A stretch of 64,000 nt of DNA from an uncultured Acidobacteriota bacterium (lineage in GTDB: Bacteria > Acidobacteriota > Vicinamibacteria > Vicinamibacterales > Fen-181). Below the pieces are notes generated by a model. It saw only the letters and a list, made by a program, of their open reading frames with translations, was not told the DNA's origin and ran no database searches. Location: assembly GCA_963813585.1 (NCBI GenBank), contig CAWEZL010000001.1:118056-182055 (forward strand), given 5' to 3'. Positions 1-64,000 of the stretch are shown here, in pieces. Both the position numbers and the translations under genes were made by a program. Position 1 is the first letter of the stretch. The number at the start of each line of letters is the position of its first letter.

Positions 1-605
1 CAGCGGAGGTCACCGGGGGAACCGTCACGCCGCACGGTGGCCGCGGCCCCGGCGGCATGGGTCCCTCGTTCCGCTGGGCGACAACCAGGACCGAGCCCAC
101 CGCCGGGGCGCTCGCAGGCCAGTTCACGGTGCTGGGGCGCGTCGCGCAGTCCCTGGCCGACCGGACCGGCGTGACGCTGCAATACACCCGCCGCTCGAGT
201 TTCGGCGATCTCCCGTCCGTGATCGTCACGACACCGGCCCTCTTCTTCGAGGACGGCATCTACGACGACCCCTTCGCCAGCCGGGCTCATGTCGTTCGGG
301 CCACGGCCAAGCACGTGCGCCCCGGGGGCCTCGAGATGGAGTTGGCGGGGGCGTGGATGGACAAGGACTACCGCGGGGCGCGGGCGCTCGATCTCGACGG
401 GATCGATCGGCCGTTGAGCCCGCTGAGGGAGGACCGGATCTGGCGCTCGGGCGCGAGCCTCTCGATCCCGCTGGCGCCACGGAAGACCGGCCCGCTGCGG
501 CTCTCGCTCGACGTGGACTACTGGTTCACGCGCCACCGATCGAACGATCTCTTCTACAACTACCGGTCGCACAGCGGGGGGCTCGGTTTCACCGTGACGT
601 ACTGA
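1..605 (+). CDS. C-terminal fragment of a hypothetical outer-membrane beta-barrel-like protein (open at window start)
   Basis: ORF is open to position 3 with no upstream stop. Ends ...HSGGLGFTVTY*, an aromatic C-terminus typical of OM beta-barrels. Alternating hydrophobic pattern. No recognisable family. Confidence 0.35.
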   Translation, partial: AEVTGGTVTPHGGRGPGGMGPSFRWATTRTEPTAGALAGQFTVLGRVAQSLADRTGVTLQYTRRSSFGDLPSVIVTTPALFFEDGIYDDPFASRAHVVRATAKHVRPGGLEMELAGAWMDKDYRGARALDLDGIDRPLSPLREDRIWRSGASLSIPLAPRKTGPLRLSLDVDYWFTRHRSNDLFYNYRSHSGGLGFTVTY

Positions 606-876
606 GCACCCTCATCCACCCCTTCTCGCGCAGGACCAGCTCGGCCCCGGGGCCGGCCTGCGCGAACGCCTCGTCCACCGCCTGCGCCACGTCGGGGCCG
701 ATGATCGCGTCGGTCCAGGTGTCGGCCAGGTAGGCGCGCATCGACGGCAGGTCGGGCGCGTGGTGGCGGAAGGTGAAGGGGTGTTCGGCAGCCAGCGTGA
801 GGACTTCCAGGGCCAGCGCCTCCTTCAGCGCCGCCTCGGCCTGGCCGTACTCGATCCCGTCATCCGTCTCACGCAT
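589..876 (-). CDS. hypothetical protein (95 aa)
   Basis: ORF MRETDDGIEYGQAEAALKEALALEVL... with non-low-complexity composition. No family recognised. Its 3' end overlaps the methyltransferase remnant. Confidence 0.3.
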   Translation of the reverse strand: MRETDDGIEYGQAEAALKEALALEVLTLAAEHPFTFRHHAPDLPSMRAYLADTWTDAIIGPDVAQAVDEAFAQAGPGAELVLREKGWMRVLSTSR

Positions 877-1330
877 GATGCCGCAGAACCTGGGAGCGGA
901 GTCCTTCGGGCGACACGATGAGGAACTCGGCCTTCTCGTCGAGGGCGCGGATGTCGATCACCTGCCCGCCGGGCGCGAGCCAGCCCGGCCGCGCGTCGCA
1001 GGGCATGGACCATGCCCTCGTGGCTCACTCATCACAACGACCACGAGAGGATGACCACGTCGAAGGGGCCATCGTCTCGTGGAGGGTCGTCGAGGATGGA
1101 CGCCTGGCGGTACTTCACGCGGTTCGGCGGCACGCCGCCTGCGGCGAGCGCCGCCTCGATGCGGCCCGCGTCGCGGTCGATGGCGACGACCGAGCCCGCG
1201 TCACCGGCATAGAGCCGGGTCAACCGCCCGCTGCCGCAGCCGACCTCCAGCACCCGCCCGGCCGGAAGCCTGGTGGCGGCCCGCAGCAGCAGGTCGATCT
1301 CCTCGCGTTCGGGATCGACGTGAACGCGCA
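871..1330 (-). pseudogene. class I SAM-dependent methyltransferase, disrupted (tandem in-frame TGA TGA plus a +1 frameshift)
   Basis: Motif I VLEVGCGSG and motif II DVVILSWSL are followed directly by TGA TGA. The sequence then continues as VSHEGMVHALRRAAG. A 1-nt shift near ~970 leads to LAPGGQVIDIRAL, the typical RvLkPGG post-motif. The three pieces lie in two frames. Confidence 0.55.
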
Positions 1331-1795
1331 TCAGTCCAGGTCCCTCAGCTCGTCGTCCAGGCGCTGCTCGTAATCGCCCGCGACCGTGCCGCCGACGGCG
1401 GCCGCCGGCTGGGGGGATTCCACCGCCCGCTTCGCGCTCATCCGGCGTACCAGCCAGGTCAGGCCGACGCCGCTGAAGGCGAAGACGACCCAGGGCAGCA
1501 CGTAGAGGAATCGGGTGAAGCCGACGGCCGGGGGCTCGGCAAGGATCCTGTTGCCGTAGCGGGCGGCGAAGTCGTCGAGGACTTCCTGGCGGGAGCGGCC
1601 GGCGGCCAGCAGCACTCGCACCTCGCGCTTCACCTGGTCCGAGGCGGGCGACTGGTGCTCGGACACCTGCTGGTTCCAGCAGCACGGCGCGATCAGCATC
1701 GTCTCGATCTGCCGTGCCTCGCGTTCGAGCGCCGGGCCGGAGGGTGGCGGCGCCGCGGTCAGCAGCGCCACCACCAGGAGGTTGGACCAGCTCAT
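1331..1795 (-). CDS. CcmH/NrfF-like cytochrome c biogenesis protein (atypical APCCW in place of LRCxxCQ)
   Basis: Signal peptide, then LIAPCCWNQQVSEHQSPASDQVKREVRVLLAAGRSRQEVLDDFAARYGNRIL and a C-terminal TM segment (FLYVLPWVVFAFSGVGLTWLVRR). This matches CcmH family architecture apart from the Cys spacing. Confidence 0.6.
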   Translation of the reverse strand: MSWSNLLVVALLTAAPPPSGPALEREARQIETMLIAPCCWNQQVSEHQSPASDQVKREVRVLLAAGRSRQEVLDDFAARYGNRILAEPPAVGFTRFLYVLPWVVFAFSGVGLTWLVRRMSAKRAVESPQPAAAVGGTVAGDYEQRLDDELRDLD

Positions 1796-1855
1796 TCAAT
1801 CGCCTTGCGCTCTTCGACTTCGCTCAGGCGTCCCGAGCGGAGTCGAGGGGGTTCG

Positions 1856-2425
1856 TCACCGCGCCGGGCCGCGCCCGGGCCCGGGACGACGGCCACCCTG
1901 CCACGCGGACGTCAACTGCCGGTCGATCCGCGCGTCCATGAGCGTCATCATGGCTTCGGCCTCTTTCGCGGTCAAGCGACCGGCGGCCACCGCTTCGTCG
2001 AGCCGCGCCTTCCGCGCGGTCAGCGCCGCCTGCTTCACGTCGGCCTCCGACTTGCCGGCGGCCTCGGCGATCTGTGCGAACGTCTTGCCCTCGCCGAGCG
2101 ACTTGACCACCGCCGCCCGCTCCTGCCCCGTCACCTGCGCCGTCACGTCCACCAGCGACTGGCCGCCGCGGCCGAACGCCATGCCGGCGCCGTCGCGCAT
2201 CCCGCGGCCGCGCATCCCGGGCCCGCGCATCCCGGGCCCGCGGCGCCTCTGCCCGGTCCCGGCGTGATCGCACACGCCGTCGCCGTCTGCGTCCACGAAG
2301 TGCGGGCACGCCGCCGTCTGCCCCGACTGCGGTCGCACCTGCTGCCCCTGCTTCTGCTGCGCCTGCGCATAGCCGGCTGCCGCGAGGCCGACTACGGCGA
2401 TTCCCACCAGGATGGCCTGCTTCAT
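1856..2425 (-). CDS. secreted/periplasmic Met- and Gly-rich protein, putative metal-binding partner of the downstream sigma54 two-component system (ZraP/CpxP-like position)
   Basis: AGGAGG RBS 8 nt upstream of ATG(MKQAILVGIAVVGLAAAGYAQA). Cleavable signal peptide. CPHFVDADGDGVCDH and GPGMRGPGMRGRGMRDGAGM repeats. Lies immediately downstream of the NtrC-type regulator on the same strand. Confidence 0.7.
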   Translation of the reverse strand: MKQAILVGIAVVGLAAAGYAQAQQKQGQQVRPQSGQTAACPHFVDADGDGVCDHAGTGQRRRGPGMRGPGMRGRGMRDGAGMAFGRGGQSLVDVTAQVTGQERAAVVKSLGEGKTFAQIAEAAGKSEADVKQAALTARKARLDEAVAAGRLTAKEAEAMMTLMDARIDRQLTSAWQGGRRPGPGRGPAR

Positions 2426-2464
2426 CGTCTGTTCCTCCTGAGTCGTCACGGTCTCCCCGTGACA

Positions 2465-2495
2465 CCCGAGGCAGGGTCAAGGTCGGTGCCAAACG
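2465..2495 (-). promoter_or_regulatory. candidate sigma54 (-24/-12) promoter for the Met-rich protein gene
   Basis: Minus-strand sequence TTGGCACcgaccTTGAC ~40-60 nt upstream of the start codon, with GG at -24 but TTGA rather than TTGC at -12. It is located directly after a sigma54 activator gene. An adjacent inverted repeat GTCACGGggagaCCGTGAC is present. Confidence 0.3.
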
Positions 2496-2512
2496 TCGCT
2501 GCGCGGACGTGC

Positions 2513-4033
2513 TCAGATAACGGCCGGAATCCGCTCGATCCCGCGCACGGCTCGTCTCCCGCCCACACGCGCGGCCGACCAGGAGGTCGAGAGATTCGAC
2601 CAAGTGGTCGAACCGCCCGCCCGCAGGGACGCCGGCCAATACTCGGCCGGCACGGACACCGGCCCTATCTGGCTGTCAGATGTCAGCTTGTACTTCTTCA
2701 ACTTGTAGCGAAGGTGCCGCTCGCTCATGCCCAAATCGCGGGCAGCCCGAGTCTGCACTCCCCCGGCCCGCTCGAGCGCCTCCACGATCAGCGACCGCTC
2801 GAACTCGGACACGCGCTCCACGAAGGTCGTGGCGGTCGAGGTCCCTCCCGCCGCGCCGGGCCGCGCCAGGTTCACCGGCAAATCGGCCGCCGTGATCGTG
2901 CTGCCGCGGGAGAGCACGACGGCGCGGTGCACCAGGTTCTCCAGCTCGCGGACGTTCCCCGGGTAGTGGTACTTCAACAGCAGGTCCATCGCCTCGCGCG
3001 ACACCTCCTTGCGGGGCGCCTGGTTCTCCTCGGCGAAGCGCTTCAGGAAGTGCTCGGCGAGCGCCGGGATGTCCTCGCGCCGCTCGCGCAGGGGCGGCAT
3101 CTCGACCGGCACGACGTTCAACCGGTAGTACAGGTCGTCGCGGAACTCGCCCCTGGCGACCATCCCCTCCAGGTCGCGGTTCGTGGCCGCGAGGACGCGG
3201 ACGTCGACGCGGAGCGTGCGCGTGCCCCCGAGCCGCTCGAACGCCTGCTCCTGCAGCACCCGCAGCAGCTTCACCTGCGTGCCCCTGGGCAGGTCGCCAA
3301 TCTCGTCGAGGAACAGCGATCCGCCGTCGGCCAGCTCGAAGCGTCCCCGGTGCTCGCGGTCGGCGCCGGTGAAGGCACCCCGCTCGTGGCCGAACAGCTC
3401 CGACTCGAGCAGCGTGTCGGGCAGCGCCGCGACGTTCACGGCCACCAGCGGCCCCTTCGCCCTGGGGCTGGCGTAGTGGATGGCCCGGGCCAGCAGCTCC
3501 TTGCCCGTGCCGCTCTCGCCGCGGATCAGGATGGTGGCCCGGCTCGCGGCCGCGCGCGCGGCGGTGTTGATCGCCTCGGCCATCCGGGCGTTCGCGGTCT
3601 CGAGGCCCGCCAGGCGGTGTCGCGACTCGAGCTGCCGCTTCAGCTCGCGGTTCTCCGCGACCAGCGCGCGGCGCTCGAGCGTCCGCGCGATCAGCACGTC
3701 CAGCTCGTCGAGGTCGATCGGCTTGGTCAGGTAATCGGCCGCGCCGCGCTTCATCGCGTCCACGGCGCTCGCCACCGTCCCGAAGGCGGTCATGACGACG
3801 ACCGGGACCTCGGGGTTGATGCGCCGGGCGCCCTCGAGCAGGTCGATCCCGCTCGCGCCCGGCATGCGCAGGTCCGTGAGGATCAGGTCGATCGTCCGCG
3901 CGCTCAGCTCCGCGAGCGCGTCCTCGACCGTGCCCGCCTGCACGACCTCGAACCCCCGCTTCCGGAGGAAGCCAGCCAGCACCGTCCGCTGCGCCGGCTC
4001 GTCGTCCACCATCAGGATCACCTGGTCAGGCAT
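2513..4033 (-). CDS. sigma54-dependent response regulator (NtrC/ZraR family: REC + AAA+ sigma54-interaction + Fis-type HTH)
   Basis: [13 protein letters not shown]... REC domain. [15 protein letters not shown] Walker [16 protein letters not shown] (GAFTGA motif). C-terminal HTH ...[19 protein letters not shown] plus a ~55 aa tail. The start overlaps the kinase stop. Confidence 0.9.
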
Positions 4034-5834
4034 CGGTCCCCCCGTCCACGTCCGCCGGCAGCCGGACCGTCATCGTGGTGCCGGCGCCCGGGGCCGATTC
4101 GACCTCGATGGTCCCGCCGTGCGCCGCCACGATCTGCTGCGTCACCGCGAGGCCAACGCCGGTGCCCTCGGGCTTGGTCGTGAAGTACAGGTCGAAGATC
4201 TTCGGCAGGTCGCCGGGCACGATGCCGCTGCCGGTGTCGCGCACCTCGATGGTGTGCCCCTTCGACCCGCTGCGGGCGGTCACCTGAACGCGGCCACCGG
4301 ACGGTGTGGCCTCGATCGCGTTGCGCACCAGGTTGTCGATGGCCTGCCGCAGCTGCCGCGCGTCGATCACGGCTTGTCGCGCGCCGGCGGTGTCGGCGTC
4401 GATCGACACCTCGTGGGCGCCCGCCATCGGCCGGGCGGCCTCCACGAGCCCCCGGATCTCGGCGCCGAGGTCGGTGGCGGCCGGTGCGAGGCGGGGCGGG
4501 CGCGCGAAGGCGAGGAACTGCTGGACGATCTCGTTGATGCGCCCGGTCTCGCCCTCCATGACCGCGAGCAGCTCGGCGGCCTCGACGCGGTCGGCCTCCG
4601 AGGCGGCGGCGGGGGTGAACTCGCGCCGGAGCCGCTGCGCGCTCATCGCGATGGCGTTGAGCGGGTTCCGCACTTCGTGCGCGACGGTCGACGCCAGCTC
4701 GCCCATCGCGCTCAGCCGGTCGCGCCGGCGGAGGGCCGCCTCCGCCCGCGCGTGCTTCTCGGTGAGCGTGCTGTACGCCTGGCGCAGCCAGATCGCGCCG
4801 AGCGCGAGGACCGACAGCAACAGGGCCGCGCCGAGCGACACGGCCATGCGCGTCATCATGCGGCGCTCGGCCGAGCGCACCTCGTCCATGCGCAGCCCGA
4901 GGCGCAGCACGCCGATCTGGCCCTGCCCGAGATCGAGCGGGGAGGACAGCTCGAGCACCGGCCGCCCCGCCACCTCGCGCTCGAGCTCCTCGACGGCCGC
5001 CGGGATCCCCGCCTCTCCGGTCGGCGGCCCCGGCAGCCCTTCCGGCAGCTGGCCGTGGGCGTGACGCACGCCGTCGCGATCCACGACCACGTAGGCGAGC
5101 TGCGGGGTGGTGGCGGCGATCGACTCGATCAGGCGGTCGAGCGACACCTGGCGGAGCAGGCTCTCGATCTCCGTCGCGTCCGCGTTGACGAGGATCGCTC
5201 CGCCGTTGGCGCGGCGGACCCCGGCGGCCACGCGCGAACCCCGCCGGCCGCCGGGGCGAAGCTCGCCGACGACTTCGCGCTCGCGGCCCGAGAGGATCGG
5301 CTCGATGAAGGTGCCGCCCGGACCGAGGCCCATCCCTGCCCCCTGCCCCATGCCCGGCCCGGGCCCCATGCCCGCGCCGGGTTCGATGCCCGCGCCCGGT
5401 TCGATGACGGCGCCCGGCTTCTGGCGTCGGCCAGCCGGCTGGCGCCTCCGCCCCATCGCGCCGGCGCGGCCCGCCTCGCGGCCCCCCTCGCGCGACCCGT
5501 CCGGGCCGAACACCACCACCCGGAACAGCTTGTTCCGTTCGGCCGTCTCGGCCAGGAACTCGCCCGTGAGGCTTCCCTTTCGATCGAGCTCGGCGAGCAG
5601 GCGGGCGTTGTCGAGCAGGCGCTCGGTTACCTGCGCCGAGGCGATGGTGCCGGCGGCCTCGTTCGACCGAGCGGCGGCGGCCACCGTCTGGCGCAGCGCG
5701 GCGCCCTGGCCGCGCAGCAACCCCAGGAGCTCGCGGCGCGTGGCGCTGGAGTCGAACCAGCCGACAAACACCAGGCCGGCCGCCGCGAGCAGCGTCGCCA
5801 CGACGATCCGCGCGGTGCTCAGGCTGTATGTCAT
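4026..5834 (-). CDS. sensor histidine kinase with periplasmic sensor domain containing Met/Gly-rich repeats
   Basis: ATG at 5834 (MTYSLSTARIVVATLLAAAGLVFVGWF, TM1). Periplasmic region contains GAGIEPGAGMGPGPGMGQGAGMGLGPGG. TM2. HisKA (STVAHEVRNPLNAI) and HATPase_c (GTGVGLAV...HGGTIEV). The longer ORF 4026..6296 is a fusion artefact with the upstream pepF remnant. Confidence 0.85.
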   Translation of the reverse strand: MTYSLSTARIVVATLLAAAGLVFVGWFDSSATRRELLGLLRGQGAALRQTVAAAARSNEAAGTIASAQVTERLLDNARLLAELDRKGSLTGEFLAETAERNKLFRVVVFGPDGSREGGREAGRAGAMGRRRQPAGRRQKPGAVIEPGAGIEPGAGMGPGPGMGQGAGMGLGPGGTFIEPILSGREREVVGELRPGGRRGSRVAAGVRRANGGAILVNADATEIESLLRQVSLDRLIESIAATTPQLAYVVVDRDGVRHAHGQLPEGLPGPPTGEAGIPAAVEELEREVAGRPVLELSSPLDLGQGQIGVLRLGLRMDEVRSAERRMMTRMAVSLGAALLLSVLALGAIWLRQAYSTLTEKHARAEAALRRRDRLSAMGELASTVAHEVRNPLNAIAMSAQRLRREFTPAAASEADRVEAAELLAVMEGETGRINEIVQQFLAFARPPRLAPAATDLGAEIRGLVEAARPMAGAHEVSIDADTAGARQAVIDARQLRQAIDNLVRNAIEATPSGGRVQVTARSGSKGHTIEVRDTGSGIVPGDLPKIFDLYFTTKPEGTGVGLAVTQQIVAAHGGTIEVESAPGAGTTMTVRLPADVDGGTDA

Positions 5835-5893
5835 GGTCGTGTCCGCCGGCACGGAGGCCGGCGCTACTGCTACGGAGGCCGACGCTGCCGGCG

Positions 5894-7705
5894 CTACTGG
5901 AGCAGCGTCTCCATCTCGTCCATCACCCGGTTCATCTTCTTCATCGTCAGCTCCAGCGGCTCGCGCGTCGTCATGTCGACGCCGGCGCGCTTCAGGAGGT
6001 CGATCGGGTACTCCGACCCGCCCGCCGAGAGGAACGTCGAGGTACTTGCGGTGGTGTCGCGTGTCGCCCGCGAGGACCCGCTCGGACAGCGCCGCCGACG
6101 CGGTGAACGACGTGGCGTACTGGTAGACGTAGAACGCGCGGTAGAAGTGCGGGATGAAGGCCCACTCGTGCGCGACGTAGTCGTCGACGACGCAGACGCC
6201 CGCGTCGTGCCCGTAGTACCGCTTCGTGATGTCGGCGTAGAGCGCCGACAGCGCGTCGCCGGTGATCGGCTCGCCCTTCTCGGCCATCTCGTGCACCCGC
6301 AGCTCGAACTCGGCGAACTGCGTCTGGCGGAAGACGGTGCCCTTGATGTTCTCGAGGTAGTTGCCGAGGAGCGACAGCCGCGCGTCGTCGTCGGTGATCG
6401 CTGCCGAGCACGTGGTCGATGAGCAGCGCCTCGTTGAAGGTCGAGGCGACCTCGGCGACGAAGATCGGGTAGTCGGCCGTCGGGTAGGGCTGCGTCCTGT
6501 TCGAGCAGGTAGCTGTGCATCGTGTGGCCGAGCTCGTGCGCCAGGGTGCTCACGTCCTCGTACTTGCCGTTGTAGTTGATCAGCATGTACGGGTGCACGT
6601 CGTAGCGCCGACGTTCGAGTAGGCGCCGGACCGCTTGCCCGGGTTGGGATACAGGTCGATCCAGCGCTCGTCGAACGACCGCTCCAGGACCGACGGTGTA
6701 GTCGCGCGCCGAGCGGCGCCAGCGACTCGACGATCTCGCGCTGCGCCTGCTCGATCGGGTAGTCGAGGTCGACCGAGCCGACGAGCGGCGCGTAGAGGTC
6801 GTAGTAGTGCAGCTCGTCGACGCCCGATCATCCGCTTGCGCAGGCGCAGGTAGCGGTGGAAGGTCGCCAGGTTCGCGTTCACGCCGTCGATCAGGCTCTT
6901 GTAGACGCGCGATCGGGATGTTGTGCTCGTCGAGCGCGGCCTCGAGCGCCGAGCCGTACTTGCGCGCCTTCACGTAGAAGAGGTCTCTCTGCACGCTCGC
7001 GTTCATCGTCGCGCCGAAGGTGCGGCGGTAGTCGCCGAGCGCGCCGAAGAACGACGACATCACCAGGTGGCGGTCGTCGCGGTTCGGGAGCGCGCGGTAC
7101 AGGGTGAAGGCCGACGAGTTCAGCGTGACGCTCCTGCCGTCGCTGAGCGTGACCGCCGGGTAGGGGAAGTCGGCGTCCGCCAAGATCCCGTAGATGTCCG
7201 AGGGCGTGGACGCCAGCACGCCGGCCTGCGCGATCAGCCGCTCCTCGGCCTCGGTGCCGGTGTGCGGCTGGCGGCGCAGGATGTCGTCCAGGAAGTGGTC
7301 GTACGGCGCAAGGCCCGGGCGCTCGCGGACGAACGCCTCGATCCGCGCCCGGTCCATCTTCAGGATCTCCGGCTCGACGAAGGCGGCCTCGGCGGCGAAC
7401 GCGGCGGCCAGGCGCGTCATCTCCTGCGTCATCGCCTGCCCCTTCGACTCGCGCGTGTCCTCGTCGGAGAGCTGGCTGGCGTAGGCGTAGAGCCGGCTCA
7501 GCTCGCGGCTCATCGACGACATCGTCTCGAGGGCTTCCTCGAGGCGCTCCGCCGACTCGCCGAGCGCGCCCTCGAACCTCCTGACCTGCGGCAGCCGCGC
7601 CTCCAGCCGCTCGCGAGCCTGCCGCCAGGCGGCCTCGCTCGGGTAGAGGTCGGTCAAGTCCCACTTGAACTGGTCGGGAACGTCCTTTCGCTCGCGCTCC
7701 TGCAC
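5894..7705 (-). pseudogene. pepF: oligoendopeptidase F (M3B family), heavily frameshifted
   Basis: AAGGAG RBS + GTG start (VQERERKDVPDQFKWDL). PepF segments are found in all three minus frames: ...ALDEHNIPIA | VYKSLIDGVNANLATFHRYLRLRKRMIG | VDELHYYDLYAPLVGSVDLDYPIEQAQREIVESLAPLGA | DYT | SVLERSFDERWIDLYPNPGKRSGAYSNVGA | YDVHPYMLINYNGKYEDVSTLAHELGHTMHSYL (HEXXH) | SNRTQPYPTADYPIFVAEVASTFNEALLIDHVLGS | ITDDDARLSLLGN... | HEMAEKGEPITGD...IPHFYRAFYVYQYATSF... | FLSAGGSEYPIDLLKRAGVDMTT...METLLQ*. At least 8 single-nt indels. Confidence 0.7.
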
Positions 7706-7743
7706 GGGGGGTGCTCCTTGGTCGTTCGGGCCGTCCAAACAGA

Positions 7744-9699
7744 CTACCGCACGTACCCGAGGGATTTCAGCCTGTCGAGGCTGGCCGGGTCGATCGCGCC
7801 AGCCGCCGCGGGGACGCGCTCGGGCACGGCCGATCCGTGCCGGTACACGACGCGTCCAGGCGGCGACTCGGCCAGGACCGCGCGCTCCCGCGCGCGCTCG
7901 GCGTCGCCGAGGGTCATGCCGTCCAGCGCGGTGTCCCGCGGGAGACCGGCGATCTCGAGCACCGTGGGCAGCACGTCGACCTGGCTGACGGGCGCGGCCA
8001 CGCGACGCCCTTCCTCCTGGAAGGGGTACTTCACGATCAACGGGATCCGCAACACCTCGTCCACGAGACCCGCTCCGTGCCCGAAGACCCCGCGCTCGCC
8101 GAGCATCTCCCCGTGATCCGCCGTCACGACGATCAGCGCACCGTCGTAGAGGCCGAGCGACCGCATCCGGTCGAACAGCCGGCCCAGCTCGCGGTCCAGT
8201 GTGGCGATCGCCGAGTCGTACAGCGACACCAGGTGCCGCCGCTCGCGCGGGTCGAAGACGCGCCGCGTCCCCTCGGCCCCGACAAACGATCCGACCCGCG
8301 GCGGAAACGACGGGTCGTAGCCGGGGAAGCGGCCGACGAACCATGGGTCGGGCGCGTACGGGTCGTGCGCGTCCATGTAGTTGGCGAAGGCGAAGAACGG
8401 CCGCCCGGCCGCCCGGGCCGCCTCGAACCCCTCCCCCAGCACCGCGTTCACGTCGCGCGCCGGTCGATGCACCCCGGGGGCCCGGTTCGACAGGCGCCGG
8501 GCGAGGGCGACGAGGCGCCACCGCAATTCGAGCCGATCCCGGACCGGCACGTCGAACACCTGGAAGCCACGCGACAGGCCGTACGCCGCGTTGAGGAAGT
8601 AGCCGTTGGCAACGGATGCGAAGCGCGCCCAGCCCGCCGAACCGAGGCGCTCGGCCAGCGTCCGCTCCGAGGCCGGAAGCGGCCGGCCCACCGGGAAGTC
8701 GCCGCCAACCCACGCGCCGTGCCGGCTCGGGTACTTCCCGGTGAAGAGCGACGCGTGGGTCCCGAGCGACATGTCGGACGTGGCCCGGGCGTCCAGGTAC
8801 AGGGTCGAGTGCGCGGCGAGGGATGCGAGGTTCGGCGAGGTGTCGTACGCGTAGCCGTAAGGCGTCAGGTGGTCGGCGCGGACGGCGTCGAGCGTGATCA
8901 GCAGGACGCCGCTCGCGCGCGTTGGCGCCGACATCCGCTCGCCCTCCCCGATGCGCCCCAGGGCGCGGCGGTCAAGGATCGCGCCCGCCGCCACCAGGAC
9001 GAACGCCAGCGTCGCGGCGGTCAGCAGGCGCGACCGCCACGGACGCCGCGCGTCGGACCGTCGCCAGGCCGCACCAGCCAGCAGCAGCAAGACGACGAGC
9101 AGGGTCGCCCCTCCCGCGGCCGCCACGGCCTTGAAGGCGGCCGCCGACGGCCCCACCCGCTCGGCCAGCCTCGAGAGGTGAAGCTGATCTCGAAAGACGA
9201 GCGGCACGAGGAGGCACACCGACGCCGCCGCGGGCGTGGTCAGCCACGCCCCGAGGCGCCCGACACGGGGGAGGCGTCCCGCCAGGCGCACCGTGAGCAA
9301 CGCCGCCAGCAAGGCCGCCACGGCAAGGCCAAGGTACGCGGATCGGCTGAACCCGCGCGCGGCAACCAGGTGCGCCCCCCAGGCGAGGACGAGCGTCGAG
9401 GTCGCCAAGTCGGGAGCCGCGCGGCCGGCGAACGCCGCGTCGCCGCGGCGCAGGCCCAGCCAGGCTGCGCCGCCCGTCGCCACCCCACCGAGCAGCCCGC
9501 CGGCGAGCGCGTACGCGGCGAGCGTCGCCGCCAGCGCCAGCGCCCGGTTCGGCGGCGCCAGCAGCAGCGACGACTCGCGCCACGCGGGCAGCACGGACAG
9601 GCAGAGATGCTCCAGCAGGCCGAAGGTCAGCCAAGCCAGGGCCCCGTGCAGCACTCCCGTGCCCACTGCCCGAAACGTCACGGCCCTCGGCGTCCGCAT
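7744..9699 (-). CDS. membrane-anchored sulfatase-family protein (LTA synthase/phosphoglycerol transferase-like alkaline-phosphatase superfamily)
   Basis: N-terminal multi-TM region. Sulfatase core: VLLITLDAVRADHL, GKYPSRHG, VTADHGEMLGERGVFGHG. Intact 651 aa ORF. Confidence 0.8.
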   Translation of the reverse strand: MRTPRAVTFRAVGTGVLHGALAWLTFGLLEHLCLSVLPAWRESSLLLAPPNRALALAATLAAYALAGGLLGGVATGGAAWLGLRRGDAAFAGRAAPDLATSTLVLAWGAHLVAARGFSRSAYLGLAVAALLAALLTVRLAGRLPRVGRLGAWLTTPAAASVCLLVPLVFRDQLHLSRLAERVGPSAAAFKAVAAAGGATLLVVLLLLAGAAWRRSDARRPWRSRLLTAATLAFVLVAAGAILDRRALGRIGEGERMSAPTRASGVLLITLDAVRADHLTPYGYAYDTSPNLASLAAHSTLYLDARATSDMSLGTHASLFTGKYPSRHGAWVGGDFPVGRPLPASERTLAERLGSAGWARFASVANGYFLNAAYGLSRGFQVFDVPVRDRLELRWRLVALARRLSNRAPGVHRPARDVNAVLGEGFEAARAAGRPFFAFANYMDAHDPYAPDPWFVGRFPGYDPSFPPRVGSFVGAEGTRRVFDPRERRHLVSLYDSAIATLDRELGRLFDRMRSLGLYDGALIVVTADHGEMLGERGVFGHGAGLVDEVLRIPLIVKYPFQEEGRRVAAPVSQVDVLPTVLEIAGLPRDTALDGMTLGDAERARERAVLAESPPGRVVYRHGSAVPERVPAAAGAIDPASLDRLKSLGYVR

Positions 9700-9723
9700 T
9701 CGCTTGCGTTGTGCCCCGTTCCC

Positions 9724-9738
9724 TGATCCCTGATCCCT
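9724..9738. repeat. TGATCCCTGATCCCT (tandem heptamer), copy 1, in the sulfatase/MATE divergent intergenic region
   Basis: Exact 15-mer, also present at 11253-11267. Copy 1 sits in context tcCCTGATCCCTGATCCCTGcg, followed by a TATGAAT -10-like box. Confidence 0.5.
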
Positions 9739-9803
9739 GCGTGCCAGCTCTGGCGCGCCATTATGAATCGAAACATCCGTGCGCTGCGCTAAGATCGTGG
9801 GCG

Positions 9804-11252
9804 GTGCCCGCCGACAACCAGACGCCCGTCGCTGCCGCTCCTGCCGCTCCCGCCTCGCCGCCCACCGCCTCGCCCCGCCTTGGTCGCTACGACCGCTCCA
9901 TCGTCGAGGGACCGGTCGGGCGGGCCGTGTGGCGACTCTCCTGGCCGACCATCCTCCAGAACGCGATGGGCGGCCTGCAGGGCATCGTCGATCACGCGAT
10001 GGTGGGCCACTTCGTCGGCTACACGGGCAACGCGGCCATCGGCGTCAGCTGGCAGATCTTCCTCGTCATCATCGTCTTCATGGGATCGCTGTTCACCGGG
10101 ATGGCGGTCCTCGTGGCCCGCTACGCGGGCGCGAACGAGCCTGAGAAGGTGAACCGGGCGGTCTACCAGGCTCTCCTCGTCGCGCTCGCCCTGGCCGTGT
10201 TCGTGCTCGCGCCGCTCGGGTACGTGCTGTCGCCGTGGCTGCTCGATCTCGTGAATGCCGCGCCCGAGGTGCGAGCGCAGGCGCTCCCCTACATCCGGAC
10301 GCTGTTCCTCTTCGGCTTCGGCCTGCTGCTGTTCTACATGCTGGGCGCAGCGCTTCGCTCGGCTGGCGACCCGCGGACGCCGCTGAAGTTCGGCGTCGCG
10401 ATCACCGCCCTCAACGTCGTCTTCAACGTGATCTTCATCCGCGGCGCAGGACCCATCCCGGCCATGGGCACCCTGGGCGCGGCGATCGGGACGGTGCTGG
10501 CCACGACGATCGTGGGCGTCGTCGCCATCTGGATGCTTCTGCGCGAGCGCCTCGTCGTCGGGTTCCCGAAAGGGGATCGGCGGCCCGACTGGACGATGAT
10601 CCGGGCTCTGTTCCGGTTCGGGCTGCCGGCGGGAATCCAGGGCGTCGCGATGAACATCGCCGGTCTGCTGCTGCTGCGCTTCATCGGCTCGCTGCCGGAG
10701 AGCGCGGCGGCGCAGGCGGCCTACGCCGTGGGGTACTCGGAGCTGTTCTCGATGATCACGTGGACGTCGGTCGGCCTCATGGGGGCCGCGGCGGCGGCCG
10801 CGGGCCAGAACCTGGGCGCCGGCCACCCCGAGCGAAGCGTCGAGGCCGTGCGGAAGGCGGCGTTCGGCGGCCTGATGATCGCGGCGGGGGTTGGAACGTT
10901 GTTCGTCCTGATCCCCGACAAGCTGCTGTGGGCGTTCGGGCTCACCGACCCGGTGGTGACGCGGCTCGGCAGCGAGCTGCTCGGCTACCTGGCCTTCTCG
11001 GGGTTCTTCATCACCGTCGCGCTCACCTACACCGGCGGGCTCCAGGGCTGTGGCGACACCCGGAGCCCGCTCTACATCACGATCGTCTCGCAGATCGTCG
11101 TGCCGCTCGGCACGTGCGCCATGCTGCAATCGGCCGGGAGCCTCACGTCACGCGGCATCTGGACCGCGATCGTCCTCGGCCACGTGACCCGCGCCACGCT
11201 CTCGGTCGTCCGCTTCCGGCAGAGGAAGTGGCTGCAGATCAAGGTTGCGTGA
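9804..11252 (+). CDS. MATE family multidrug/toxin efflux transporter
   Basis: 12-TM protein with MATE N-terminal signature (VWRLSWPTILQNAMGGLQGIVDHAMVGH). GTG start at 9804 is preferred. The ORF is open to 9711, so the start is uncertain. Confidence 0.8.
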   Translation: MPADNQTPVAAAPAAPASPPTASPRLGRYDRSIVEGPVGRAVWRLSWPTILQNAMGGLQGIVDHAMVGHFVGYTGNAAIGVSWQIFLVIIVFMGSLFTGMAVLVARYAGANEPEKVNRAVYQALLVALALAVFVLAPLGYVLSPWLLDLVNAAPEVRAQALPYIRTLFLFGFGLLLFYMLGAALRSAGDPRTPLKFGVAITALNVVFNVIFIRGAGPIPAMGTLGAAIGTVLATTIVGVVAIWMLLRERLVVGFPKGDRRPDWTMIRALFRFGLPAGIQGVAMNIAGLLLLRFIGSLPESAAAQAAYAVGYSELFSMITWTSVGLMGAAAAAAGQNLGAGHPERSVEAVRKAAFGGLMIAAGVGTLFVLIPDKLLWAFGLTDPVVTRLGSELLGYLAFSGFFITVALTYTGGLQGCGDTRSPLYITIVSQIVVPLGTCAMLQSAGSLTSRGIWTAIVLGHVTRATLSVVRFRQRKWLQIKVA

Positions 11253-11267
11253 TGATCCCTGATCCCT
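11253..11267. repeat. TGATCCCTGATCCCT, copy 2, immediately after the MATE stop and overlapping the S9 peptidase stop
   Basis: Exact copy of the 15-mer at 9724-9738. Confidence 0.5.
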
Positions 11268-13611
11268 ATCGTCTCGGCTCCGGTGACGGGAACTCCACCG
11301 GCGGCGGCGGCTCGGCGCCCATCAGGTGCTTCACGAAGTAGTCCCAGCGCCGCCGCATCATGTACGGCTCGTTGCCGAAGCCGTGGGCGCGGTTCGGCAG
11401 CATGATCAGGTCGAAGTCCTTGTTCGCTTTGATCAGCTCGTCCACCACCAGCAGCGTGAGGTTGGGGGGCACGTTGCCGTCCATCGTGCCGTGCGCGAGC
11501 AGCAGCTTGCCCTTGAGGTTCTTCGCGAGGCTCTGGTTCGCCTGGCTGTCGTAGTTGGACGACCCGTCCGGATTGCCCACGAGCAGCCCCTGCCACTTCT
11601 CGGCCCAGTCGTCCTCGTACCCGCGGTTGTCGTGGTTGCCCGCCTGCGACACGCCGACCTTGAAGAAGTCGGGGTAGCGGAACATGGCGCCGGTGCTCGC
11701 AAACCCGCCGCCCGAGTGCCCCCAGACGCCGGCCCGGCCGATGTCGATCCAGGGGTGGCGCGCCGCCAGCTCCTTCATCCCCGCCACCTGGTCGGGCAGC
11801 CCGTTGTCGCCTATGTTGCCGTAGTAGGCGGCGTGGAACGACTTCGACCGCCAGGGCGTCCCCATCGCGTCGATCTGCACGACGATGAAGCCCAGTTCGG
11901 CGAGGGCCTGCGCGTCGCCGTGCGCGGGCAGGAAGCTGCGGCTGCGGATGCTCCCCGTCTGCGGTCCCGGGTAGATGTTGTTGATGACCGGGTAGCGCTT
12001 CGTCTCGTCGAAGTCGGTCGGCCGGAACATCAGCCCGTAGAGGTCGGTCGCGCCGTCGCGTGCCTTGACGGTGAAGGGGATGGGCGGCTTCCAGCCGATC
12101 GCCTGCAACCGCGTGATGTCGGCCTTCTCGAGCGGCATCACCACCGCGCCCGACAGGTCGCGGGCGACGGACACCGGCGGTGTGACCGGCGTCGAGTAGG
12201 CATCGACGAAGTACTCGCCCGACGGCGCGAGCGACACCTGGTGGTCGGCGTCCTCGGGCGTGATCAGCGTGACGTCTCCCTTGTCGAACCCCACGCGGTA
12301 GAAGTGACGGAAGTAGGGGTCGCGCCCCTTCTCGCGCCCCACGCCGACGAAGTAGAGCGCCCGGGCCTTCTCGTCCACCTTCAGCACCTGCGTCACGTTC
12401 CACGACCCCGACGTGATCGGCCGCTTCACCTTCCCGGCGGCGAGGTCGTACAGGTAGAGGTGTCCCCAGTCGTCCCGCTGCGAGAACCAGATCACCTCGC
12501 CGGACGCCGGCAGGAAGTGCCAGCTCGACTTGTCGTTCCCCGACTCGAAGAAGGTGTCCACCTTCTCCTCGAGGACGTCGCGGGTCTCGCCGGTCTCCGG
12601 GTTGGCGACGCGCAGGTTGGCCTGCTTGTGGTCGCGTGAGGACGACACGAACGCGAGGGCGCTCGAGTCGGCCGCCCACCTCGCGTCGTCGAGCCGCCCC
12701 TCCTCGTCCTTGATGTCATCGGTGATCGTGCCGCGGTGCTCGTCGGGCGGCATCTTCAGCCGGACGACGCGCGGGCCGTCCAGGTGGATGACGACGCGGT
12801 GGATCATCGCCACGTGCTCGTCGCCGGGAAGCGGGTACTTCCACGCCTCGAGCGCGGGGTGCCCGACCCTGGTGGACACGAGGTACATCTCGCCCACCTG
12901 CCGCTGGTCCTGCTGGAAGGTTGCGATCTTCTTCGAGTCGGGCGACCACAACACGACCGGCATGTCGCTGTGGGTCCAGCCGGCGTTGTCGGTGGCGTAG
13001 CCGAAGTCCTTCACGCCATCCGTCGTCAGGGCGCGCTCGGCGCCCGTCGCGGTGTCTCGAAGCCAGAGGTTGTCGTTCCGGATGAAGACCGCGGAGCGCC
13101 CGTCGGGCGACACGACCTGCCCGCGGTCGGTCGCCGCCGCTGCGCTGCAGGCCTTGCCCGCGACGTCGCACTCCCACGTCCTGCCCGCGGCGCCGAACCG
13201 GATGGCGGCCCCATCGCGGGTGAAGGTGAACGTCCTGAACGGCAGGCGGTAGGGCTCGTACGTCGCGCCCGCCGCCCGCGACAGCGCGGCGGCGACCGCG
13301 GCGTGGTCGAAGGCGGGGCCTCGCGTGCGGCGCGCGAGATCGACCACCACGAACTGCGCCCCCCGTTCCACCGTGTTGCGATAGGTGAAACGGTCGCCTT
13401 CCAGCCACGACGGCCGCACGGCGGGTCCCAGCACGAGCGGGTTCACGTTCGCGTCGAGCAGGCGCTGGGCGCGCTGGTAGTCGGCGGCGGCGAGCTGCCG
13501 CGGCGCCTGGGCGAACGCGGCGTTCGGGGCGAACAGCACGCCAGGGAGAAGGAGGAGGACGAGGGCACCCGTGAGACGAAGGCGGCTCGAAAGCATGGGG
13601 GATGGTAACAT
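11266..13611 (-). CDS. secreted S9 family peptidase (dipeptidyl-peptidase IV/prolyl oligopeptidase-like: beta-propeller + alpha/beta hydrolase)
   Basis: Signal peptide MLPSPMLSSRLRLTGALVLLLLPGVLFAPNAAFAQA. C-terminal catalytic GWGHSGGGF (Ser). ...HGTMDGNVP and ...NRAHGF (His). Confidence 0.85.
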   Translation of the reverse strand: MLPSPMLSSRLRLTGALVLLLLPGVLFAPNAAFAQAPRQLAAADYQRAQRLLDANVNPLVLGPAVRPSWLEGDRFTYRNTVERGAQFVVVDLARRTRGPAFDHAAVAAALSRAAGATYEPYRLPFRTFTFTRDGAAIRFGAAGRTWECDVAGKACSAAAATDRGQVVSPDGRSAVFIRNDNLWLRDTATGAERALTTDGVKDFGYATDNAGWTHSDMPVVLWSPDSKKIATFQQDQRQVGEMYLVSTRVGHPALEAWKYPLPGDEHVAMIHRVVIHLDGPRVVRLKMPPDEHRGTITDDIKDEEGRLDDARWAADSSALAFVSSSRDHKQANLRVANPETGETRDVLEEKVDTFFESGNDKSSWHFLPASGEVIWFSQRDDWGHLYLYDLAAGKVKRPITSGSWNVTQVLKVDEKARALYFVGVGREKGRDPYFRHFYRVGFDKGDVTLITPEDADHQVSLAPSGEYFVDAYSTPVTPPVSVARDLSGAVVMPLEKADITRLQAIGWKPPIPFTVKARDGATDLYGLMFRPTDFDETKRYPVINNIYPGPQTGSIRSRSFLPAHGDAQALAELGFIVVQIDAMGTPWRSKSFHAAYYGNIGDNGLPDQVAGMKELAARHPWIDIGRAGVWGHSGGGFASTGAMFRYPDFFKVGVSQAGNHDNRGYEDDWAEKWQGLLVGNPDGSSNYDSQANQSLAKNLKGKLLLAHGTMDGNVPPNLTLLVVDELIKANKDFDLIMLPNRAHGFGNEPYMMRRRWDYFVKHLMGAEPPPPVEFPSPEPRR

Positions 13612-13648
13612 CGCCCGCGCGCGATCCCGCCTTTTCCAGGAGGAACGG

Positions 13649-15178
13649 ATGGCATCGGTCCGGCACGCCCTGGTCGTCGCGATCCTCGCCGCCTGCGCGA
13701 TGGTCGCCACCGTCCTCGCCGCCCCTGTCCTCCAGGGACCGCCCGCAGGCGGGCCACCCGCAGGCGGGCCGCCCGCTCCCCCGCCCGAGATGAAGGAGCG
13801 CACGTCCGTCACGAGGCACACAGTGCGCATCGGCGGGCAGGCGGTCGCTTACACCGCGACGGCCGGGACGCTGGTCCTGCGCGACCAGGTCGACAAGCCG
13901 ATTGCCAGCTTCTTCTACGTGCTCTACGCCCGGGACGACGTGACCGACATGGCCTCGCGGCCGATGGTCTACTCGTTCAACGGCGGGCCCGGGACCGCGT
14001 CGATCTGGATGCACATGGGGTTCACCGGGCCGCGGCGCGTCGTCTACGACGAGAACGGCTTCATGGTGCAGCCCCCCTTCCGGCTGCACGACAACGAGCA
14101 CTCGATCCTCGACGTCGCCGACATCGTGTACATCGACCCGGTCGGCACGGGCTTCAGCCGCATGGCGCCCGGCGAGGACGCGCACCGCTTCCACGGGGTG
14201 ATGGAGGACATCGAGGCGATGGCCGACTTCATCCGCGTGTTCACCACGCGCCACGGCCGCTGGAAGTCGCCGAAGTTCCTCATCGGCGAGAGCTACGGAA
14301 CCACGCGCGCCTCGGGACTGGTGGACTACCTGCAGGACCGTCACCAGATGTACATGAACGGCGTCATCCTCGTGTCGATGACGACGCTCGGCCTCGAGCG
14401 CGGCGTGGACGTGAGCTACGCGACGACGCTTCCGTACATGACCGCGACCGCGTGGTATCACAAGCGGCTGCCGGCGGACCTTCAGGCCAGGCCGCTCAGG
14501 GACGTGCTCGCCGAGTCGGAGCGCTTCGCCATGACCGACTACCACGTGGCGCTGGCGAAGGGCGGGCTGCTGCCCGCGGCCGAGCGGGCGGAGCTGGCGG
14601 CGACGATCGCCCGGCTCACGGGGCTCTCGCCCGAGTTCGTCCTGCAGAGCAACCTGCGGGTGGAGAAGCAGCGGTTCTGGAAGGAGCTGCTGCGCGACCG
14701 GGGCCTGATCGTCGGCCGCCTCGACAGCCGCTACACCGGGACCGACCGTGACGCGTCGGGCGAGGCGCCCGAGGGCGACCCCGCGATCTGGTCGTGGGAC
14801 GGCCCCTTCGCCGCGGCGCTGCAGATCTACCTGAAGGACGAACTGAAGTGGGAGTCCGACGACAAGTACTCCGTCTGGGGTGACGTCCGCCCGTGGCGCT
14901 CCGACCCGCCGGTGCGGGTCGGCGAGCTGCTGCGCCAGGCGATGACTCGCAACCCGTTCCTGCGGGTGTTCGTCCTCGAGGGGTACTACGACGGGGCGAC
15001 CGACTACTTCGGCGCGCAATACACCATCTCGCACATCGACCCGGGCGGCGGGTTGAGTGGCCGCTTCCAGTTCGGCTTCTACGAGAGCGGGCACATGATG
15101 TACCTGGCGAGCGCCGCGCTGGTGCAGGCCAAGCAGGATCTGGCCGCGTTCATCCGCAAGGCATCACCGGCCCGCTGA
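13649..15178 (+). CDS. secreted S10-like serine carboxypeptidase family protein
   Basis: AGGAGG RBS. Signal peptide MASVRHALVVAILAACAMVATVLAAP. Pro-rich linker GPPAGGPPAGGPPAPPPE. NGGPGTASIW and GESYGT motifs of peptidase S10. Confidence 0.8.
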   Translation: MASVRHALVVAILAACAMVATVLAAPVLQGPPAGGPPAGGPPAPPPEMKERTSVTRHTVRIGGQAVAYTATAGTLVLRDQVDKPIASFFYVLYARDDVTDMASRPMVYSFNGGPGTASIWMHMGFTGPRRVVYDENGFMVQPPFRLHDNEHSILDVADIVYIDPVGTGFSRMAPGEDAHRFHGVMEDIEAMADFIRVFTTRHGRWKSPKFLIGESYGTTRASGLVDYLQDRHQMYMNGVILVSMTTLGLERGVDVSYATTLPYMTATAWYHKRLPADLQARPLRDVLAESERFAMTDYHVALAKGGLLPAAERAELAATIARLTGLSPEFVLQSNLRVEKQRFWKELLRDRGLIVGRLDSRYTGTDRDASGEAPEGDPAIWSWDGPFAAALQIYLKDELKWESDDKYSVWGDVRPWRSDPPVRVGELLRQAMTRNPFLRVFVLEGYYDGATDYFGAQYTISHIDPGGGLSGRFQFGFYESGHMMYLASAALVQAKQDLAAFIRKASPAR

Positions 15179-15225
15179 CCTGAGGGCTCGCTCGTGTCGT
15201 CGTTGGACCGTGAGCGGGTGAGCGA

Positions 15226-15256
15226 GCGAACCGTTTCACCTCCTGCTGCGTTCTTC
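15226..15256 (+). promoter_or_regulatory. candidate ECF-type promoter (GAAC-N17-CGTT) upstream of the ECF sigma gene
   Basis: gcGAACcgtttcacctcctgctgCGTTc lies ~45 nt upstream of ATG 15298. Consistent with an autoregulated ECF sigma promoter. Confidence 0.35.
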
Positions 15257-15297
15257 CCTATAGCGGGGGCGCCCGGGAGCGCCCCTTCGGACCGCCC

Positions 15298-15867
15298 ATG
15301 GACCTGGCCGCGCTCATCGACCGGTGCCGACACGGCGACGACCTCGCCTGGGAGGCGTTCGTACGCCAGTTCCAGGGACGGATCTACTCGATCACCTCGG
15401 CCTACGCGTCGAGCCCGGACGAGGCGCGCGACCTCGCGCAGGACGTCTTCATCCGCCTCTACGACACGCGGGGGCGCTGGGCGCCCTCGGACGCCTTCGT
15501 CCCCTGGCTGGTGCGCGTGGCGCGCAACCTCTGCCTCGACCACCTGAGGAGGAAGAAGGCGCGGCCGCCGGCCGAGGACGTGCTGGCCGACGAGATGGTG
15601 AACCTGGCGGGAGGCGGCGGCACGCCGGAGGAAGAGCTGGCCTCGCTCACCGCGCGCCGCCTGGTGTGGCGCGCGCTGCGGTCCGTCGGGAAGCTGAGCC
15701 GCGAGATGATCCTGCTGAAGGAGATCCAGGGGCTCACGTTCCCAGAGATTGCCGCGACCCTCGGGATCCCGATCGGCACCGTGAAGTCGCGCTCGAACCG
15801 CGCGCGCCTCGAGCTGGCCGAGCAGGTCCTGTCGCTGCAGCGGGGCGAGGCGGGGCCCGCGCGATGA
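15298..15867 (+). CDS. ECF (sigma-70 family group 4) RNA polymerase sigma factor
   Basis: Sigma70_r2 (DLAQDVFIRLYDTRG). Sigma70_r4 (ILLKEIQGLTFPEIAATLGIPIGTVKSRSNRAR). Confidence 0.9.
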   Translation: MDLAALIDRCRHGDDLAWEAFVRQFQGRIYSITSAYASSPDEARDLAQDVFIRLYDTRGRWAPSDAFVPWLVRVARNLCLDHLRRKKARPPAEDVLADEMVNLAGGGGTPEEELASLTARRLVWRALRSVGKLSREMILLKEIQGLTFPEIAATLGIPIGTVKSRSNRARLELAEQVLSLQRGEAGPAR

Positions 15868-16823
15868 GGAGCACCATGGACTGCGCACGATTCGACCGGC
15901 GGCTCGACGCGCTGCTCGAGGGGTCGTGCACCGCGGACGAGTGGCAGGAAGCCGAGGCGCACGCGGGGGGATGCCCGCGCTGCCGCTCGCTGCTCGACGC
16001 GATGGCCGGCCTCGGGTCCGCGCAGGACGAGGCGGGCACCTCCTCGCTGGTGGACGCCGTCCTGGCGCGGACGAGCGGGAGCGGGGCGACGTGCGGTGCC
16101 GCGCGCGACCGGCTCGGCGAGCTGGTGGACGGCGCGCTGGAAAGCCTCGACCGCGAGCTCCTGGAAGAGCATCTCGCTCGCTGCGAGCCGTGCGCCGCGC
16201 TGGCGGCGGCAATGGCGCGGGCCACCGGCGTGCTGCGCGGGTTCGCCGATCTGCAACCGCCCGCCGACCTCGCTCCGGCCGTCATCGCGGCCACCAGCCG
16301 CCGGCCGCCCGAGCCGTCGTTCGACGAGCGGGTGGCGGCGTGGCTCGATCGCCTGGCCGCGCGCCCGCGCTTCAGCCTCGAGGCCGCCTACCTCTGCACG
16401 CTGCTGATCCTCGTCAGCGTCGGCAATCCCGTGGCCGCATTCCGCGAAACCTCGGCCCGAGGCCGCGAGCTGGCGGAGCCCCGCGTCGAGCACGTGATCG
16501 AGCGGGTCTCGTCGGGACCCGCCGGCTTCGTGCGCGACATCAGGGCGGCCCTTGCCGAGCAGGCCGCTGTGACGACCGCGGAACGCGCCGAGGCCGGCCT
16601 TGCGGCGCGCGCCTCCGCGCTGGTGTCTGCGGCACGCGCCTCCGCGCTGGTGTCGTCGGCGTGGGGATGGGTCAGCGCGCACGTGGTTGCGCCGGTGCAC
16701 GGGGCCGTCCAGCGCGTGGTCGCCTGGGTGTCCTCGCTCGTCCGGCCGAACCCTTCAGCCGCCCGGCGCGTTACTGAGGCAGGGGGAGCGAGAGCGGGGG
16801 CGGACAGCGGTGGAAGAGGATAA
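15864..16823 (+). CDS. anti-sigma factor, zinc-finger (ZAS-like) with two HxxxCxxC motifs and one TM segment
   Basis: ATGA overlap with the sigma gene stop. HAGGCPRCRSLL and HLARCEPCAAL. TM helix AAYLCTLLILVSVGNPVAAF. 27-nt tandem duplication (ARASALVS x2) at ~16605-16660. Confidence 0.75.
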   Translation: MRSTMDCARFDRRLDALLEGSCTADEWQEAEAHAGGCPRCRSLLDAMAGLGSAQDEAGTSSLVDAVLARTSGSGATCGAARDRLGELVDGALESLDRELLEEHLARCEPCAALAAAMARATGVLRGFADLQPPADLAPAVIAATSRRPPEPSFDERVAAWLDRLAARPRFSLEAAYLCTLLILVSVGNPVAAFRETSARGRELAEPRVEHVIERVSSGPAGFVRDIRAALAEQAAVTTAERAEAGLAARASALVSAARASALVSSAWGWVSAHVVAPVHGAVQRVVAWVSSLVRPNPSAARRVTEAGGARAGADSGGRG

Positions 16824-16836
16824 CGGAGAGAGGATC

Positions 16837-17412
16837 ATGAACACCTACCAGCAGGAACTCGACGCGCCCGTGCAGGAGACCAACGCCGGCGTCAGGACCC
16901 CGGAGGCGCCGGTGCGGCCGGTCGCGGCCCGCCAGGACTATTACGACGACCCGCGCCGCAAGTCGCCGATGCTCGCGCTGGTGCTGTCGGCGATGCCGGG
17001 CCTCGGCCAGGTGTACGTCGGGTACTACCAGCAGGGCTTCACCAACGCGCTGATCATCGCGGGGCTGATCGGCTTGCTCAACAGCGGGGCCGTCAGCGGG
17101 GGCGGCGAGCCGTTCTTCGGCCTGTTCCTCGCCTTCTACTGGCTCTACAACATCGTGGATGCCTGGCGCCGCGCGGTCTTCTACAACAACGCGCTGGCGG
17201 GCATCGGGCCGGCGACCATCCCCGACGATTTCGCGGTGGCCAAGGGACGCGGGTCGCTGGCGGGCGGGATCGCGCTGGTGGTGATCGGCGCGGTGCTGCT
17301 GATGAACACCCTGTTCAACATGCCGCTCGACTGGCTCGAGGACTGGTGGCCGGTCACCTTCATCGCGGTGGGCGCCTGGCTCGCCTGGCCGAGCTTCGCA
17401 AAGAAGAGCTAG
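16837..17412 (+). CDS. hypothetical integral membrane protein (co-transcribed with sigma/anti-sigma)
   Basis: GGAGAGAGGA RBS. 191 aa, 3-4 TM helices (MLALVLSAMPGLGQVYVGYY...). No confident family. Confidence 0.65.
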   Translation: MNTYQQELDAPVQETNAGVRTPEAPVRPVAARQDYYDDPRRKSPMLALVLSAMPGLGQVYVGYYQQGFTNALIIAGLIGLLNSGAVSGGGEPFFGLFLAFYWLYNIVDAWRRAVFYNNALAGIGPATIPDDFAVAKGRGSLAGGIALVVIGAVLLMNTLFNMPLDWLEDWWPVTFIAVGAWLAWPSFAKKS

Positions 17413-17426
17413 GGATATTCGTTCGG

Positions 17427-17478
17427 GGAATTTCAATTTCTGCCACCGGAGGCCCGCGGTGGCAGAAATCGGAATTCC
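17427..17478 (+). terminator. long hairpin terminator downstream of the membrane protein gene
   Basis: GGAATTTCAATTTCTGCCACCG-gaggcc-CGGTGGCAGAAATCGGAATTCC, a ~21 bp stem with 19/21 matches. No strong T-tract. Confidence 0.45.
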
Positions 17479-17574
17479 GTTCAGCCCCGCTATCACAGTT
17501 CCTCCAGCGCCACGAGTCACTGCAAGGTTCAGCTTCCCTCCTTGACAGTTCTCGCCGTTAGCCGCTACGTTGAA

Positions 17575-17700
17575 ACCGCCACAACTTCGGGGCGGGGTGC
17601 AAGTCCCCACCGGCGGTAGAGCCCGCGAGCCCGCAAGGGCAGACCCGGTGTGACTCCGGGGCCGACAGTGACAGTCTGGATGGGAGGGGTTGGGGCTGGT
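17575..17700 (+). promoter_or_regulatory. FMN riboswitch (RFN element) preceding ribD
   Basis: Conserved RFN cores: cttcGGGGCgGGGTGcAAgTCCCcACCGGCGGTAgAGCCCGCGAGCC...AGGGCAGAcccGGTGtgActCCGGGGCCGACAGTgACAGTCTGGATGGGAGggG. Followed by a Gly/C-rich sequestering stem before ATG 17784. Confidence 0.85.
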
Positions 17701-17783
17701 CGGGATCCGTCCACCCGGGCGGATGCCGTCGTAACCTGCCTGTCTCTCCTCCCACCCCGCGGTGTTTCCCGTTCCTGGCTCCG

Positions 17784-18938
17784 ATGGACGAACCGACCTC
17801 CGACGACCGCCGGTTCATGCTCGAAGCGCTGGCCCTTGCCGCGCGGCCGGCGCGACGGCCGTGGCCCAACCCGCCCGTGGGCGCCGTCGTCGTCCGTGAC
17901 GGGGTCCTCGTCGGCCGCGGCGCGCATCACGGTGCCGGCACGCCCCACGCCGAGGCGATCGCGCTCGCCGAAGCGGGGCATCGCGCTCGCGGTGCGACCC
18001 TCTACTGCACACTCGAGCCGTGCAACCACGAGGGGCGCACGCCTCCGTGCGCTCCGGCGGTGATCGCGGCCGGGGTGTCGCGGCTGGTCGTCGCGATGCG
18101 AGACCCCAACCCGCGTGTGGCCGGCGGGGGGCTCGAGGTCGCCCGGTGCGCGGGCATCGAGATCACGCTGGGAGTCTGTGAGGAGGACGCACTCGACTTG
18201 GTGTGGCCGTTCGTCGTGACGCGAGCATTCGAGCGGCCGTTCGTCTGTCTCAAGACCGCGGCCTCGCTCGACGGCCGTTTCGCGCCGGCGGGCACCGCCC
18301 CGGGCGCCGGCCCCGTGTACCTGACGAGCCAGGAGGCGCGCCGGCAGGCGCACGAGTTGCGGCGCTGGTTCGACGTCGTCGTGGTGGGCTCGCGGACCGC
18401 GGCCATCGACCGGCCGCGCCTCGACGGCCGCCTCGCCACCGCCGGCGCGGCGTGCCCGCCCCAGGACCCGATCCCCGCCGTCATGACCGGGCACCTGGCC
18501 GAGCTTCCACCCTGGCCGGGGCGACCGCACCTGGCGCTGGTCGGCCGCGGCGTGCCCGCCGCGGCGGTTGACGCGGCGACGGCCGCCGGCGGCACGGTGA
18601 TCCCCTGCGATCAGGGCCCCTCGGGCCTCGAGCCGGCGTCGGTCGTGGCCAACCTGGCCCGGCTGGGGAAGTACTGCCTCCTGCTGGAGGGCGGGCCCTC
18701 GGTCGCCGCCGCGTTCCTCCAGGCCGGCCTCGTCGACCGGTGGATTCGTTACACGGCGCCCGTCGTCCTGGGGCGCGGAATCGGCTGGCCCGAGTGGGAG
18801 CAGCAGGGCGGCGGATTCACGCTGACGCGTGCGGGCGGCTGCGGGCGCGACGTGGTCACGGTGTGGGACCGGGTGTCGTTTGCCGACGCGTGCGCGAGGC
18901 TCGGCGGCAATCGGCAAGACGCCGCGGGAGGCCTCTGA
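17784..18938 (+). CDS. ribD: bifunctional diaminohydroxyphosphoribosylaminopyrimidine deaminase / 5-amino-6-(5-phosphoribosylamino)uracil reductase
   Basis: CMP/dCMP deaminase zinc motif HAEAIAL...CTLEPCNHEGRTPPC. C-terminal RibD reductase domain. Confidence 0.9.
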   Translation: MDEPTSDDRRFMLEALALAARPARRPWPNPPVGAVVVRDGVLVGRGAHHGAGTPHAEAIALAEAGHRARGATLYCTLEPCNHEGRTPPCAPAVIAAGVSRLVVAMRDPNPRVAGGGLEVARCAGIEITLGVCEEDALDLVWPFVVTRAFERPFVCLKTAASLDGRFAPAGTAPGAGPVYLTSQEARRQAHELRRWFDVVVVGSRTAAIDRPRLDGRLATAGAACPPQDPIPAVMTGHLAELPPWPGRPHLALVGRGVPAAAVDAATAAGGTVIPCDQGPSGLEPASVVANLARLGKYCLLLEGGPSVAAAFLQAGLVDRWIRYTAPVVLGRGIGWPEWEQQGGGFTLTRAGGCGRDVVTVWDRVSFADACARLGGNRQDAAGGL

Positions 18939-19612
18939 TGTTCACCGGGCTCGTTCGGGAGGTCGGCCGCGTGGCGCGGCTCGGACGCCGCGGCGCCGTG
19001 ACGACGATCGAAATCGACGCTCCGCTCGTCGCCCGGTCCCCGGATGGGCCCGCGCCCGACGTTGGCGACAGCATCGCGGTCAACGGCATCTGTTTGACGG
19101 TCGTGCGCGTGGCCGGCGCCCGCCTCTCGGTGGAGGCAACCACGGAGACGAAGCGGGTCACGACACTCGGCGACTGGACGGCCGGGAGCCTGGTGCACCT
19201 CGAGCCGTCGCTCCGCGCGGGCGACGCGCTGGGCGGGCACTTCGTGCTCGGACACGTGGATGGCACCGGGCGCCTGCTTCGGTTGGCGCGCCGGAACGGC
19301 ACGGCAGCGATGACCGTGAGCGTCCCCGAGGGGCTGGCCAGGCTCCTGCTGCCCAAGGGGTCGGTCGCCGTTGACGGCGTCAGCCTGACGCTGGACGAGG
19401 GGCCGTTCCGGAACCGCTTCACGGTGACGCTGATCCCGCACACGCTCCGCTCGACGCGGTTCGCCGGCCTCACCGCCGGCACCCGCCTGAACCTCGAGCT
19501 GGACGTGCTTGCCAAGGCCGCCGAGCGGCGCGAGACAGGGCCGCCGCTCACCGTGGCGGCACTGCGGACACGAGGGTGGACCCGATCGATCGGGCCGGGG
19601 GACGGACGATGA
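18938..19612 (+). CDS. ribE: riboflavin synthase alpha subunit
   Basis: MFTGLVREVGRV... with duplicated lumazine-binding repeats (GDSIAVNGICLTV / GSVAVDGVSLTL). TGATG overlap with ribD. Confidence 0.85.
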   Translation: MFTGLVREVGRVARLGRRGAVTTIEIDAPLVARSPDGPAPDVGDSIAVNGICLTVVRVAGARLSVEATTETKRVTTLGDWTAGSLVHLEPSLRAGDALGGHFVLGHVDGTGRLLRLARRNGTAAMTVSVPEGLARLLLPKGSVAVDGVSLTLDEGPFRNRFTVTLIPHTLRSTRFAGLTAGTRLNLELDVLAKAAERRETGPPLTVAALRTRGWTRSIGPGDGR

Positions 19613-20820
19613 CAGGCACCTTGCTGGACTCGATCGACACCGCACTCGACCGGCTGCGGCGCGGGGAGATCGTCATCGTGGTGGACGACGAGGATCGCGA
19701 GAACGAGGGCGACCTCGTCCTGGCGGCCGAGAAGGTGACGCCCGAGGCGATCAACTTTTTCGCGCGGCACGGGCGCGGACTGGTCTGCTTCTCCACAACC
19801 GGGGAACGGCTGCGGGCGCTGGATCTCGGCCCGATGGTCGAGCGCAACACCGCCGCGCTCGGCACGTCGTTCACCGTGTCGGTCGATGCCGCCACGGGCG
19901 TCGGGTCGGGCATCTCCGCGTTCGATCGCGCGAGGACCGTGCGGGTCCTGATCGATCCGGCCGCCACCCCGGCCGATCTCGTGCGGCCCGGCCACGTCTT
20001 CCCGCTCGAGGCCCGGCCGGGGGGCGTGCTGCGCCGCAGCGGCCACACCGAGGCGGTCGTCGACCTGTGCCGCCTCGCCGGGCTCTACCCGGCCGGCATC
20101 CTCTGCGAGATCATGGACGACGACGGGTCGATGGCGAGGCTGCCGAAGCTGCGGTCCATCGCCGACACCTTCGGGCTTGCGCTCGTGTCGATTGCCGACC
20201 TGATCGCCTACCGCCGCCGCCACGAGCAACTGGTGCGCCGGGAGGCCGAGGTGGACCTGCCCACGCGCCACGGCCACTTCACGCTCGTCGCTTACGCGAC
20301 CACCGTCGATGCGAGCGTCCACCTCGCGCTGGTGAAGGGGCAGCTGTCGCCCGGCGAACCGACACTGGTGCGCGTCCACTCCGAGTGCCTGACGGGCGAC
20401 GTCTTCCACTCGCTGCGCTGCGACTGCGGCGAGCAGATGGAGGCGGCCCTCGACGCCATCGAGGCGAACGGCAGCGGCGTGTTCCTCTACATGCGGCAGG
20501 AGGGACGCGGCATCGGCCTCGTGAACAAGCTGAAGGCGTACGGACTGCAGGAGGCGGGCAGCGACACCGTCGAGGCGAACCTCCGCCTCGGGTTCGCCGA
20601 CGACCTGCGCGACTACGGGCTGGGCGCGCAGATCCTCAGGGACCTCGGCGTGGGGCGAATGGCGCTCATCACCAACAACCCGCGGAAGATCGTCGGCCTC
20701 GAGGGCTATGGGCTCGAGGTGGTCAGCCGCGTACCGCTCGAGGTGAGCCCCAACGCGAGCAACCTGGCGTACCTGCGGACCAAGAAGTCCCGGCTGGGAC
20801 ACCTGCTGGAGCGCGTGTGA
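19609..20820 (+). CDS. ribBA: bifunctional 3,4-dihydroxy-2-butanone-4-phosphate synthase / GTP cyclohydrolase II
   Basis: DHBP synthase N-domain (VVDDEDRENEGDLV). GTP cyclohydrolase II CxxC...C motif (VHSECLTGDVFHSLRCDCG). ATGA overlap with ribE. Confidence 0.9.
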   Translation: MTGTLLDSIDTALDRLRRGEIVIVVDDEDRENEGDLVLAAEKVTPEAINFFARHGRGLVCFSTTGERLRALDLGPMVERNTAALGTSFTVSVDAATGVGSGISAFDRARTVRVLIDPAATPADLVRPGHVFPLEARPGGVLRRSGHTEAVVDLCRLAGLYPAGILCEIMDDDGSMARLPKLRSIADTFGLALVSIADLIAYRRRHEQLVRREAEVDLPTRHGHFTLVAYATTVDASVHLALVKGQLSPGEPTLVRVHSECLTGDVFHSLRCDCGEQMEAALDAIEANGSGVFLYMRQEGRGIGLVNKLKAYGLQEAGSDTVEANLRLGFADDLRDYGLGAQILRDLGVGRMALITNNPRKIVGLEGYGLEVVSRVPLEVSPNASNLAYLRTKKSRLGHLLERV

Positions 20821-20837
20821 ACGAACGTGGAGGACGT

Positions 20838-21320
20838 ATGGGCAAGGTGTTCGAGGGACGGTTCGAGGCGCGGGGCAAGCGGGTGGCCATCGCGGTGAGC
20901 CGCTTCAACGACTTCTTCACCAAGGAGCTGCTCGGCGGCGCCCGCGACTGCCTGGCGCGGCACGGCGTGCCCGACGAGCACGTGGACGTGGCCTGGGTGC
21001 CCGGAAGCTTCGAGCTGCCCCTGGCGGCCAGCCGCCTCGCGCGCACCGGGCGCTACGGCGCGGTGGTGTGCCTCGGCTGCCTGATCCAGGGCGACACTCC
21101 GCACTTCCAGCTGATCGCTGCGGAGGTGACCAAGGGGGTCGCGCAGGTGGCGCTCGAGACCGGCGTCCCGGTCAGCTTCGGTGTCATCACCGCCGAGACC
21201 CTCGAGCAGGCGATCGAGCGGGCGGGCACCAAGGCGGGCAACAAGGGGTTCGACGCCGCGCTGGCCGCCCTCGAGATGATGGGGGTCCTGGACAGCATCG
21301 GCGCGGACGGTGACGCGTGA
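20838..21320 (+). CDS. ribH: 6,7-dimethyl-8-ribityllumazine synthase
   Basis: GGAGG RBS. MGKVFEGRFEARGKRVAIAVSRFNDFFT... typical RibH. Confidence 0.9.
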   Translation: MGKVFEGRFEARGKRVAIAVSRFNDFFTKELLGGARDCLARHGVPDEHVDVAWVPGSFELPLAASRLARTGRYGAVVCLGCLIQGDTPHFQLIAAEVTKGVAQVALETGVPVSFGVITAETLEQAIERAGTKAGNKGFDAALAALEMMGVLDSIGADGDA

Positions 21321-21363
21321 CGGAGAGCGCACAAGGGGAGAATCGCGGACAGGCCCGGAGTGC

Positions 21364-21414
21364 GGGGGACGGGGAGCGGGAAGCCGCCAGGCCTTTCGCT
21401 CCCCGTCCCTCCCG
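21364..21414. terminator. bidirectional hairpin between convergent ribH and the efflux operon
   Basis: GGGGGACGGGGAGCG...loop...CGCTCCCCGTCCCTCCC, a 13-bp perfect stem, followed by a T-containing tract. Confidence 0.45.
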
Positions 21415-21444
21415 GGTCTTCCGTTCTACATCCTGCGTTGAGGC

Positions 21445-22866
21445 CTACTGCCCGAGCGTTCCCCCCACCCACGCCAGGTTCACGCGGGCGACGCGGTAGT
21501 CGCGTTGGGCGCGCGCGAGGTTCGCCCGCGCGGACGACAGGTTCAGCTCGGCGTCCTGCACCTCGAGGCGCGTCTTCACGCCCAGCTCGAACCCCTTTTC
21601 CGCGAGGAAGAGCAGCTTCTCGGCCTGGGCCACCGTCCCGCCGAGGGCTCCCGCGATCTCGGAGGCCTCGCGCACGGCGTTCAGTGCGGTGCGCACCTCG
21701 AGGCGGATCCCGTCGCGCAGCTTCAGCTCGTCGAAGTTCAAGCGCAGCAGGTCGCTCTGCGCCTGCGCCACCTGCCCCTTCGTCCGCCAGCCGTCGAACA
21801 GCGGGATGCTGGCGACCAACCCGGCATTCCAGGCCGTGCCGCGCGCCGAGATGGTCTTGAGACCGAGGCGCCGCTGGCCCCAGCTCGCCGAGAAATCGAC
21901 CCTCGGCTTGCTGGCCGCCTTGGCAATGGTGACCAGCTCGCCGTAGATTCCCTTCGTGCCGACAATCTCGGAAATCTCCGGGCGATGCTCGATGGCGCTC
22001 GCCAGCACCTGCTCGTACGGCGGCGCCGCCTCGATGGTGGTGGCGAGCGAGCCGGCCGCGTCCACCTCGCCCGGCTCGGCAAGCAGGAATCGCAGCTGCT
22101 CGCGCGCCATCCGCACGCCGTTCTCGGCGCGGATGACGGCCGGCCGGCCGTTCTCGACGGCGACCTGCGCCGCCAGCACGTCGTAGTCGGTGGCGGTGCC
22201 GGCGGACTGCCGCTTCAGCGTCTCGTCGAGGTGCCGCTGGCGCTGCTCGAGGTCCTGCCGCGCGATGGCGGCCAGCTCGCGCGCCACCAGCACGTCGTAG
22301 AACGCCGTGGTGACGTCCTTCTCGACGGCCTGCTGGAAGCGCCGCAACTGCTGGTTGGCGACGCCGAACCCGAGCTTCGCCGCCCGGACGGCCGCGCCCA
22401 CCTGGCCCCACGTGAAGACGACCTGGTTGACCGAGAACCCCGCCACCCCCACGTCCTGCCGACCGCCGAAGATGTCGCCGATGCCCGTTTCACCGGAGTT
22501 CCCCTCGTCGGCGGGCATGAAGTCCTTGAAGAGCTTCGTCATCGAGTTGTCGAACGTGCGCGTGTTGCTGACGCTGAGCGTCGCGCGCGGGAGGGCCGCC
22601 CCCCGCTCCTGCACGTAGCGGCCCCGCACCCAGTTCTGGTACTCCCGCGCTTTCTGGATGTCGCGGTTCTGCTCGGCGGCGACGGCGAGCGCCTGCTCGA
22701 GGGTCAGCGTCTTCACCGGGACGCCCGCCTCGGCCTGCGCGGCTTGCGCCGCCTGCGCCGCCTGCTGCCCCAGCGCGACAGCCGGCCGCTCCGCCGCCAG
22801 CATCCCCTCGCGCAGCGTCGAGACGGACTGGCCGAACGCGTCGGCCGGCCCCGCGAACAGGGCCGC
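21445..22866 (-). CDS. TolC-family outer membrane efflux protein (OMF); no stop codon separates it from the upstream RND gene
   Basis: Signal-peptide-like TTALVVAALFAGPADAFG. Two tandem OEP repeats. Possible own start is an in-frame GTG ~22866 after AAGAAGGGG. Lies in the same frame as the RND ORF, giving a 1511-aa continuous ORF 21445..25980. Confidence 0.7.
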   Translation of the reverse strand, partial: AALFAGPADAFGQSVSTLREGMLAAERPAVALGQQAAQAAQAAQAEAGVPVKTLTLEQALAVAAEQNRDIQKAREYQNWVRGRYVQERGAALPRATLSVSNTRTFDNSMTKLFKDFMPADEGNSGETGIGDIFGGRQDVGVAGFSVNQVVFTWGQVGAAVRAAKLGFGVANQQLRRFQQAVEKDVTTAFYDVLVARELAAIARQDLEQRQRHLDETLKRQSAGTATDYDVLAAQVAVENGRPAVIRAENGVRMAREQLRFLLAEPGEVDAAGSLATTIEAAPPYEQVLASAIEHRPEISEIVGTKGIYGELVTIAKAASKPRVDFSASWGQRRLGLKTISARGTAWNAGLVASIPLFDGWRTKGQVAQAQSDLLRLNFDELKLRDGIRLEVRTALNAVREASEIAGALGGTVAQAEKLLFLAEKGFELGVKTRLEVQDAELNLSSARANLARAQRDYRVARVNLAWVGGTLGQ

Positions 22867-25800
22867 GACCACGAGCGCCGTCGTCACGACGGCCGCCGTC
22901 CCCTTCTTGCGGTTCCGCCCGAGCAGCCAGGCGGTGATGTCGTCGAGGATCGAGTACACGACCGGGACGACGATCAGCGTCAGCAGTGTCGAGGTGACCA
23001 GGCCCCCGACGACCGCGCGGGCCATCGGCGCCCGGAACTCGGCGCCCTCGCCGATGGCGAAGAACAGCGGCAGCATGCCGAAGATCATCGCCGTCGTCGT
23101 CATCAGGATCGGCCGCAGCCGCGTGCGGCCCGCGAGGATCAGCGCCTCGCGCCGCTCGTGCCCCCGCGATCGCAGCACCTTCGTGTAGTCCACCAGCAGG
23201 ATTGCGTTCTTGGTCACCAGCCCCATCAGCATGATGAGGCCGATGAGCGACATGATGTTGATCGTGTCGCCGGTCAGCACCAGCGTGCCCGCCATGCCGA
23301 CGACCGCGAGCGGCAGCGAGAACATGATCGCCAGCGGATCCATGAACGATTCGAACTGCGCCGCCAGGATCAGGTAGACGAGGATGATTGCCAGCATCAG
23401 CGCCTCGGCCATGTAGCCGAACGACTCGACCATCATCTCCGTGTCGCCGCCGATCAGCACCTTGTAGCCGGGCCCGAGCTGGATCTTGTCCGCCGCCGCC
23501 TGGGCCAGCGAGCTGGCCGTGCCGAGCGGCAGCTTGTCGAGGTTCGCGTCCACCGTCACCTGCCGCGACAGGTCGCGGCGGTTGATCTCGGCCGGGGAGG
23601 TGGCCCGCGTGAACGTGACCAGGTCGCTGAGGGGCACCAGCGCCACGCCCTGCGCGGAAGGCACGGTCACCTTGAGGTCGCCGATCTGCGACACGCGCGT
23701 CCGCAGCGCCTCGGGGAGCCGGACCCGGACCGCGACCCCCTCGCCCTCCTCGTCCTCGTAGGTGGTGACGGCCTGGCCACCCACGAGCACGCCGACGGTG
23801 TTGGCGACGGCGGCGCTGCCCAGGCCGGTGGCGGCGGCGCGCTCGCGGTCCACGATCAGGCGGTACTCGGGGAGGTCCAGCTCCATCGTCGCTTCGATGT
23901 CCACGATCCCGGGGATCGAGTAGAGTTCCTGCTTCACCCGCGCCGCGTACTGCTTCAGCGTGGTGATGTCCTCTCCCTGGAGCACGACCTGCAGCGGCTT
24001 CTGGAAGGTGTCGACCTCCTCCTGCACCGAGAGGACGACGCCTGGGATCCGCTGGAGGCGCAGCCGCACGTCGTGAACGAAGTCCTTGAGGCCGCGGTCG
24101 CGCTCCTCCTTCGGCACGAGCTTCACGAACACCGTGGCGTCTCGCACCGTGTCGGAATCGCCGGCGCCGATCGAGGCGTACGTGTACCGCACCTCCTTGA
24201 ACTCGGCGAAGGCGCCGAGCACGTCCTCGAGGCGCCCCCGTGTCTCGGCGATCGACGATCCCGGCGCGCTCTTGAACTTCACGACGAACTCGCCCTGGTC
24301 CATGGGGGTCATGAATTCCGTCTGCAGGAGGGTGAAGACCCCCAGCCCGGCGACGAACGCCAGGATCGCGACGGCCGACACGACGAACCGGTGGTCGAGG
24401 GACCACCCGATCACCTTCTTGTAGCCGTTCGCCATCCGCTCGAACCACTCGTTGAACCGGTCGAGCGCGCGCTGCAGGATGTTGCGGCGCCCCTTCCGCT
24501 CGATGTCGGGATCGATCCAGCGCGACGAGAGCATCGGGTCGAGCGTGAACGAGACGAACAGCGAGACGAGCACGGCGAACGCCACGGTCAGCCCGAACTG
24601 GTAGAAGAAGCGCCCGACGACCCCCTTCATGAAGGCGACCGGCACGAAGACGGCGATGATCGACATCGACGTCGCGAGCACCGCCAGGCCGATCTCCGCC
24701 GTCCCCTTCCGGGCCGCCTCGAAGTGGTCTTCGCCCCGCTCGAGGTGCCTGACGATGTTCTCGCGCACGACGATCGCGTCGTCGATGAGCAGGCCGATGG
24801 CCAGCGACAGCGCCATCAGCGTCAGCGAGTTCAGCGTCATGCCCAGGAAGTGCATGACGATGAACGACGAGATGACCGAGATCGGGAGCGTCAGCCCCGT
24901 GATGACCGTCGAACGCCAGGAGTTCAGGAAGCAGAAGACGATGAGGATCGTCAGCAGGCCGCCGAGGATCAGCGTGTTCTGGACGTCGTGCACCGCCTCG
25001 CGGATGAACACCGAGGTGTCGCGCACCACCTGCAGATCCGTCCCCGCCGGCATCTCGGCGCGCAGGAGATCGAGCTCGGCGCGCACGCCGTCCACCACCC
25101 CGACGGTGTTGGCCTTCGTCTGCTTGGTGACGTCGATCGCCACCGCGGGCTGGCCGTCGATGAGCGCCAGCGACCGCGGCTCGGCGATCGTGTCGGTGAT
25201 CGTCGCCACGTCCGCGAGCCGGATCGGCTGCCCCGCCCGGCGGGCGATCACCATGCTCGCGTAGCCGTCCGTGCTGGCCGGCTTCCCGGAGATGCGCAGC
25301 GGCAGCTCGGTGCCGGCGCTCGTCAGGCGGCCGAGCGGCGTGTTCACGTTCTCCGTGGCCAGCCCCGCGACGACCTCGTCCACCCCCATCCCGAGGGCCG
25401 ACAGGCGGGCGGGGTCGAGGTCCACCGCCACCTCGCGCGTCGAGTCGCCCACCAGCTTCGCGCGCGCCACCCCGGGCACCCCTTCGAGCCGGCGCTTCAC
25501 CTTCCGGTCGGCCAGCGTCGTCAGCTCCCGCGCCGAGAGGGTCTTCGAGCGGACCGCGACCGAGATCACCGGCATCGCCTGGAAGTCGAACTTCTGGATG
25601 ACGGGATCGGCCATGTTCGCCGGCAGGTCGCGGCGGATGGCGTTGATCTTCGCGCGGGCCTCCTGCGAGGCGTCGTTGATCTTCACCTCGAGGTCGAACT
25701 CGACGATGATCATCGCCAGGCCTTCGCGCGAGATCGAGTTGACGTGCTTCACCCCGGAGATCGGGTTCAGCGCCTCCTCGATCTTCTTGCTCACCTCGCG

Positions 25801-25980
25801 CTCGACCGTCTCGGGCGAGGCGCCCGGCAGCTCCGCGACGACGGAGAGCACCGGGATTTCCACCTCCGGCATCATGTCCACCGGCAGTCGGCGCCAGGAG
25901 AAGATGCCGAGCGTGACGAGCGTCAGCATCATCACCGTCGCGACGACGGGCCGCTTGATCGACAGGTTCGAGAGGAACAT
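22867..25980 (-). CDS. RND efflux transporter permease (AcrB/MexB/CzcA superfamily), reading through into the OMF gene
   Basis: MFLSNLSIKRPVVATVMMLTLV... 12-TM RND with two large periplasmic loops. The C-terminus ...VPVVYSILDDITAWLLGRNRKK continues in frame into GTAAVVTTALVV... with no stop. Confidence 0.8.
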
Positions 25981-25982
25981 CG

Positions 25983-27107
25983 CTACGCCCCCTGACCCTT
26001 GGCGGGGGCAATCCGGTCGCCCGGCTTCAGCGCAAACGACCCGCGCGTGACCACCTGCTCACCGGCTTGCAGGCCCTCGACGACCTCGACCATCGTCGCC
26101 GTCGCGGCGCCGAACCTGACCTGGCGCCGGTCGGCGGTGTCGCCGCGGACCACGTACACGTCGGCCGTCCCCTGCTCGACGTTCCAGTTCTGGAGCGCCT
26201 CGCGCGGCACCTGCAGGACCCCGGTGCGGCTGGCCACGAGGATGCGCCCCTTCACGAACGCGCCCCCCTTCAGCTGGCCGTCGGTGTTCCGTACCTCGGC
26301 CACCACCATCGCCGAGCGGCTGGCCGGGTCGATCGTCGGGTTGATGAACATCACCCTGCCGGTGAACGTGCGGCCCGGCAGCGCGTCGGTCGTGAACTCG
26401 AGCGGCTGGCCCACCTTCACCTGCGACAGGCGCGACGAGGGGACCGCGACGGTCAGGTCGAGCAGCCGGTTGTCCACGATGCGGAAGAGCGGCGTCGCGC
26501 CGCCCCCCATGTTCTCGACCCGGTCGCCCACGTTGACGCCACGGAGCGCGATGACGCCGTCCATCGGGGCCGCCAAAAACGACTTGGCGAGCCGCGCCTG
26601 CGCCGCCTGCACCTGGGCCCGCGCCGCCGCCGTGCCGGCCTCCGCGGCGTCCACGGCCGACTTCGCGTCGTCCAGGTTCTGCGGCGTGATCAGCCCGTAC
26701 TGCCGCAGCTGCTGCGCCCGCTCGTACTCGCGCCGCGCCCGCGTCTCGCTGACGCGCGCCTGCGCCTCCATCGCTTCGAGCGCCTTGATCCCGGCCTCCG
26801 TCTCGGCCGTGTCGAGCCGCGCCAGCCGGGCGCCCTTGCGCACCGGCACCCACTCGGTGACGTAGACGGCGTTGACGACGCCCGAAACCTCCGACTTCAC
26901 GTCGGCCGAGAACTTCGGCTCGAGCGAGCCGACCACCTCCACCGCGTCCTGGAGGTCGGTCGCCGCGACCGTCGCAACCCCAACCGCCACGGGCGGCTTG
27001 CCGGCCGCCGAAGCCGCAGGCTCCGACCCGGAACCACACCCCGCCGCGGCCGCGGCCGCAACGCCCACCGTCACGAGGAAGAGGACATGACGCCCGATCC
27101 GTCTCAT
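25983..27107 (-). CDS. efflux RND transporter periplasmic adaptor subunit (MFP/HlyD family lipoprotein)
   Basis: Lipobox ...AAAAAGC. Biotin-lipoyl-like, coiled-coil and beta-barrel segments. ATGA overlap with tetR. 2-nt gap to RND. Confidence 0.85.
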   Translation of the reverse strand: MRRIGRHVLFLVTVGVAAAAAAGCGSGSEPAASAAGKPPVAVGVATVAATDLQDAVEVVGSLEPKFSADVKSEVSGVVNAVYVTEWVPVRKGARLARLDTAETEAGIKALEAMEAQARVSETRARREYERAQQLRQYGLITPQNLDDAKSAVDAAEAGTAAARAQVQAAQARLAKSFLAAPMDGVIALRGVNVGDRVENMGGGATPLFRIVDNRLLDLTVAVPSSRLSQVKVGQPLEFTTDALPGRTFTGRVMFINPTIDPASRSAMVVAEVRNTDGQLKGGAFVKGRILVASRTGVLQVPREALQNWNVEQGTADVYVVRGDTADRRQVRFGAATATMVEVVEGLQAGEQVVTRGSFALKPGDRIAPAKGQGA

Positions 27108-27766
27108 GGTCTTTCGTCTCCTTGCTCCCGCCGTTCCCTGAACACGCCGTCGAACACCAGGTCGAGCACCCGGAGAAGCCGCTCGCGGCTCACCGGCTCG
27201 ATGTTCGGATGGAGATGCCGCGACGCCGCCGACCCGATGACGCCGATTACCGCCAGGGCGACGTCGGCCGGATCCACCGATCGGAGCTCCCCGGACGCCA
27301 TCCCCGCCTCGACGATGTTTCGGAGGGCCGCCTCGAGGCTGCGCTCGAACTCGATGATGTCGAAGTCGGGGGCGGTGCCGGCCGGGTCGTGAAACGCCCG
27401 GTGCACGACCTGGATGACCGGCACGTTTTCGGTGAAGAGACCGTAGAAGTCCTCGCAGAGGCTCGCCAGGCGCTCGCGCGTGGTCCCGGGCGCGTCGATC
27501 GCCCGGCTCGCGGTGCGCCGGAATTCTTCGAGGCCCTCGTGCAGGATGGCCAGGAGGACCCCCTCCTTGCTGCCGAAGTGATAGTAGAGCGCCGGCTTCG
27601 TGACACTGGCCAGCTCGACGATCTCCCGCACCGACGCCGCGGAATACCCCTTCTTGTTGAAGACCTGGACCGCCGCTCGCAGCAGCCGGCTTCGCGTGTG
27701 CTCGTCCTTTTCGGCCGGCGGCACGGAGGCCTGCAGGGGGAGCGAACCGTCCGGAAGCGTGTTCAC
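27104..27766 (-). CDS. TetR/AcrR family transcriptional regulator
   Basis: N-terminal TetR HTH RSRLLRAAVQVFNKKGYSAASVREIVELASVTKPALYYHFGSKEGVL. Confidence 0.9.
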   Translation of the reverse strand: MNTLPDGSLPLQASVPPAEKDEHTRSRLLRAAVQVFNKKGYSAASVREIVELASVTKPALYYHFGSKEGVLLAILHEGLEEFRRTASRAIDAPGTTRERLASLCEDFYGLFTENVPVIQVVHRAFHDPAGTAPDFDIIEFERSLEAALRNIVEAGMASGELRSVDPADVALAVIGVIGSAASRHLHPNIEPVSRERLLRVLDLVFDGVFRERREQGDERP

Positions 27767-27796
27767 AGCGGGAACTCCGAAATGGCGGGGGGCAAT

Positions 27797-27838
27797 ATAC
27801 CTACCGGTAGGAATATGCGCTACCTACCGGTCGGTAAA
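27797..27838. promoter_or_regulatory. two AT-richer palindromes (CCTACCGGTAGG; TACCGgtCGGTA) directly upstream of tetR: candidate TetR operators
   Basis: atACCTACCGGTAGGaatatgcgcTACCTACCGGTCGGTAaat lies 30-70 nt upstream of the tetR start, in the tetR/sucA divergent region. Confidence 0.4.
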
Positions 27839-27883
27839 TATAACAGACGAACTTCCGCCTCGACAAGTTCCCGCCCTTATTGC

Positions 27884-27922
27884 GACTGGCATGAGAAATG
27901 GGGCCTGGCCCCATTTTCGGGC
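27884..27922. repeat. 38-nt palindromic repeat, copy 1 (GACTGGCRTGAGAAATGGGGCCTGGCCCCATTT(T)CGGGC)
   Basis: Contains the near-perfect inverted repeat GAAATGGGGCC-t-GGCCCCATTTC. A second copy lies 99 nt downstream. Confidence 0.6.
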
Positions 27923-27982
27923 CGCGCCCATGTCCGCGCCAGGCCGTCCCCAGGATCAGGCCGATCTTCGGACCCTTCTTGA

Positions 27983-28020
27983 GACTGGCGTGAGAAATGG
28001 GGCCTGGCCCCATTTCGGGC
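27983..28020. repeat. 38-nt palindromic repeat, copy 2
   Basis: gactggcGtgagaaatggggcctggccccatttcgggc; near-identical to 27884-27922. Lies 45 nt upstream of sucA. Confidence 0.6.
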
Positions 28021-28065
28021 TAGACTGTCAGGCGGGATTCCCTCTTGCACAGGACCAGGTGAGCG

Positions 28066-30582
28066 ATGCCGCAGCACCAGGACGTCGAGCTGATGGACCA
28101 GGACCCGGCGGCCGGATCCGCGAGAACCGGCGACGAGGGGATCCTCGACGCGTTCCGCCGCTGGGGGTATCTCGAGGCGAACCTCGACCCGCTGGGCTTC
28201 CTCCGGCCACAGCCCCGCCCCGAGCTGGCGGGCGACAGCGAGGCGGCCAGGCGCGGACGCGCCTGGTACAGCGGCTCGATCGGCGTCGAGTACATGCACA
28301 TCCCCGACCCCGAGCGCAGGCGCTGGGTGCAGGAGCGGATGGAGCGGCCGGCGCCCGAGGTCGACCGCGCGGCGATCGTCGACCGCCTGCTGCGCGCCGA
28401 GACGTTCGAGGTCGTCCTGCACGGCCGCTACCCCGGCTCGAAGCGGTTCTCGCTCGAGGGGGTGACCGCGCTGATCCCGCTCCTCGACGAGGTGCTCGAG
28501 ACCGGGGCGGGCCTGGGGCTGCGCGAGGCGCTCATCGGCATGAGCCACCGCGGCCGCCTCAACGTCATGGTCCACATCGTCGGGCGGCCGGCACGAGATG
28601 TCTACGCGGGGTTCGAGGACCCCGACCCGAAGAGCGTGCTCGGCAGCGGCGACGTGAAGTACCACATGGGGGCGACCGGGACCTACCGGACGCGAGGGGG
28701 CACCGAGCTGCGGGTGAAGCTCGTGTCGAATCCCAGCCACCTCGAGGCGGTGTACCCGGTCGCGCTCGGTCGGGCTCGAGCGCGGCAGTCGCGCGAAGGC
28801 GACGGGGCGACCCATCGGATCATGCCAATCGTCCTGCACGGCGACGCCGCGTTCGCCGGCCAGGGGGTCACCGCCGAGGCGCTGAACCTGGCCGACCTTC
28901 CCGGCTACTCCGTGGGCGGCGCCGTCCACGTGGTCGTCAACAACCTGCTCGGGTTCACGACGCCCGACCGCGAGCTGCACGCCTCGCCGTTCGCCACCGA
29001 TCTCGCGCGGCGCCTGCCGATCCCGATCTTCCACGTGAACGGGGAAGATCTGGACGCGGTCGTCCGCGTCGCGCGGCTCGCCGTCGAGTTCCGCTACGCC
29101 TTCGGCACCGACGCCGTGATCGACATGGTGGGCTACCGGCGGCACGGCCACAGCGAGGTGGACGACCCGACGATCACGCAGCCCCTGATGTACAAGGCGA
29201 TCAAGGCCCACCCCGCACTCTGGGAGGTCTACGCCCGGCGGGCCGGCCTGGAAGTCGGCGAGGCCCCCACCCGCGTCCGCAACGAGTACAACCGCGCGCA
29301 GGAGGAAGCGAAGAAGTTCGACGCGCGGGTGGCGCTCGCGCAGCTTCCCGACTACTGGGCGCCGTATCACGGCGGCTGCCACAACAAGGAGTACGAGCTC
29401 GACACCGGCGTCCCCCTCGACGCCCTGCGCGCGCTGACGGCGAAGCTGACATCGTGGCCGGAGGACTTCCACATCCACCCGAAGGTGCGGAAGCTGCTCG
29501 AGCAGCGGGCCGCGATGGTCGAGGGGAAACACCGGCTGGACTACGGCATGGCCGAGGCGCTGGCGTTCGGCACGCTGCTGGCCGAGGGCTACCGCGTGCG
29601 GCTGACGGGCCAGGACAGCGAGCGCGGCACGTTCAACCAGCGGCACGCCGTCCTGATCGACGTGGAGACCGAGCGGAAGTACATGCCGCTCGCGCACGTC
29701 GCGCCGGGGCAGGGAGGCTGCGAGATCTACAACTCGACCCTCTCGGAGGCCGCGGTCCTCGGCTACGAGTACGGCTTCAGCCGCGACTACCCGGAGGCGC
29801 TCGTCCTGTGGGAGGCGCAGTTCGGCGATTTCGCCAACAACGGCCAGGTCATCATCGACCAGTTCCTGAGCGCCGGCGAGGACAAGTGGGGCCTCCTGTC
29901 GGGGCTCGTGCTGCTGCTCCCGCACGGCTACGAGGGGCAGGGGCCCGAGCACTCGAGCGCCCGCATCGAGCGGTTCCTGCAGCTGGCGGCCGAGGACAAC
30001 ATCCAGGTCTGCCAGCCCTCGACCGCGGGGCAGTACTTCCACCTGCTGCGCCGGCAGGCCCTGCGCAAGTGGCGCAAGCCGCTGGTGGTCTTCACGCCGA
30101 AGAGCATGCTGCGCCACGCTTCGTCCTCTTCGCCCGTCGAGGAGCTGACGCGAGGGCGCTTCCACACCGTCCTCGAGGACGACGTGGTCAGGTCGGGGGC
30201 GCGCCGGGTGCTGGTCGGCGCCGGGAAGATCCTCCACGAGCTGCGAGCCGAGCGCGAGCGGCGCGGCGACACGACGACGGCGATCCTCGGCCTCGAGCAG
30301 ATCTACCCGTTCCCGACGACGCCGCTGTCGGCCGCGCTGGCCCGGCACCCCGACGCCCGCGAGGTGGCCTGGGTGCAGGAGGAGCCGAAGAACAACGGCG
30401 CCCACTTCTACGTCGTGCCGCGACTGCGCGCGATCGTGCGGCACAAGGGGGTGCGGTCGGTGAAGCGGCGGGCGTCGGCCAGCCCGGCGACCGGCTCGGG
30501 CAAGGCACACCTGCTCGAGCAGCAGGCGCTGCTGGCGCTCGCCTTCGCCTCGAGCGGGGAGACGGACGAGCAGCCTCGTTGA
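28066..30582 (+). CDS. sucA: 2-oxoglutarate dehydrogenase E1 component (short form)
   Basis: ThDP-binding signature GMSHRGRLNVMVHIVGRPARDVYAGFED. ...HGDAAFAGQG. Transketolase-like C-terminal domains. 838 aa. Confidence 0.9.
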   Translation: MPQHQDVELMDQDPAAGSARTGDEGILDAFRRWGYLEANLDPLGFLRPQPRPELAGDSEAARRGRAWYSGSIGVEYMHIPDPERRRWVQERMERPAPEVDRAAIVDRLLRAETFEVVLHGRYPGSKRFSLEGVTALIPLLDEVLETGAGLGLREALIGMSHRGRLNVMVHIVGRPARDVYAGFEDPDPKSVLGSGDVKYHMGATGTYRTRGGTELRVKLVSNPSHLEAVYPVALGRARARQSREGDGATHRIMPIVLHGDAAFAGQGVTAEALNLADLPGYSVGGAVHVVVNNLLGFTTPDRELHASPFATDLARRLPIPIFHVNGEDLDAVVRVARLAVEFRYAFGTDAVIDMVGYRRHGHSEVDDPTITQPLMYKAIKAHPALWEVYARRAGLEVGEAPTRVRNEYNRAQEEAKKFDARVALAQLPDYWAPYHGGCHNKEYELDTGVPLDALRALTAKLTSWPEDFHIHPKVRKLLEQRAAMVEGKHRLDYGMAEALAFGTLLAEGYRVRLTGQDSERGTFNQRHAVLIDVETERKYMPLAHVAPGQGGCEIYNSTLSEAAVLGYEYGFSRDYPEALVLWEAQFGDFANNGQVIIDQFLSAGEDKWGLLSGLVLLLPHGYEGQGPEHSSARIERFLQLAAEDNIQVCQPSTAGQYFHLLRRQALRKWRKPLVVFTPKSMLRHASSSSPVEELTRGRFHTVLEDDVVRSGARRVLVGAGKILHELRAERERRGDTTTAILGLEQIYPFPTTPLSAALARHPDAREVAWVQEEPKNNGAHFYVVPRLRAIVRHKGVRSVKRRASASPATGSGKAHLLEQQALLALAFASSGETDEQPR

Positions 30583-30628
30583 CTTTGCCCGGCGGGTTCC
30601 CTAGAGTCAGGCCAACCGAGGAGGCCGG

Positions 30629-31192
30629 ATGCCGGCATGGCTTGAAGTGTCACAGTTCACCGTGTTCCTCGCGCTGGCGGCGGCCGGCTTCACGGTGCTG
30701 CTGGTCTCGCTCGTCTTCGGTGAGCTGTTCGACCACGTCGGGTTCGACCACGACGCCGATCACGATCTCGGGCACGGCGGCCCGAGCTTTCTCAGCGCCC
30801 GGGTGATGAGCGTTTTCGTCACGACCTTCGGCGGGGCGGGCGCCCTCGCGACCTACTACGGCCTCTCGCCGCTGCCCGCCTCGCTCACGGGGTTCCTGAC
30901 CGGCATCTTCTTCGCGTCGCTCATCTACACGTTCGCCCGGTTCCTCTACGGGCAGCAGGCCAGCTCCGAGGTGCGCGGGTCCGAGCTCGCCGGCCGCCAC
31001 GGCCGCGTGATCGTCGCGATCCCGGCGGGCGGCGTCGGCCAGGTGCGCTGCCAGGTCGGCGAGGATCTGGTGGACAAGATCGCCCGCTCGTCGGACGGCC
31101 TCGCGCTCCCCGAGAACACTGGCGTCGTCATTGTCGAGATGCTCGGCGAAATGGTGGTGGTGTCGGCGGCGCCGGCAGTCAAGCAGGGCTGA
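30629..31192 (+). CDS. NfeD-family membrane protein (OB-fold, flotillin-associated)
   Basis: N-terminal TM helices plus C-terminal OB-fold (RGSELAGRHGRVIVAIPAGGVGQVRCQVGEDLVDKIARSSD). Lies immediately upstream of the flotillin gene. Confidence 0.75.
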   Translation: MPAWLEVSQFTVFLALAAAGFTVLLVSLVFGELFDHVGFDHDADHDLGHGGPSFLSARVMSVFVTTFGGAGALATYYGLSPLPASLTGFLTGIFFASLIYTFARFLYGQQASSEVRGSELAGRHGRVIVAIPAGGVGQVRCQVGEDLVDKIARSSDGLALPENTGVVIVEMLGEMVVVSAAPAVKQG

Positions 31193-31219
31193 AGCCCTGC
31201 TCTACGGGAGACGTGAACC

Positions 31220-32782
31220 ATGCTGGGCGAGATCCTGCTGATCCCGATCGTCGTCGTCGTCGTGGCGCTCTCGGTGCTGATCGCGGGGCTGCTCTTCAGC
31301 CGCAACTACATCAAGGTTTCGCCCAACGTGGTCGCCGTGCTGAGCGGGCGCAAGCGCAAGCTCCCGGACGGGCGCGTGGTGGGCTACCGGATGGTGAAGG
31401 GGGGCGCGGCGCTCCGCATCCCGCTGCTCGAGAAAGTCGAGTACCTCTGGCTGAACGTGATGACGATCCCGCTGGAGATCCGGCGGGCGTACACGCTGAA
31501 GGGCGTGCCGGTCTCGGTGAAGGCGGTGGCCAACGTGAAGATCCGCAGCGACGACACGTCGCTGCAGGCGGCCGCCGAGCGCTTCCTGGGCATGACGCAC
31601 GACCAGATCCAGCAGGTGATCTTCCAGACGCTCGAGGGGCACCTCCGGTCGATCCTCGGCACGCTGACGGTCGAGGAGATCAACAACGACCGCCAGAGCT
31701 TCGCGCAGAAGCTGACCAGCGAGGCGGCGGCCGACCTCGAGAAGATGGGCCTCGGCGTGGACGTCCTGACGATCCAGGAGATCAGCGACGAGGAGGAGTA
31801 CCTCAACGCCCTCGGCAAGCGGCGCACCGCCGAGGTGAAGCGCGACGCGACGATCGGCGAGGCCGAGGCGACGCGCGACGCCAAGATCAAGTCGGCCGTC
31901 GCCCTCCAGGAGGGCGAAAAGGCGCGCTTCGCGGCCGAGGCCGAGATCGCGCTGGCGCAGCGCGACTTCATGGTCCGGCAGGCGCAGTACCAGGCCGAGG
32001 TCGAGACGCAGAAGGCGACCGCCGCGCAGGCCGGCCCGCTGTCCCAGGCCAAGGCGCGCCAGGGGGTCGTCGCCGAAGAGGTGAAGGTCGAGCGCCAGCG
32101 CACGCAGGAGCTGATCTCGGTCCAGGAGCAGGAGGTCCTGCGCAGGCAGAAGGAGCTCGAGGCGACGGTCATCAAGCCGGCCGAGGCCGAGCGGCAGGCG
32201 GCCATCGTGCGAGCCGAGGCGACCAAGCAGGCCTCGGTGCTCGAAGCCGAAGGGCGCCGCGCCGCGCTCATCGCCCTGGCCGAGGCGGAACAGGAGAAGC
32301 TGCGGAAGGAGGGCATCGGCCGCGCTGCCGCGGTCGAGGCGGAAGGCCTCGCCGAGGCGGCGAAGATCGAGGCGGTCGGCCTGGCGCAGGCGAAGGCGAT
32401 CGAGGCCCAGGGCGTCGCCGAGGCGACGGCCATCCTCCGCAAGGCCGAGGCCTGGCAGCAGTTCAACGACGCGGCGAAGCTCCAGACCATCCTCGAGAAG
32501 CTTCCCGCGATCATCGAGGCGTCCTCCGGCGTGTTCGGCGCGGTGGCGGCGCCGCTCGGCAACATCGACAAGCTCGTCGTGATCGACCAGGGCGCCGCAG
32601 GCAACGGCGCCGCGACCGGCATGGAGCGGCTCGCGCGGGTGAGCCCCGCGCTCGTCTTCAACCTCCTGCAGCAGCTGCAGGCGCTCGGCCTCGACGTGCC
32701 GACCGTGCTGCAGCAGCTGGGGGTGCGACCGGCGGCCGTCTCGCCGGCGCCCGCGGGCCCGACCGTGCTGCCGCCCGCGTGA
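31220..32782 (+). CDS. flotillin-like SPFH/band-7 protein
   Basis: N-terminal TM, SPFH domain, long EA-rich coiled-coil flotillin region (AEAEIALAQRD...AEAERQAAIVRAEA...). 520 aa. Confidence 0.85.
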   Translation: MLGEILLIPIVVVVVALSVLIAGLLFSRNYIKVSPNVVAVLSGRKRKLPDGRVVGYRMVKGGAALRIPLLEKVEYLWLNVMTIPLEIRRAYTLKGVPVSVKAVANVKIRSDDTSLQAAAERFLGMTHDQIQQVIFQTLEGHLRSILGTLTVEEINNDRQSFAQKLTSEAAADLEKMGLGVDVLTIQEISDEEEYLNALGKRRTAEVKRDATIGEAEATRDAKIKSAVALQEGEKARFAAEAEIALAQRDFMVRQAQYQAEVETQKATAAQAGPLSQAKARQGVVAEEVKVERQRTQELISVQEQEVLRRQKELEATVIKPAEAERQAAIVRAEATKQASVLEAEGRRAALIALAEAEQEKLRKEGIGRAAAVEAEGLAEAAKIEAVGLAQAKAIEAQGVAEATAILRKAEAWQQFNDAAKLQTILEKLPAIIEASSGVFGAVAAPLGNIDKLVVIDQGAAGNGAATGMERLARVSPALVFNLLQQLQALGLDVPTVLQQLGVRPAAVSPAPAGPTVLPPA

Positions 32783-32806
32783 AGACCGGGGGCCGGGGCC
32801 AGGGAG

Positions 32807-34540
32807 CTAGGGGCCGCCCTCGATCCGCACGCGCAGCGCACGGATCTCGTGCGCGAGGGATTCCAGCTCCGCCTGCATCGCGGTGAGCTTCGCGTGCTCG
32901 GCGCGCACGAAGCGCGAGTAGGGCGCGATCGCCTCCTCGACCCGCTGCCGCCCGCGCGCCATCTCGCGCTCGAACTCCGTCCGGAGCGCGCGCACCAGGT
33001 TCTGGCGGAGCGCGGTCACCTTCGCGCGCATCTCCTCCTTCGCACGCCTGCGCCGCGCCGGCAGGATGAAGAAGCCGATCGCCGCCAGCACCCCCGCCAT
33101 CAGGATGCCGGTCACGTCGGCCGCCGCGCTCGTGGCCGCCAGCGAGACGACGGTGCCCAGCCCCAGCGCGCCCGCGCCGACGGCGGCCGAGGCGGCGACC
33201 GCGTTGCGCGCGCCGTCGGCCAGCTCCTGGGCCTCGCGAGCCTTGTCGTAGCCCTCGACCACGCGCTGCGCCTCGCGGCCAACCGAGTCGATCAGGCGCG
33301 AGCGGTCGGCGTGGAACGCCGTCGAGGCCGGGTCGCCGAGAATGCGATCCCGGTGCTGCCGGCGCCGCTCCGCCAGCTGCTCCGTGACCGCCTGCCACTG
33401 CCGGAAGTCGGCGTTCACCAGCCAGTCGATCAGCTCCCCGACCTTCCGCTCGACGAGCTGCGGTGCGTCGGCCACCACCTCGCGCCCGAACGCCTGCTCG
33501 ATGCGGCTGCGGTTCAGGAGGTCGAGCACGCGCCCGATCCGCAGCGTGTCGTCGAAGTACCGGTGGCCGCGCTGCTCCATGTCCACCAGCGTCTTCTCGA
33601 TGTCCGCCATCCGGAACGCGACGTCGCGCGCCATGTCGGCGCGGTACACCTCGAGCTGCCGGTCCACCTCCCCCAGCGCCTCGAGGTCGTCCTGCAGCAG
33701 CGCAAGGCGCGAGGCCGCCTGGGCCTGCTGCGCCTCGAGCAGGTGCGCCGCCACGCCGAGCGGGCTCAGCAGCTTCAGGCGCAGCCGGCTCTCTTCGTCG
33801 AGCGTCTCCGTCACGTAGCGCTCGAGCGCCTCGAAGCGGCTGCCGCCCCACAGCCGCGGCTCGCCGAGCTTCGCCCGCAGCGCCAGGCGGGCGCTCACCG
33901 GGAAGACCTCCGGGGTGCTCCCGAGCAGCTCGGTGGCGTGACGCGCGACGAACGCCCGGACCTCGACCACCTCCTCCTCGCGCTCGAGGATGTCCACCTT
34001 GTTGATGACCACCACGACCTTCTTGCCCCAGTCGCGGATTCGCTCGAGGAAGACGCGCTCGGTCTCGGTGAACGGCCGGTCGGCCGACGTCACGAACAGC
34101 ACGAGGTCGGCCCGCGGCACGAAGCGCGCGGTGATCACCTCGTGCTCGCGCATGATGGCGTTGGTCCCCGGCGTGTCCACGATCTGGATGTCGCGCAGCA
34201 TCTCGACCGGCGCCGTGACCGCGTAGAAGTGTTCCTCGACGGGCACCCGGGCGATCTGTTCGCCGTAGCGCAGCACCTCGACCTCGGTGGTCGTCGGGGT
34301 CACTCCCTCCTTCAGCACCTCCGCGCCGAGCAGCGCATTGACGAAGGCGCTCTTGCCGGCATTGAACTCGCCCACCACGACCAGCAGGAACAGCTCGTCG
34401 AGCTGCGCAATCGACCGCTCGAGCGTCCGCTCGCCCTCGGGGTCCGCACCGTGCCGCGCCAGCGTGGCGCGCAGGTCGCCGAGGACGCGCCGCTCCTCCC
34501 TCAGTACCGCGTCGCGCTCGGGCGTGAGGATTCGCTTCAT
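32807..34540 (-). CDS. bacterial dynamin-like GTPase
   Basis: G1 GEFNAGKSAFVNALLG, G3 DTPGTN, G4 NKVD. Long helical stalk and a predicted membrane-insertion paddle (VGAGALGLGTVVSLAATSAAADVTGILMAGVLAAIGFFIL). Start ATG 34540 lies 21 nt after the FAAL stop. Confidence 0.8.
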   Translation of the reverse strand: MKRILTPERDAVLREERRVLGDLRATLARHGADPEGERTLERSIAQLDELFLLVVVGEFNAGKSAFVNALLGAEVLKEGVTPTTTEVEVLRYGEQIARVPVEEHFYAVTAPVEMLRDIQIVDTPGTNAIMREHEVITARFVPRADLVLFVTSADRPFTETERVFLERIRDWGKKVVVVINKVDILEREEEVVEVRAFVARHATELLGSTPEVFPVSARLALRAKLGEPRLWGGSRFEALERYVTETLDEESRLRLKLLSPLGVAAHLLEAQQAQAASRLALLQDDLEALGEVDRQLEVYRADMARDVAFRMADIEKTLVDMEQRGHRYFDDTLRIGRVLDLLNRSRIEQAFGREVVADAPQLVERKVGELIDWLVNADFRQWQAVTEQLAERRRQHRDRILGDPASTAFHADRSRLIDSVGREAQRVVEGYDKAREAQELADGARNAVAASAAVGAGALGLGTVVSLAATSAAADVTGILMAGVLAAIGFFILPARRRRAKEEMRAKVTALRQNLVRALRTEFEREMARGRQRVEEAIAPYSRFVRAEHAKLTAMQAELESLAHEIRALRVRIEGGP

Positions 34541-34559
34541 AGGGGTTCGCAATGGATGT

Positions 34560-36317
34560 TCAACGCTTCCCTGCCAGCCTCGCTCGAAGGAAAGCCCAGG
34601 CCGACCGGGTGATGGCGCCGGCCACCCGCGGCGCCGTCACGGGCGCCGGCGGCCGCAAGGCACCGGACCGGTGCTGCCGGAGGGCCGCCGTGCGACGCAG
34701 TTTACCCGATGAGGTGCGCGGCAGCGTGCCCGCCGTCAGGACGACGACCTCGTCGGGCACCAGGGCCGTTCGCTCGACGATGGCGATCGAGCACGCGGCG
34801 GCGATCGCCGCGAACCCGCTGGCGGGGGTCCCCCGCGTCGCCTCGACCAGCACCATCAGCCGCTCGCCGTCCGCACCCTCGGGCAGCCAGCTGACCGCGA
34901 CCACGCACCCGGCGCGCACACCCGGCACCCCCTCGACCGCCAGCTCGACCTCGACCGGGTCGTGGTTGCGCCCCCTCAGGAGCAGGATCTCGCGCAGCCG
35001 CCCCGCCAAGTACAGGTCGCCCCGCCAGGTGAAGCCGAGGTCGCCGGTCCGGAGCCAGCCATCGCGCCACGCGTCCGAGGTCGCCTCCGGCTTCCCGTAG
35101 TATCCCTCCATCGTCGATGGCCCGCGGCACTCGACCTCGCCGACGAACCCCTCGGACAGGGCGCGCCCGTCCTCTCCGGCGATGCGGATCTCGACGCCTG
35201 GGATGGGCCGGCCGACCGAGACGATCTCCCTCCCCTCGTCGACTGGCCGCGCCACCCCGTCCAACTCGAGGGCGTCGCGGTCGAAGCGGCACGATCTGAA
35301 CCCGAGGCCCGGCTCGCTGAACGTGACGGCCAGCGACGCCTCGGAGAGACCGTAGACGGGCGTCAGCGCCCGCTCCTCGAACCCCCAGCGGGCGAAGCGA
35401 CTCGCAAACCGCCGCAACACGTCCGGGACGACCGTCTCGGCGCCGCACAGCGCCACGCGCCACGCCGACAGGTCCACGCCGTCCAGATCCTCGTCGCGGA
35501 CCCTCGCGGCCGCCAGGCTGTAGGCGAAGGTGGGCGCCGGCGAGATGGTCGCACGGTAGGTGGAGACAGCGCGCAGCCAGACGGCCGGTGATGCGACGAA
35601 CGCCTCCGGCGGGATCAGGGTGATGGTCCCGGGCCTCTCGAGCGCGGGGAACAGGCAGCCGATGAGCCCCATGTCGTGGTAGAGCGGAAGCCAGCTCACC
35701 CCGGAGTGGACGACGCCCTCGCCGTCGGGCCAGAAGGCGTTCAGCGCGATCGCCTGGCTCACGACGGCGCGGTGGGACAGCGCCACCGGGTGCGGGTCGC
35801 GCGTCGTCCCGGAGGAGAACTGGATCAGCGCAAGGTCGCAGGGGGCGGGAACGCGGGCGGGTGCCTCGCCGGCCGGGAGGTCGTCCGGCGTCAGGCAGCC
35901 GAGCGGTGGACGCCCTCGCCGGGTGGCTTCCCCCAGCAGCCTTCGCACGCCCCGGTCCGCGAGGATCATCCGCGCCTGGACGGCCTCGAGCAGGCGCGCC
36001 GCCTGGGCGTGGTACTCGTCCAGTCGCCCGAGGCGTACCGGCGGGTACATCGGGACGGGCACCGCCCCGGCCGCAATGGCGCCGAAGAAGGACTCGATGA
36101 AGGGCGCCCCCGTCGGAAAGATCAGCGCGACCCGATCGCCCGGCGCCACGCCCGCGGCCCGAAGACCGCCAGCCACCGCGAGCGACCTGCGCCAGACCTC
36201 GGCCCACGGCAGCCACACCGCGGGCGCGCCGCCCCGGCCCAGCACGCGCACGCCGGTTGTCGCGCTGTCCGCCGCCCGGCGCAGCAGGTCAACGAGCGTC
36301 GGGACTTCGCCCTGCAC
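34560..36317 (-). CDS. fatty acyl-AMP ligase (FAAL; AMP-binding superfamily)
   Basis: AMP-binding motifs: IQFSSGTTRDPHPVALSH, YGLSEA, TGDLG..., ...SSGKLRR. Confidence 0.85.
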   Translation of the reverse strand: MQGEVPTLVDLLRRAADSATTGVRVLGRGGAPAVWLPWAEVWRRSLAVAGGLRAAGVAPGDRVALIFPTGAPFIESFFGAIAAGAVPVPMYPPVRLGRLDEYHAQAARLLEAVQARMILADRGVRRLLGEATRRGRPPLGCLTPDDLPAGEAPARVPAPCDLALIQFSSGTTRDPHPVALSHRAVVSQAIALNAFWPDGEGVVHSGVSWLPLYHDMGLIGCLFPALERPGTITLIPPEAFVASPAVWLRAVSTYRATISPAPTFAYSLAAARVRDEDLDGVDLSAWRVALCGAETVVPDVLRRFASRFARWGFEERALTPVYGLSEASLAVTFSEPGLGFRSCRFDRDALELDGVARPVDEGREIVSVGRPIPGVEIRIAGEDGRALSEGFVGEVECRGPSTMEGYYGKPEATSDAWRDGWLRTGDLGFTWRGDLYLAGRLREILLLRGRNHDPVEVELAVEGVPGVRAGCVVAVSWLPEGADGERLMVLVEATRGTPASGFAAIAAACSIAIVERTALVPDEVVVLTAGTLPRTSSGKLRRTAALRQHRSGALRPPAPVTAPRVAGAITRSAWAFLRARLAGKR

Positions 36318-37044
36318 GCTTCCTCCGGATCATCGACACCAGGTCGCCCACCGTCTCGAGGCTGGCCTCGTCGTCGAGCGCCACCCGGAAGCGGCTCTCG
36401 ATCTCGACGATCAGGGTCAGTTGACGGAGCGAGTCGAGCGCGAGCGCGGCCGCCAGCGGCATGTCCCGCGACAGCGCGCCGTTCCAGCCCAGGTGCGTCC
36501 GGGCGACCTCGGCCACGCCGGCCAGGATCTCCGATTCCTCGAGCAGCCGCTCCTCGGCGGGGATGCGCACGCGCGTGAGCAGCAGCGCGTTCGCGAGGCT
36601 GAAGACCAGTGCCGTGAGCCAGGCCGTGTGGACGAGCGGCAGGGCCGCGATCTCCACAGCCACGGCCATGTAGTTGGGGTGGCGAACCCAGCGAAAGGGA
36701 CCGGACCTGACGGTCGGGTCGCCCGGCACGTAGAGGACGCGCGTGGTCCAGCGGCCCTGGAGCGCGTGGATCACCCAGTACCGCGCCCCCTGCGACGCCA
36801 GCACCAGGCCGAGCATGGGGATGCCGACCGCCGGGATCCACGGACGATCGAACCGCCAGACCTCGAGGGGGCATGCGGCGAGGAACGCCCCGTGCAGAGC
36901 CACCATCGCCGGGTAGTGCGAGCGCCCGGCCTCGATGGCACCGCGGGCGCGCGCCCGCCTCGCGTTGCGGGCCGAGATGACGAGTTCGATCACCCGCTCG
37001 ACGGCGACGGCGGCCACGAGCCAGGCGTAGGCCCCTACCCCCAT
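36289..37044 (-). CDS. isoprenylcysteine-carboxyl-methyltransferase-family (ICMT) membrane methyltransferase fused in frame to an acyl-carrier-protein-like domain
   Basis: ICMT motifs RSGPFRWVRHPNYMAV...EE. C-terminal ~75 aa ACP-like with DSL phosphopantetheine-site motif (LAAALALDSLRQLTLIVEIESRFRV). No stop or start between the two parts. Confidence 0.7.
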   Translation of the reverse strand: MGVGAYAWLVAAVAVERVIELVISARNARRARARGAIEAGRSHYPAMVALHGAFLAACPLEVWRFDRPWIPAVGIPMLGLVLASQGARYWVIHALQGRWTTRVLYVPGDPTVRSGPFRWVRHPNYMAVAVEIAALPLVHTAWLTALVFSLANALLLTRVRIPAEERLLEESEILAGVAEVARTHLGWNGALSRDMPLAAALALDSLRQLTLIVEIESRFRVALDDEASLETVGDLVSMIRRKRAGRSPDAR

Positions 37045-38088
37045 TGCAGCAGCACCAGCTCGCTGCAGAATCCCGGCCCCATCGCCACCATCAGACCGTA
37101 TGCCCCCGGCGGAGGCGCGGCCTCCCGCATGACGTCCTCCAGGACGAGGAGGATCGACGCGGACGACAGGTTTCCGGCCTCGCGCAGGCTGCGCCAGCTC
37201 GCCTCCAGCGCGTGGTCGTCGAGGCCGAGCGCCTGCTGCATCGCCTCGAGCACCTTCGGCCCGCCGGGGTGCGACACCCAGAACCGGATGTCGGCCCGTG
37301 TCAGTCCCTGCGCGGCCAGGAAGCCGTCCACGTCGCGCGGCAGCTTCTCCATCACGACTGCCGGAACGTCCGGCGACAGGACGATGCGAAAGCCGGACTC
37401 GGAGATTGACCAGCCCATCACGTGCTCGGAGTTCGGGTAGAAGACCGAGCGCGTGGCCACGATGCGCGGCCCCGCGGCGTCGCGCCCGTCGCCCGTGACG
37501 ACCGCGGCGGCGGCCCCGTCGCCGAAGAGCCCCGTCGCAATGAGGTTCGGAACAGAGAGGTCTTCACGCTGCAGGGTCAGCGAGCAGAGTTCGACCGACA
37601 GCAGGACGGCCACCTCGTCGGGGCGTCCCCGCAGCAGGTCGGCCGCGCGCGAGAGACCAGCCGCGCCGGCAACACACCCGAGCCCGAAGATGGGCACCCG
37701 ACGGACGTGGGCCGGGAGGCACAGGCGGTTCACGAGCCGCGCGTCGAGCGACGGCGTCGAGATGCCGGTGACCGACACGAAGACGATCGCGCCCACGTCG
37801 CCGGTCTCGAGGCCCGCCGCCGCGAGCGCGTCGCGGATCGCCACGGCGCCAATCTCTTCGCCGACGCGAATCCACGCGTCGTTGGCCTGGCCCCAGCCCT
37901 GGAGTCGATCGGTACTCCTCGATCGGCAGGGCGAGGTGGCGCCCGCCGACGAGCACGTTGCGGTGGAGTTGCTCGAGGCGATCGAGGTTGTAGTGGCGTC
38001 GCGCCCAGGCCCGCTTGAAGGCGGAGATGAGCGTGGCCTGATCGTAGTAGTGCGGCGGGAAGGCCCGCCGCACGGCGGCAATTCGCAC
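37035..38088 (-). CDS. type III polyketide synthase (chalcone/stilbene synthase family), with one +1 frameshift (~37905)
   Basis: N-term VRIAAVRRAFPPHYYDQATLISAF...ALPIEEY in one frame. Then DRLQGWGQANDAWIRVGEEIG...CLPAHVRRVPIFGLGCVAGAAGL...GFRIVLSPDVP...PGFCSELVLLQW in the other. An extra C after TAC at the junction. GTG start. Confidence 0.75.
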
Positions 38089-38204
38089 GGTTCAGATCCC
38101 GGCGCCGATCATATCACCCGGCGCCGGGACGCCGGGGCGCCAGGACAGCGATAATGGTTCTGCGCCCCGAGCGCCTGGCTCGTGGCTCATCGCCCCAGAA
38201 GAGG

Positions 38205-39566
38205 CCCATGCGTTTCTCCCGGTTCCCTCTCGCCGTGGCCGCCGCCCTTCTCGTCATCCTGTCGACGTCCGGCGATCGCTGGATGGTGGTCACCAGCCGC
38301 GTCGAACGGGTTCCCACGACCGTCGTGCGGGGCCGGGACGGAGCGGCGCCACGCTTCGCGCTGGTCCCCGCCGGCGCGACCGACCCGACCGACATGACGC
38401 CGGACCAGGTGGTGCGGGTGCTGACGGACGACCTCGCCTTCGAGGCGGCCTTCGACCTGCTGGCGGCGGACGCGGTGGCCGGGCTGCCGCGACCGGTCCG
38501 GGAGGGAGACCCGGGGCTGCGCCAGTGGGGATCGCGCGGCGCCGACGGGGTGCTCTCCGTCGAACCGGTCGTCGAGGGGGATCGCCTGCGGATCGCGGTG
38601 AAGGTCTTCGACGTGGCCAGCGGCCAGATGGCCTTCGGCCGCGAGTTCGTCGGCCCCGTCGCGGCGGCGCGCACGGTGGCGCACGTTGCGGCGAACGAGC
38701 TGCACGCCGCGCAGGCGGACCTGCTGGGCGTGGCGACGACGAACCTGGCGTTCGTATCGGATCGGGCGGGCTCGCGGCGCGAGCCCACGGGCTACATGCG
38801 GCGGGTCAAGGAGATCTTCGTTGCCGACTACGACGGCGCCAACCAGCGGCGCGTGACCTTCGACGGCGACATCGTGCTGACGCCGAACTGGTCGCCCGAC
38901 GGCGCCCTGCTCGCCTACACCTCGTTCCAGGGCGGTTTCCAGGCCGTCGCCTTCGCCCGCCCTGGGGCTGGCCGCGAGGGCCGGCTCGAGGTCGGCGGCA
39001 AGAACTGGCTCCCCGCCTGGTCGCCCGACGGCAGCCGCCTCGCCTTCACCTCGAACCGCGACGGGAACGAGGAGATCTACGTCGCCGGCCGGGACGGGTC
39101 GAACCTCACCCGGCTCACTCGCCACTGGGGAATCGACACCTCGCCGGCCTGGTCGCCCGACGGCGGTCGCATCGCGTTCACGTCGGGCCGGTCCGGGCGG
39201 CCCCAGATCTGGGTGATGGACGCGGACGGGGCGAACCAGCGGCAGGTCACCGACGAGCGCTACTGTGATCGACCGACCTGGTCGCCGTCACTCTACGACG
39301 AGATCGCCTACGTCTCGCGCACGAAGACCGGCTTCGACATCATGGTGATGGAGATGGGATCGGGGACGCCGCGCCAGCTGACGCACGGCGAGGGCTTCAA
39401 CGAGAGCCCCGCGTGGGCCCCGTCGGGACGCCACCTGGCGTTCACGTCGACGCGGGCGGGCGGGCAGCAGATCTGGACGATGGCCCGAACGGGCGAGCGG
39501 CTGCGCCGCGTGACCCAGGTCGGCAACAACTCGATGCCGGCGTGGTCCGGGACGCCGGGAAGGTAG
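38205..39566 (+). CDS. TolB-like periplasmic beta-propeller protein
   Basis: Signal peptide MRFSRFPLAVAAALLVIL. TolB N-domain. Repeated PxWSPDG blades (PNWSPDGALLAY, PAWSPDGSRLAF, PAWSPDGGRIAF, PTWSP...). Confidence 0.8.
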   Translation, partial: PMRFSRFPLAVAAALLVILSTSGDRWMVVTSRVERVPTTVVRGRDGAAPRFALVPAGATDPTDMTPDQVVRVLTDDLAFEAAFDLLAADAVAGLPRPVREGDPGLRQWGSRGADGVLSVEPVVEGDRLRIAVKVFDVASGQMAFGREFVGPVAAARTVAHVAANELHAAQADLLGVATTNLAFVSDRAGSRREPTGYMRRVKEIFVADYDGANQRRVTFDGDIVLTPNWSPDGALLAYTSFQGGFQAVAFARPGAGREGRLEVGGKNWLPAWSPDGSRLAFTSNRDGNEEIYVAGRDGSNLTRLTRHWGIDTSPAWSPDGGRIAFTSGRSGRPQIWVMDADGANQRQVTDERYCDRPTWSPSLYDEIAYVSRTKTGFDIMVMEMGSGTPRQLTHGEGFNESPAWAPSGRHLAFTSTRAGGQQIWTMARTGERLRRVTQVGNNSMPAWSGTPGR

Positions 39567-39571
39567 GACCA

Positions 39572-42193
39572 TCACGGCGTTCTCGTCACATCATCCTCTC
39601 CGACCCCTGTCGTCTGCGCGCGCGGTGCCGCGCACGCCACCAGGCGACGGACTTCCGCCGGGTCGGCAGGCTTGGTGAGGTGGGCGTCGAAGCCGCTCGC
39701 CCGCGCCCGCGCCCGGTCCTCTTCCTGCCCCCAGCCCGTCACCGCCACCAGGTGGACCCCGCGCATTCCCTGGTCGGCGCGCAGGCCCCGCGCCACCTCG
39801 TAGCCATCCATCGACGGAAGACCGATGTCGAGCAGCACGACATCGGGAACCAGTTCCCTCGCGGCGGCCAGGGCCGAGGGCCCGTCGTGAGCGACCCTCA
39901 CCAGGTGGCCGTCCAGTTCGAGCATGGCCTTCATCATGTGCGCGGCGTCGAGGTTGTCGTCGACCACCAGCACATGCCGCGGCGCCCGGAACGACGGCTC
40001 CTGCTGGTCCGCCGGCTGGGAGGCCGGCCCCTCCGCCAGCGGGAGCCGGGCGAGGAACTCGCTGCCGAGACCCACGCCGGCGCTTCGGGCTTCGACGGCC
40101 CCCCCGTGCAACTCCACGATCCCCTTCACCAGCGCGAGACCGATCCCGAGCCCGCCCCCGCGGCCCTCTCCGCCCACCTGGCTGAACATCTCGAACAGGC
40201 GGGGCAGGTCCTCCTTCCGAAGGCCGATGCCCGTGTCCTTCACCGACAGCACCACCTCGTCTCCCTCGACCGCTGCAGCCACGGTGATGGTCCCGCCGTC
40301 CGGGGTGTAGCGCGCCGCGTTGTTCAGGAGGTTGATGAGCACCTGCGCCAGACGTTCCGCATCCGCCTCCAGCCACACTTGGCGTGGCGGCATCGAGATG
40401 ACCAACTCCTGCCCCGCCTGCTCGACGGCCGGCAGCGCCGCCTCAACTGCCTGCCCCACGATGCCGTCGAGCCTCACGAGGCGCTTCCGGAGCCTGATCT
40501 TGTTGCTGGCAATCCGGGTGAGATCGAGCAGGTCGTCCACCAGCCGCACGAGGTGCGCCAACTGCCGCTCGATCACGCCGATCGCCTGGCTGCTTCCCCC
40601 GTCGTTCACCGCGCCGGCCGACACGCTCGCCTGGGCGAGGACCTGCAGGGCGTATCGAATCGGCGCCAGCGGGTTGCGCAGCTCGTGGGAGAGCGTTGCG
40701 AGGAACCGGCTCTTGTGCTGATCCGCGCGGCGCAGCGCCTCTTCGGCCTTCTTGCGCTCGGTGATGTCGGTGTTCGACTCCAGGAACTCGATCGTGCCCC
40801 CGGGGCCGCTCGGCTGCGCGAGCCAGCGGCTCTCCACGGTCACCTCCCGTCCGTCCCTGGTGGTATGGGCCAGCTCGCAGGTCGCGCGGCCTTGTTCGAG
40901 CACGAGCTGACGAATGCCGCTGACGTCGGGCCGGGTGTGCAACAACTCCCCTGTCGTGCGCCCCAGGGCTTGCTCGCGCGTCCACCCGTACAGCGCCTCG
41001 GCTCCCCGGCTCCAGAAGGTGATGCGCCCTTCGCCGTCCTGGACGATTGTCGCGTCGGGGCTGAGCTCGATGAGGGCCGCCTGGCGGCGCATGCCATCCT
41101 GGAGCCTGAGCGTCGCGAGAATCTGCGAGCCCTGGAGTGCCAGCCAGCGAACCAGCCGATACTGCTCCTCGGTCCATTCGTGCTGGACGTGCCCGTATAC
41201 CTCGATCACGCCCACGCCGAATCCGGGAAACGGGATCGGCGCCGCCAGGACGGACCTGAAGCGGCGCCCCCCGGCCAGTTCCAGCAGCGCGAGGTCTGGA
41301 CGAAGCGAGCCGTCCGTCAGCGAGGCGGCCCGACCCTGCCGCATGACGAGTTCCGCGAAGGTCGCCTCGAAGCGCTCCGACGGTGCCAGCGCGGAGGCCT
41401 GTGGCACTCCCGCGCTGCCGATCACCACCAACTGTCCCTCGCGTTGCTCGCGCACGACGGCGACGGCGCCGGGCGCGCCCACCAGTTCGAGCGCCGAGGT
41501 GCAAAGGCGGTCGGCCGCCGCGCGCTCGTGCCCGACGCCGCGCGCAGCCTCGAGGAGCGACTGCAGGAGTTCCTCACGCCGGCCGAGCTCGGCGTTCAAC
41601 GCCTGGATCTCCTCGGATTGAGCCTTCAACTCCTCGTTCTGCGCCGCCAGCTCATCCGACTGCCGACCCAGTTCCACGCCGTGCCGCGTCAGCTCCTCGG
41701 TCTGCTGGCTCAGCTCCTCGGCCTGCCGCGACAGTTCCTCGTTCTGCACGACCAGCTCCGCCGCCTGCTCGCGCACCGTGGCCGCGTGCATCGCAGCCTC
41801 CTTGCGCTTCTCCTCGGCAAGGGTGAGGGCCCCCTCGAGCCGGACCCGGAGCCGGATGATCAGTTCCACGGCAAGCGCCGCCACGAGGATGTTGAACAAG
41901 GTCGCCGCGAAGCTCCAGACCGCCGCCTCGCGGGTCAGCGCGCCGGGCGACAACAGGACGGCCTGCTTGACCACGTGCATGGCCACGAAGAAGCCGGCCA
42001 TGGTCCAGAGCATCCGGCGGCTGCGGGTCCAGACGCAGACGAGCAGCGGGAGGGCGTAGGTGAGCGGGAGGATGAACGACTGGAAGACGGCCAGTCGCAG
42101 TACGCCCCAGGCGGCGACCAGAACCGCGGCGATGGCCCAGGCCACGGCCGGCCGCGGCCTGGCGAGGCGTTCCAGGGTGTGGTCAGGAGACAT
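39572..42193 (-). CDS. hybrid sensor histidine kinase/response regulator (TM, coiled coil, GAF, PAS, HisKA, HATPase, REC)
   Basis: ELSRQAEELSQQTEELTRH coiled coil. HELRNPL H-box. GGLGIGLALV G-box. C-terminal REC (VLVVDDN...DIGLPSMDG). Confidence 0.85.
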   Translation of the reverse strand: MSPDHTLERLARPRPAVAWAIAAVLVAAWGVLRLAVFQSFILPLTYALPLLVCVWTRSRRMLWTMAGFFVAMHVVKQAVLLSPGALTREAAVWSFAATLFNILVAALAVELIIRLRVRLEGALTLAEEKRKEAAMHAATVREQAAELVVQNEELSRQAEELSQQTEELTRHGVELGRQSDELAAQNEELKAQSEEIQALNAELGRREELLQSLLEAARGVGHERAAADRLCTSALELVGAPGAVAVVREQREGQLVVIGSAGVPQASALAPSERFEATFAELVMRQGRAASLTDGSLRPDLALLELAGGRRFRSVLAAPIPFPGFGVGVIEVYGHVQHEWTEEQYRLVRWLALQGSQILATLRLQDGMRRQAALIELSPDATIVQDGEGRITFWSRGAEALYGWTREQALGRTTGELLHTRPDVSGIRQLVLEQGRATCELAHTTRDGREVTVESRWLAQPSGPGGTIEFLESNTDITERKKAEEALRRADQHKSRFLATLSHELRNPLAPIRYALQVLAQASVSAGAVNDGGSSQAIGVIERQLAHLVRLVDDLLDLTRIASNKIRLRKRLVRLDGIVGQAVEAALPAVEQAGQELVISMPPRQVWLEADAERLAQVLINLLNNAARYTPDGGTITVAAAVEGDEVVLSVKDTGIGLRKEDLPRLFEMFSQVGGEGRGGGLGIGLALVKGIVELHGGAVEARSAGVGLGSEFLARLPLAEGPASQPADQQEPSFRAPRHVLVVDDNLDAAHMMKAMLELDGHLVRVAHDGPSALAAARELVPDVVLLDIGLPSMDGYEVARGLRADQGMRGVHLVAVTGWGQEEDRARARASGFDAHLTKPADPAEVRRLVACAAPRAQTTGVGEDDVTRTP

Positions 42194-43085
42194 CCGGCCC
42201 TCCGAGCTTCCGATAGAGGCAATGCCCTGCCTGTACGAGCCCGATGTCGAAGGGAGGACGCTCGGCCTTCCCGACGACGAGGAATCCGCCGGGGACCAGC
42301 GTCCCGGCGAGTTGGCGATAGATCCGTTCTGCGGCGGCCGGCTCGATGTAGATCGCCGCGTTCCGCCACAACACGACGTCCCAGGGCCCCGGCTCCGCCT
42401 TGACGTGCAGGTCGGCTGCCTTCCACGACACGGCCGAACGCAGGCGCGCGACCGCCCGGACCCGCTGCCCCTCCAGGGGCGTGAAGTACCGGGTTGCGCC
42501 GGAGGCTGACAGCGTGTCGGTCACGGGCCGGCCGTAGGTCGCCGCCCGCGCCTCCGCGATCGCGTCGTCCCGGCAGTCGGTACCAAGGAGCGTGGCCCCG
42601 TCCAGGAGGCCGGCTTCGTCGAGAAGGATCGCGATGCTGTAGAGCTCGGCGCCCGACGAGCACGCCGCGCTCCAGACGCGCGGCTTCCACGGATGCGCGA
42701 TGAGCCGTGGGAGGACGACTGCCCGGAAGTCCTCGAAGACCGGGGCGTCGCGGAAAAACCCGGTGACGCCGATCAGGAGCGTGCTGAGGACGACCGGCAG
42801 CAGCTCGCTCCGCTCCTCGAGGCGCGCTCGCGCGGCCGCGGGCGACGACACGTTCAGGATCCGCAGGCACGACGGAAGGCGCCGGGCGAAGACCCGGGAG
42901 CGGTACACGCGGGGGTCCAGCTTCGCCTGGCTGAGAACCCAGTCCGCGAACTGGCCCGCCGGTCCGGCCGGGTGAGGTGAACCGCCCGCGGAGGCCCCCG
43001 CCACCCGGCGCGTCGACGAGGGGAGGGGACCGTGTGCCGCCACCCCGCGGAAAGACACGTGTCGCAGGTCGTCCACCGCGGACAT
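42183..43085 (-). CDS. cheR: CheR-type protein-glutamate O-methyltransferase
   Basis: CheR N-domain (...LLIGVTGFFRD) and SAM-binding domain (RVWSAACSSGAELYSIAILL). Overlaps the hybrid kinase start by 11 nt. Start uncertain: the ORF is open to 43211. Confidence 0.75.
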   Translation of the reverse strand: MSAVDDLRHVSFRGVAAHGPLPSSTRRVAGASAGGSPHPAGPAGQFADWVLSQAKLDPRVYRSRVFARRLPSCLRILNVSSPAAARARLEERSELLPVVLSTLLIGVTGFFRDAPVFEDFRAVVLPRLIAHPWKPRVWSAACSSGAELYSIAILLDEAGLLDGATLLGTDCRDDAIAEARAATYGRPVTDTLSASGATRYFTPLEGQRVRAVARLRSAVSWKAADLHVKAEPGPWDVVLWRNAAIYIEPAAAERIYRQLAGTLVPGGFLVVGKAERPPFDIGLVQAGHCLYRKLGGPDVS

Positions 43086-43246
43086 GTTCGGTTGGGTCCC
43101 CCAAGCTCTGCCCGTCGCCCACGGCTCGCTTGAAACGGTTGAGAACAGGATACCTCGCCGGCCGCTGGCTGGTACCCGACAGCGGGGAGACAAAAAAGGG
43201 CGCACCGACATGCGGTGCGCCCTGGAGGGGAAGCGGAGAGCCGCGG

Positions 43247-45138
43247 TCAGCGAACCGAGAAGGTGGCGACGACCGGGTAGTGATCCGACGAGGTGCCGGT
43301 GGTGGTGACGACGCGGGTCGAGGTCGGGTTGGCGCGCCGGCCCGCGTCCGTGAAGATGTAGTCGAGCTTCATCGTCGGCGACGGTGTCCGGGCCGTGAAG
43401 CCGTTGCCCGAGCCGACCAGCCGCCAGGTGTCGAGGAAGGCTGGCGACATCCCGGAGCTGCTGCAGATCTGGTCGGGGCCGGCGTTGAAGTCGCCGCCCA
43501 CCACCTGCGGCTTCGAGAAACCCGACGCGTAGGACTTGAGCACCGACATCGAGTTGTAGCGGGCCGTGGGGTAGTCGGGCTGGAGGTGCGCGCTGAAGAC
43601 CTGCACGGTACCACGCCCGCCACGTTCACCCCCACGCGGACGAGCGCGCGGGCCGAGTGCCAGGCGTCGGCGTACGGCAACAGCCGCGAGCTGGAGCCGG
43701 TCACCGGCAGCGACGTCAGGACCGCGACCCCCTCGTCCTCGCTCGACGTGCAGGTGCTGCCGCTCAGGGCGCCGCGCGGACAGTGGTTGGCGAAGTGGCC
43801 CGACCAGGTCTGCCCGGTGCGCGTGCGAAGCTGAGCCACGTAGGTGTTGTACTGCGAGCGCAGCGCCTCCTGGATCACGACGACCTGCGGCCGCGGGCTG
43901 AGCGCCATCAGCAGGTCCATCGCCCGCTGGGCGTACGACGCGTTGGCGTTGTAGTGGATGTTCCAGGTGGCGATGGTGACGGTGGTGCCGCCGGTGGCCG
44001 GGGGGGGCGCCGTGGTGCCGGTGGACGCCGAGGCGACCTCGACGTAGTTGACGTTGAAGCTGCCGCTGTCGTAGGCGAGCGTGAGCAACTGCGACCCGGC
44101 CCCGAGCCGCACGGACAGCTCGACCGTCCGCCACGCCTGCCAGCCGCCGGTCGCCGGTACCCTGACCTGCGACCAGACGCTGCTCGCGCCGTTGAATCCG
44201 ACGTGCAGGTAGCCGCCGCTGAGCGAGGCCACCCGCAGCCGGACGGTGTACGAGCCGGCCGTCGTCACGCTCACCGAGTAGTTCGCCCACTCGCCGGCCT
44301 GGATCCACCCCACGTCGTAGCCGCCCTCGGCGCAGCGCTCGATGTCCACGCTCGTCTGGCGGTACACGCTGCCCGTGTTGCCGCTGGTCGCATCGTGGTA
44401 CGAGACGCCGTCGCTGCCGTTGTCGAAGTTCTCGGCCTCCACGCGTCCGGGCAGGCGCACGGGCGACCCGAGGTACGGGCCGGCCGCCGTCGAGACCAGC
44501 GCCGCTTCGGCGCTCGTCTCGGACACGATGGTCCGGTCGTTCGTCATCTGGCCCGGCGATTCGTACAGGTAGTTGTCCGAGCTCAGGACGATCTGGTCGA
44601 TCTGCACGCCGTCCTCGCGGGTCTGCACCCGGATCCGGTGGGTCCCCGTCGTCCCGAACCTGATGGTCGACGCCTGCGAGAGCCAGTAGGCGCCGTCCTG
44701 CCAGCCCCAGCCCGACACGCCGCAGCCGCTGCAGCGCTCGAGGTTCACGAGCAGCCCGCTGGTGGTGCCGATACGGTAGGCCGCGCTCCCGGCGGCGTTC
44801 ACCGCGTCGGAGTACTGGACCCAGACCGACTCGTTGTACTTGTTGTTGGCGGTCGCCCTGAGTCGAAGCCAGACGTGGTACGAGCCGGCCGGCGCGGTGA
44901 ACGAGGCCTCGAAGTAGTCGGCGGGCGCCGCGGCGGCCGCGTCGGTCTTCGACCAGCCGTTGTCGTTGCTGGCCAGGTACTGGCCGCCAGCCGCCGTGTC
45001 GTCGTAGGCCAGGTGCCAGTTGCCTCGAATCGTCGCGGCGTCTGATGCGCGGATGATGATTTCAGTTGCGGATGCCAGCGAGGGACAGAAGGCAAGGAGC
45101 AGGGCGATGGACCAGGCACTCACGAGTCGTCGCGTCAT
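43247..45138 (-). CDS. secreted protein with two CBM6/35-like carbohydrate-binding modules and a C-terminal endonuclease/exonuclease/phosphatase (EEP) domain; one frameshift ~43610
   Basis: Signal peptide MTRRLVSAWSIALLLAFCPSLASA. CBM motifs VEAENFDNGSDGVSYHD. EEP: TVTIATWNIHYN...VVVIQEA... then the frame switches (VNVAG|TVQVFSAHLQPDYPT...GGDFNAGPD...SDHYPVVATFSV). Confidence 0.65.
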
Positions 45139-45522
45139 CGGGCCTCCTTGAGACGCGGGGCGGCGTACGCGGCCACGGCGCCGCACGCGCCCGAGGGTGA
45201 TCACCGGGGGTGATCGAAGGAAGGTCGCAACTACAGGGGCAGCGACTGGCCGGGCCCAGGGGCAAGGAGGCGGCCAGTCCCGGTAAGTCGCCCGTGCAGA
45301 GGACTTACGCCGGCCGGGGCACGGCGCCCCCCCGGCGTTGTCCCCAATGGCAACTCAGCCATATGGAAGGAATTACACGGTCAGAGGCTGATGAGCTTGT
45401 TTCTCTCCAAAACAGGCCTTATTCGAAGAAGCACTTAAATACGGCTCAGTTGGCTGACGAGACAGCGGCGCGCCACGGATGGGGCGCGCCCCCGCCTGCC
45501 GAGCCGCAGATGGAGCGATTCG

Positions 45523-47490
<1,968 letters not shown>

Positions 47491-47580
47491 GCGGCGCCTC
47501 CTTCTGGCGGACGGTTCGGTTGACGGGATCAGCCGTCAACCAGTATGCCAGAAGGGACGGGTCGAGGCTTCGGCCTTGTG

Positions 47581-48900
47581 TTACCTGGCCACGACGACGA
47601 CCCCGTCCTTCATCACGAACGCCATCTTCTCGAGCAGGGCGATGTCGGCCAGCGGGTCGCCCTTCACGGCGACGATGTCGGCGAGGCGGCCGGGCGTGAT
47701 CGCGCCGACCTTGTCGGACCACCCCATCAGCTCGGCCCCGTTGACGGTGGCGGCCTGGATGGCCTGCATCGGAGTCTGTCCCCACTTCACCATGTGGGCG
47801 AACTGCTTCGCGTTCCACCCGTGCGGGAAGACGCCGGCGTCGGTGCCGTAGGCGATCTTCAGGCCCGCCTTCACCGCGGCCTGGAAGCTCTCGCGCTGCA
47901 GGCGCCCCACCTTCTTCTCCTTCTCGATGGTGGACGGCGGATAGCCGAGGCGGGCGTACTCGGAGAGGATGTAGTCGTCGTTGTAGATGTCGGCGACGAG
48001 CCACGTCCCGCGCTCCTTCATCATCCGGATCGCCTCGTCGTCGAGCAGGCTGCCGTGCTCGATCGAGTGGACGCCGGCCTGGACGGCGCGCTTGATCCCC
48101 TCGGTGCCGTGGGCGTGGGCCGCCACCTTGCGGTCCCACATGGCGGCCTCCTCGACGGCGACCTTCATCTCCTCCAGCGAGTACTGCGGCGCGCCGACGG
48201 ATTCCTCCTCCGAGAGCACGCCGGCGGTCGCCATGATCTTGATGACGTCGGCGCCGTACTTGATCTCCGTCCGGATCAACTTGCGAATGGCGTCCGCGCC
48301 GTCGGCGATCCCCGAGAACTGCTCGAAGCGGAGCCAGGGGGAGAAGCCGCTCACGTCGCCGTGGCTGCCGGTGGACCCGACCGTCATCGCGGCCACCTGC
48401 ATGCGGGGCCCGACGACCTGGCCGGCGTTGATCGCGTTGCGCAGCGCGACGTCCACGTATTCGCGAGCGCCCAGCACGCGCACGGTCGTGAAGCCGGCCT
48501 CCAGGGTCCGCCTTGCGTAGACGTGCGCGGTCACCGCCTCGTCCACCGCCGACTTGCGGAAGAGGTCCGAGTAGTAGTTCTCGGGCTGGCTGACGATGTG
48601 GGTGTGGGCGTCGATCAGCCCCGGCAGTACGGTGTGCGCGCGGAGGTCGATCTCCGTCGCGCCGGCCGGCACCTCGAGGCCCGGGCCGACGGCCTTGATG
48701 AGGTTTCCCTCGACCAGGATGTCCTGGTTCTGGCGGACTGTGCCTGCGACGGTGTCGACGAGGCGTCCGGCGTGAATGACGACGATCGGAACCGGCTTGG
48801 CCGGGGCGGCGGGCTCCTGGGCCACCGGGGCAGCGGCGGCGAAGACGACGAGGGCGAGGATCGCGAAGGGGGCCCTGCGGAGGAAGCGCGCGTGCGTCAT
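47581..48900 (-). CDS. secreted amidohydrolase-family metallo-hydrolase
   Basis: Signal peptide. Amidohydrolase metal ligands LPGLIDAHTH, ...HAHG..., ...YGTDAGV. Confidence 0.85.
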   Translation of the reverse strand: MTHARFLRRAPFAILALVVFAAAAPVAQEPAAPAKPVPIVVIHAGRLVDTVAGTVRQNQDILVEGNLIKAVGPGLEVPAGATEIDLRAHTVLPGLIDAHTHIVSQPENYYSDLFRKSAVDEAVTAHVYARRTLEAGFTTVRVLGAREYVDVALRNAINAGQVVGPRMQVAAMTVGSTGSHGDVSGFSPWLRFEQFSGIADGADAIRKLIRTEIKYGADVIKIMATAGVLSEEESVGAPQYSLEEMKVAVEEAAMWDRKVAAHAHGTEGIKRAVQAGVHSIEHGSLLDDEAIRMMKERGTWLVADIYNDDYILSEYARLGYPPSTIEKEKKVGRLQRESFQAAVKAGLKIAYGTDAGVFPHGWNAKQFAHMVKWGQTPMQAIQAATVNGAELMGWSDKVGAITPGRLADIVAVKGDPLADIALLEKMAFVMKDGVVVVAR

Positions 48901-48973
48901 AGGAGCCGGATTCTATCCGATGTTCATGACGTCGTGGTGTTCTCCGTGCGGCGGAGTCGCGCCGCGCGCGCAC

Positions 48974-50992
48974 TCAGCGCTCGATCTTTTTGCCGGCTCG
49001 CGTGCCGATCGCGAGGAAGCCGCAGCGTGCGAGAAGATCTCCGAATCGCGGATCAGTGCGATACCGATCCCACTTGACGTCGACCGTGAGGAACATCATG
49101 TGCACGTCGCGCGCGGCGTAGGCGCGATTCAGCCATTCGAAGGCCGCGTCCGCATCGCCCAGCCCGGCATGCACGAGGGCGAGCGCATACGGCGGAACGT
49201 ACCGCTGGCGGGATGCCGTCTCCAGCGCCGCGAGCAGATCACGCGCTTCGGCCGTTCGCCCGGAGCGCCCGAGGATGTATCCGGTCAGCGATATCGGCTT
49301 GCTGTTCTGGCCTGAGAGTCGGGCGGCGGTCGACAGGGCTTTCAAGGCGAGATCGTGATCGCCCAGCTCCTCGAGCGCCTGCCCGCGCATCTGATGTCCT
49401 ATCCAGAACTCCTGGTCCAGGGCGATGGCGCGGTTGGCGTGCTGCAAGGCTCCAGCGTAGTCGCGGGCCTGGAATGAGACCTGCGACGACAATGCGTACG
49501 ACAGCGGATTCAGCGGGTCCAACTCGCGGCCGCGGCGCATGAATGGTTCCGCCTCGGCGTGACGACCTGTCTGCGAGAGCAAGTGCGCAAGTATCAGGTG
49601 AACCAGCGAATAGCTGCGGTCGAGCGCTATGGCCCGCCTGAAAGCGGCTTCAGCAGCTGGCCAGTCCCACTCGAACGCCCAGTTCACGTGCCCGAGGGCG
49701 TGCTGCGCCTCCGCAACGTCGGGGTTGGCGGCCACGGCTCGAGCGGCCGCCTCGCGAGCGGCCGGGGAGGCAAGCCGGGGGTCGACGTCGCTATTGATCG
49801 GCGTCGTGCCGGATGCCATCGCAAGGTTTGCCCACGCGAGTGAATAGGCGGGATCGGCAACGGTCGCCCGCTGAAAAGAGTCGATTGCGCGCTGCATCGC
49901 CTCGGGCGTGCGCTGGTTCAAGGAATGGCGCCCGCGCAGAAAGAAGTCGTATGCGTCGGCGTTCTGCGTGTGCCGCCGCGCGAGCACGCGCTGGCGTTCG
50001 GGAGAAAGACGCGTCCGGACGTGCTCGGCGATGGCAGAGCTGATCTCCTGCTGCAGGCTGAGGATGCTGCCGGTGTTCCTGTCGAAGGAGTCGGACCAGA
50101 TTTGCACCTGGTCGCGCACGCGAATCAGCCTGGCGGTGATCCGTAGATGGCTGCTCTCCGCGCGAAGTGAGCTCTCCACGAGATAGTCGGTCCCGAGTTC
50201 CCGGCCGATCTCCGCCAGCGACTTCGTGGTGCCCCTGTAGGCGATCATCGAGGTCCGGCCGATGACCGACACCCGTTCAGGATCAACCCGGCCCAGCGAG
50301 ACGATCGTGTCTTCGGTCAGACCACTGGCGAGATAGTCGGTCTCCGAGGTACCAGTGAGGTTGTCGAACGGCAGCACCGCGATCGTCACGGGTGCGCCTG
50401 ATTCAGCCGGCCGCTTCCAGGCCCAGAGGAACGCCCCCGCCAGCGCCGCCAGCGTGAGGGCGGCCAGGACAAGGCGCGCGCTCGCGCGCCGCCCGGCTGC
50501 ACGGCCGCCGACTACCGGCTCCGGAACAGGGAACGACGCCCCGGCTGCGGCGGCCTCAGCCTTGGCAGTCGACGTTTGTTCTCCACCGACGACATCCGGC
50601 AGCACCTCGACGGTGGCAATGAAGCGATACCCCTTCCCCGGCACCGTCTCGATGAACGTCGGGGCGTCCGGTGAATCGCGCAGCGCCTGCCGGAGCTTGC
50701 GGATCGCGGTGTTGACACCGTTCTCCACGTCGACGAACACATCCTTGCCCCAAAGCCCGTCCACGATCTGACTCCGCGAGACGAGCTGACCTCGTTGCCC
50801 CACGAGCAGAATCAGAAGATCCATGGGCTGCCGCTCGAGTCGGACGCGACGTCCGTTGCGGCGCAACTCATACGCCGGGACGTCCAGCACGAAGTCGCCA
50901 AAGCGAAACGTTCCGCTGTATGTCACAACTCTAATGGCTGCCGCCGGTTGCAGAAACAGATCATCGACAGTTCCTCTCCAGCCCCGCTCCAT
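48974..50992 (-). CDS. transmembrane transcriptional regulator: OmpR/CadC-type winged-helix DNA-binding domain + TM + periplasmic TPR repeats
   Basis: trans_reg_C: FGDFVLDVPAYELRRNGRRVRLERQPMDLLILLV...TVPGKGYRF. TM LVLAALTLAALAGAFLWAW. Multiple TPR-like repeats. Confidence 0.8.
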   Translation of the reverse strand: MERGWRGTVDDLFLQPAAAIRVVTYSGTFRFGDFVLDVPAYELRRNGRRVRLERQPMDLLILLVGQRGQLVSRSQIVDGLWGKDVFVDVENGVNTAIRKLRQALRDSPDAPTFIETVPGKGYRFIATVEVLPDVVGGEQTSTAKAEAAAAGASFPVPEPVVGGRAAGRRASARLVLAALTLAALAGAFLWAWKRPAESGAPVTIAVLPFDNLTGTSETDYLASGLTEDTIVSLGRVDPERVSVIGRTSMIAYRGTTKSLAEIGRELGTDYLVESSLRAESSHLRITARLIRVRDQVQIWSDSFDRNTGSILSLQQEISSAIAEHVRTRLSPERQRVLARRHTQNADAYDFFLRGRHSLNQRTPEAMQRAIDSFQRATVADPAYSLAWANLAMASGTTPINSDVDPRLASPAAREAAARAVAANPDVAEAQHALGHVNWAFEWDWPAAEAAFRRAIALDRSYSLVHLILAHLLSQTGRHAEAEPFMRRGRELDPLNPLSYALSSQVSFQARDYAGALQHANRAIALDQEFWIGHQMRGQALEELGDHDLALKALSTAARLSGQNSKPISLTGYILGRSGRTAEARDLLAALETASRQRYVPPYALALVHAGLGDADAAFEWLNRAYAARDVHMMFLTVDVKWDRYRTDPRFGDLLARCGFLAIGTRAGKKIER

Positions 50993-51074
50993 GGTCACGG
51001 TGCGCCGTGACCGGGCAGGATTGCGTTTCAGTGCAATCCGTGCGGCGGTAACCGGTGACAAAGGAGAGTGTGCC

Positions 51075-51602
51075 ATGACGTGGACAGTTTCGACAGCACG
51101 TTACGTGGGTCGTAGCGCGGTAATGCTGAGTAGCCTGGCATTGGTTCTGTCGGCGGCCAGTGCCGCCAGCGCTCAGCAGAGCGCCGGCCAGGCCCGGACG
51201 GTGGAAGGTGTCTGGTACGTGCAGGTCACAATCCGCGACTGTGCCACGGGCGTCGCCTTGGCACCGGCGGTCAATTCGCTCGTCACCTTCGCGGCGGGCG
51301 GCACGCTCCGGGAGAGTGTTGGCGGAGGCGGCTTTGCGCCCGGCCAGCGGAGTGACGGCCACGGGACGTGGACGCACAAGGGAGGGCGTACCTACGATCA
51401 GCGTTTTGTCTCCATGATCAACTTCGCGATCGCCCCCGGCCCGGGACCGGGCTTCGAGGCGGGGTGGATGAAGGTGCAGCACACGGTTGAGGTGATCGAC
51501 GCCGATCATGTCGAGTCGGTCGGCACCAACAGCTTCTATCGCCTGAACGGCGAGGTGTACAGAACCGGCTGCTCGACGGCGACCGGCACGCGCTTCGAGT
51601 AG
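51075..51602 (+). CDS. hypothetical secreted protein
   Basis: AAGGAGAG RBS. Signal peptide (…SSLALVLSAASAASAQQ). 175 aa. Divergent from the CadC-like regulator. Confidence 0.6.
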   Translation: MTWTVSTARYVGRSAVMLSSLALVLSAASAASAQQSAGQARTVEGVWYVQVTIRDCATGVALAPAVNSLVTFAAGGTLRESVGGGGFAPGQRSDGHGTWTHKGGRTYDQRFVSMINFAIAPGPGPGFEAGWMKVQHTVEVIDADHVESVGTNSFYRLNGEVYRTGCSTATGTRFE

Positions 51603-51777
51603 CCCCCCTCGAAACGGAGCTTCAAGGGCGGAGGGCTGACGGACGCAGGCGGATACGCCTGGCTGCAGCCCTCTGCCCTCGGGGGCGTACGGCAACCTGT
51701 TGCGGGAAGAGTAGGAATTTGAGTGTGTCTGCGATAATCTGATCCGACAAACCGCTCGCAAACGGTTGGTTCTACAC

Positions 51778-51867
51778 GGAGAGATGGCCGAGTGGTTGAA
51801 GGCGCACGCTTGGAAAGCGTGTGTAGGGGAAACTCTACCGAGGGTTCGAATCCCTCTCTCTCCGCCA
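51778..51867 (+). tRNA. tRNA-Ser (anticodon GGA)
   Basis: GGAGAGA acceptor stem. Anticodon arm CACGC-TTGGAAA-GCGTG. Long variable arm. T-arm GAGGGTTCGAATCCCTC. 3' GCCA encoded. Confidence 0.9.
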
Positions 51868-51868
51868 C

Positions 51869-52808
51869 CTAAGTCATTCTACCGATTGGGCTTCGCGATC
51901 TCGGTGGAGCCCGTCTCCAAAATGTCTCCACGCTCGCGGCGCCGATCCAGCAGCCGCACCGCTGTTCCAGCGCCGCCGGGCTCAGGTGCATGTACCGCTG
52001 CGTGGTCGTCAGGTCCTGGTGTCCGGCCAGTTCCTGAATCGCCCGCGCCGGCGCGCCCCGCATCGCAAGGTGCGAGCAGAACGTGTGACGCAGGATGTGC
52101 ACGCCGTTGTTGAAGAGGCCCGCTCGCCTGGCGGCTCGACGCACGCAGACCTTGAACCTGGCCTTCGCGTGAGCGGCGTCCCGTCGTCCTGGCAGAGGAC
52201 AAGCGGGCCCCGCAGGTGACGGTGGTCGCGAAGCGCCGCCAGCGAGCCTGGCGGTCAGCGGCACGTAGCGAAGGCGGCCGCCCTTCGGAGCGGCGACCTG
52301 CCCCTTCCACTCGGAACGCTGCACGCACACCTGCCGCTTCACGAGGTCGACGTCGGTCCACTCCAGCGCCATCATCTCTCCGAGCCTCAGTCCGGCTTCG
52401 CCGCCGACATCAGCACGAGGAGGTATGCCCGGGGATCCGTTTCCTTGGCCGCCTCGACGAGCCGCTCGTACTCGTCGAAGTCGTAGAACCGCGTCGAGCG
52501 TTTGGCACCGGCAGCAGCTTGATCGTGCACGGCATCCGCTCGATCACGTCCCACTCCACCGCCTTCTTCAGCAGCACGTTCAGCACCGTCAGGACGTTGT
52601 TGACGGTCTTCGGCGCCTTCTCGAGCAGGCGGTGCTTCAGCCGCTGCACCTCTTCGTTGACGATCGCATCCAGTCGCCTCGCACCCAGCGCTGGCGCGAG
52701 GTGCACGCGGACGATCATCTCCTTCGCCGCGATGCCGCTCGGCTTCTGCCGGTTGGCCCGCGCGTGGCCGTCGAGGAACCGCGGCGCGAACGCTACGAGC
52801 GTGGGCAC
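51869..52808 (-). pseudogene. tyrosine-type site-specific integrase, two frameshifts
   Basis: N-term SAM-like domain (AVEWDVIERMP), middle (RFYDFDEYERLVEAAKETDPRAYLLVLMSAA) and catalytic C-term (TGLRLGEMMALEWTDVDL...HILRHTFCSHLAMRGAPARAIQELAGHQDLTTTQRYMHL) lie in three different frames. Confidence 0.75.
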
Positions 52809-53026
52809 CTCCTTCCGTGGGTTCTGCGGCGCGGCTCACAGTCGCTCGAGGAGGTGCGCTCGCGGTCTTCAGCCCACCTGAGGGCCGCGGTTCTCGACGA
52901 CACCGGCGCCTTGCAGCGCTCTCAGTCGCCGCGCGCCGTCGGGCGAGCCGGATGCGGATGTCCACCTCCCAGCCGCCCACGCGATACGGTCGGACTTGTG
53001 ACGCTCATCGCCATCTACTCCTCTGG

Positions 53027-53282
53027 CGATGACGCGCGCTTCTGGTCCAGCCAGTGTAGCAGGTCGTCGGCGCGGAACAGGACGCGCCGGCGGATCCGGA
53101 TGACGCCCGGCAGCTTGCCGGCGCTCGATCATCGCGTAGATCGCGCGCCGGCTCGTGCGCAGCAGGTCGGCAGCTTCGTCCACAGTCAGAAGGACCGGCA
53201 GCGATCCTCCCGTTTCCCGTTGATCGTGGAGCTCCGGTGCCGAGCGGTTCGCGCGTCGGAAGACGGTCGCCATGCCGTTCAC
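53027..53282 (-). CDS. AlpA/excisionase-family HTH DNA-binding protein, one +1 frameshift
   Basis: LLTVDEAADLLRTSRRAIYAMIER | GKLPGVIRIRRRVLFRADDLLHWLDQ split across two frames by an extra C. Confidence 0.55.
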
Positions 53283-53518
53283 GACGTCACCTCCCGCCGG
53301 GCCAGAACGGAACCGACCTCCCTGCCGTCAGGCCTCTCCCGGACATCCACGGCATGACGCTCCAGCCAGGCGTCGATCCACTCGGCTCTCAGGCGGATTG
53401 CTCGCCGGCCACCCATCCGCGCTTGCCGGATCTCCCGGCGCTCGCAGGCGGTGTAGATCGTGTCGCGGCTCACGCCGGCGTATTCCGCGGCTTCCGCCAC
53501 GTTCAACCAGGTCTTCAT
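53279..53518 (-). CDS. AlpA/excisionase-family HTH DNA-binding protein
   Basis: MKTWLNVAEAAEYAGVSRDTIYTACERREIRQARMGGRRAIRLRAEWIDAWLE. Intact. ATGA-coupled to the downstream Xis-like gene. Confidence 0.75.
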   Translation of the reverse strand: MKTWLNVAEAAEYAGVSRDTIYTACERREIRQARMGGRRAIRLRAEWIDAWLERHAVDVRERPDGREVGSVLARREVTS

Positions 53519-54419
53519 GACAACCTCCCGGACATCTGTCCACGTCTGCCGATCGGCGCGGGTTGAATGGTGATCAGGGCGCGCTCCGGTGCGCTGACTG
53601 GAGCCAGCGCACCGTCGGGGTGGTGGCGCGGACGGTGGCGGTTGCCAGCATCAAGAGCCGCGAGGCGAGTGCCGGGCGGTTGTCGCACAAGCGACGTGCG
53701 ACGGCGAACGAAAAGTCCGGCACGACGAACGCGGTACCGCAGCGGGTACGTGCGTTGTACGTGCGGTGCTCCGAGTGCGGAAACGCCCTGAGGCGTTCGC
53801 GCAAACGGGCGCGGTTCTCGACTCGAGCGGGCGCAGAGAGCGCGAGCTCGAAAGCGAGAACGAAGTTAACTTAAGGAGCGGTCGAAACGCGGCCCTGGGA
53901 CGGCGTTTGATTCCAGGAGCTTCGGAAGCCGTTGGCGCTACCGAAGGAGGTGCCGAAGCGGCACTGGCGAGATGAGTCCAATCTAGCGCCACGAGCGGGC
54001 GTCGTCAAGACCGATTCTCCGTGGTTCTCCACGGAAGCGTGCAACGAACTGCCGGCCATCACGCAACTGCCTTCGTCACCGCCGGCCGGAGGGGCCGTCA
54101 AGGCCCCGAAGGGCCGCCGCGCGGGCGAAGCGCCTTGACGGCGCCGAGGACGGCGCGATGATCGAGCGCGCGATGGCCGTGCAGCGCGGCTGGTGACACG
54201 CGACATGCAGCGTGATTCGAGTCGCGGGTCTCGGCACCATCGCGCACGCGTACGTCGTGGTCGCGAACCCCGCATTCGACGCCGCTGCTCACCGCGTCAT
54301 GCCGCCCCTTGGGCGACGTCGACAATAAGAGAGGCGCGCTTGGCGTGAGCGACCATGGGGCGGGCGCGGGACGAGGACGCCTGCGCCCGACCGGGTCGCT
54401 CACGCCATGCTCTCTTGCC

Positions 54420-54935
54420 CTCTGACCGCCTGCACCGGCAGGAGGGGCGGCCAAGAACGCCGCCCCATGGGACCGCCAGCGTCGCTCCGAGCTGGAGAAC
54501 CGCTCGCCGTGTAAAGGCTCCCGAGCGTGACCTTGGCTCACCAGGGGAGGCGCACTCTGCGCTTGGCGTTCGAGATGGACGTTCGCGGTGAGGGGGACAA
54601 CCTCGCTTCTCGGAGGTTGTCCCGTCGGTTGTCCCCTGGTGCTGTGGGCTACGCCACGCCAACCAGGCGGGAGAGATGGAGGTACTGCCGGGAGAGAACG
54701 ACGCACTCGAGGCGACCGCGCCCGCGGCTGACGGCCTCGGCCGTGACGCTGGACTGGGCCCGCCACACCACGATGTCGCCCTCGGCCAGCCAGGCTCGGT
54801 AGAGCGCACTGAACCGTGGCGCCGAGAAGGCCTTGACGGCTTCCCGCAAGCGCCGGTCGGGTCGCTCGGCAGGGTTCGAGGGGCTCTGGCCTTGCCGCTT
54901 CCGCTCTCCGAAGAACCACAGGATCTCGTCACCAA
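54420..54935. repeat. ~515-bp direct repeat, copy A (degraded), inside the island
   Basis: Roughly 85-90% identical to 55978-56490. Includes the hairpin GGGACAACCTCgcttctcgGAGGTTGTCCC and a truncated copy of the 3' 200 nt of gene 56211..57264 (ORF 54649..54849). Confidence 0.7.
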
Positions 54936-55193
54936 CCGGCCGAAGTGCCCTCGTGAGAGCCAGGCGGCCTTTCGCCTCAGCGTACGCTGCGCCGGCCTGG
55001 GGGTACCCCTAGCGCCTGGTGGGGCCGCTCGTGTTGAGGAACACGGAAGTACCTGCCCCGGGGCCCGCCCGTCGGCTGGGAACGGACGCTCGTCGTCCGG
55101 GTTGACCTCCTCGTACTTCACCGACCGCCACAGCCGTTCGATCAGCACGTTGTCGAGGGCGTGGACCTGCGGAGTCGTTGAGGTCGTCGCTCG

Positions 55194-55544
55194 CTACTGG
55201 AGGGCAATCAGCTCTTCGCTCGTAAAGGTCCACTCCCAGTTACGCGTCGGGCCGACGTAAACGAGGGTGACGTTAGAGCCCGGAACAAAGGCTTCTACCG
55301 GGAACCAGAACCGTCCGGTCACGATTTCCCTCTTGGTTGCTTCATCGAGGACTTGGGGAGTGAGTTCTGTCTTCGCAGCTTCTATTACCTTCCCATCGCG
55401 TTTCAGAAATAGGCTCTTGATGCTGTCCGCCTTCTCGAAGTAGCTGTTTGGGCCTACGCGAATCACCACAAACTGCGAAGCAGACGGGTCGAACGTCTCG
55501 GGCTTGAAGGGACGCTTCCGAAGCGCCGCGTCCCTGACTCTCAT
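55194..55544 (-). CDS. hypothetical protein (lower-GC cargo gene)
   Basis: ORF MRVRDAALRKRPFKPETFDPSASQFVVIRVGPNSYFEKADSIK... in a locally AT-richer segment. Overlaps the upstream ORF stop by 4 nt. Confidence 0.45.
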   Translation of the reverse strand: MRVRDAALRKRPFKPETFDPSASQFVVIRVGPNSYFEKADSIKSLFLKRDGKVIEAAKTELTPQVLDEATKREIVTGRFWFPVEAFVPGSNVTLVYVGPTRNWEWTFTSEELIALQ

Positions 55545-56101
55545 TCCAGGTCGCAATACGGAGAGAGCAGGAGCGTGCGGTAGGGCCATTCGTCCTGGAA
55601 GAAACGAAACAGGTTGGCCCAAGTCGCCGCGGCAGTGTCCACGCGGGCGGCGAGGAGAGGAAGGAGAGTCGTTGCTTCGTTAGCCTTGTCAGAGCCTGCA
55701 AGAGGCGTCGCAGGGAAGAACTCCGCGTAGTGTCTTGCAGCGGCCTCCTCGTCGTAGGTCATGATCGATGCGCGCATGGGTTCGTCGAAACGGCAGATTG
55801 CTTCCTTCCCGGAAATGGCACGCCTGTAGCCGGCTTCGTCCATGGGCTGAATGCCCTGCCCGGCTGCGGGGATGGCTGCGGCTAGTAGCAGTGCGACAAG
55901 CCGGGCAGTAACCTTCGCCCTCCGCGCACCCTGCGGCCCCCTTCGGGGCTGGGTTGCCCGGCCACCCAGAACCGGGAGCCGCTCTGACCGCTTGCACCGG
56001 CAGGAGGGGCAACCAGGAACGCAGTTCCGAGAAACGTCGGCCGTCGCTCCGACCCGGAGAACCGCTCGCCGTGTAAAGGCTTTCGAGCGGGACGTTGGCA
56101 C
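55541..56101 (-). CDS. hypothetical secreted protein (start uncertain)
   Basis: Hydrophobic signal-like segment VTARLVALLLAAAIPAAGQG, then ...EAICRFDEPMRASIMTYDEEAAARHYAEFF... No family recognised. Confidence 0.4.
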   Translation of the reverse strand: MPTSRSKAFTRRAVLRVGATADVSRNCVPGCPSCRCKRSERLPVLGGRATQPRRGPQGARRAKVTARLVALLLAAAIPAAGQGIQPMDEAGYRRAISGKEAICRFDEPMRASIMTYDEEAAARHYAEFFPATPLAGSDKANEATTLLPLLAARVDTAAATWANLFRFFQDEWPYRTLLLSPYCDLE

Positions 56102-56490
56102 GACGAGGGGAGGTGCACACTGCGCTTACGTTCGGAATGGACGTCAGCGGTGAGGGGGACAACCTCGCTTCTCGGAGGTTGTCCCGTCGGTTGTCCCCTG
56201 CTCCTGCAGCCTACGCCACGCCAACCAGGCGGGAGAGATGGAGGTACTGACGGGAGAGAACGACGCACTCGAGGCGACCGCGACCGAGGCTGACGGCATC
56301 AGCGGTGACGCTCGACTGGGCCCGCCACACCACGATGTCACCCTCGACCATCCAGGCTCGGTAGAGGGCGCTGAACCGTGGTGCCGAGAAGGCCTTGACG
56401 GCTTCTCGCAAGCGCCGGTCGGGCCGCTCGGCAGGGTTCGAGGGGGGCTCGCCTTGCCGCTTCCGCTCTCGGAAGAACCACAGCAGCTCG
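55978..56490. repeat. ~515-bp direct repeat, copy B (intact version containing the 3' end and terminator-like hairpin of gene 56211..57264)
   Basis: See copy A. The hairpin lies at ~56150-56180. Confidence 0.7.
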
Positions 56491-57264
56491 TCACCCACCG
56501 ACATGTCCAGCCGGGTGACGAGGTGGTCCTGCGCGGCGTACTGGTAGGCGAGCGTGGCTTTCGAGAGCGAGCGGGGAAATAGCAGCCGGATGGTCCATTC
56601 CCTGACCGCTCGGAGCAGCTCGGCGTGGCGAAGCAGGAAGGCACGGAAGTCGACTGGCGAGAGCTTGGTCACCAGGTAGAGGAAGACGTGCGGGGAGCCG
56701 CACGCGGTCGCGCCGATGGGCAGCTTGTCCGGGAAGTAACGGGTCACCTTGCCGGCGCCCTCTCCGAAATACAGGTGTGGATACTCATCCTGCCGCAGGC
56801 GCGACGCCTCGTCAGTTTCGTCTGCAAAGAACCGCATCTTGTCGATCGCCGGACCGAGCCACACCAACTTGGGATCGGCCAGGACCGCGTCGAGGATCAT
56901 CACCCGCTCGATCAGCCGACCCAGGGGGGCCGGCTTGCGGAAGCGGCTATCGGGTTCGCCTATCGCGCCCCACAGAGGCTTGTAGTGGACATGGAAGAGC
57001 CGGCCACGGTGCAGGGCACCCGTGGTGATGGGCGTGGCGTACCGCCGACTGACGAGCTTGGTCAGGAAGTCCGCGCTCTTCTGTCCATGCGCGATGCCGG
57101 CGAACCGGCAGAACTGCCGCTCGACGAAGACACCTGAGTACCAGGAGGACCTGCACGAGGAAGCGCGCCTGGCGGTCCGTGAACCCGAATCTCGCCAGCG
57201 CGACTGCCCGCTCCGCGTTCGCGCGTTCGATGCTCCAGAACTCCGGCGTTGGGGGCGGAATCAT
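56211..57264 (-). CDS. hypothetical ~340 aa protein, one +1 frameshift (~57140), translationally coupled to the upstream wHTH protein gene
   Basis: MIPPPTPEFWSIERANAERAVALARFGFTDRQARFLVQVLLV | SGVFVERQFCRFAGIAHGQKSADFLTKLVSRRYATPITTGALHRGRLFHVHYKPLWGAIGEP...MILDAVLADPKLVWLGPAIDKMRFFADETDE... ATGA overlap with the stop of 57261..58211. No confident family. Confidence 0.5.
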
Positions 57265-58211
57265 AGCAACTCCTCAGCCAGTCGCGGCCCTGAGGTGCCG
57301 CCGCCTCGTCGCCTGCCTCCTCGGCCTGACAGGCCACCTCCACCTCGATAACAGGTGAAGCCGGACCGGATGGAGACAGCCGCGTGAGCCCCGCGGTAGT
57401 GCTCGGTCGTGACCTCGACGTCCTCGTGCGCGCGGCAACGATCACGGTCCTCGTACTCGATGCGGACATCCGGAAAGTGCACGTGGCCATCGAAGTAGGG
57501 GAGGTCGTGCTCGCGCGCCCAGGCCCGGATCTCACGAACGTCGTAATCAGGGCGGCCGTCGCTGTCTCTTCGGCCACGGTTGCGCCGCTGGCGGAAACGC
57601 TGATACTCCCGTTTGAGCTCGTCGTCGAGGGCGACGCGGCGGACGCACCCTCCCTGGCTACGGAGACGCGCTGCGGCCTTCAGGTAAGCCCGGTAGACCT
57701 GACTGTCGTGGGAAAGCTCGCGCGGCTTCCTGAGGCCTGCGTAGAACTCCTGACGGGCTTCTCTCCGGTGCTCGTGATCCTTCTCGAGACGGTTGGCTTC
57801 AAGGAGGTCTCGGCCGCGGCCCGTCAGGAAGACGACGCCTTCGCCGGGACGGCGCAGGGTGGAATGTGTAAGGCCCTGACCTTCAAGGTGCGCGAGGCTC
57901 TTCCGCGCGTCGTCGGTGCGGTTCCGCCCGCTCTCGAGATCGCCCTCTGACACCACTCGGAAGGCACCGACCGTCGCGAGTAGCCGGCTGTCGGTGCCAT
58001 TCAATTCGTAGGTCCGATCCCGCTCCGGATCTCGAACGAGCCCCCGCTCGGCGCCGCGGGGCAGGTCGAGTTCCCGAACGAAGACATCACGAGGATCATC
58101 GGGGCGGTCGTGGTCCCGGTCGTCCCGACCGCCACGGCCACCGAGGTCGCGAGTCCAAGGGTCACCGCGTTCGCGCTGGTCGTCGTCTCTGGGATCGTAC
58201 AGTCCCCACAC
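57261..58211 (-). CDS. hypothetical protein with predicted winged-helix domain, Arg/Asp-rich N-terminus
   Basis: ...YELNGTDSRLLATVGAFRVVSEGDLE...ARKSLAHLEGQGLTHSTLRRPGEGVVFLTGRGRDLL... Assignment by pattern only. Confidence 0.45.
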   Translation of the reverse strand: MWGLYDPRDDDQRERGDPWTRDLGGRGGRDDRDHDRPDDPRDVFVRELDLPRGAERGLVRDPERDRTYELNGTDSRLLATVGAFRVVSEGDLESGRNRTDDARKSLAHLEGQGLTHSTLRRPGEGVVFLTGRGRDLLEANRLEKDHEHRREARQEFYAGLRKPRELSHDSQVYRAYLKAAARLRSQGGCVRRVALDDELKREYQRFRQRRNRGRRDSDGRPDYDVREIRAWAREHDLPYFDGHVHFPDVRIEYEDRDRCRAHEDVEVTTEHYRGAHAAVSIRSGFTCYRGGGGLSGRGGRRRGGGTSGPRLAEELL

Positions 58212-58671
58212 AGTCCGCTCCGATCGCCAGTATCTTCGGCGGGGTCCGGCGACGCAATGAACCGTGGGTTGGTGTGGGGTCGGAACGGAAGGACTCAGGA
58301 CTTGTGGATCGCTAGGCCCTTTGCTCTCCTCGCAACGGCGATTCCGGACAAAACGTGGCGGCTAACGTGAACGTTACACCCTGTTTGTATTCGTTCCCAC
58401 CGTCCTCGTGAGATGCGTCACAAGGAGCGCCGCTCGAAACCGCCAACCCTGTACCTCGAGATGGCGGCCGGGGCATCGTGCGCCGCACCGACCACAAGAG
58501 CTGTACGCACATGCCCGCTCCAAGGTGCGGGGCCGCAGGAGAGGAAAGTCGTGAAGCACCGGACGGCATATCGGAGACCGCACTACGTGCGAACGCGAGG
58601 TCCGCCGGGAGCGGCGCGCGTTCCCGAGGCCTGCTCAGTACGGGACGCTACCGCAAGTGCGCGTGCCGCCG

Positions 58672-59064
58672 CTACGATGCTCCATCCCGCAGGTAGGTGA
58701 AGTCGCCGTCCAGGCGGCTCCGGACGTTGCGATTAGATGTCGAGCGCCGCGTCGGACCTTCCTTGAAGCGCGAGAACTCCTCCCAGTCGCAGCCGTGCCC
58801 CGTCCGGCTCGGTGATCGCTCGACGGCAGCCCTATAGGCGCGCTCGGCCACCTCGGGACTTGGCTGGATGACGTATTCCAGCGTCCATCCTTCCGATTGC
58901 TGCGACAACCTCTCGACCTTTGTGCATGACGCCGAACGCCAGCTGCATCTCGGGATCGCGTCCTTGTTCCCCGTCCTGTAGGACTCCAGGATGGTCCTGT
59001 AATCCGGGGCGACGGGGCGTTCGGGGATCGCCATCACCCCTGCAAGAACGCTCGACTCCAGCAT
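58672..59064 (-). CDS. hypothetical protein (130 aa)
   Basis: ORF MLESSVLAGVMAIPERPVAPDYRTILESYRTGNKDAIPRCSW... No family recognised. Confidence 0.35.
   Translation of the reverse strand: MLESSVLAGVMAIPERPVAPDYRTILESYRTGNKDAIPRCSWRSASCTKVERLSQQSEGWTLEYVIQPSPEVAERAYRAAVERSPSRTGHGCDWEEFSRFKEGPTRRSTSNRNVRSRLDGDFTYLRDGAS

Positions 59065-64000: not shown

What the first reader, a model, noticed from the sequence alone, without database searches (positions are those of the whole stretch)
21445..25980. RND permease and TolC-like OMF form one continuous 1511-codon ORF (no stop codon between them)
The RND C-terminus (…AWLLGRNRKK) runs in frame into the OMF signal peptide (GTAAVVTTALVVAALFAGPADA…). 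An RND-OMF polypeptide fusion is topologically implausible, since the RND C-terminus is cytoplasmic and the OMF must reach the outer membrane. Three explanations are possible: a lost stop codon from a base substitution or error; an internal reinitiation at the in-frame GTG after AAGAAGGGG; or a genuinely unusual arrangement.
Basis: seen in the sequence. Interest (0 to 1): 0.55.

Follow-up and report, generated by a model that had tools for sequence, protein, structure and literature searches.

The report
Efflux pump and exit channel fused
The inner-membrane efflux pump and its outer-membrane exit channel really are encoded as one conserved 1511-codon gene here, and the channel's own export signal is kept at the joint, so the protein is most likely cut into its two usual parts after membrane insertion.

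Summary
The minus-strand ORF 21445-25980 encodes a complete AcrB/MdtB-type RND permease (aa 1-~1020) running in frame into a complete TolC-type channel (aa ~1092-1511).

It is not an error. All 120 best database clusters are full-length fusions of 1465-1567 aa. Among 80 genome loci chosen by the channel part alone, 61 are fused in frame. These have 27 different linker lengths and no stop in 3786 linker codons.

More distant orthologues (Geobacter and relatives) have two genes joined by an ATGA start/stop overlap with a strong Shine-Dalgarno site.

Fused genes have lost the Shine-Dalgarno signal (background level). They keep a full signal-peptide layout: a basic RND tail, 17-28 uncharged residues, Pro/Gly, then small-x-small|Q.

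Best explanation (about 0.7): the signal acts as a 13th transmembrane helix, which resolves the topology objection, and signal peptidase I releases the channel. Cleavage is inferred, not shown.

Similar fusions occur in Bacteroidota and Armatimonadota. I found no paper describing them.

The parts
27795..27866 (-). Promoter-like site (TTGTCG-18-TATATT, 27866..27837) overlapping two palindromes TACCTACCGGTAGG (27795-27816, 27821-27839). This is the probable TetR operator of the operon.
   Evidence: Pattern matches only; function is inferred.
27104..27766 (-). TetR-family regulator gene (220 aa, GTG start, GGAG 8 nt upstream). Its stop overlaps the next gene's start (ATGA).
   Evidence: Pfam TetR_N E 9.3e-18; sequence.
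25983..27107 (-). Periplasmic adaptor (membrane fusion protein) gene, 374 aa, with AAGGAG 9 nt upstream of its ATG.
   Evidence: Pfam HlyD_D23 E 8.8e-28; sequence.
21445..25980 (-). Single ORF of 1511 codons plus stop: the RND permease-OMF fusion gene.
22921..25980 (-). RND (HAE-1, MdtB/AcrB-like) permease part, aa 1-1020. The LIDDAIVV (TM4), TKNAILLVD (TM10) and RTRLRPILMTT (TM11) motifs are present.
   Evidence: Pfam ACR_tran aa 4-1012; PDB MdtB 9lyq_B E 3.6e-146 over aa 4-1022. The motifs are read from the translation; assigning them to the AcrB proton relay rests on my own knowledge.
22903..22920 (-). Basic cytoplasmic tail GRNRKK (aa 1021-1026), which serves as the n-region of the internal signal peptide.
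   Evidence: Net positive tail (+1 to +6) in all 61 fused orthologues.
22900..22908 (-). AAGAAGGGG, a decayed relic of the Shine-Dalgarno site that precedes the separate OMF gene in unfused orthologues.
   Evidence: Window AAG GGG ACG GCG GCC GTC versus L072 AAG GGG ACG GTG GCA TGA. Anti-SD duplex energy is -7.9 here against a median of -14.25 in split loci and -7.4 in background.
22885..22887 (-). In-frame GTG (aa 1032), a possible minor internal start. Its product would begin MTTALVVAALFAGPADA with no basic residue.
   Evidence: It is not positionally conserved in L002.
22837..22902 (-). Internal signal peptide / predicted 13th transmembrane helix, GTAAVVTTALVVAALFAG-PADA (aa 1027-1048). The predicted signal peptidase I site lies after A1048 (ADA|FGQ).
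   Evidence: 12-residue hydropathy 2.6. The family pattern is small-x-small|Q in 53/61 against 10.8 +/- 2.9 in shuffles, with Pro/Gly at -7..-4 in 47/53 and no Cys at +1. AF2 predicts a helix at aa 1031-1042 with low confidence. Cleavage is inferred.
22708..22836 (-). Ala/Gln-rich, poorly conserved linker (aa 1049-1091) between the predicted cleavage site and the first conserved OMF helix (LTLEQAL).
   Evidence: AF2 pLDDT is below 50 for aa 1040-1065. The total linker length varies from 28 to 88 codons among orthologues.
21448..22707 (-). TolC-type outer membrane factor domain (aa 1092-1511); stop codon at 21445-21447.
   Evidence: Pfam OEP x2; PDB TolC E 4.6e-16; AF2 model pLDDT 83.8 overall and above 90 in this part; Foldseek TolC 1ek9 TM-score 0.78 over 432 columns.

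Best explanation
The gene is a functional, conserved polyprotein for two of the three parts of a tripartite RND efflux pump. It arose from an ancestral RND gene and OMF gene that were translationally coupled by an ATGA start/stop overlap, when a change at that overlap merged the two frames.

The ribosome now makes one 1511-aa chain. The 12-helix RND part inserts with its C-terminal basic tail (GRNRKK) in the cytoplasm. The former OMF signal peptide (GTAAVVTTALVVAALFAG-PADA) then crosses the inner membrane as a 13th helix (N-in, C-out). The roughly 460-aa OMF part is threaded into the periplasm through the Sec machinery. Signal peptidase I cuts after ADA (A1048|F1049). The freed TolC-like protomer is assembled into the outer membrane in the normal way, and the RND subunit keeps the extra helix.

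The likely benefit is obligatory 1:1 synthesis and co-targeting of pump and channel.

Shown here: the ORF, both complete domains, conservation of frame, the signal-peptide layout, loss of the internal ribosome-binding site, and the ancestral overlap. Inferred: membrane topology, cleavage, the fate of helix 13, and the benefit.
For: (1) Both domains are complete: ACR_tran aa 4-1012 plus OEP x2, MdtB E 3.6e-146, and a TolC fold with TM 0.78-0.79.
(2) The fusion is conserved. All 120 best clusters are 1465-1567 aa with both Pfam domains. Of 80 genome loci found with an OMF-only profile, 61 have RND and OMF in one frame with no stop.
(3) There is selection for frame continuity. In the 59 of these 61 loci where the first OMF helix could be located, there are 27 distinct linker lengths (28-88 codons). 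Stops in 3786 linker codons number 0 in frame, against 56 and 10 in the other two frames.
(4) The joint is a signal peptide. The tail has net charge +1 to +6. [AGS]x[AGS]Q follows the hydrophobic core in 53/61 loci, against 10.8 +/- 2.9 (maximum 20) in 1000 shuffles, and position -1 is A/G/S in 60/61. The uncharged stretch is 17-28 residues (median 21), Pro/Gly lies at -7..-4 in 47/53, and there is no lipobox Cys.
(5) Unfused orthologues have an ATGA/GTGA/TTGA overlap in 13 of 14 loci, and a strong SD in most of them (best anti-SD duplex at or below -12 kcal/mol in 11 of 14). The window aligns to that region codon by codon.
(6) The SD is lost in fused genes: median best anti-SD duplex -7.1 kcal/mol against -7.4 in background (p 0.78) and -14.25 in split loci (p 7e-7); the window is -7.9. 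Only 6/61 loci have an SD-like motif before an in-frame start that would leave a charged n-region, and 3 have no in-frame start at all.
(7) Some fused orthologues have only 7-11 residues (2 in P0047) between the predicted cut and the first OMF helix. That is too short for an uncut tether.
(8) The same layout recurs in 28-31% identical fusions from Fibrella aquatilis (WP_207335468.1), Capsulimonadales and others.
Against: There is no protein-level evidence: cleavage, topology and the fate of helix 13 are inferred.

The window does have an in-frame GTG 12 nt after a relic AAGGGG that resembles the AGGGGG upstream of the real RND start. Some independent initiation therefore cannot be excluded. 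40/61 fused loci have some in-frame start that could give a charged signal peptide, and the Thermoanaerobaculia clade has a conserved ATG in RRMAG.

My cleavage-site calls come from simple rules, not a trained predictor. The loci are phylogenetically related, so counts are not independent events. A generic anti-SD sequence was assumed. AF2 confidence at the joint is low.

Signal peptidase cutting after a 12-helix transporter has, to my knowledge, a precedent only in the cytochrome b/c1 polyprotein FbcH. I cite that from memory and could not retrieve it.
Confidence: 0.7

Rival explanations
1. The OMF is made mainly by independent translation from the in-frame GTG (aa 1032) using the AAGAAGGGG motif as ribosome-binding site. 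On this view the read-through fusion is a tolerated by-product.
For: The motif is homologous to the true SD of split orthologues and resembles the AGGGGG before the real RND start. A GTG lies 12 nt downstream. 40/61 fused loci contain some usable in-frame start.
Against: SD strength in fused loci equals coding background, and the window's value is -7.9 kcal/mol against -14.25 in split loci. The GTG is not aligned with a GTG in the 92%-identical L002. The product would lack any basic n-region. Three fused loci have no in-frame start, and 21 have none that leaves a charged n-region. If initiation were independent, stops and frame-shifting indels in the tail would be tolerated, yet there are none in 59 loci with 27 linker lengths. 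Ribosomes that finish the RND part must read on in any case, so the fusion chain is made regardless.
Confidence: 0.12
2. The chain stays uncut. The RND and OMF remain covalently linked, with helix 13 in the inner membrane and the linker spanning the periplasm to an outer-membrane-inserted TolC domain.
For: The window's linker after the hydrophobic segment is 43 residues, flexible and low-complexity. A 1:1 covalent assembly is conceivable.
Against: The linker after the predicted site ranges from 7 to 52 residues (median 31) among orthologues, and is 2 in P0047. The N-terminus of a TolC protomer sits at the equatorial domain: the AF2 model starts with a short strand and then a ~36-residue helix rising to the barrel. 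By the known AcrAB-TolC geometry that is well over 100 A from the inner membrane (my own knowledge of PDB 1EK9 and 5NG5). The strong enrichment of small-x-small|Q with Pro/Gly upstream has no purpose without cleavage.
Confidence: 0.07
3. The missing stop is a sequencing or assembly error or a recent inactivating mutation, and the true genome has two genes.
For: Several related long-read contigs clearly carry frameshift errors (P0053, P0088, P0108, P0119; L082; L043). Long open frames are also common at 70% GC.
Against: The fusion is in the same frame in 61 loci from many projects and platforms, including SPAdes/MEGAHIT Illumina MAGs, and in all 120 best protein clusters. The split state is confined to distant lineages with a different, ATGA-overlap structure. 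The apparent stand-alone OMFs in the Acidobacteriota clade that I examined sit next to broken RND genes (L082 and L083), and in L083 the RND C-terminal half is still in frame with the OMF.
Confidence: 0.01

Closest known systems
Tripartite RND efflux pumps of the HAE-1 family with a TolC-type channel (E. coli MdtABC-TolC, AcrAB-TolC)
   Same: The three components are the same: an adaptor (HlyD_D23), an RND permease (MdtB E 3.6e-146) and a TolC-fold channel (TM 0.78), in an operon with a TetR repressor.
   Different: Permease and channel are one ORF here. In the studied systems they are separate genes, and tolC is often unlinked. A large review of these pumps mentions fusions only for SecDF, MacB and ABC domains in its searchable text (the first 300,000 of its 747,799 characters).
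Unfused orthologous operons in Desulfobacterota and relatives (Geobacter sp. AOG1 L075, Geomobilimonas luticola L078, Deltaproteobacteria CSP1-8 L061)
   Same: Same gene order, 60-69% (RND) and 50-55% (OMF) identity, and the same RND tail sequence (...GKGTVA / ...KKGTAA).
   Different: In these the RND ends in TGA overlapping the OMF ATG (ATGA), preceded in most by a strong SD (at or below -12 kcal/mol in 11 of 14; about -14 to -15 in these three), and the OMF is in another frame. In the window the overlap is gone, the frames are merged and the SD has decayed.
FbcH of Bradyrhizobium japonicum, the cytochrome b / cytochrome c1 polyprotein split at an internal signal peptide (Thony-Meyer, James and Hennecke 1991, PNAS; from my own knowledge, not retrievable here)
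   Same: A polytopic inner-membrane protein ending in the cytoplasm is followed in one ORF by the signal peptide of a periplasm-facing partner of the same complex. Processing yields two subunits in fixed stoichiometry.
   Different: The released part here is an outer-membrane beta-barrel/alpha-barrel channel that must still cross the periplasm, not an inner-membrane-anchored cytochrome. Processing of the RND-OMF chain is untested.
Other database RND-OMF fusions (Fibrella aquatilis WP_207335468.1, 1488 aa; Capsulimonadales MDX1935270.1, 1520 aa)
   Same: ACR_tran plus OEP x2 in one chain, with a basic / hydrophobic / small-x-small joint.
   Different: They are only 28-31% identical to the window protein over the region compared and come from other phyla, so probably separate fusion events. 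They are annotated merely as 'efflux RND transporter permease subunit'.

Membership tests
RND permease, HAE-1 type (AcrB/MdtB) | Full-length match to the ACR_tran family model | tested here: met
   PF00873 aa 4-1012 of the protein, model positions 2-1020 of 1021, E 2.6e-268; MdtB 9lyq_B E 3.6e-146 and AcrB about 1e-91.
RND permease, HAE-1 type (AcrB/MdtB) | Proton-relay residues in TM4 (DD), TM10 (K) and TM11 (R, T) | tested here: met
   LIDDAIVV, TKNAILLVD and RTRLRPILMTT are present in the translation. Their equivalence to AcrB D407/D408/K940/R971/T978 rests on my own knowledge, not on a residue-level alignment made here.
RND permease, HAE-1 type (AcrB/MdtB) | Twelve transmembrane helices with both ends in the cytoplasm | not tested
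   Only the last three helices were modelled. The topology is taken from solved homologues.
RND permease, HAE-1 type (AcrB/MdtB) | Encoded next to a periplasmic adaptor gene | tested here: met
   The HlyD_D23 protein gene at 25983-27107 ends 3 nt before the RND ATG.
Outer membrane factor, TolC type | Two OEP repeats forming a TolC-like protomer | tested here: met
   PF02321, 2 stretches, E 5.6e-49. The AF2 model matches TolC 1ek9 at TM 0.78 over 432 columns.
Outer membrane factor, TolC type | N-terminal Sec signal peptide with a signal peptidase I site and no lipobox | tested here: met
   The n-h-c layout is present but internal: RNRKK / GTAAVVTTALVVAALFAG / PADA|F. No Cys occurs at +1 in any fused orthologue. 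Rule-based; no trained predictor was available.
Outer membrane factor, TolC type | Separate gene product with its own start codon | tested here: not met
   No stop and no conserved start or SD lie upstream of the OMF part.
Bacterial polyprotein split at an internal signal peptide (FbcH-like) | One conserved ORF for two subunits of one complex | tested here: met
Bacterial polyprotein split at an internal signal peptide (FbcH-like) | Internal signal peptide with a (-3,-1) site directly after a cytoplasmic end of the first subunit | tested here: met
   That the RND C-terminus is cytoplasmic is taken from AcrB structures.
Bacterial polyprotein split at an internal signal peptide (FbcH-like) | Two mature proteins demonstrated in the cell | not testable with these tools
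   Needs proteomics or immunoblotting.

The most novel reading that the evidence does not exclude
A large, recurrently evolved class of efflux pumps makes its inner-membrane transporter and its outer-membrane channel as a single precursor. Signal peptidase then cuts this precursor at an internal signal peptide. An outer-membrane protein would thus be delivered to the Sec translocon co-translationally on the back of a polytopic membrane protein, and the transporter would permanently keep the channel's signal peptide as a 13th helix. As far as I could find, this has not been described.
Probability: 0.55. Interest if true: 0.65.

Novelty: new variant of a known kind. Interest (0 to 1): 0.55.

Why it matters
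If the precursor is processed as proposed, it is a natural way to enforce 1:1 production of pump and exit duct. It would also be a rare bacterial polyprotein that is split by signal peptidase. And it would be a case in which an outer-membrane protein reaches the translocon co-translationally, whereas by my own recollection OMP precursors are usually exported post-translationally.

This offers a simple natural system for studying internal signal-peptide cleavage, OMF biogenesis and subunit stoichiometry in tripartite pumps.

Practically, annotation pipelines label these 1500-aa proteins only as 'RND permease'. Genome surveys that count OMF genes will therefore miss the channel in many Acidobacteriota and other soil bacteria.

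Tried and rejected
- A junction-centred protein search returned only hits of 700 aa or less, which looked like partial fusions. The listed hits were mostly fragments on short contigs, and none exceeded 700 aa (1.75 times the query length, possibly a length cap in the tool). The full-length query resolved this.
- Apparent stand-alone OMFs in the same clade were checked in their contigs. P0060 lies next to a fragmented RND gene in what looks like an error-prone assembly. For P0083, the RND has a frame break but its C-terminal half is still in frame with the OMF. Neither shows a clean, separately encoded OMF next to an intact RND.
- The conserved Met in the Thermoanaerobaculia tail (RRMAG) was considered as a retained start codon. 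It aligns with Trp of the RRWAG tails of unfused RND proteins and has no SD, so it is more likely part of the RND tail. This is not excluded.
- Eight literature searches for natural RND-OMF fusions and for the FbcH precedent found nothing usable. Absence from this library is not proof that the fusion is unpublished. TCDB and InterPro architecture tables could not be consulted.
- The AF2 model of aa 891-1511 gave no structured contact between the RND and OMF parts, and low confidence at the joint. It neither supports nor contradicts cleavage.
- An NJ tree of OMF parts suggests at least 3 fused/split changes. It is a rough identity-distance tree with midpoint rooting, so I use it only as a hint of recurrence.


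Full report
**Observation.** The minus strand carries one ORF from 25980 (ATG) to 21445 (stop), 1511 codons long. Pfam places a complete AcrB-type permease model on aa 4-1012 (E 2.6e-268) and two outer-membrane-efflux-protein repeats up to aa 1503. The joint reads ...VVYSILDDITAWLLGRNRKK GTAAVVTTALVVAALFAG PADA FGQSVS..., with in-frame GTG codons at aa 1032 and 1037 and AAGAAGGGG at 22908-22900. An open frame by itself is weak evidence in this roughly 70% GC DNA, where shadow ORFs of 1496 and 1173 aa overlap the same gene. The question was whether the continuity is conserved.

**Context.** The ORF is the last gene of a minus-strand operon. A TetR regulator lies at 27104-27766 and a periplasmic adaptor at 25983-27107; the regulator's stop overlaps the adaptor's start, and the adaptor's stop lies three bases before the permease ATG. 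Upstream is a promoter-like site overlapping two TACCTACCGGTAGG palindromes. The operon converges on a riboflavin operon that has an FMN riboswitch. The RND part is closest to MdtB among solved structures (E 3.6e-146). The C-terminal part matches TolC by sequence (E 4.6e-16). An AlphaFold model of aa 891-1511 (mean pLDDT 83.8) superposes on TolC at TM 0.78-0.79 over the whole TolC chain. Both halves look intact.

**Not an error.** The identical protein is called as one gene on Mb-size contigs. With the whole protein as query, all 120 best 90%-identity clusters are 1465-1567 aa, carry both Pfam domains and cover 96-100% of the query (one covers 68% in its best local alignment) at 67-100% identity. 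They come from NCBI, JGI, ENA and Logan assemblies.

To avoid selecting for fusions, I searched one genome per species with a profile of the OMF part only and then located the RND and OMF frames in each of the 80 loci. Sixty-one loci have both parts in one frame with no stop. Where a lineage is named they are Acidobacteriota (Vicinamibacterales, Thermoanaerobaculia, Terriglobia). They include an Illumina MAG at 92%/90% identity.

**Selection for frame continuity.** In the 59 of these 61 loci where the first OMF helix could be located, the linker between the end of RND helix 12 and that helix has 27 different lengths (28-88 codons). It contains 0 in-frame stops in 3786 codons, against 56 and 10 in the other two frames. 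Many indels have occurred, all in multiples of three, and no stop has been tolerated. That is the signature of selection for translation through the joint.

**Origin.** The more distant loci in the same search have two genes. These include Geobacter sp. AOG1, Geomobilimonas luticola, other Desulfobacterota and a Thermodesulfovibrionia MAG. In 13 of 14 the OMF start overlaps the RND stop as ATGA, GTGA or TTGA, and most have a strong Shine-Dalgarno sequence inside the RND tail (best anti-SD duplex at or below -12 kcal/mol in 11 of 14). The window aligns to this region codon by codon: L072 reads AAG GGG ACG GTG GCA TGA where the window reads AAG GGG ACG GCG GCC GTC GTG.

**How the OMF is made.** I measured the best pairing energy to a generic anti-SD sequence in the RND tail.
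- Split loci: median -14.25 kcal/mol.
- Fused loci: median -7.1 kcal/mol.
- Random coding pieces of the same genes: median -7.4 kcal/mol.
- Fused versus background, p = 0.78; split versus fused, p = 7e-7; the window is -7.9.

The internal ribosome-binding site has thus decayed in fused genes. Only 6 of 61 fused loci have an SD-like motif before an in-frame start that would leave a charged n-region. Twenty-one have no such start, and three have no in-frame ATG/GTG/TTG before the cleavage site at all. In the window the GTG at aa 1032 would give MTTALVVAALFAGPADA without a basic residue, and it does not align with a GTG in the closest relative. Independent initiation may contribute a little here, but it is not what selection maintains.

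**What the joint is.** In all 61 fused loci the RND tail is net positive (+1 to +6) and is followed by a strongly hydrophobic stretch (best 12-residue hydropathy 1.95-3.06). In 53 of 61 this is followed by [AGS]-x-[AGS] directly before Gln, against 10.8 +/- 2.9 (maximum 20) in 1000 composition-matched shuffles. Position -1 is A/G/S in 60 of 61. The uncharged stretch up to that site is 17-28 residues (median 21). Pro or Gly lies at -7 to -4 in 47 of 53, and Cys never follows the site. This is the n-h-c layout of a Sec signal peptide cut by signal peptidase I, with the RND tail supplying the n-region.

**Topology.** Placed after a transporter whose C-terminus is cytoplasmic (AcrB-family structures, my own knowledge), such a segment would insert N-in/C-out as a 13th helix and put the OMF part in the periplasm.

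**Cut or tethered.** The distance from the predicted site to the first conserved OMF helix is 43 residues in the window. It is only 7-11 in L040, L034, L039 and L074, and 2 in P0047. The model shows that the mature domain starts at the equatorial level, one short strand and a ~36-residue helix below the barrel. In assembled AcrAB-TolC that level is far more than 100 A from the inner membrane (my own knowledge of PDB 1EK9 and 5NG5). An uncut tether cannot work in those relatives and is marginal even here. Cleavage is therefore the most economical reading for the whole family. It remains an inference.

**Breadth.** An exhaustive search of 1.84 billion representatives found further full-length fusions at only 28-31% identity. 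They include a RefSeq protein of the cultured Bacteroidota species Fibrella aquatilis and one from Capsulimonadales. Pfam confirms ACR_tran plus two OEP repeats, and their joints have the same basic / hydrophobic / small-x-small layout. Within the present family, a rough tree of OMF parts needs at least three fused/split changes. The arrangement seems to have arisen repeatedly.

**What is known.** Sources name these proteins 'efflux RND transporter permease subunit', 'HAE1 family exporter' or 'RND transporter'. One MAG record says 'efflux pump, family, inner and outer membrane protein', so at least one annotation noted the fusion. Eight full-text searches, including a 2021 review of tripartite pumps (of which only the first 300,000 of 747,799 characters are held), found no description of natural RND-OMF fusions or their processing. 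The closest mechanistic precedent I know is the cytochrome b/c1 polyprotein FbcH of Bradyrhizobium japonicum. I could not retrieve that paper here.

**Verdict.** The feature is real, conserved and under selection. It is best explained as a polyprotein with an internal, cleavable signal peptide (confidence about 0.7). Rival readings are internal initiation as the main route (0.12), an uncut tether (0.07) and error (0.01). It is a new variant of a known kind of system, of moderate interest.

Noticed in passing
window 17579-17695 (+): An FMN riboswitch (RF00050, 103.6 bits) lies directly upstream of a riboflavin operon: ribD-like 17784-18938, then Lum_binding, ribBA 19576-20820 and DMRL synthase up to 21320. 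The operon converges on the efflux operon with a 124-bp gap.
   Followed up: partly
window 27795-27866 (-): Two near-identical palindromes TACCTACCGGTAGG, 23 nt apart, overlap a promoter-like TTGTCG-18-TATATT upstream of the TetR gene. This is probably the autoregulated operator of the efflux operon.
   Followed up: partly
window 21505-25995 (+) and 22490-26011 (-): Shadow ORFs of 1496 and 1173 aa overlap the RND-OMF gene in other frames. At about 70% GC, long open frames are not evidence of coding.
   Followed up: yes
window 22708-22836 (-), aa 1049-1091: An Ala/Gln-rich low-complexity stretch (QQAAQAAQAAQAEA) lies between the predicted cleavage site and the TolC domain. The closest relative, L002, carries a stretch about ten codons longer here, and the length varies widely in the family. 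Its role, if any, is unknown.
   Followed up: partly
L045-L068 (Thermoanaerobaculia loci), joint region: This clade has a longer conserved tail, RRMAGAKFEAHEAAKG, with a conserved ATG and no SD-like motif. It aligns with the RRWAG... tails of unfused RND proteins. Whether the ATG is used as a start is open.
   Followed up: partly
L043, L082; proteins P0053, P0088, P0108, P0119: Several long contigs from related MAG projects show frame breaks inside the RND or OMF part, giving fragmentary gene calls with garbled tails. These are probably long-read indel errors. They can mimic stand-alone OMF genes in protein databases.
   Followed up: partly
L083 945-5477: In an NCBI Vicinamibacterales MAG the RND part is broken near position 2400, and only the OMF part is annotated, as 'TolC family protein' from an internal Met. 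The C-terminal half of the RND is nevertheless still in frame with the OMF (ORF 2421-5477).
   Followed up: yes
window 51778-51864 (+): A tRNA gene (Rfam RF00005, 62.5 bits), unrelated to the finding.
   Followed up: no

What the first reader, a model, noticed from the sequence alone, without database searches (positions are those of the whole stretch)
32807..38088. ftp/srs-like phenolic-lipid gene set (type III PKS, ICMT methyltransferase, ACP, FAAL) co-transcribed with a dynamin-like GTPase and abutting NfeD/flotillin
Established: Myxococcus ftpABCDE and Streptomyces srsABC use a fatty acyl-AMP ligase plus ACP to prime a type III PKS that makes alkylresorcinols or alkylpyrones. These products are then O-methylated by an ICMT-family membrane methyltransferase. 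All four functions are present here on one strand (38088 to 34560). The next gene on the same strand, 21 nt later, is a bacterial dynamin-like GTPase with a membrane paddle. Convergent 24 nt away lies a NfeD/flotillin pair. This suggests that production of a methylated phenolic lipid is coupled to membrane remodelling or microdomain proteins. That would be an unusual functional linkage and is inference only.
Basis: partly seen in the sequence, partly recalled or inferred. Interest (0 to 1): 0.7.

Follow-up and report, generated by a model that had tools for sequence, protein, structure and literature searches.

The report
Phenolic-lipid operon beside a bacterial dynamin
This is an ordinary ftp/srs-type phenolic-lipid gene cluster of a soil acidobacterium that sits directly upstream of a widespread bacterial dynamin-like gene only in one shallow clade, so the proposed coupling of lipid synthesis to membrane remodelling is not backed by comparative genomics.

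Summary
On the minus strand lie a type III PKS (37035-38088), an ICMT methyltransferase fused in one ORF to the ACP (36289-37044), a FAAL (34560-36317) and, 19 nt later, a 577-aa bacterial dynamin-like protein (DLP, 32807-34540). An NfeD-like/flotillin pair converges 24 nt away.

The organism is a Vicinamibacterales acidobacterium. The PKS carries one extra C at 37911, next to a GATC. Three other sequencing runs with identical or 99.5%-identical DNA or protein give an intact 350-aa PKS. The frameshift is therefore most likely an assembly artefact.

The PKS-set/DLP adjacency holds in five or more close lineages (DLP at least 81% identical), once with a 4-nt FAAL/DLP overlap. Outside that clade it disappears. 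Only 1 of 80 DLP-anchored species loci has the PKS set, and that one belongs to the clade. None of 80 PKS-anchored loci has a DLP.

The canonical fifth gene is a FAD monooxygenase (14 of 15 loci), which this clade lacks. Flotillin follows the DLP in only 3 of 68 loci.

Verdict: a lineage-specific variant of a known cluster. Co-transcription is plausible. Functional coupling is unproven.

The parts
37035..38088 (-). Type III polyketide synthase (alkylresorcinol/alkylpyrone synthase type). It reads as 350 aa once one extra C at 37911 is removed.
   Evidence: Pfam Chal_sti_synt_N and Chal_sti_synt_C. The repaired protein is 99% identical to the intact 350-aa P0121. The Cys138, His273 and Asn306 columns are invariant in 19 homologues.
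37907..37912 (-). Frameshift site: an extra C (37911/37912) immediately 5' of a GATC on the coding strand.
   Evidence: Alignments with L002 and L006. Five of the 13 differences from the 99.5%-identical L006 lie on the G of GATC (p about 3e-6). Three other runs give an intact 350-aa PKS.
36289..37044 (-). Single 251-aa ORF: an ICMT-family membrane O-methyltransferase (Pfam domain about 36538-36816) fused to an acyl carrier protein (about 36295-36528, with the DSL serine at residues 204-206).
   Evidence: Pfam ICMT at E 2e-28. PP-binding scores 20.6 bits against a 20.8 cutoff. NCBIfam ACP models match residues 169-243. The C-terminal part is 58% identical to the stand-alone ACP of L008. The same fused ORF is found in L002, L006, L169, L173 and L175-177.
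34560..36317 (-). Fatty acyl-AMP ligase (FAAL), 585 aa. It overlaps the ICMT::ACP ORF by 29 nt.
   Evidence: Pfam AMP-binding at E 1e-58. The NCBIfam top hit is NF006624 'fatty acyl-AMP ligase', 411 bits, below the 600 cutoff. The PDB top hits are FAALs 7r7f, 3pbk, 3kxw, FadD23 and FadD32.
32807..34540 (-). Bacterial dynamin-like protein (DLP), 577 aa: an N-terminal GTPase, a helical stalk, a hydrophobic hairpin at residues 447-494 and a C-terminal long helix. It starts 19 nt after the FAAL stop.
   Evidence: Pfam Dynamin_N. G1, G3 and G4 motifs and hydropathy. AF2 model with pLDDT 80 and pTM 0.70. Foldseek top hits are BDLP 2j68, IniA 6j72, Cj-DLP 5owv and LeoA 4aur. The profile also matches these PDB sequences.
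31220..32782 (+). Flotillin (SPFH/Band_7) protein, 520 aa, with an N-terminal membrane anchor. It is convergent with the DLP across a 24-nt gap.
   Evidence: Pfam Band_7 at E 3e-27. NCBIfam FloT model scores 326 bits, below its cutoff. One hydrophobic segment at residues 5-23.
30629..31192 (+). NfeD-like membrane protein, 187 aa, upstream partner of flotillin.
   Evidence: Profile support is sub-threshold only: Pfam NfeD E 0.14 at residues 119-178. The precomputed hit on the orthologue is 'NfeD_TM (weak)'. Its position upstream of flotillin is conserved in L009, L014, L021, L169 and L175-177.

Best explanation
The window comes from a Vicinamibacterales acidobacterium. It carries a four-function, three-gene phenolic-lipid operon of the ftp/srs type.

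Proposed pathway:
1. The FAAL adenylates a fatty acid and loads it onto an ACP. Here the ACP is fused to the C-terminus of the ICMT-family membrane methyltransferase, so it is tethered at the membrane.
2. The type III PKS extends the acyl-ACP starter with malonyl-CoA to an alkylresorcylic acid, alkylresorcinol or alkylpyrone.
3. The ICMT domain O-methylates the product.
4. The FAD monooxygenase of canonical clusters is absent. The end product is therefore expected to be a methyl ether, not a quinone.

In the ancestor of one shallow clade, this operon, minus its monooxygenase, came to lie directly upstream of a pre-existing, widely conserved single DLP gene. The DLP's own function (membrane fission, fusion or repair, as for DynA and IniA) does not depend on the PKS set. 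The DLP is probably read through from the operon's promoter in this clade.

The adjacency is best explained by shared descent within the clade, not by a general functional module. The flotillin/NfeD pair is a separate convergent unit.

Shown: gene identities, the ICMT::ACP fusion, the taxonomic limits of the adjacency, and the canonical fifth gene.
Inferred: the chemistry, co-transcription, and the DLP's role.
For: Gene identities.

The canonical architecture is PKS-ICMT-ACP-FAAL-FAD monooxygenase. It is seen in L008 and in 14 of the 15 PKS-anchored loci that extend past the FAAL. L173 carries the same ICMT::ACP fusion and still has the monooxygenase, with no DLP. Literature: srsABC is PKS, ICMT methyltransferase and monooxygenase (PMC6669644). 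The M. xanthus cluster has synthase, methyltransferase, AMP-ligase and monooxygenase, and a homologous cluster was already reported in an acidobacterium (PMC5006271).

No monooxygenase homologue lies in the 64-kb window.

The DLP family is widespread and usually unlinked to the PKS set. The search scored 8000 hits. The 80 species loci span Vicinamibacterales, Thermoanaerobaculia and Chloroflexota, and only L009 has the FAAL upstream. On a DLP tree the PKS-linked loci form one clade whose sisters, L171 and L004, are unlinked. No PKS-anchored locus holds a DLP (0 of 80).

Within the clade the arrangement is conserved and tightly packed: 19 nt in the window and L169, a 4-nt overlap in L175-177, and 124 nt in L002.
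Against: Within the clade the packing is operon-like, including a 4-nt overlap. The DLP occupies exactly the slot of the lost monooxygenase. That would also fit recruitment of the DLP into the pathway.

In other lineages the DLP often follows a different lipid-modifying gene. A fatty-acid desaturase is the nearest upstream gene in 13 of 56 loci. This hints at a recurrent link between lipid enzymes and the DLP, which pure chance adjacency does not predict.

No expression data or chemistry is available. The PKS reading frame is broken in this particular assembly.
Confidence: 0.68

Rival explanations
1. This is a genuine functional module. In this clade the DLP, possibly together with the neighbouring flotillin/NfeD, was recruited to handle membranes enriched in methylated phenolic lipid. 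It might act in domain formation, vesiculation or resting-cell envelope remodelling, and is co-regulated with the lipid's synthesis.
For: The genes are on the same strand with a 19-nt gap and no convincing terminator. Relatives have a 4-nt FAAL/DLP overlap. The arrangement is kept in five or more lineages down to 81% DLP identity. The DLP sits in the slot of the lost monooxygenase. DLP orthologues elsewhere often follow a fatty-acid desaturase. A DynA-flotillin genetic interaction is known in B. subtilis (PMC3551649, PMC8144471).
Against: None of 80 PKS-anchored loci has a DLP. Only 1 of 80 DLP-anchored loci has the PKS set, and it belongs to the same clade. The whole surrounding region (TolB-like gene, sucA, TetR-RND) is syntenic at this evolutionary distance, so conservation of the adjacency needs no selection. 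Flotillin is missing in L002 and is convergent, so it is not co-transcribed. The DLP has the same length and architecture as its unlinked orthologues.
Confidence: 0.17
2. The PKS is a true pseudogene in this strain. The cluster is decaying and makes no product, so any coupling is moot here.
For: The +1 C at 37911 is present both in the window and in the near-identical ENA contig L001. The gene caller there produced only a 269-aa truncated PKS.
Against: It is the only lesion in 350 codons. The catalytic triad and all downstream genes are intact. L006, 99.5% identical in DNA, reads through. Two further runs that encode the exact same ICMT::ACP protein have an intact 350-aa PKS. The site abuts a GATC, and differences between these assemblies are strongly concentrated on GATC (5 of 13 differences on 1.9% of positions, p about 3e-6). 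This is typical of motif-linked base-calling error. The record names are in Flye style (contig_NNNN). The window also has a homopolymer length difference at 38134 against both other assemblies.
Confidence: 0.2

Closest known systems
Myxococcus xanthus ftp cluster (FtpA type III PKS, methyltransferase, ACP, FAAL, monooxygenase; Hayashi et al. 2011, cited via PMC5006271 and PMC10896814)
   Same: A FAAL plus ACP prime a type III PKS. An ICMT-family methyltransferase lies in the same operon. The gene order is PKS-MT-ACP-FAAL. Orthologous clusters are common in Acidobacteriota.
   Different: The methyltransferase and ACP are fused into one 251-aa ORF. The terminal FAD monooxygenase is missing from the locus and from the 64-kb window. 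A dynamin-like GTPase gene follows the FAAL instead.
Streptomyces griseus srsABC (type III PKS, ICMT-type O-methyltransferase, flavoprotein monooxygenase; PMC6669644)
   Same: A type III PKS paired with an ICMT-family methyltransferase, making methylated phenolic lipids that end up in the envelope.
   Different: The srs cluster uses acyl-CoA starters and has no FAAL or ACP. It includes the hydroxylase SrsC, which is absent here.
Bacterial dynamin-like proteins: Nostoc BDLP (2j68), M. smegmatis IniA (6j72), Campylobacter DLP1/2 (5owv), B. subtilis DynA
   Same: A Dynamin_N GTPase with G1-G4 motifs, a helical neck and trunk, and a membrane-inserting hydrophobic hairpin. The fold matches at Foldseek E 1e-14 to 1e-10.
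   Different: Only 13-17% sequence identity. It is a single 577-aa gene, not a tandem DLP pair or a DynA-type fused double. The hairpin is followed by a long C-terminal helix. Global TM-scores are low (0.3-0.45) because the stalk conformation differs. No biochemical data exist.
B. subtilis NfeD-flotillin operons (yuaF-floT, yqeZ-floA) and the DynA-FloT genetic interaction (PMC3551649, PMC8144471)
   Same: An NfeD-like gene lies directly upstream of an SPFH/flotillin gene, with a DLP gene close by.
   Different: Here the pair is convergent with the DLP. The adjacency is seen in only 3 of 68 orthologous loci outside the window's closest relatives. NfeD assignment is sub-threshold.

Membership tests
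Type III polyketide synthase (chalcone/stilbene synthase superfamily) | N- and C-terminal thiolase-fold domains of the CHS/STS family | tested here: met
   Pfam PF00195 and PF02797 score above their cutoffs. The protein is 57-99% identical to thousands of annotated alkylresorcinol/alkylpyrone synthases.
Type III polyketide synthase (chalcone/stilbene synthase superfamily) | Cys-His-Asn catalytic triad | tested here: met
   GLGCVAG, SHPGGP and GNLSS are present in the repaired protein. The C138, H273 and N306 columns are invariant in 19 homologues.
Type III polyketide synthase (chalcone/stilbene synthase superfamily) | Uninterrupted reading frame | tested here: not met
   There is one extra C at 37911 in the window and in L001. 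It is probably an artefact, because the PKS is intact in L006 and in two runs with an identical neighbouring protein.
ftp-type FAAL/ACP-primed phenolic-lipid cluster | PKS, ICMT-type methyltransferase, ACP and FAAL co-oriented in one cluster | tested here: met
   The genes overlap or abut: a 10-nt PKS/ICMT overlap and a 29-nt ICMT::ACP/FAAL overlap.
ftp-type FAAL/ACP-primed phenolic-lipid cluster | Terminal FAD-dependent monooxygenase (the FtpE/SrsC function) | tested here: not met
   tblastn with the L008 monooxygenase finds nothing in the 64-kb window. The monooxygenase is present in 14 of 15 orthologous clusters that extend past the FAAL, and in L173.
ftp-type FAAL/ACP-primed phenolic-lipid cluster | Product is an alkylresorcylic acid, alkylresorcinol or alkylpyrone derivative | not testable with these tools
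   This needs heterologous expression and LC-MS.
Fatty acyl-AMP ligase (FAAL) | Adenylate-forming fold that is closer to FAALs than to acyl-CoA ligases | tested here: inconclusive
   The best NCBIfam hit is 'fatty acyl-AMP ligase' NF006624, but at 411 bits it is below the 600-bit cutoff. The best PDB sequences are FAALs (7r7f, 3pbk, 3kxw, FadD23, FadD32, FadD28). I did not examine the FAAL-specific insertion.
ICMT-family methyltransferase | ICMT domain above the Pfam gathering score, in a membrane protein | tested here: met
   PF04140 scores 99 bits against a cutoff of 24. Hydrophobic segments lie at residues 7-25 and 130-160.
Acyl carrier protein | PP-binding fold with the DSL serine | tested here: met
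   The DSL motif is at 204-206. The segment is 58% identical to the stand-alone cluster ACP. NCBIfam ACP models match at E 3e-7. Pfam PP-binding is marginal, 20.6 bits against a 20.8 cutoff.
Bacterial dynamin-like protein | Dynamin-type GTPase domain with G1-G4 motifs | tested here: met
   PF00350 scores 83 bits. GEFNAGKS, DTPG and NKVD are present.
Bacterial dynamin-like protein | Helical stalk plus a membrane paddle or hairpin; BDLP-like fold | tested here: met
   AF2 model with pLDDT 80. The top Foldseek hits are BDLP, IniA, Cj-DLP, LeoA and mitofusin. The hairpin at 447-494 is hydrophobic but modelled with low confidence.
Bacterial dynamin-like protein | GTP-dependent membrane binding and remodelling | not testable with these tools
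   This needs a biochemical assay.
Conserved functional gene neighbourhood (PKS set + DLP + flotillin) | Adjacency that recurs across phylogenetically distant genomes | tested here: not met
   Only 1 of 80 DLP-anchored loci has the PKS set. None of 80 PKS-anchored loci has a DLP. Flotillin follows the DLP in 3 of 68 loci. The linked loci form one clade.
NfeD | NfeD C-terminal OB-fold domain | tested here: inconclusive
   Pfam PF01957 gives only E 0.14 and 12.9 bits. There is no NCBIfam hit. Synteny with flotillin supports the assignment.

The most novel reading that the evidence does not exclude
In this Vicinamibacterales clade the DLP may have been recruited as the fifth, non-enzymatic member of the phenolic-lipid operon, taking the slot of the lost monooxygenase. 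Under this reading it remodels or repairs membranes loaded with methylated alkylresorcinol or alkylpyrone. More broadly, this DLP family would act as a partner of membrane-lipid-modifying enzymes: a desaturase in most Vicinamibacterales, the PKS set here.
Probability: 0.1. Interest if true: 0.6.

Novelty: new variant of a known kind. Interest (0 to 1): 0.3.

Why it matters
If the coupling were real, it would be the first case of a bacterial dynamin dedicated to a specific lipid pathway. It would also give a handle on the still unclear physiological roles of both bacterial DLPs and phenolic lipids.

As the evidence stands, the value is more modest.
1. It documents a clade-specific variant of the ftp cluster: a membrane-tethered ACP through an ICMT::ACP fusion, and no hydroxylase. 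This predicts methyl-ether rather than quinone products in uncultured soil Acidobacteriota.
2. It shows that the apparent PKS pseudogene is most likely a motif-linked long-read artefact. That is a caution for annotating such MAGs.
3. It turns up a broader desaturase-DLP synteny that may be a better lead on DLP function.

Tried and rejected
- Literature on the fifth ftp gene. I looked for a direct description. Hayashi 2011 and Nakano 2012 are not held. I relied on secondary descriptions (PMC5006271, PMC6669644, PMC10896814) and on orthologous loci.
- Clustering raw ORFs around the DLP. It was swamped by spurious high-GC ORFs. I replaced it with GC3-guided gene picking plus Pfam.
- A GC3 phase scan for other frameshifts in the window. 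It was not reliable. One 'suspicious' stretch, 13.8-15.3 kb, turned out to be an intact plus-strand gene, so I draw no conclusion about the window-wide error rate.
- A programmed frameshift at 37911. I rejected this: there is no slippery heptamer, and relatives read straight through.
- A terminator between FAAL and DLP. The only candidate is a weak 5-bp stem inside the FAAL 3' end, no better than the shuffled expectation.
- A second DLP or a monooxygenase elsewhere in the window. None was found.


Full report
**What is in the sequence**

The region has about 72% G+C. I separated real genes from spurious ORFs by composition and by profile matches. The minus strand holds four tightly packed genes.

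- A type III PKS (37035-38088).
- A 251-aa ORF (36289-37044) with an ICMT methyltransferase domain.
- An adenylate-forming enzyme (34560-36317).
- A 577-aa dynamin-family GTPase (32807-34540).

The plus strand carries a small membrane protein (30629-31192) and an SPFH/flotillin protein (31220-32782). These converge on the GTPase with a 24-nt gap. Upstream of the PKS, and divergent from it, lie a TolB-like beta-propeller gene, a hybrid histidine kinase and a CheR gene.

Homologue names place the organism in Acidobacteriota, order Vicinamibacterales.

**Corrections to the observation**

The ACP is not a separate gene. Residues about 173-250 of the ICMT ORF are 58% identical (E 4e-28) to the 91-aa stand-alone ACP of a canonical cluster. 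They match NCBIfam ACP models and carry the DSL serine.

The same single ORF of 251-253 aa is found in Illumina-type and other assemblies of relatives. The fusion is therefore real. About 100 of the 120 best ICMT hits are stand-alone proteins of 165-207 aa. A few remote lineages have similar fusions.

The FAAL call is reasonable. The best NCBIfam family is 'fatty acyl-AMP ligase', and the best solved relatives are FAALs. It scores below the curated cutoffs.

The 'NfeD' label rests on a sub-threshold profile hit (E 0.14) and on conserved position upstream of flotillin.

The GTPase is a bona fide bacterial dynamin-like protein.

- It has a Dynamin_N domain.
- It has G1, G3 and G4 motifs and a hydrophobic hairpin at residues 447-494.
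- Its AlphaFold model (pLDDT 80, pTM 0.70) best matches BDLP, IniA, the Campylobacter DLP pair, LeoA and mitofusins.

**The PKS frameshift**

The frame breaks at one extra C, at 37911/37912: 'GAGGAGTACCGATCG'. An 81%-DLP relative reads 'GAGGAGTA-CGACCG'. Removing the C gives a 350-aa protein with the Cys-His-Asn triad.

A near-identical ENA contig (L001) shares the extra C. Outside one error-ridden patch in sucA, L001 differs from the window by only about 20 SNPs in 15 kb.

Three lines of evidence point the other way.

- A 2.5-kb contig from another run, L006, is 99.5% identical in DNA. It lacks the extra C and encodes an intact 350-aa PKS.
- Two further runs encode the exact ICMT::ACP protein of the window next to an intact 350-aa PKS.
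- Five of the 13 differences between L006 and the window fall on the G of GATC. That position class covers 1.9% of the sequence (binomial p about 3e-6). The frameshift abuts such a site. An indel between L001 and the window at 39472 is GATC against GAATC.

This pattern fits motif-linked base-calling error, probably at a methylated GATC in long-read assemblies. The ENA records carry Flye-style contig names. That last point is my inference.

I put about 80% on an artefact or a strictly strain-private lesion. In either case the lineage's PKS has been under purifying selection.

**Is the PKS-DLP-flotillin linkage conserved?**

*Starting from the DLP.* A scan of one genome per species returned 80 orthologous loci, 52-88% identical. 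They come from Vicinamibacterales, Thermoanaerobaculia, Chloroflexota and a few others.

- tblastn with the window's proteins finds the FAAL/PKS set upstream in only one locus, L009 (88% identical). Sixty-four loci have at least 2 kb upstream.
- Flotillin/NfeD lies downstream in three of the 68 loci with at least 2 kb downstream: L009, L014 and L021.

Individual look-ups fix the boundary.

- Relatives with 89%, 88%, 83% and 81% DLP identity have PKS-ICMT::ACP-FAAL-DLP.
- Those at 74% and 72% identity have a GH127 gene, or a TonB fragment plus a hypothetical gene, upstream instead.
- On a neighbour-joining tree of the DLPs, the linked loci form one clade whose sister taxa are unlinked.

*Starting from the PKS.* Eighty metagenomic loci, 57-86% identical, contain no DLP at all.

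- Of the 15 loci that continue at least 500 nt past a full FAAL, 14 have a FAD-dependent monooxygenase as the next gene.
- Another 24 have PKS followed directly by the monooxygenase.

The canonical order PKS-ICMT-ACP-FAAL-monooxygenase is seen in a 452-kb contig. It matches the literature description of the M. xanthus and S. griseus clusters (PMC5006271, PMC6669644, PMC10896814).

L173 carries the ICMT::ACP fusion at 57% identity. It still has the monooxygenase and has no DLP. The fusion is therefore older than the DLP adjacency. The window's clade lost the monooxygenase, and none is found in the 64-kb window.

**Reading of the evidence**

The adjacency is real, and within the clade it looks operonic.

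- The FAAL-DLP gap is 19 nt here and in L169.
- It is a 4-nt overlap in L175-177, and 124 nt in L002.
- There is no convincing terminator.

The whole neighbourhood (TolB-like gene, sucA, TetR-RND) is also syntenic at this evolutionary distance. Conservation of the adjacency is therefore what descent alone predicts. Neither partner shows the association anywhere else. Flotillin is convergent, it is missing in one clade member (L002), and it is rare next to DLP orthologues.

Its stated refutation criterion, related genomes with the genes unlinked, is largely met.

**Most likely mechanism (inferred from the named families)**

1. The FAAL activates a fatty acid and loads it on the ACP, which is tethered to the membrane through the ICMT fusion.
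2. The PKS condenses malonyl units to an alkylresorcylic acid, alkylresorcinol or alkylpyrone.
3. The ICMT domain O-methylates it at the membrane.
4. Without the hydroxylase, no quinone is made.

The DLP most likely has the generic membrane fission, fusion or repair role described for DynA and IniA (PMC8144471). In this clade it is probably co-expressed by read-through.

**A residual hint for the novel reading**

The nearest upstream gene of the DLP is a fatty-acid desaturase in 13 of 56 loci. A homologue of that desaturase lies upstream on the same strand in 18 of 80 loci, spread over the main Vicinamibacterales clade and two Chloroflexota. The DLP therefore tends to sit behind lipid-modifying genes. 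This could reflect a membrane-homeostasis theme. I did not test it further.

**Novelty and score**

The gene set is a known kind. Homologous ftp-like clusters were already noted in an acidobacterium (PMC5006271). The ICMT::ACP fusion, the loss of the hydroxylase and the DLP in the fifth position make it a lineage-specific variant. Interest is low to moderate, 0.3.

Noticed in passing
Loci L012, L014, L018, L026-L029, L034, L045, L051, L061, L065, L066, L068, L077, L041, L010, L040 (upstream of the DLP at about 10001): A fatty-acid desaturase (PF00487) is the nearest upstream same-strand gene of the DLP in 13 of 56 loci. A homologue lies upstream in 18 of 80, across Vicinamibacterales and two Chloroflexota. 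This DLP-lipid-enzyme synteny is broader than the PKS one.
   Followed up: partly
window 28194-30443, compared with L001 12097-14384: The near-identical ENA contig L001 has about 40 single-base indels and about 120 SNPs relative to the window. They are confined to the sucA gene, which is intact (838 aa) in the window. This is a local low-quality patch in that public assembly.
   Followed up: yes
window 36137, 37407, 37788, 37910, 38043, 39472: Differences between near-identical assemblies concentrate on the G of GATC (GATC against AATC or GAATC). This suggests a GATC methylation motif that causes systematic long-read base-calling errors.
   Followed up: partly
window 21445-25980 (-): A 1511-aa ORF. 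The precomputed Pfam hits on its orthologues combine an RND pump (ACR_tran) with an outer-membrane factor (OEP) domain. It lies downstream of TetR and MFP genes. This would be an unusual pump/OMF fusion.
   Followed up: no
window about 51800-64000: Third-codon-position G+C drops to 0.64-0.79, against more than 0.9 elsewhere, and the called ORFs are short and sparse. This is a compositionally atypical stretch, possibly acquired DNA or poorly assembled.
   Followed up: no
L175 11482-13215, compared with L176 and L177: In one of three near-identical scaffolds the DLP gene is split into 77-aa and 489-aa products. It is intact (577 aa) in the other two. This is either strain-level inactivation or an assembly error.
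   Followed up: no
Proteins P0253, P0255, P0262, P0314: ICMT::ACP fusions of 273-299 aa also occur at only 42-49% identity. The fusion may have arisen more than once, or be old.
   Followed up: no
L002 1606-3912; L007 9404-9904; L175 7454-7933: Relatives carry a DUF1440/DUF6789 membrane protein between the TolB-like gene and the PKS. L002 also has c-type cytochromes there. The window has only 65 nt at this position.
   Followed up: no
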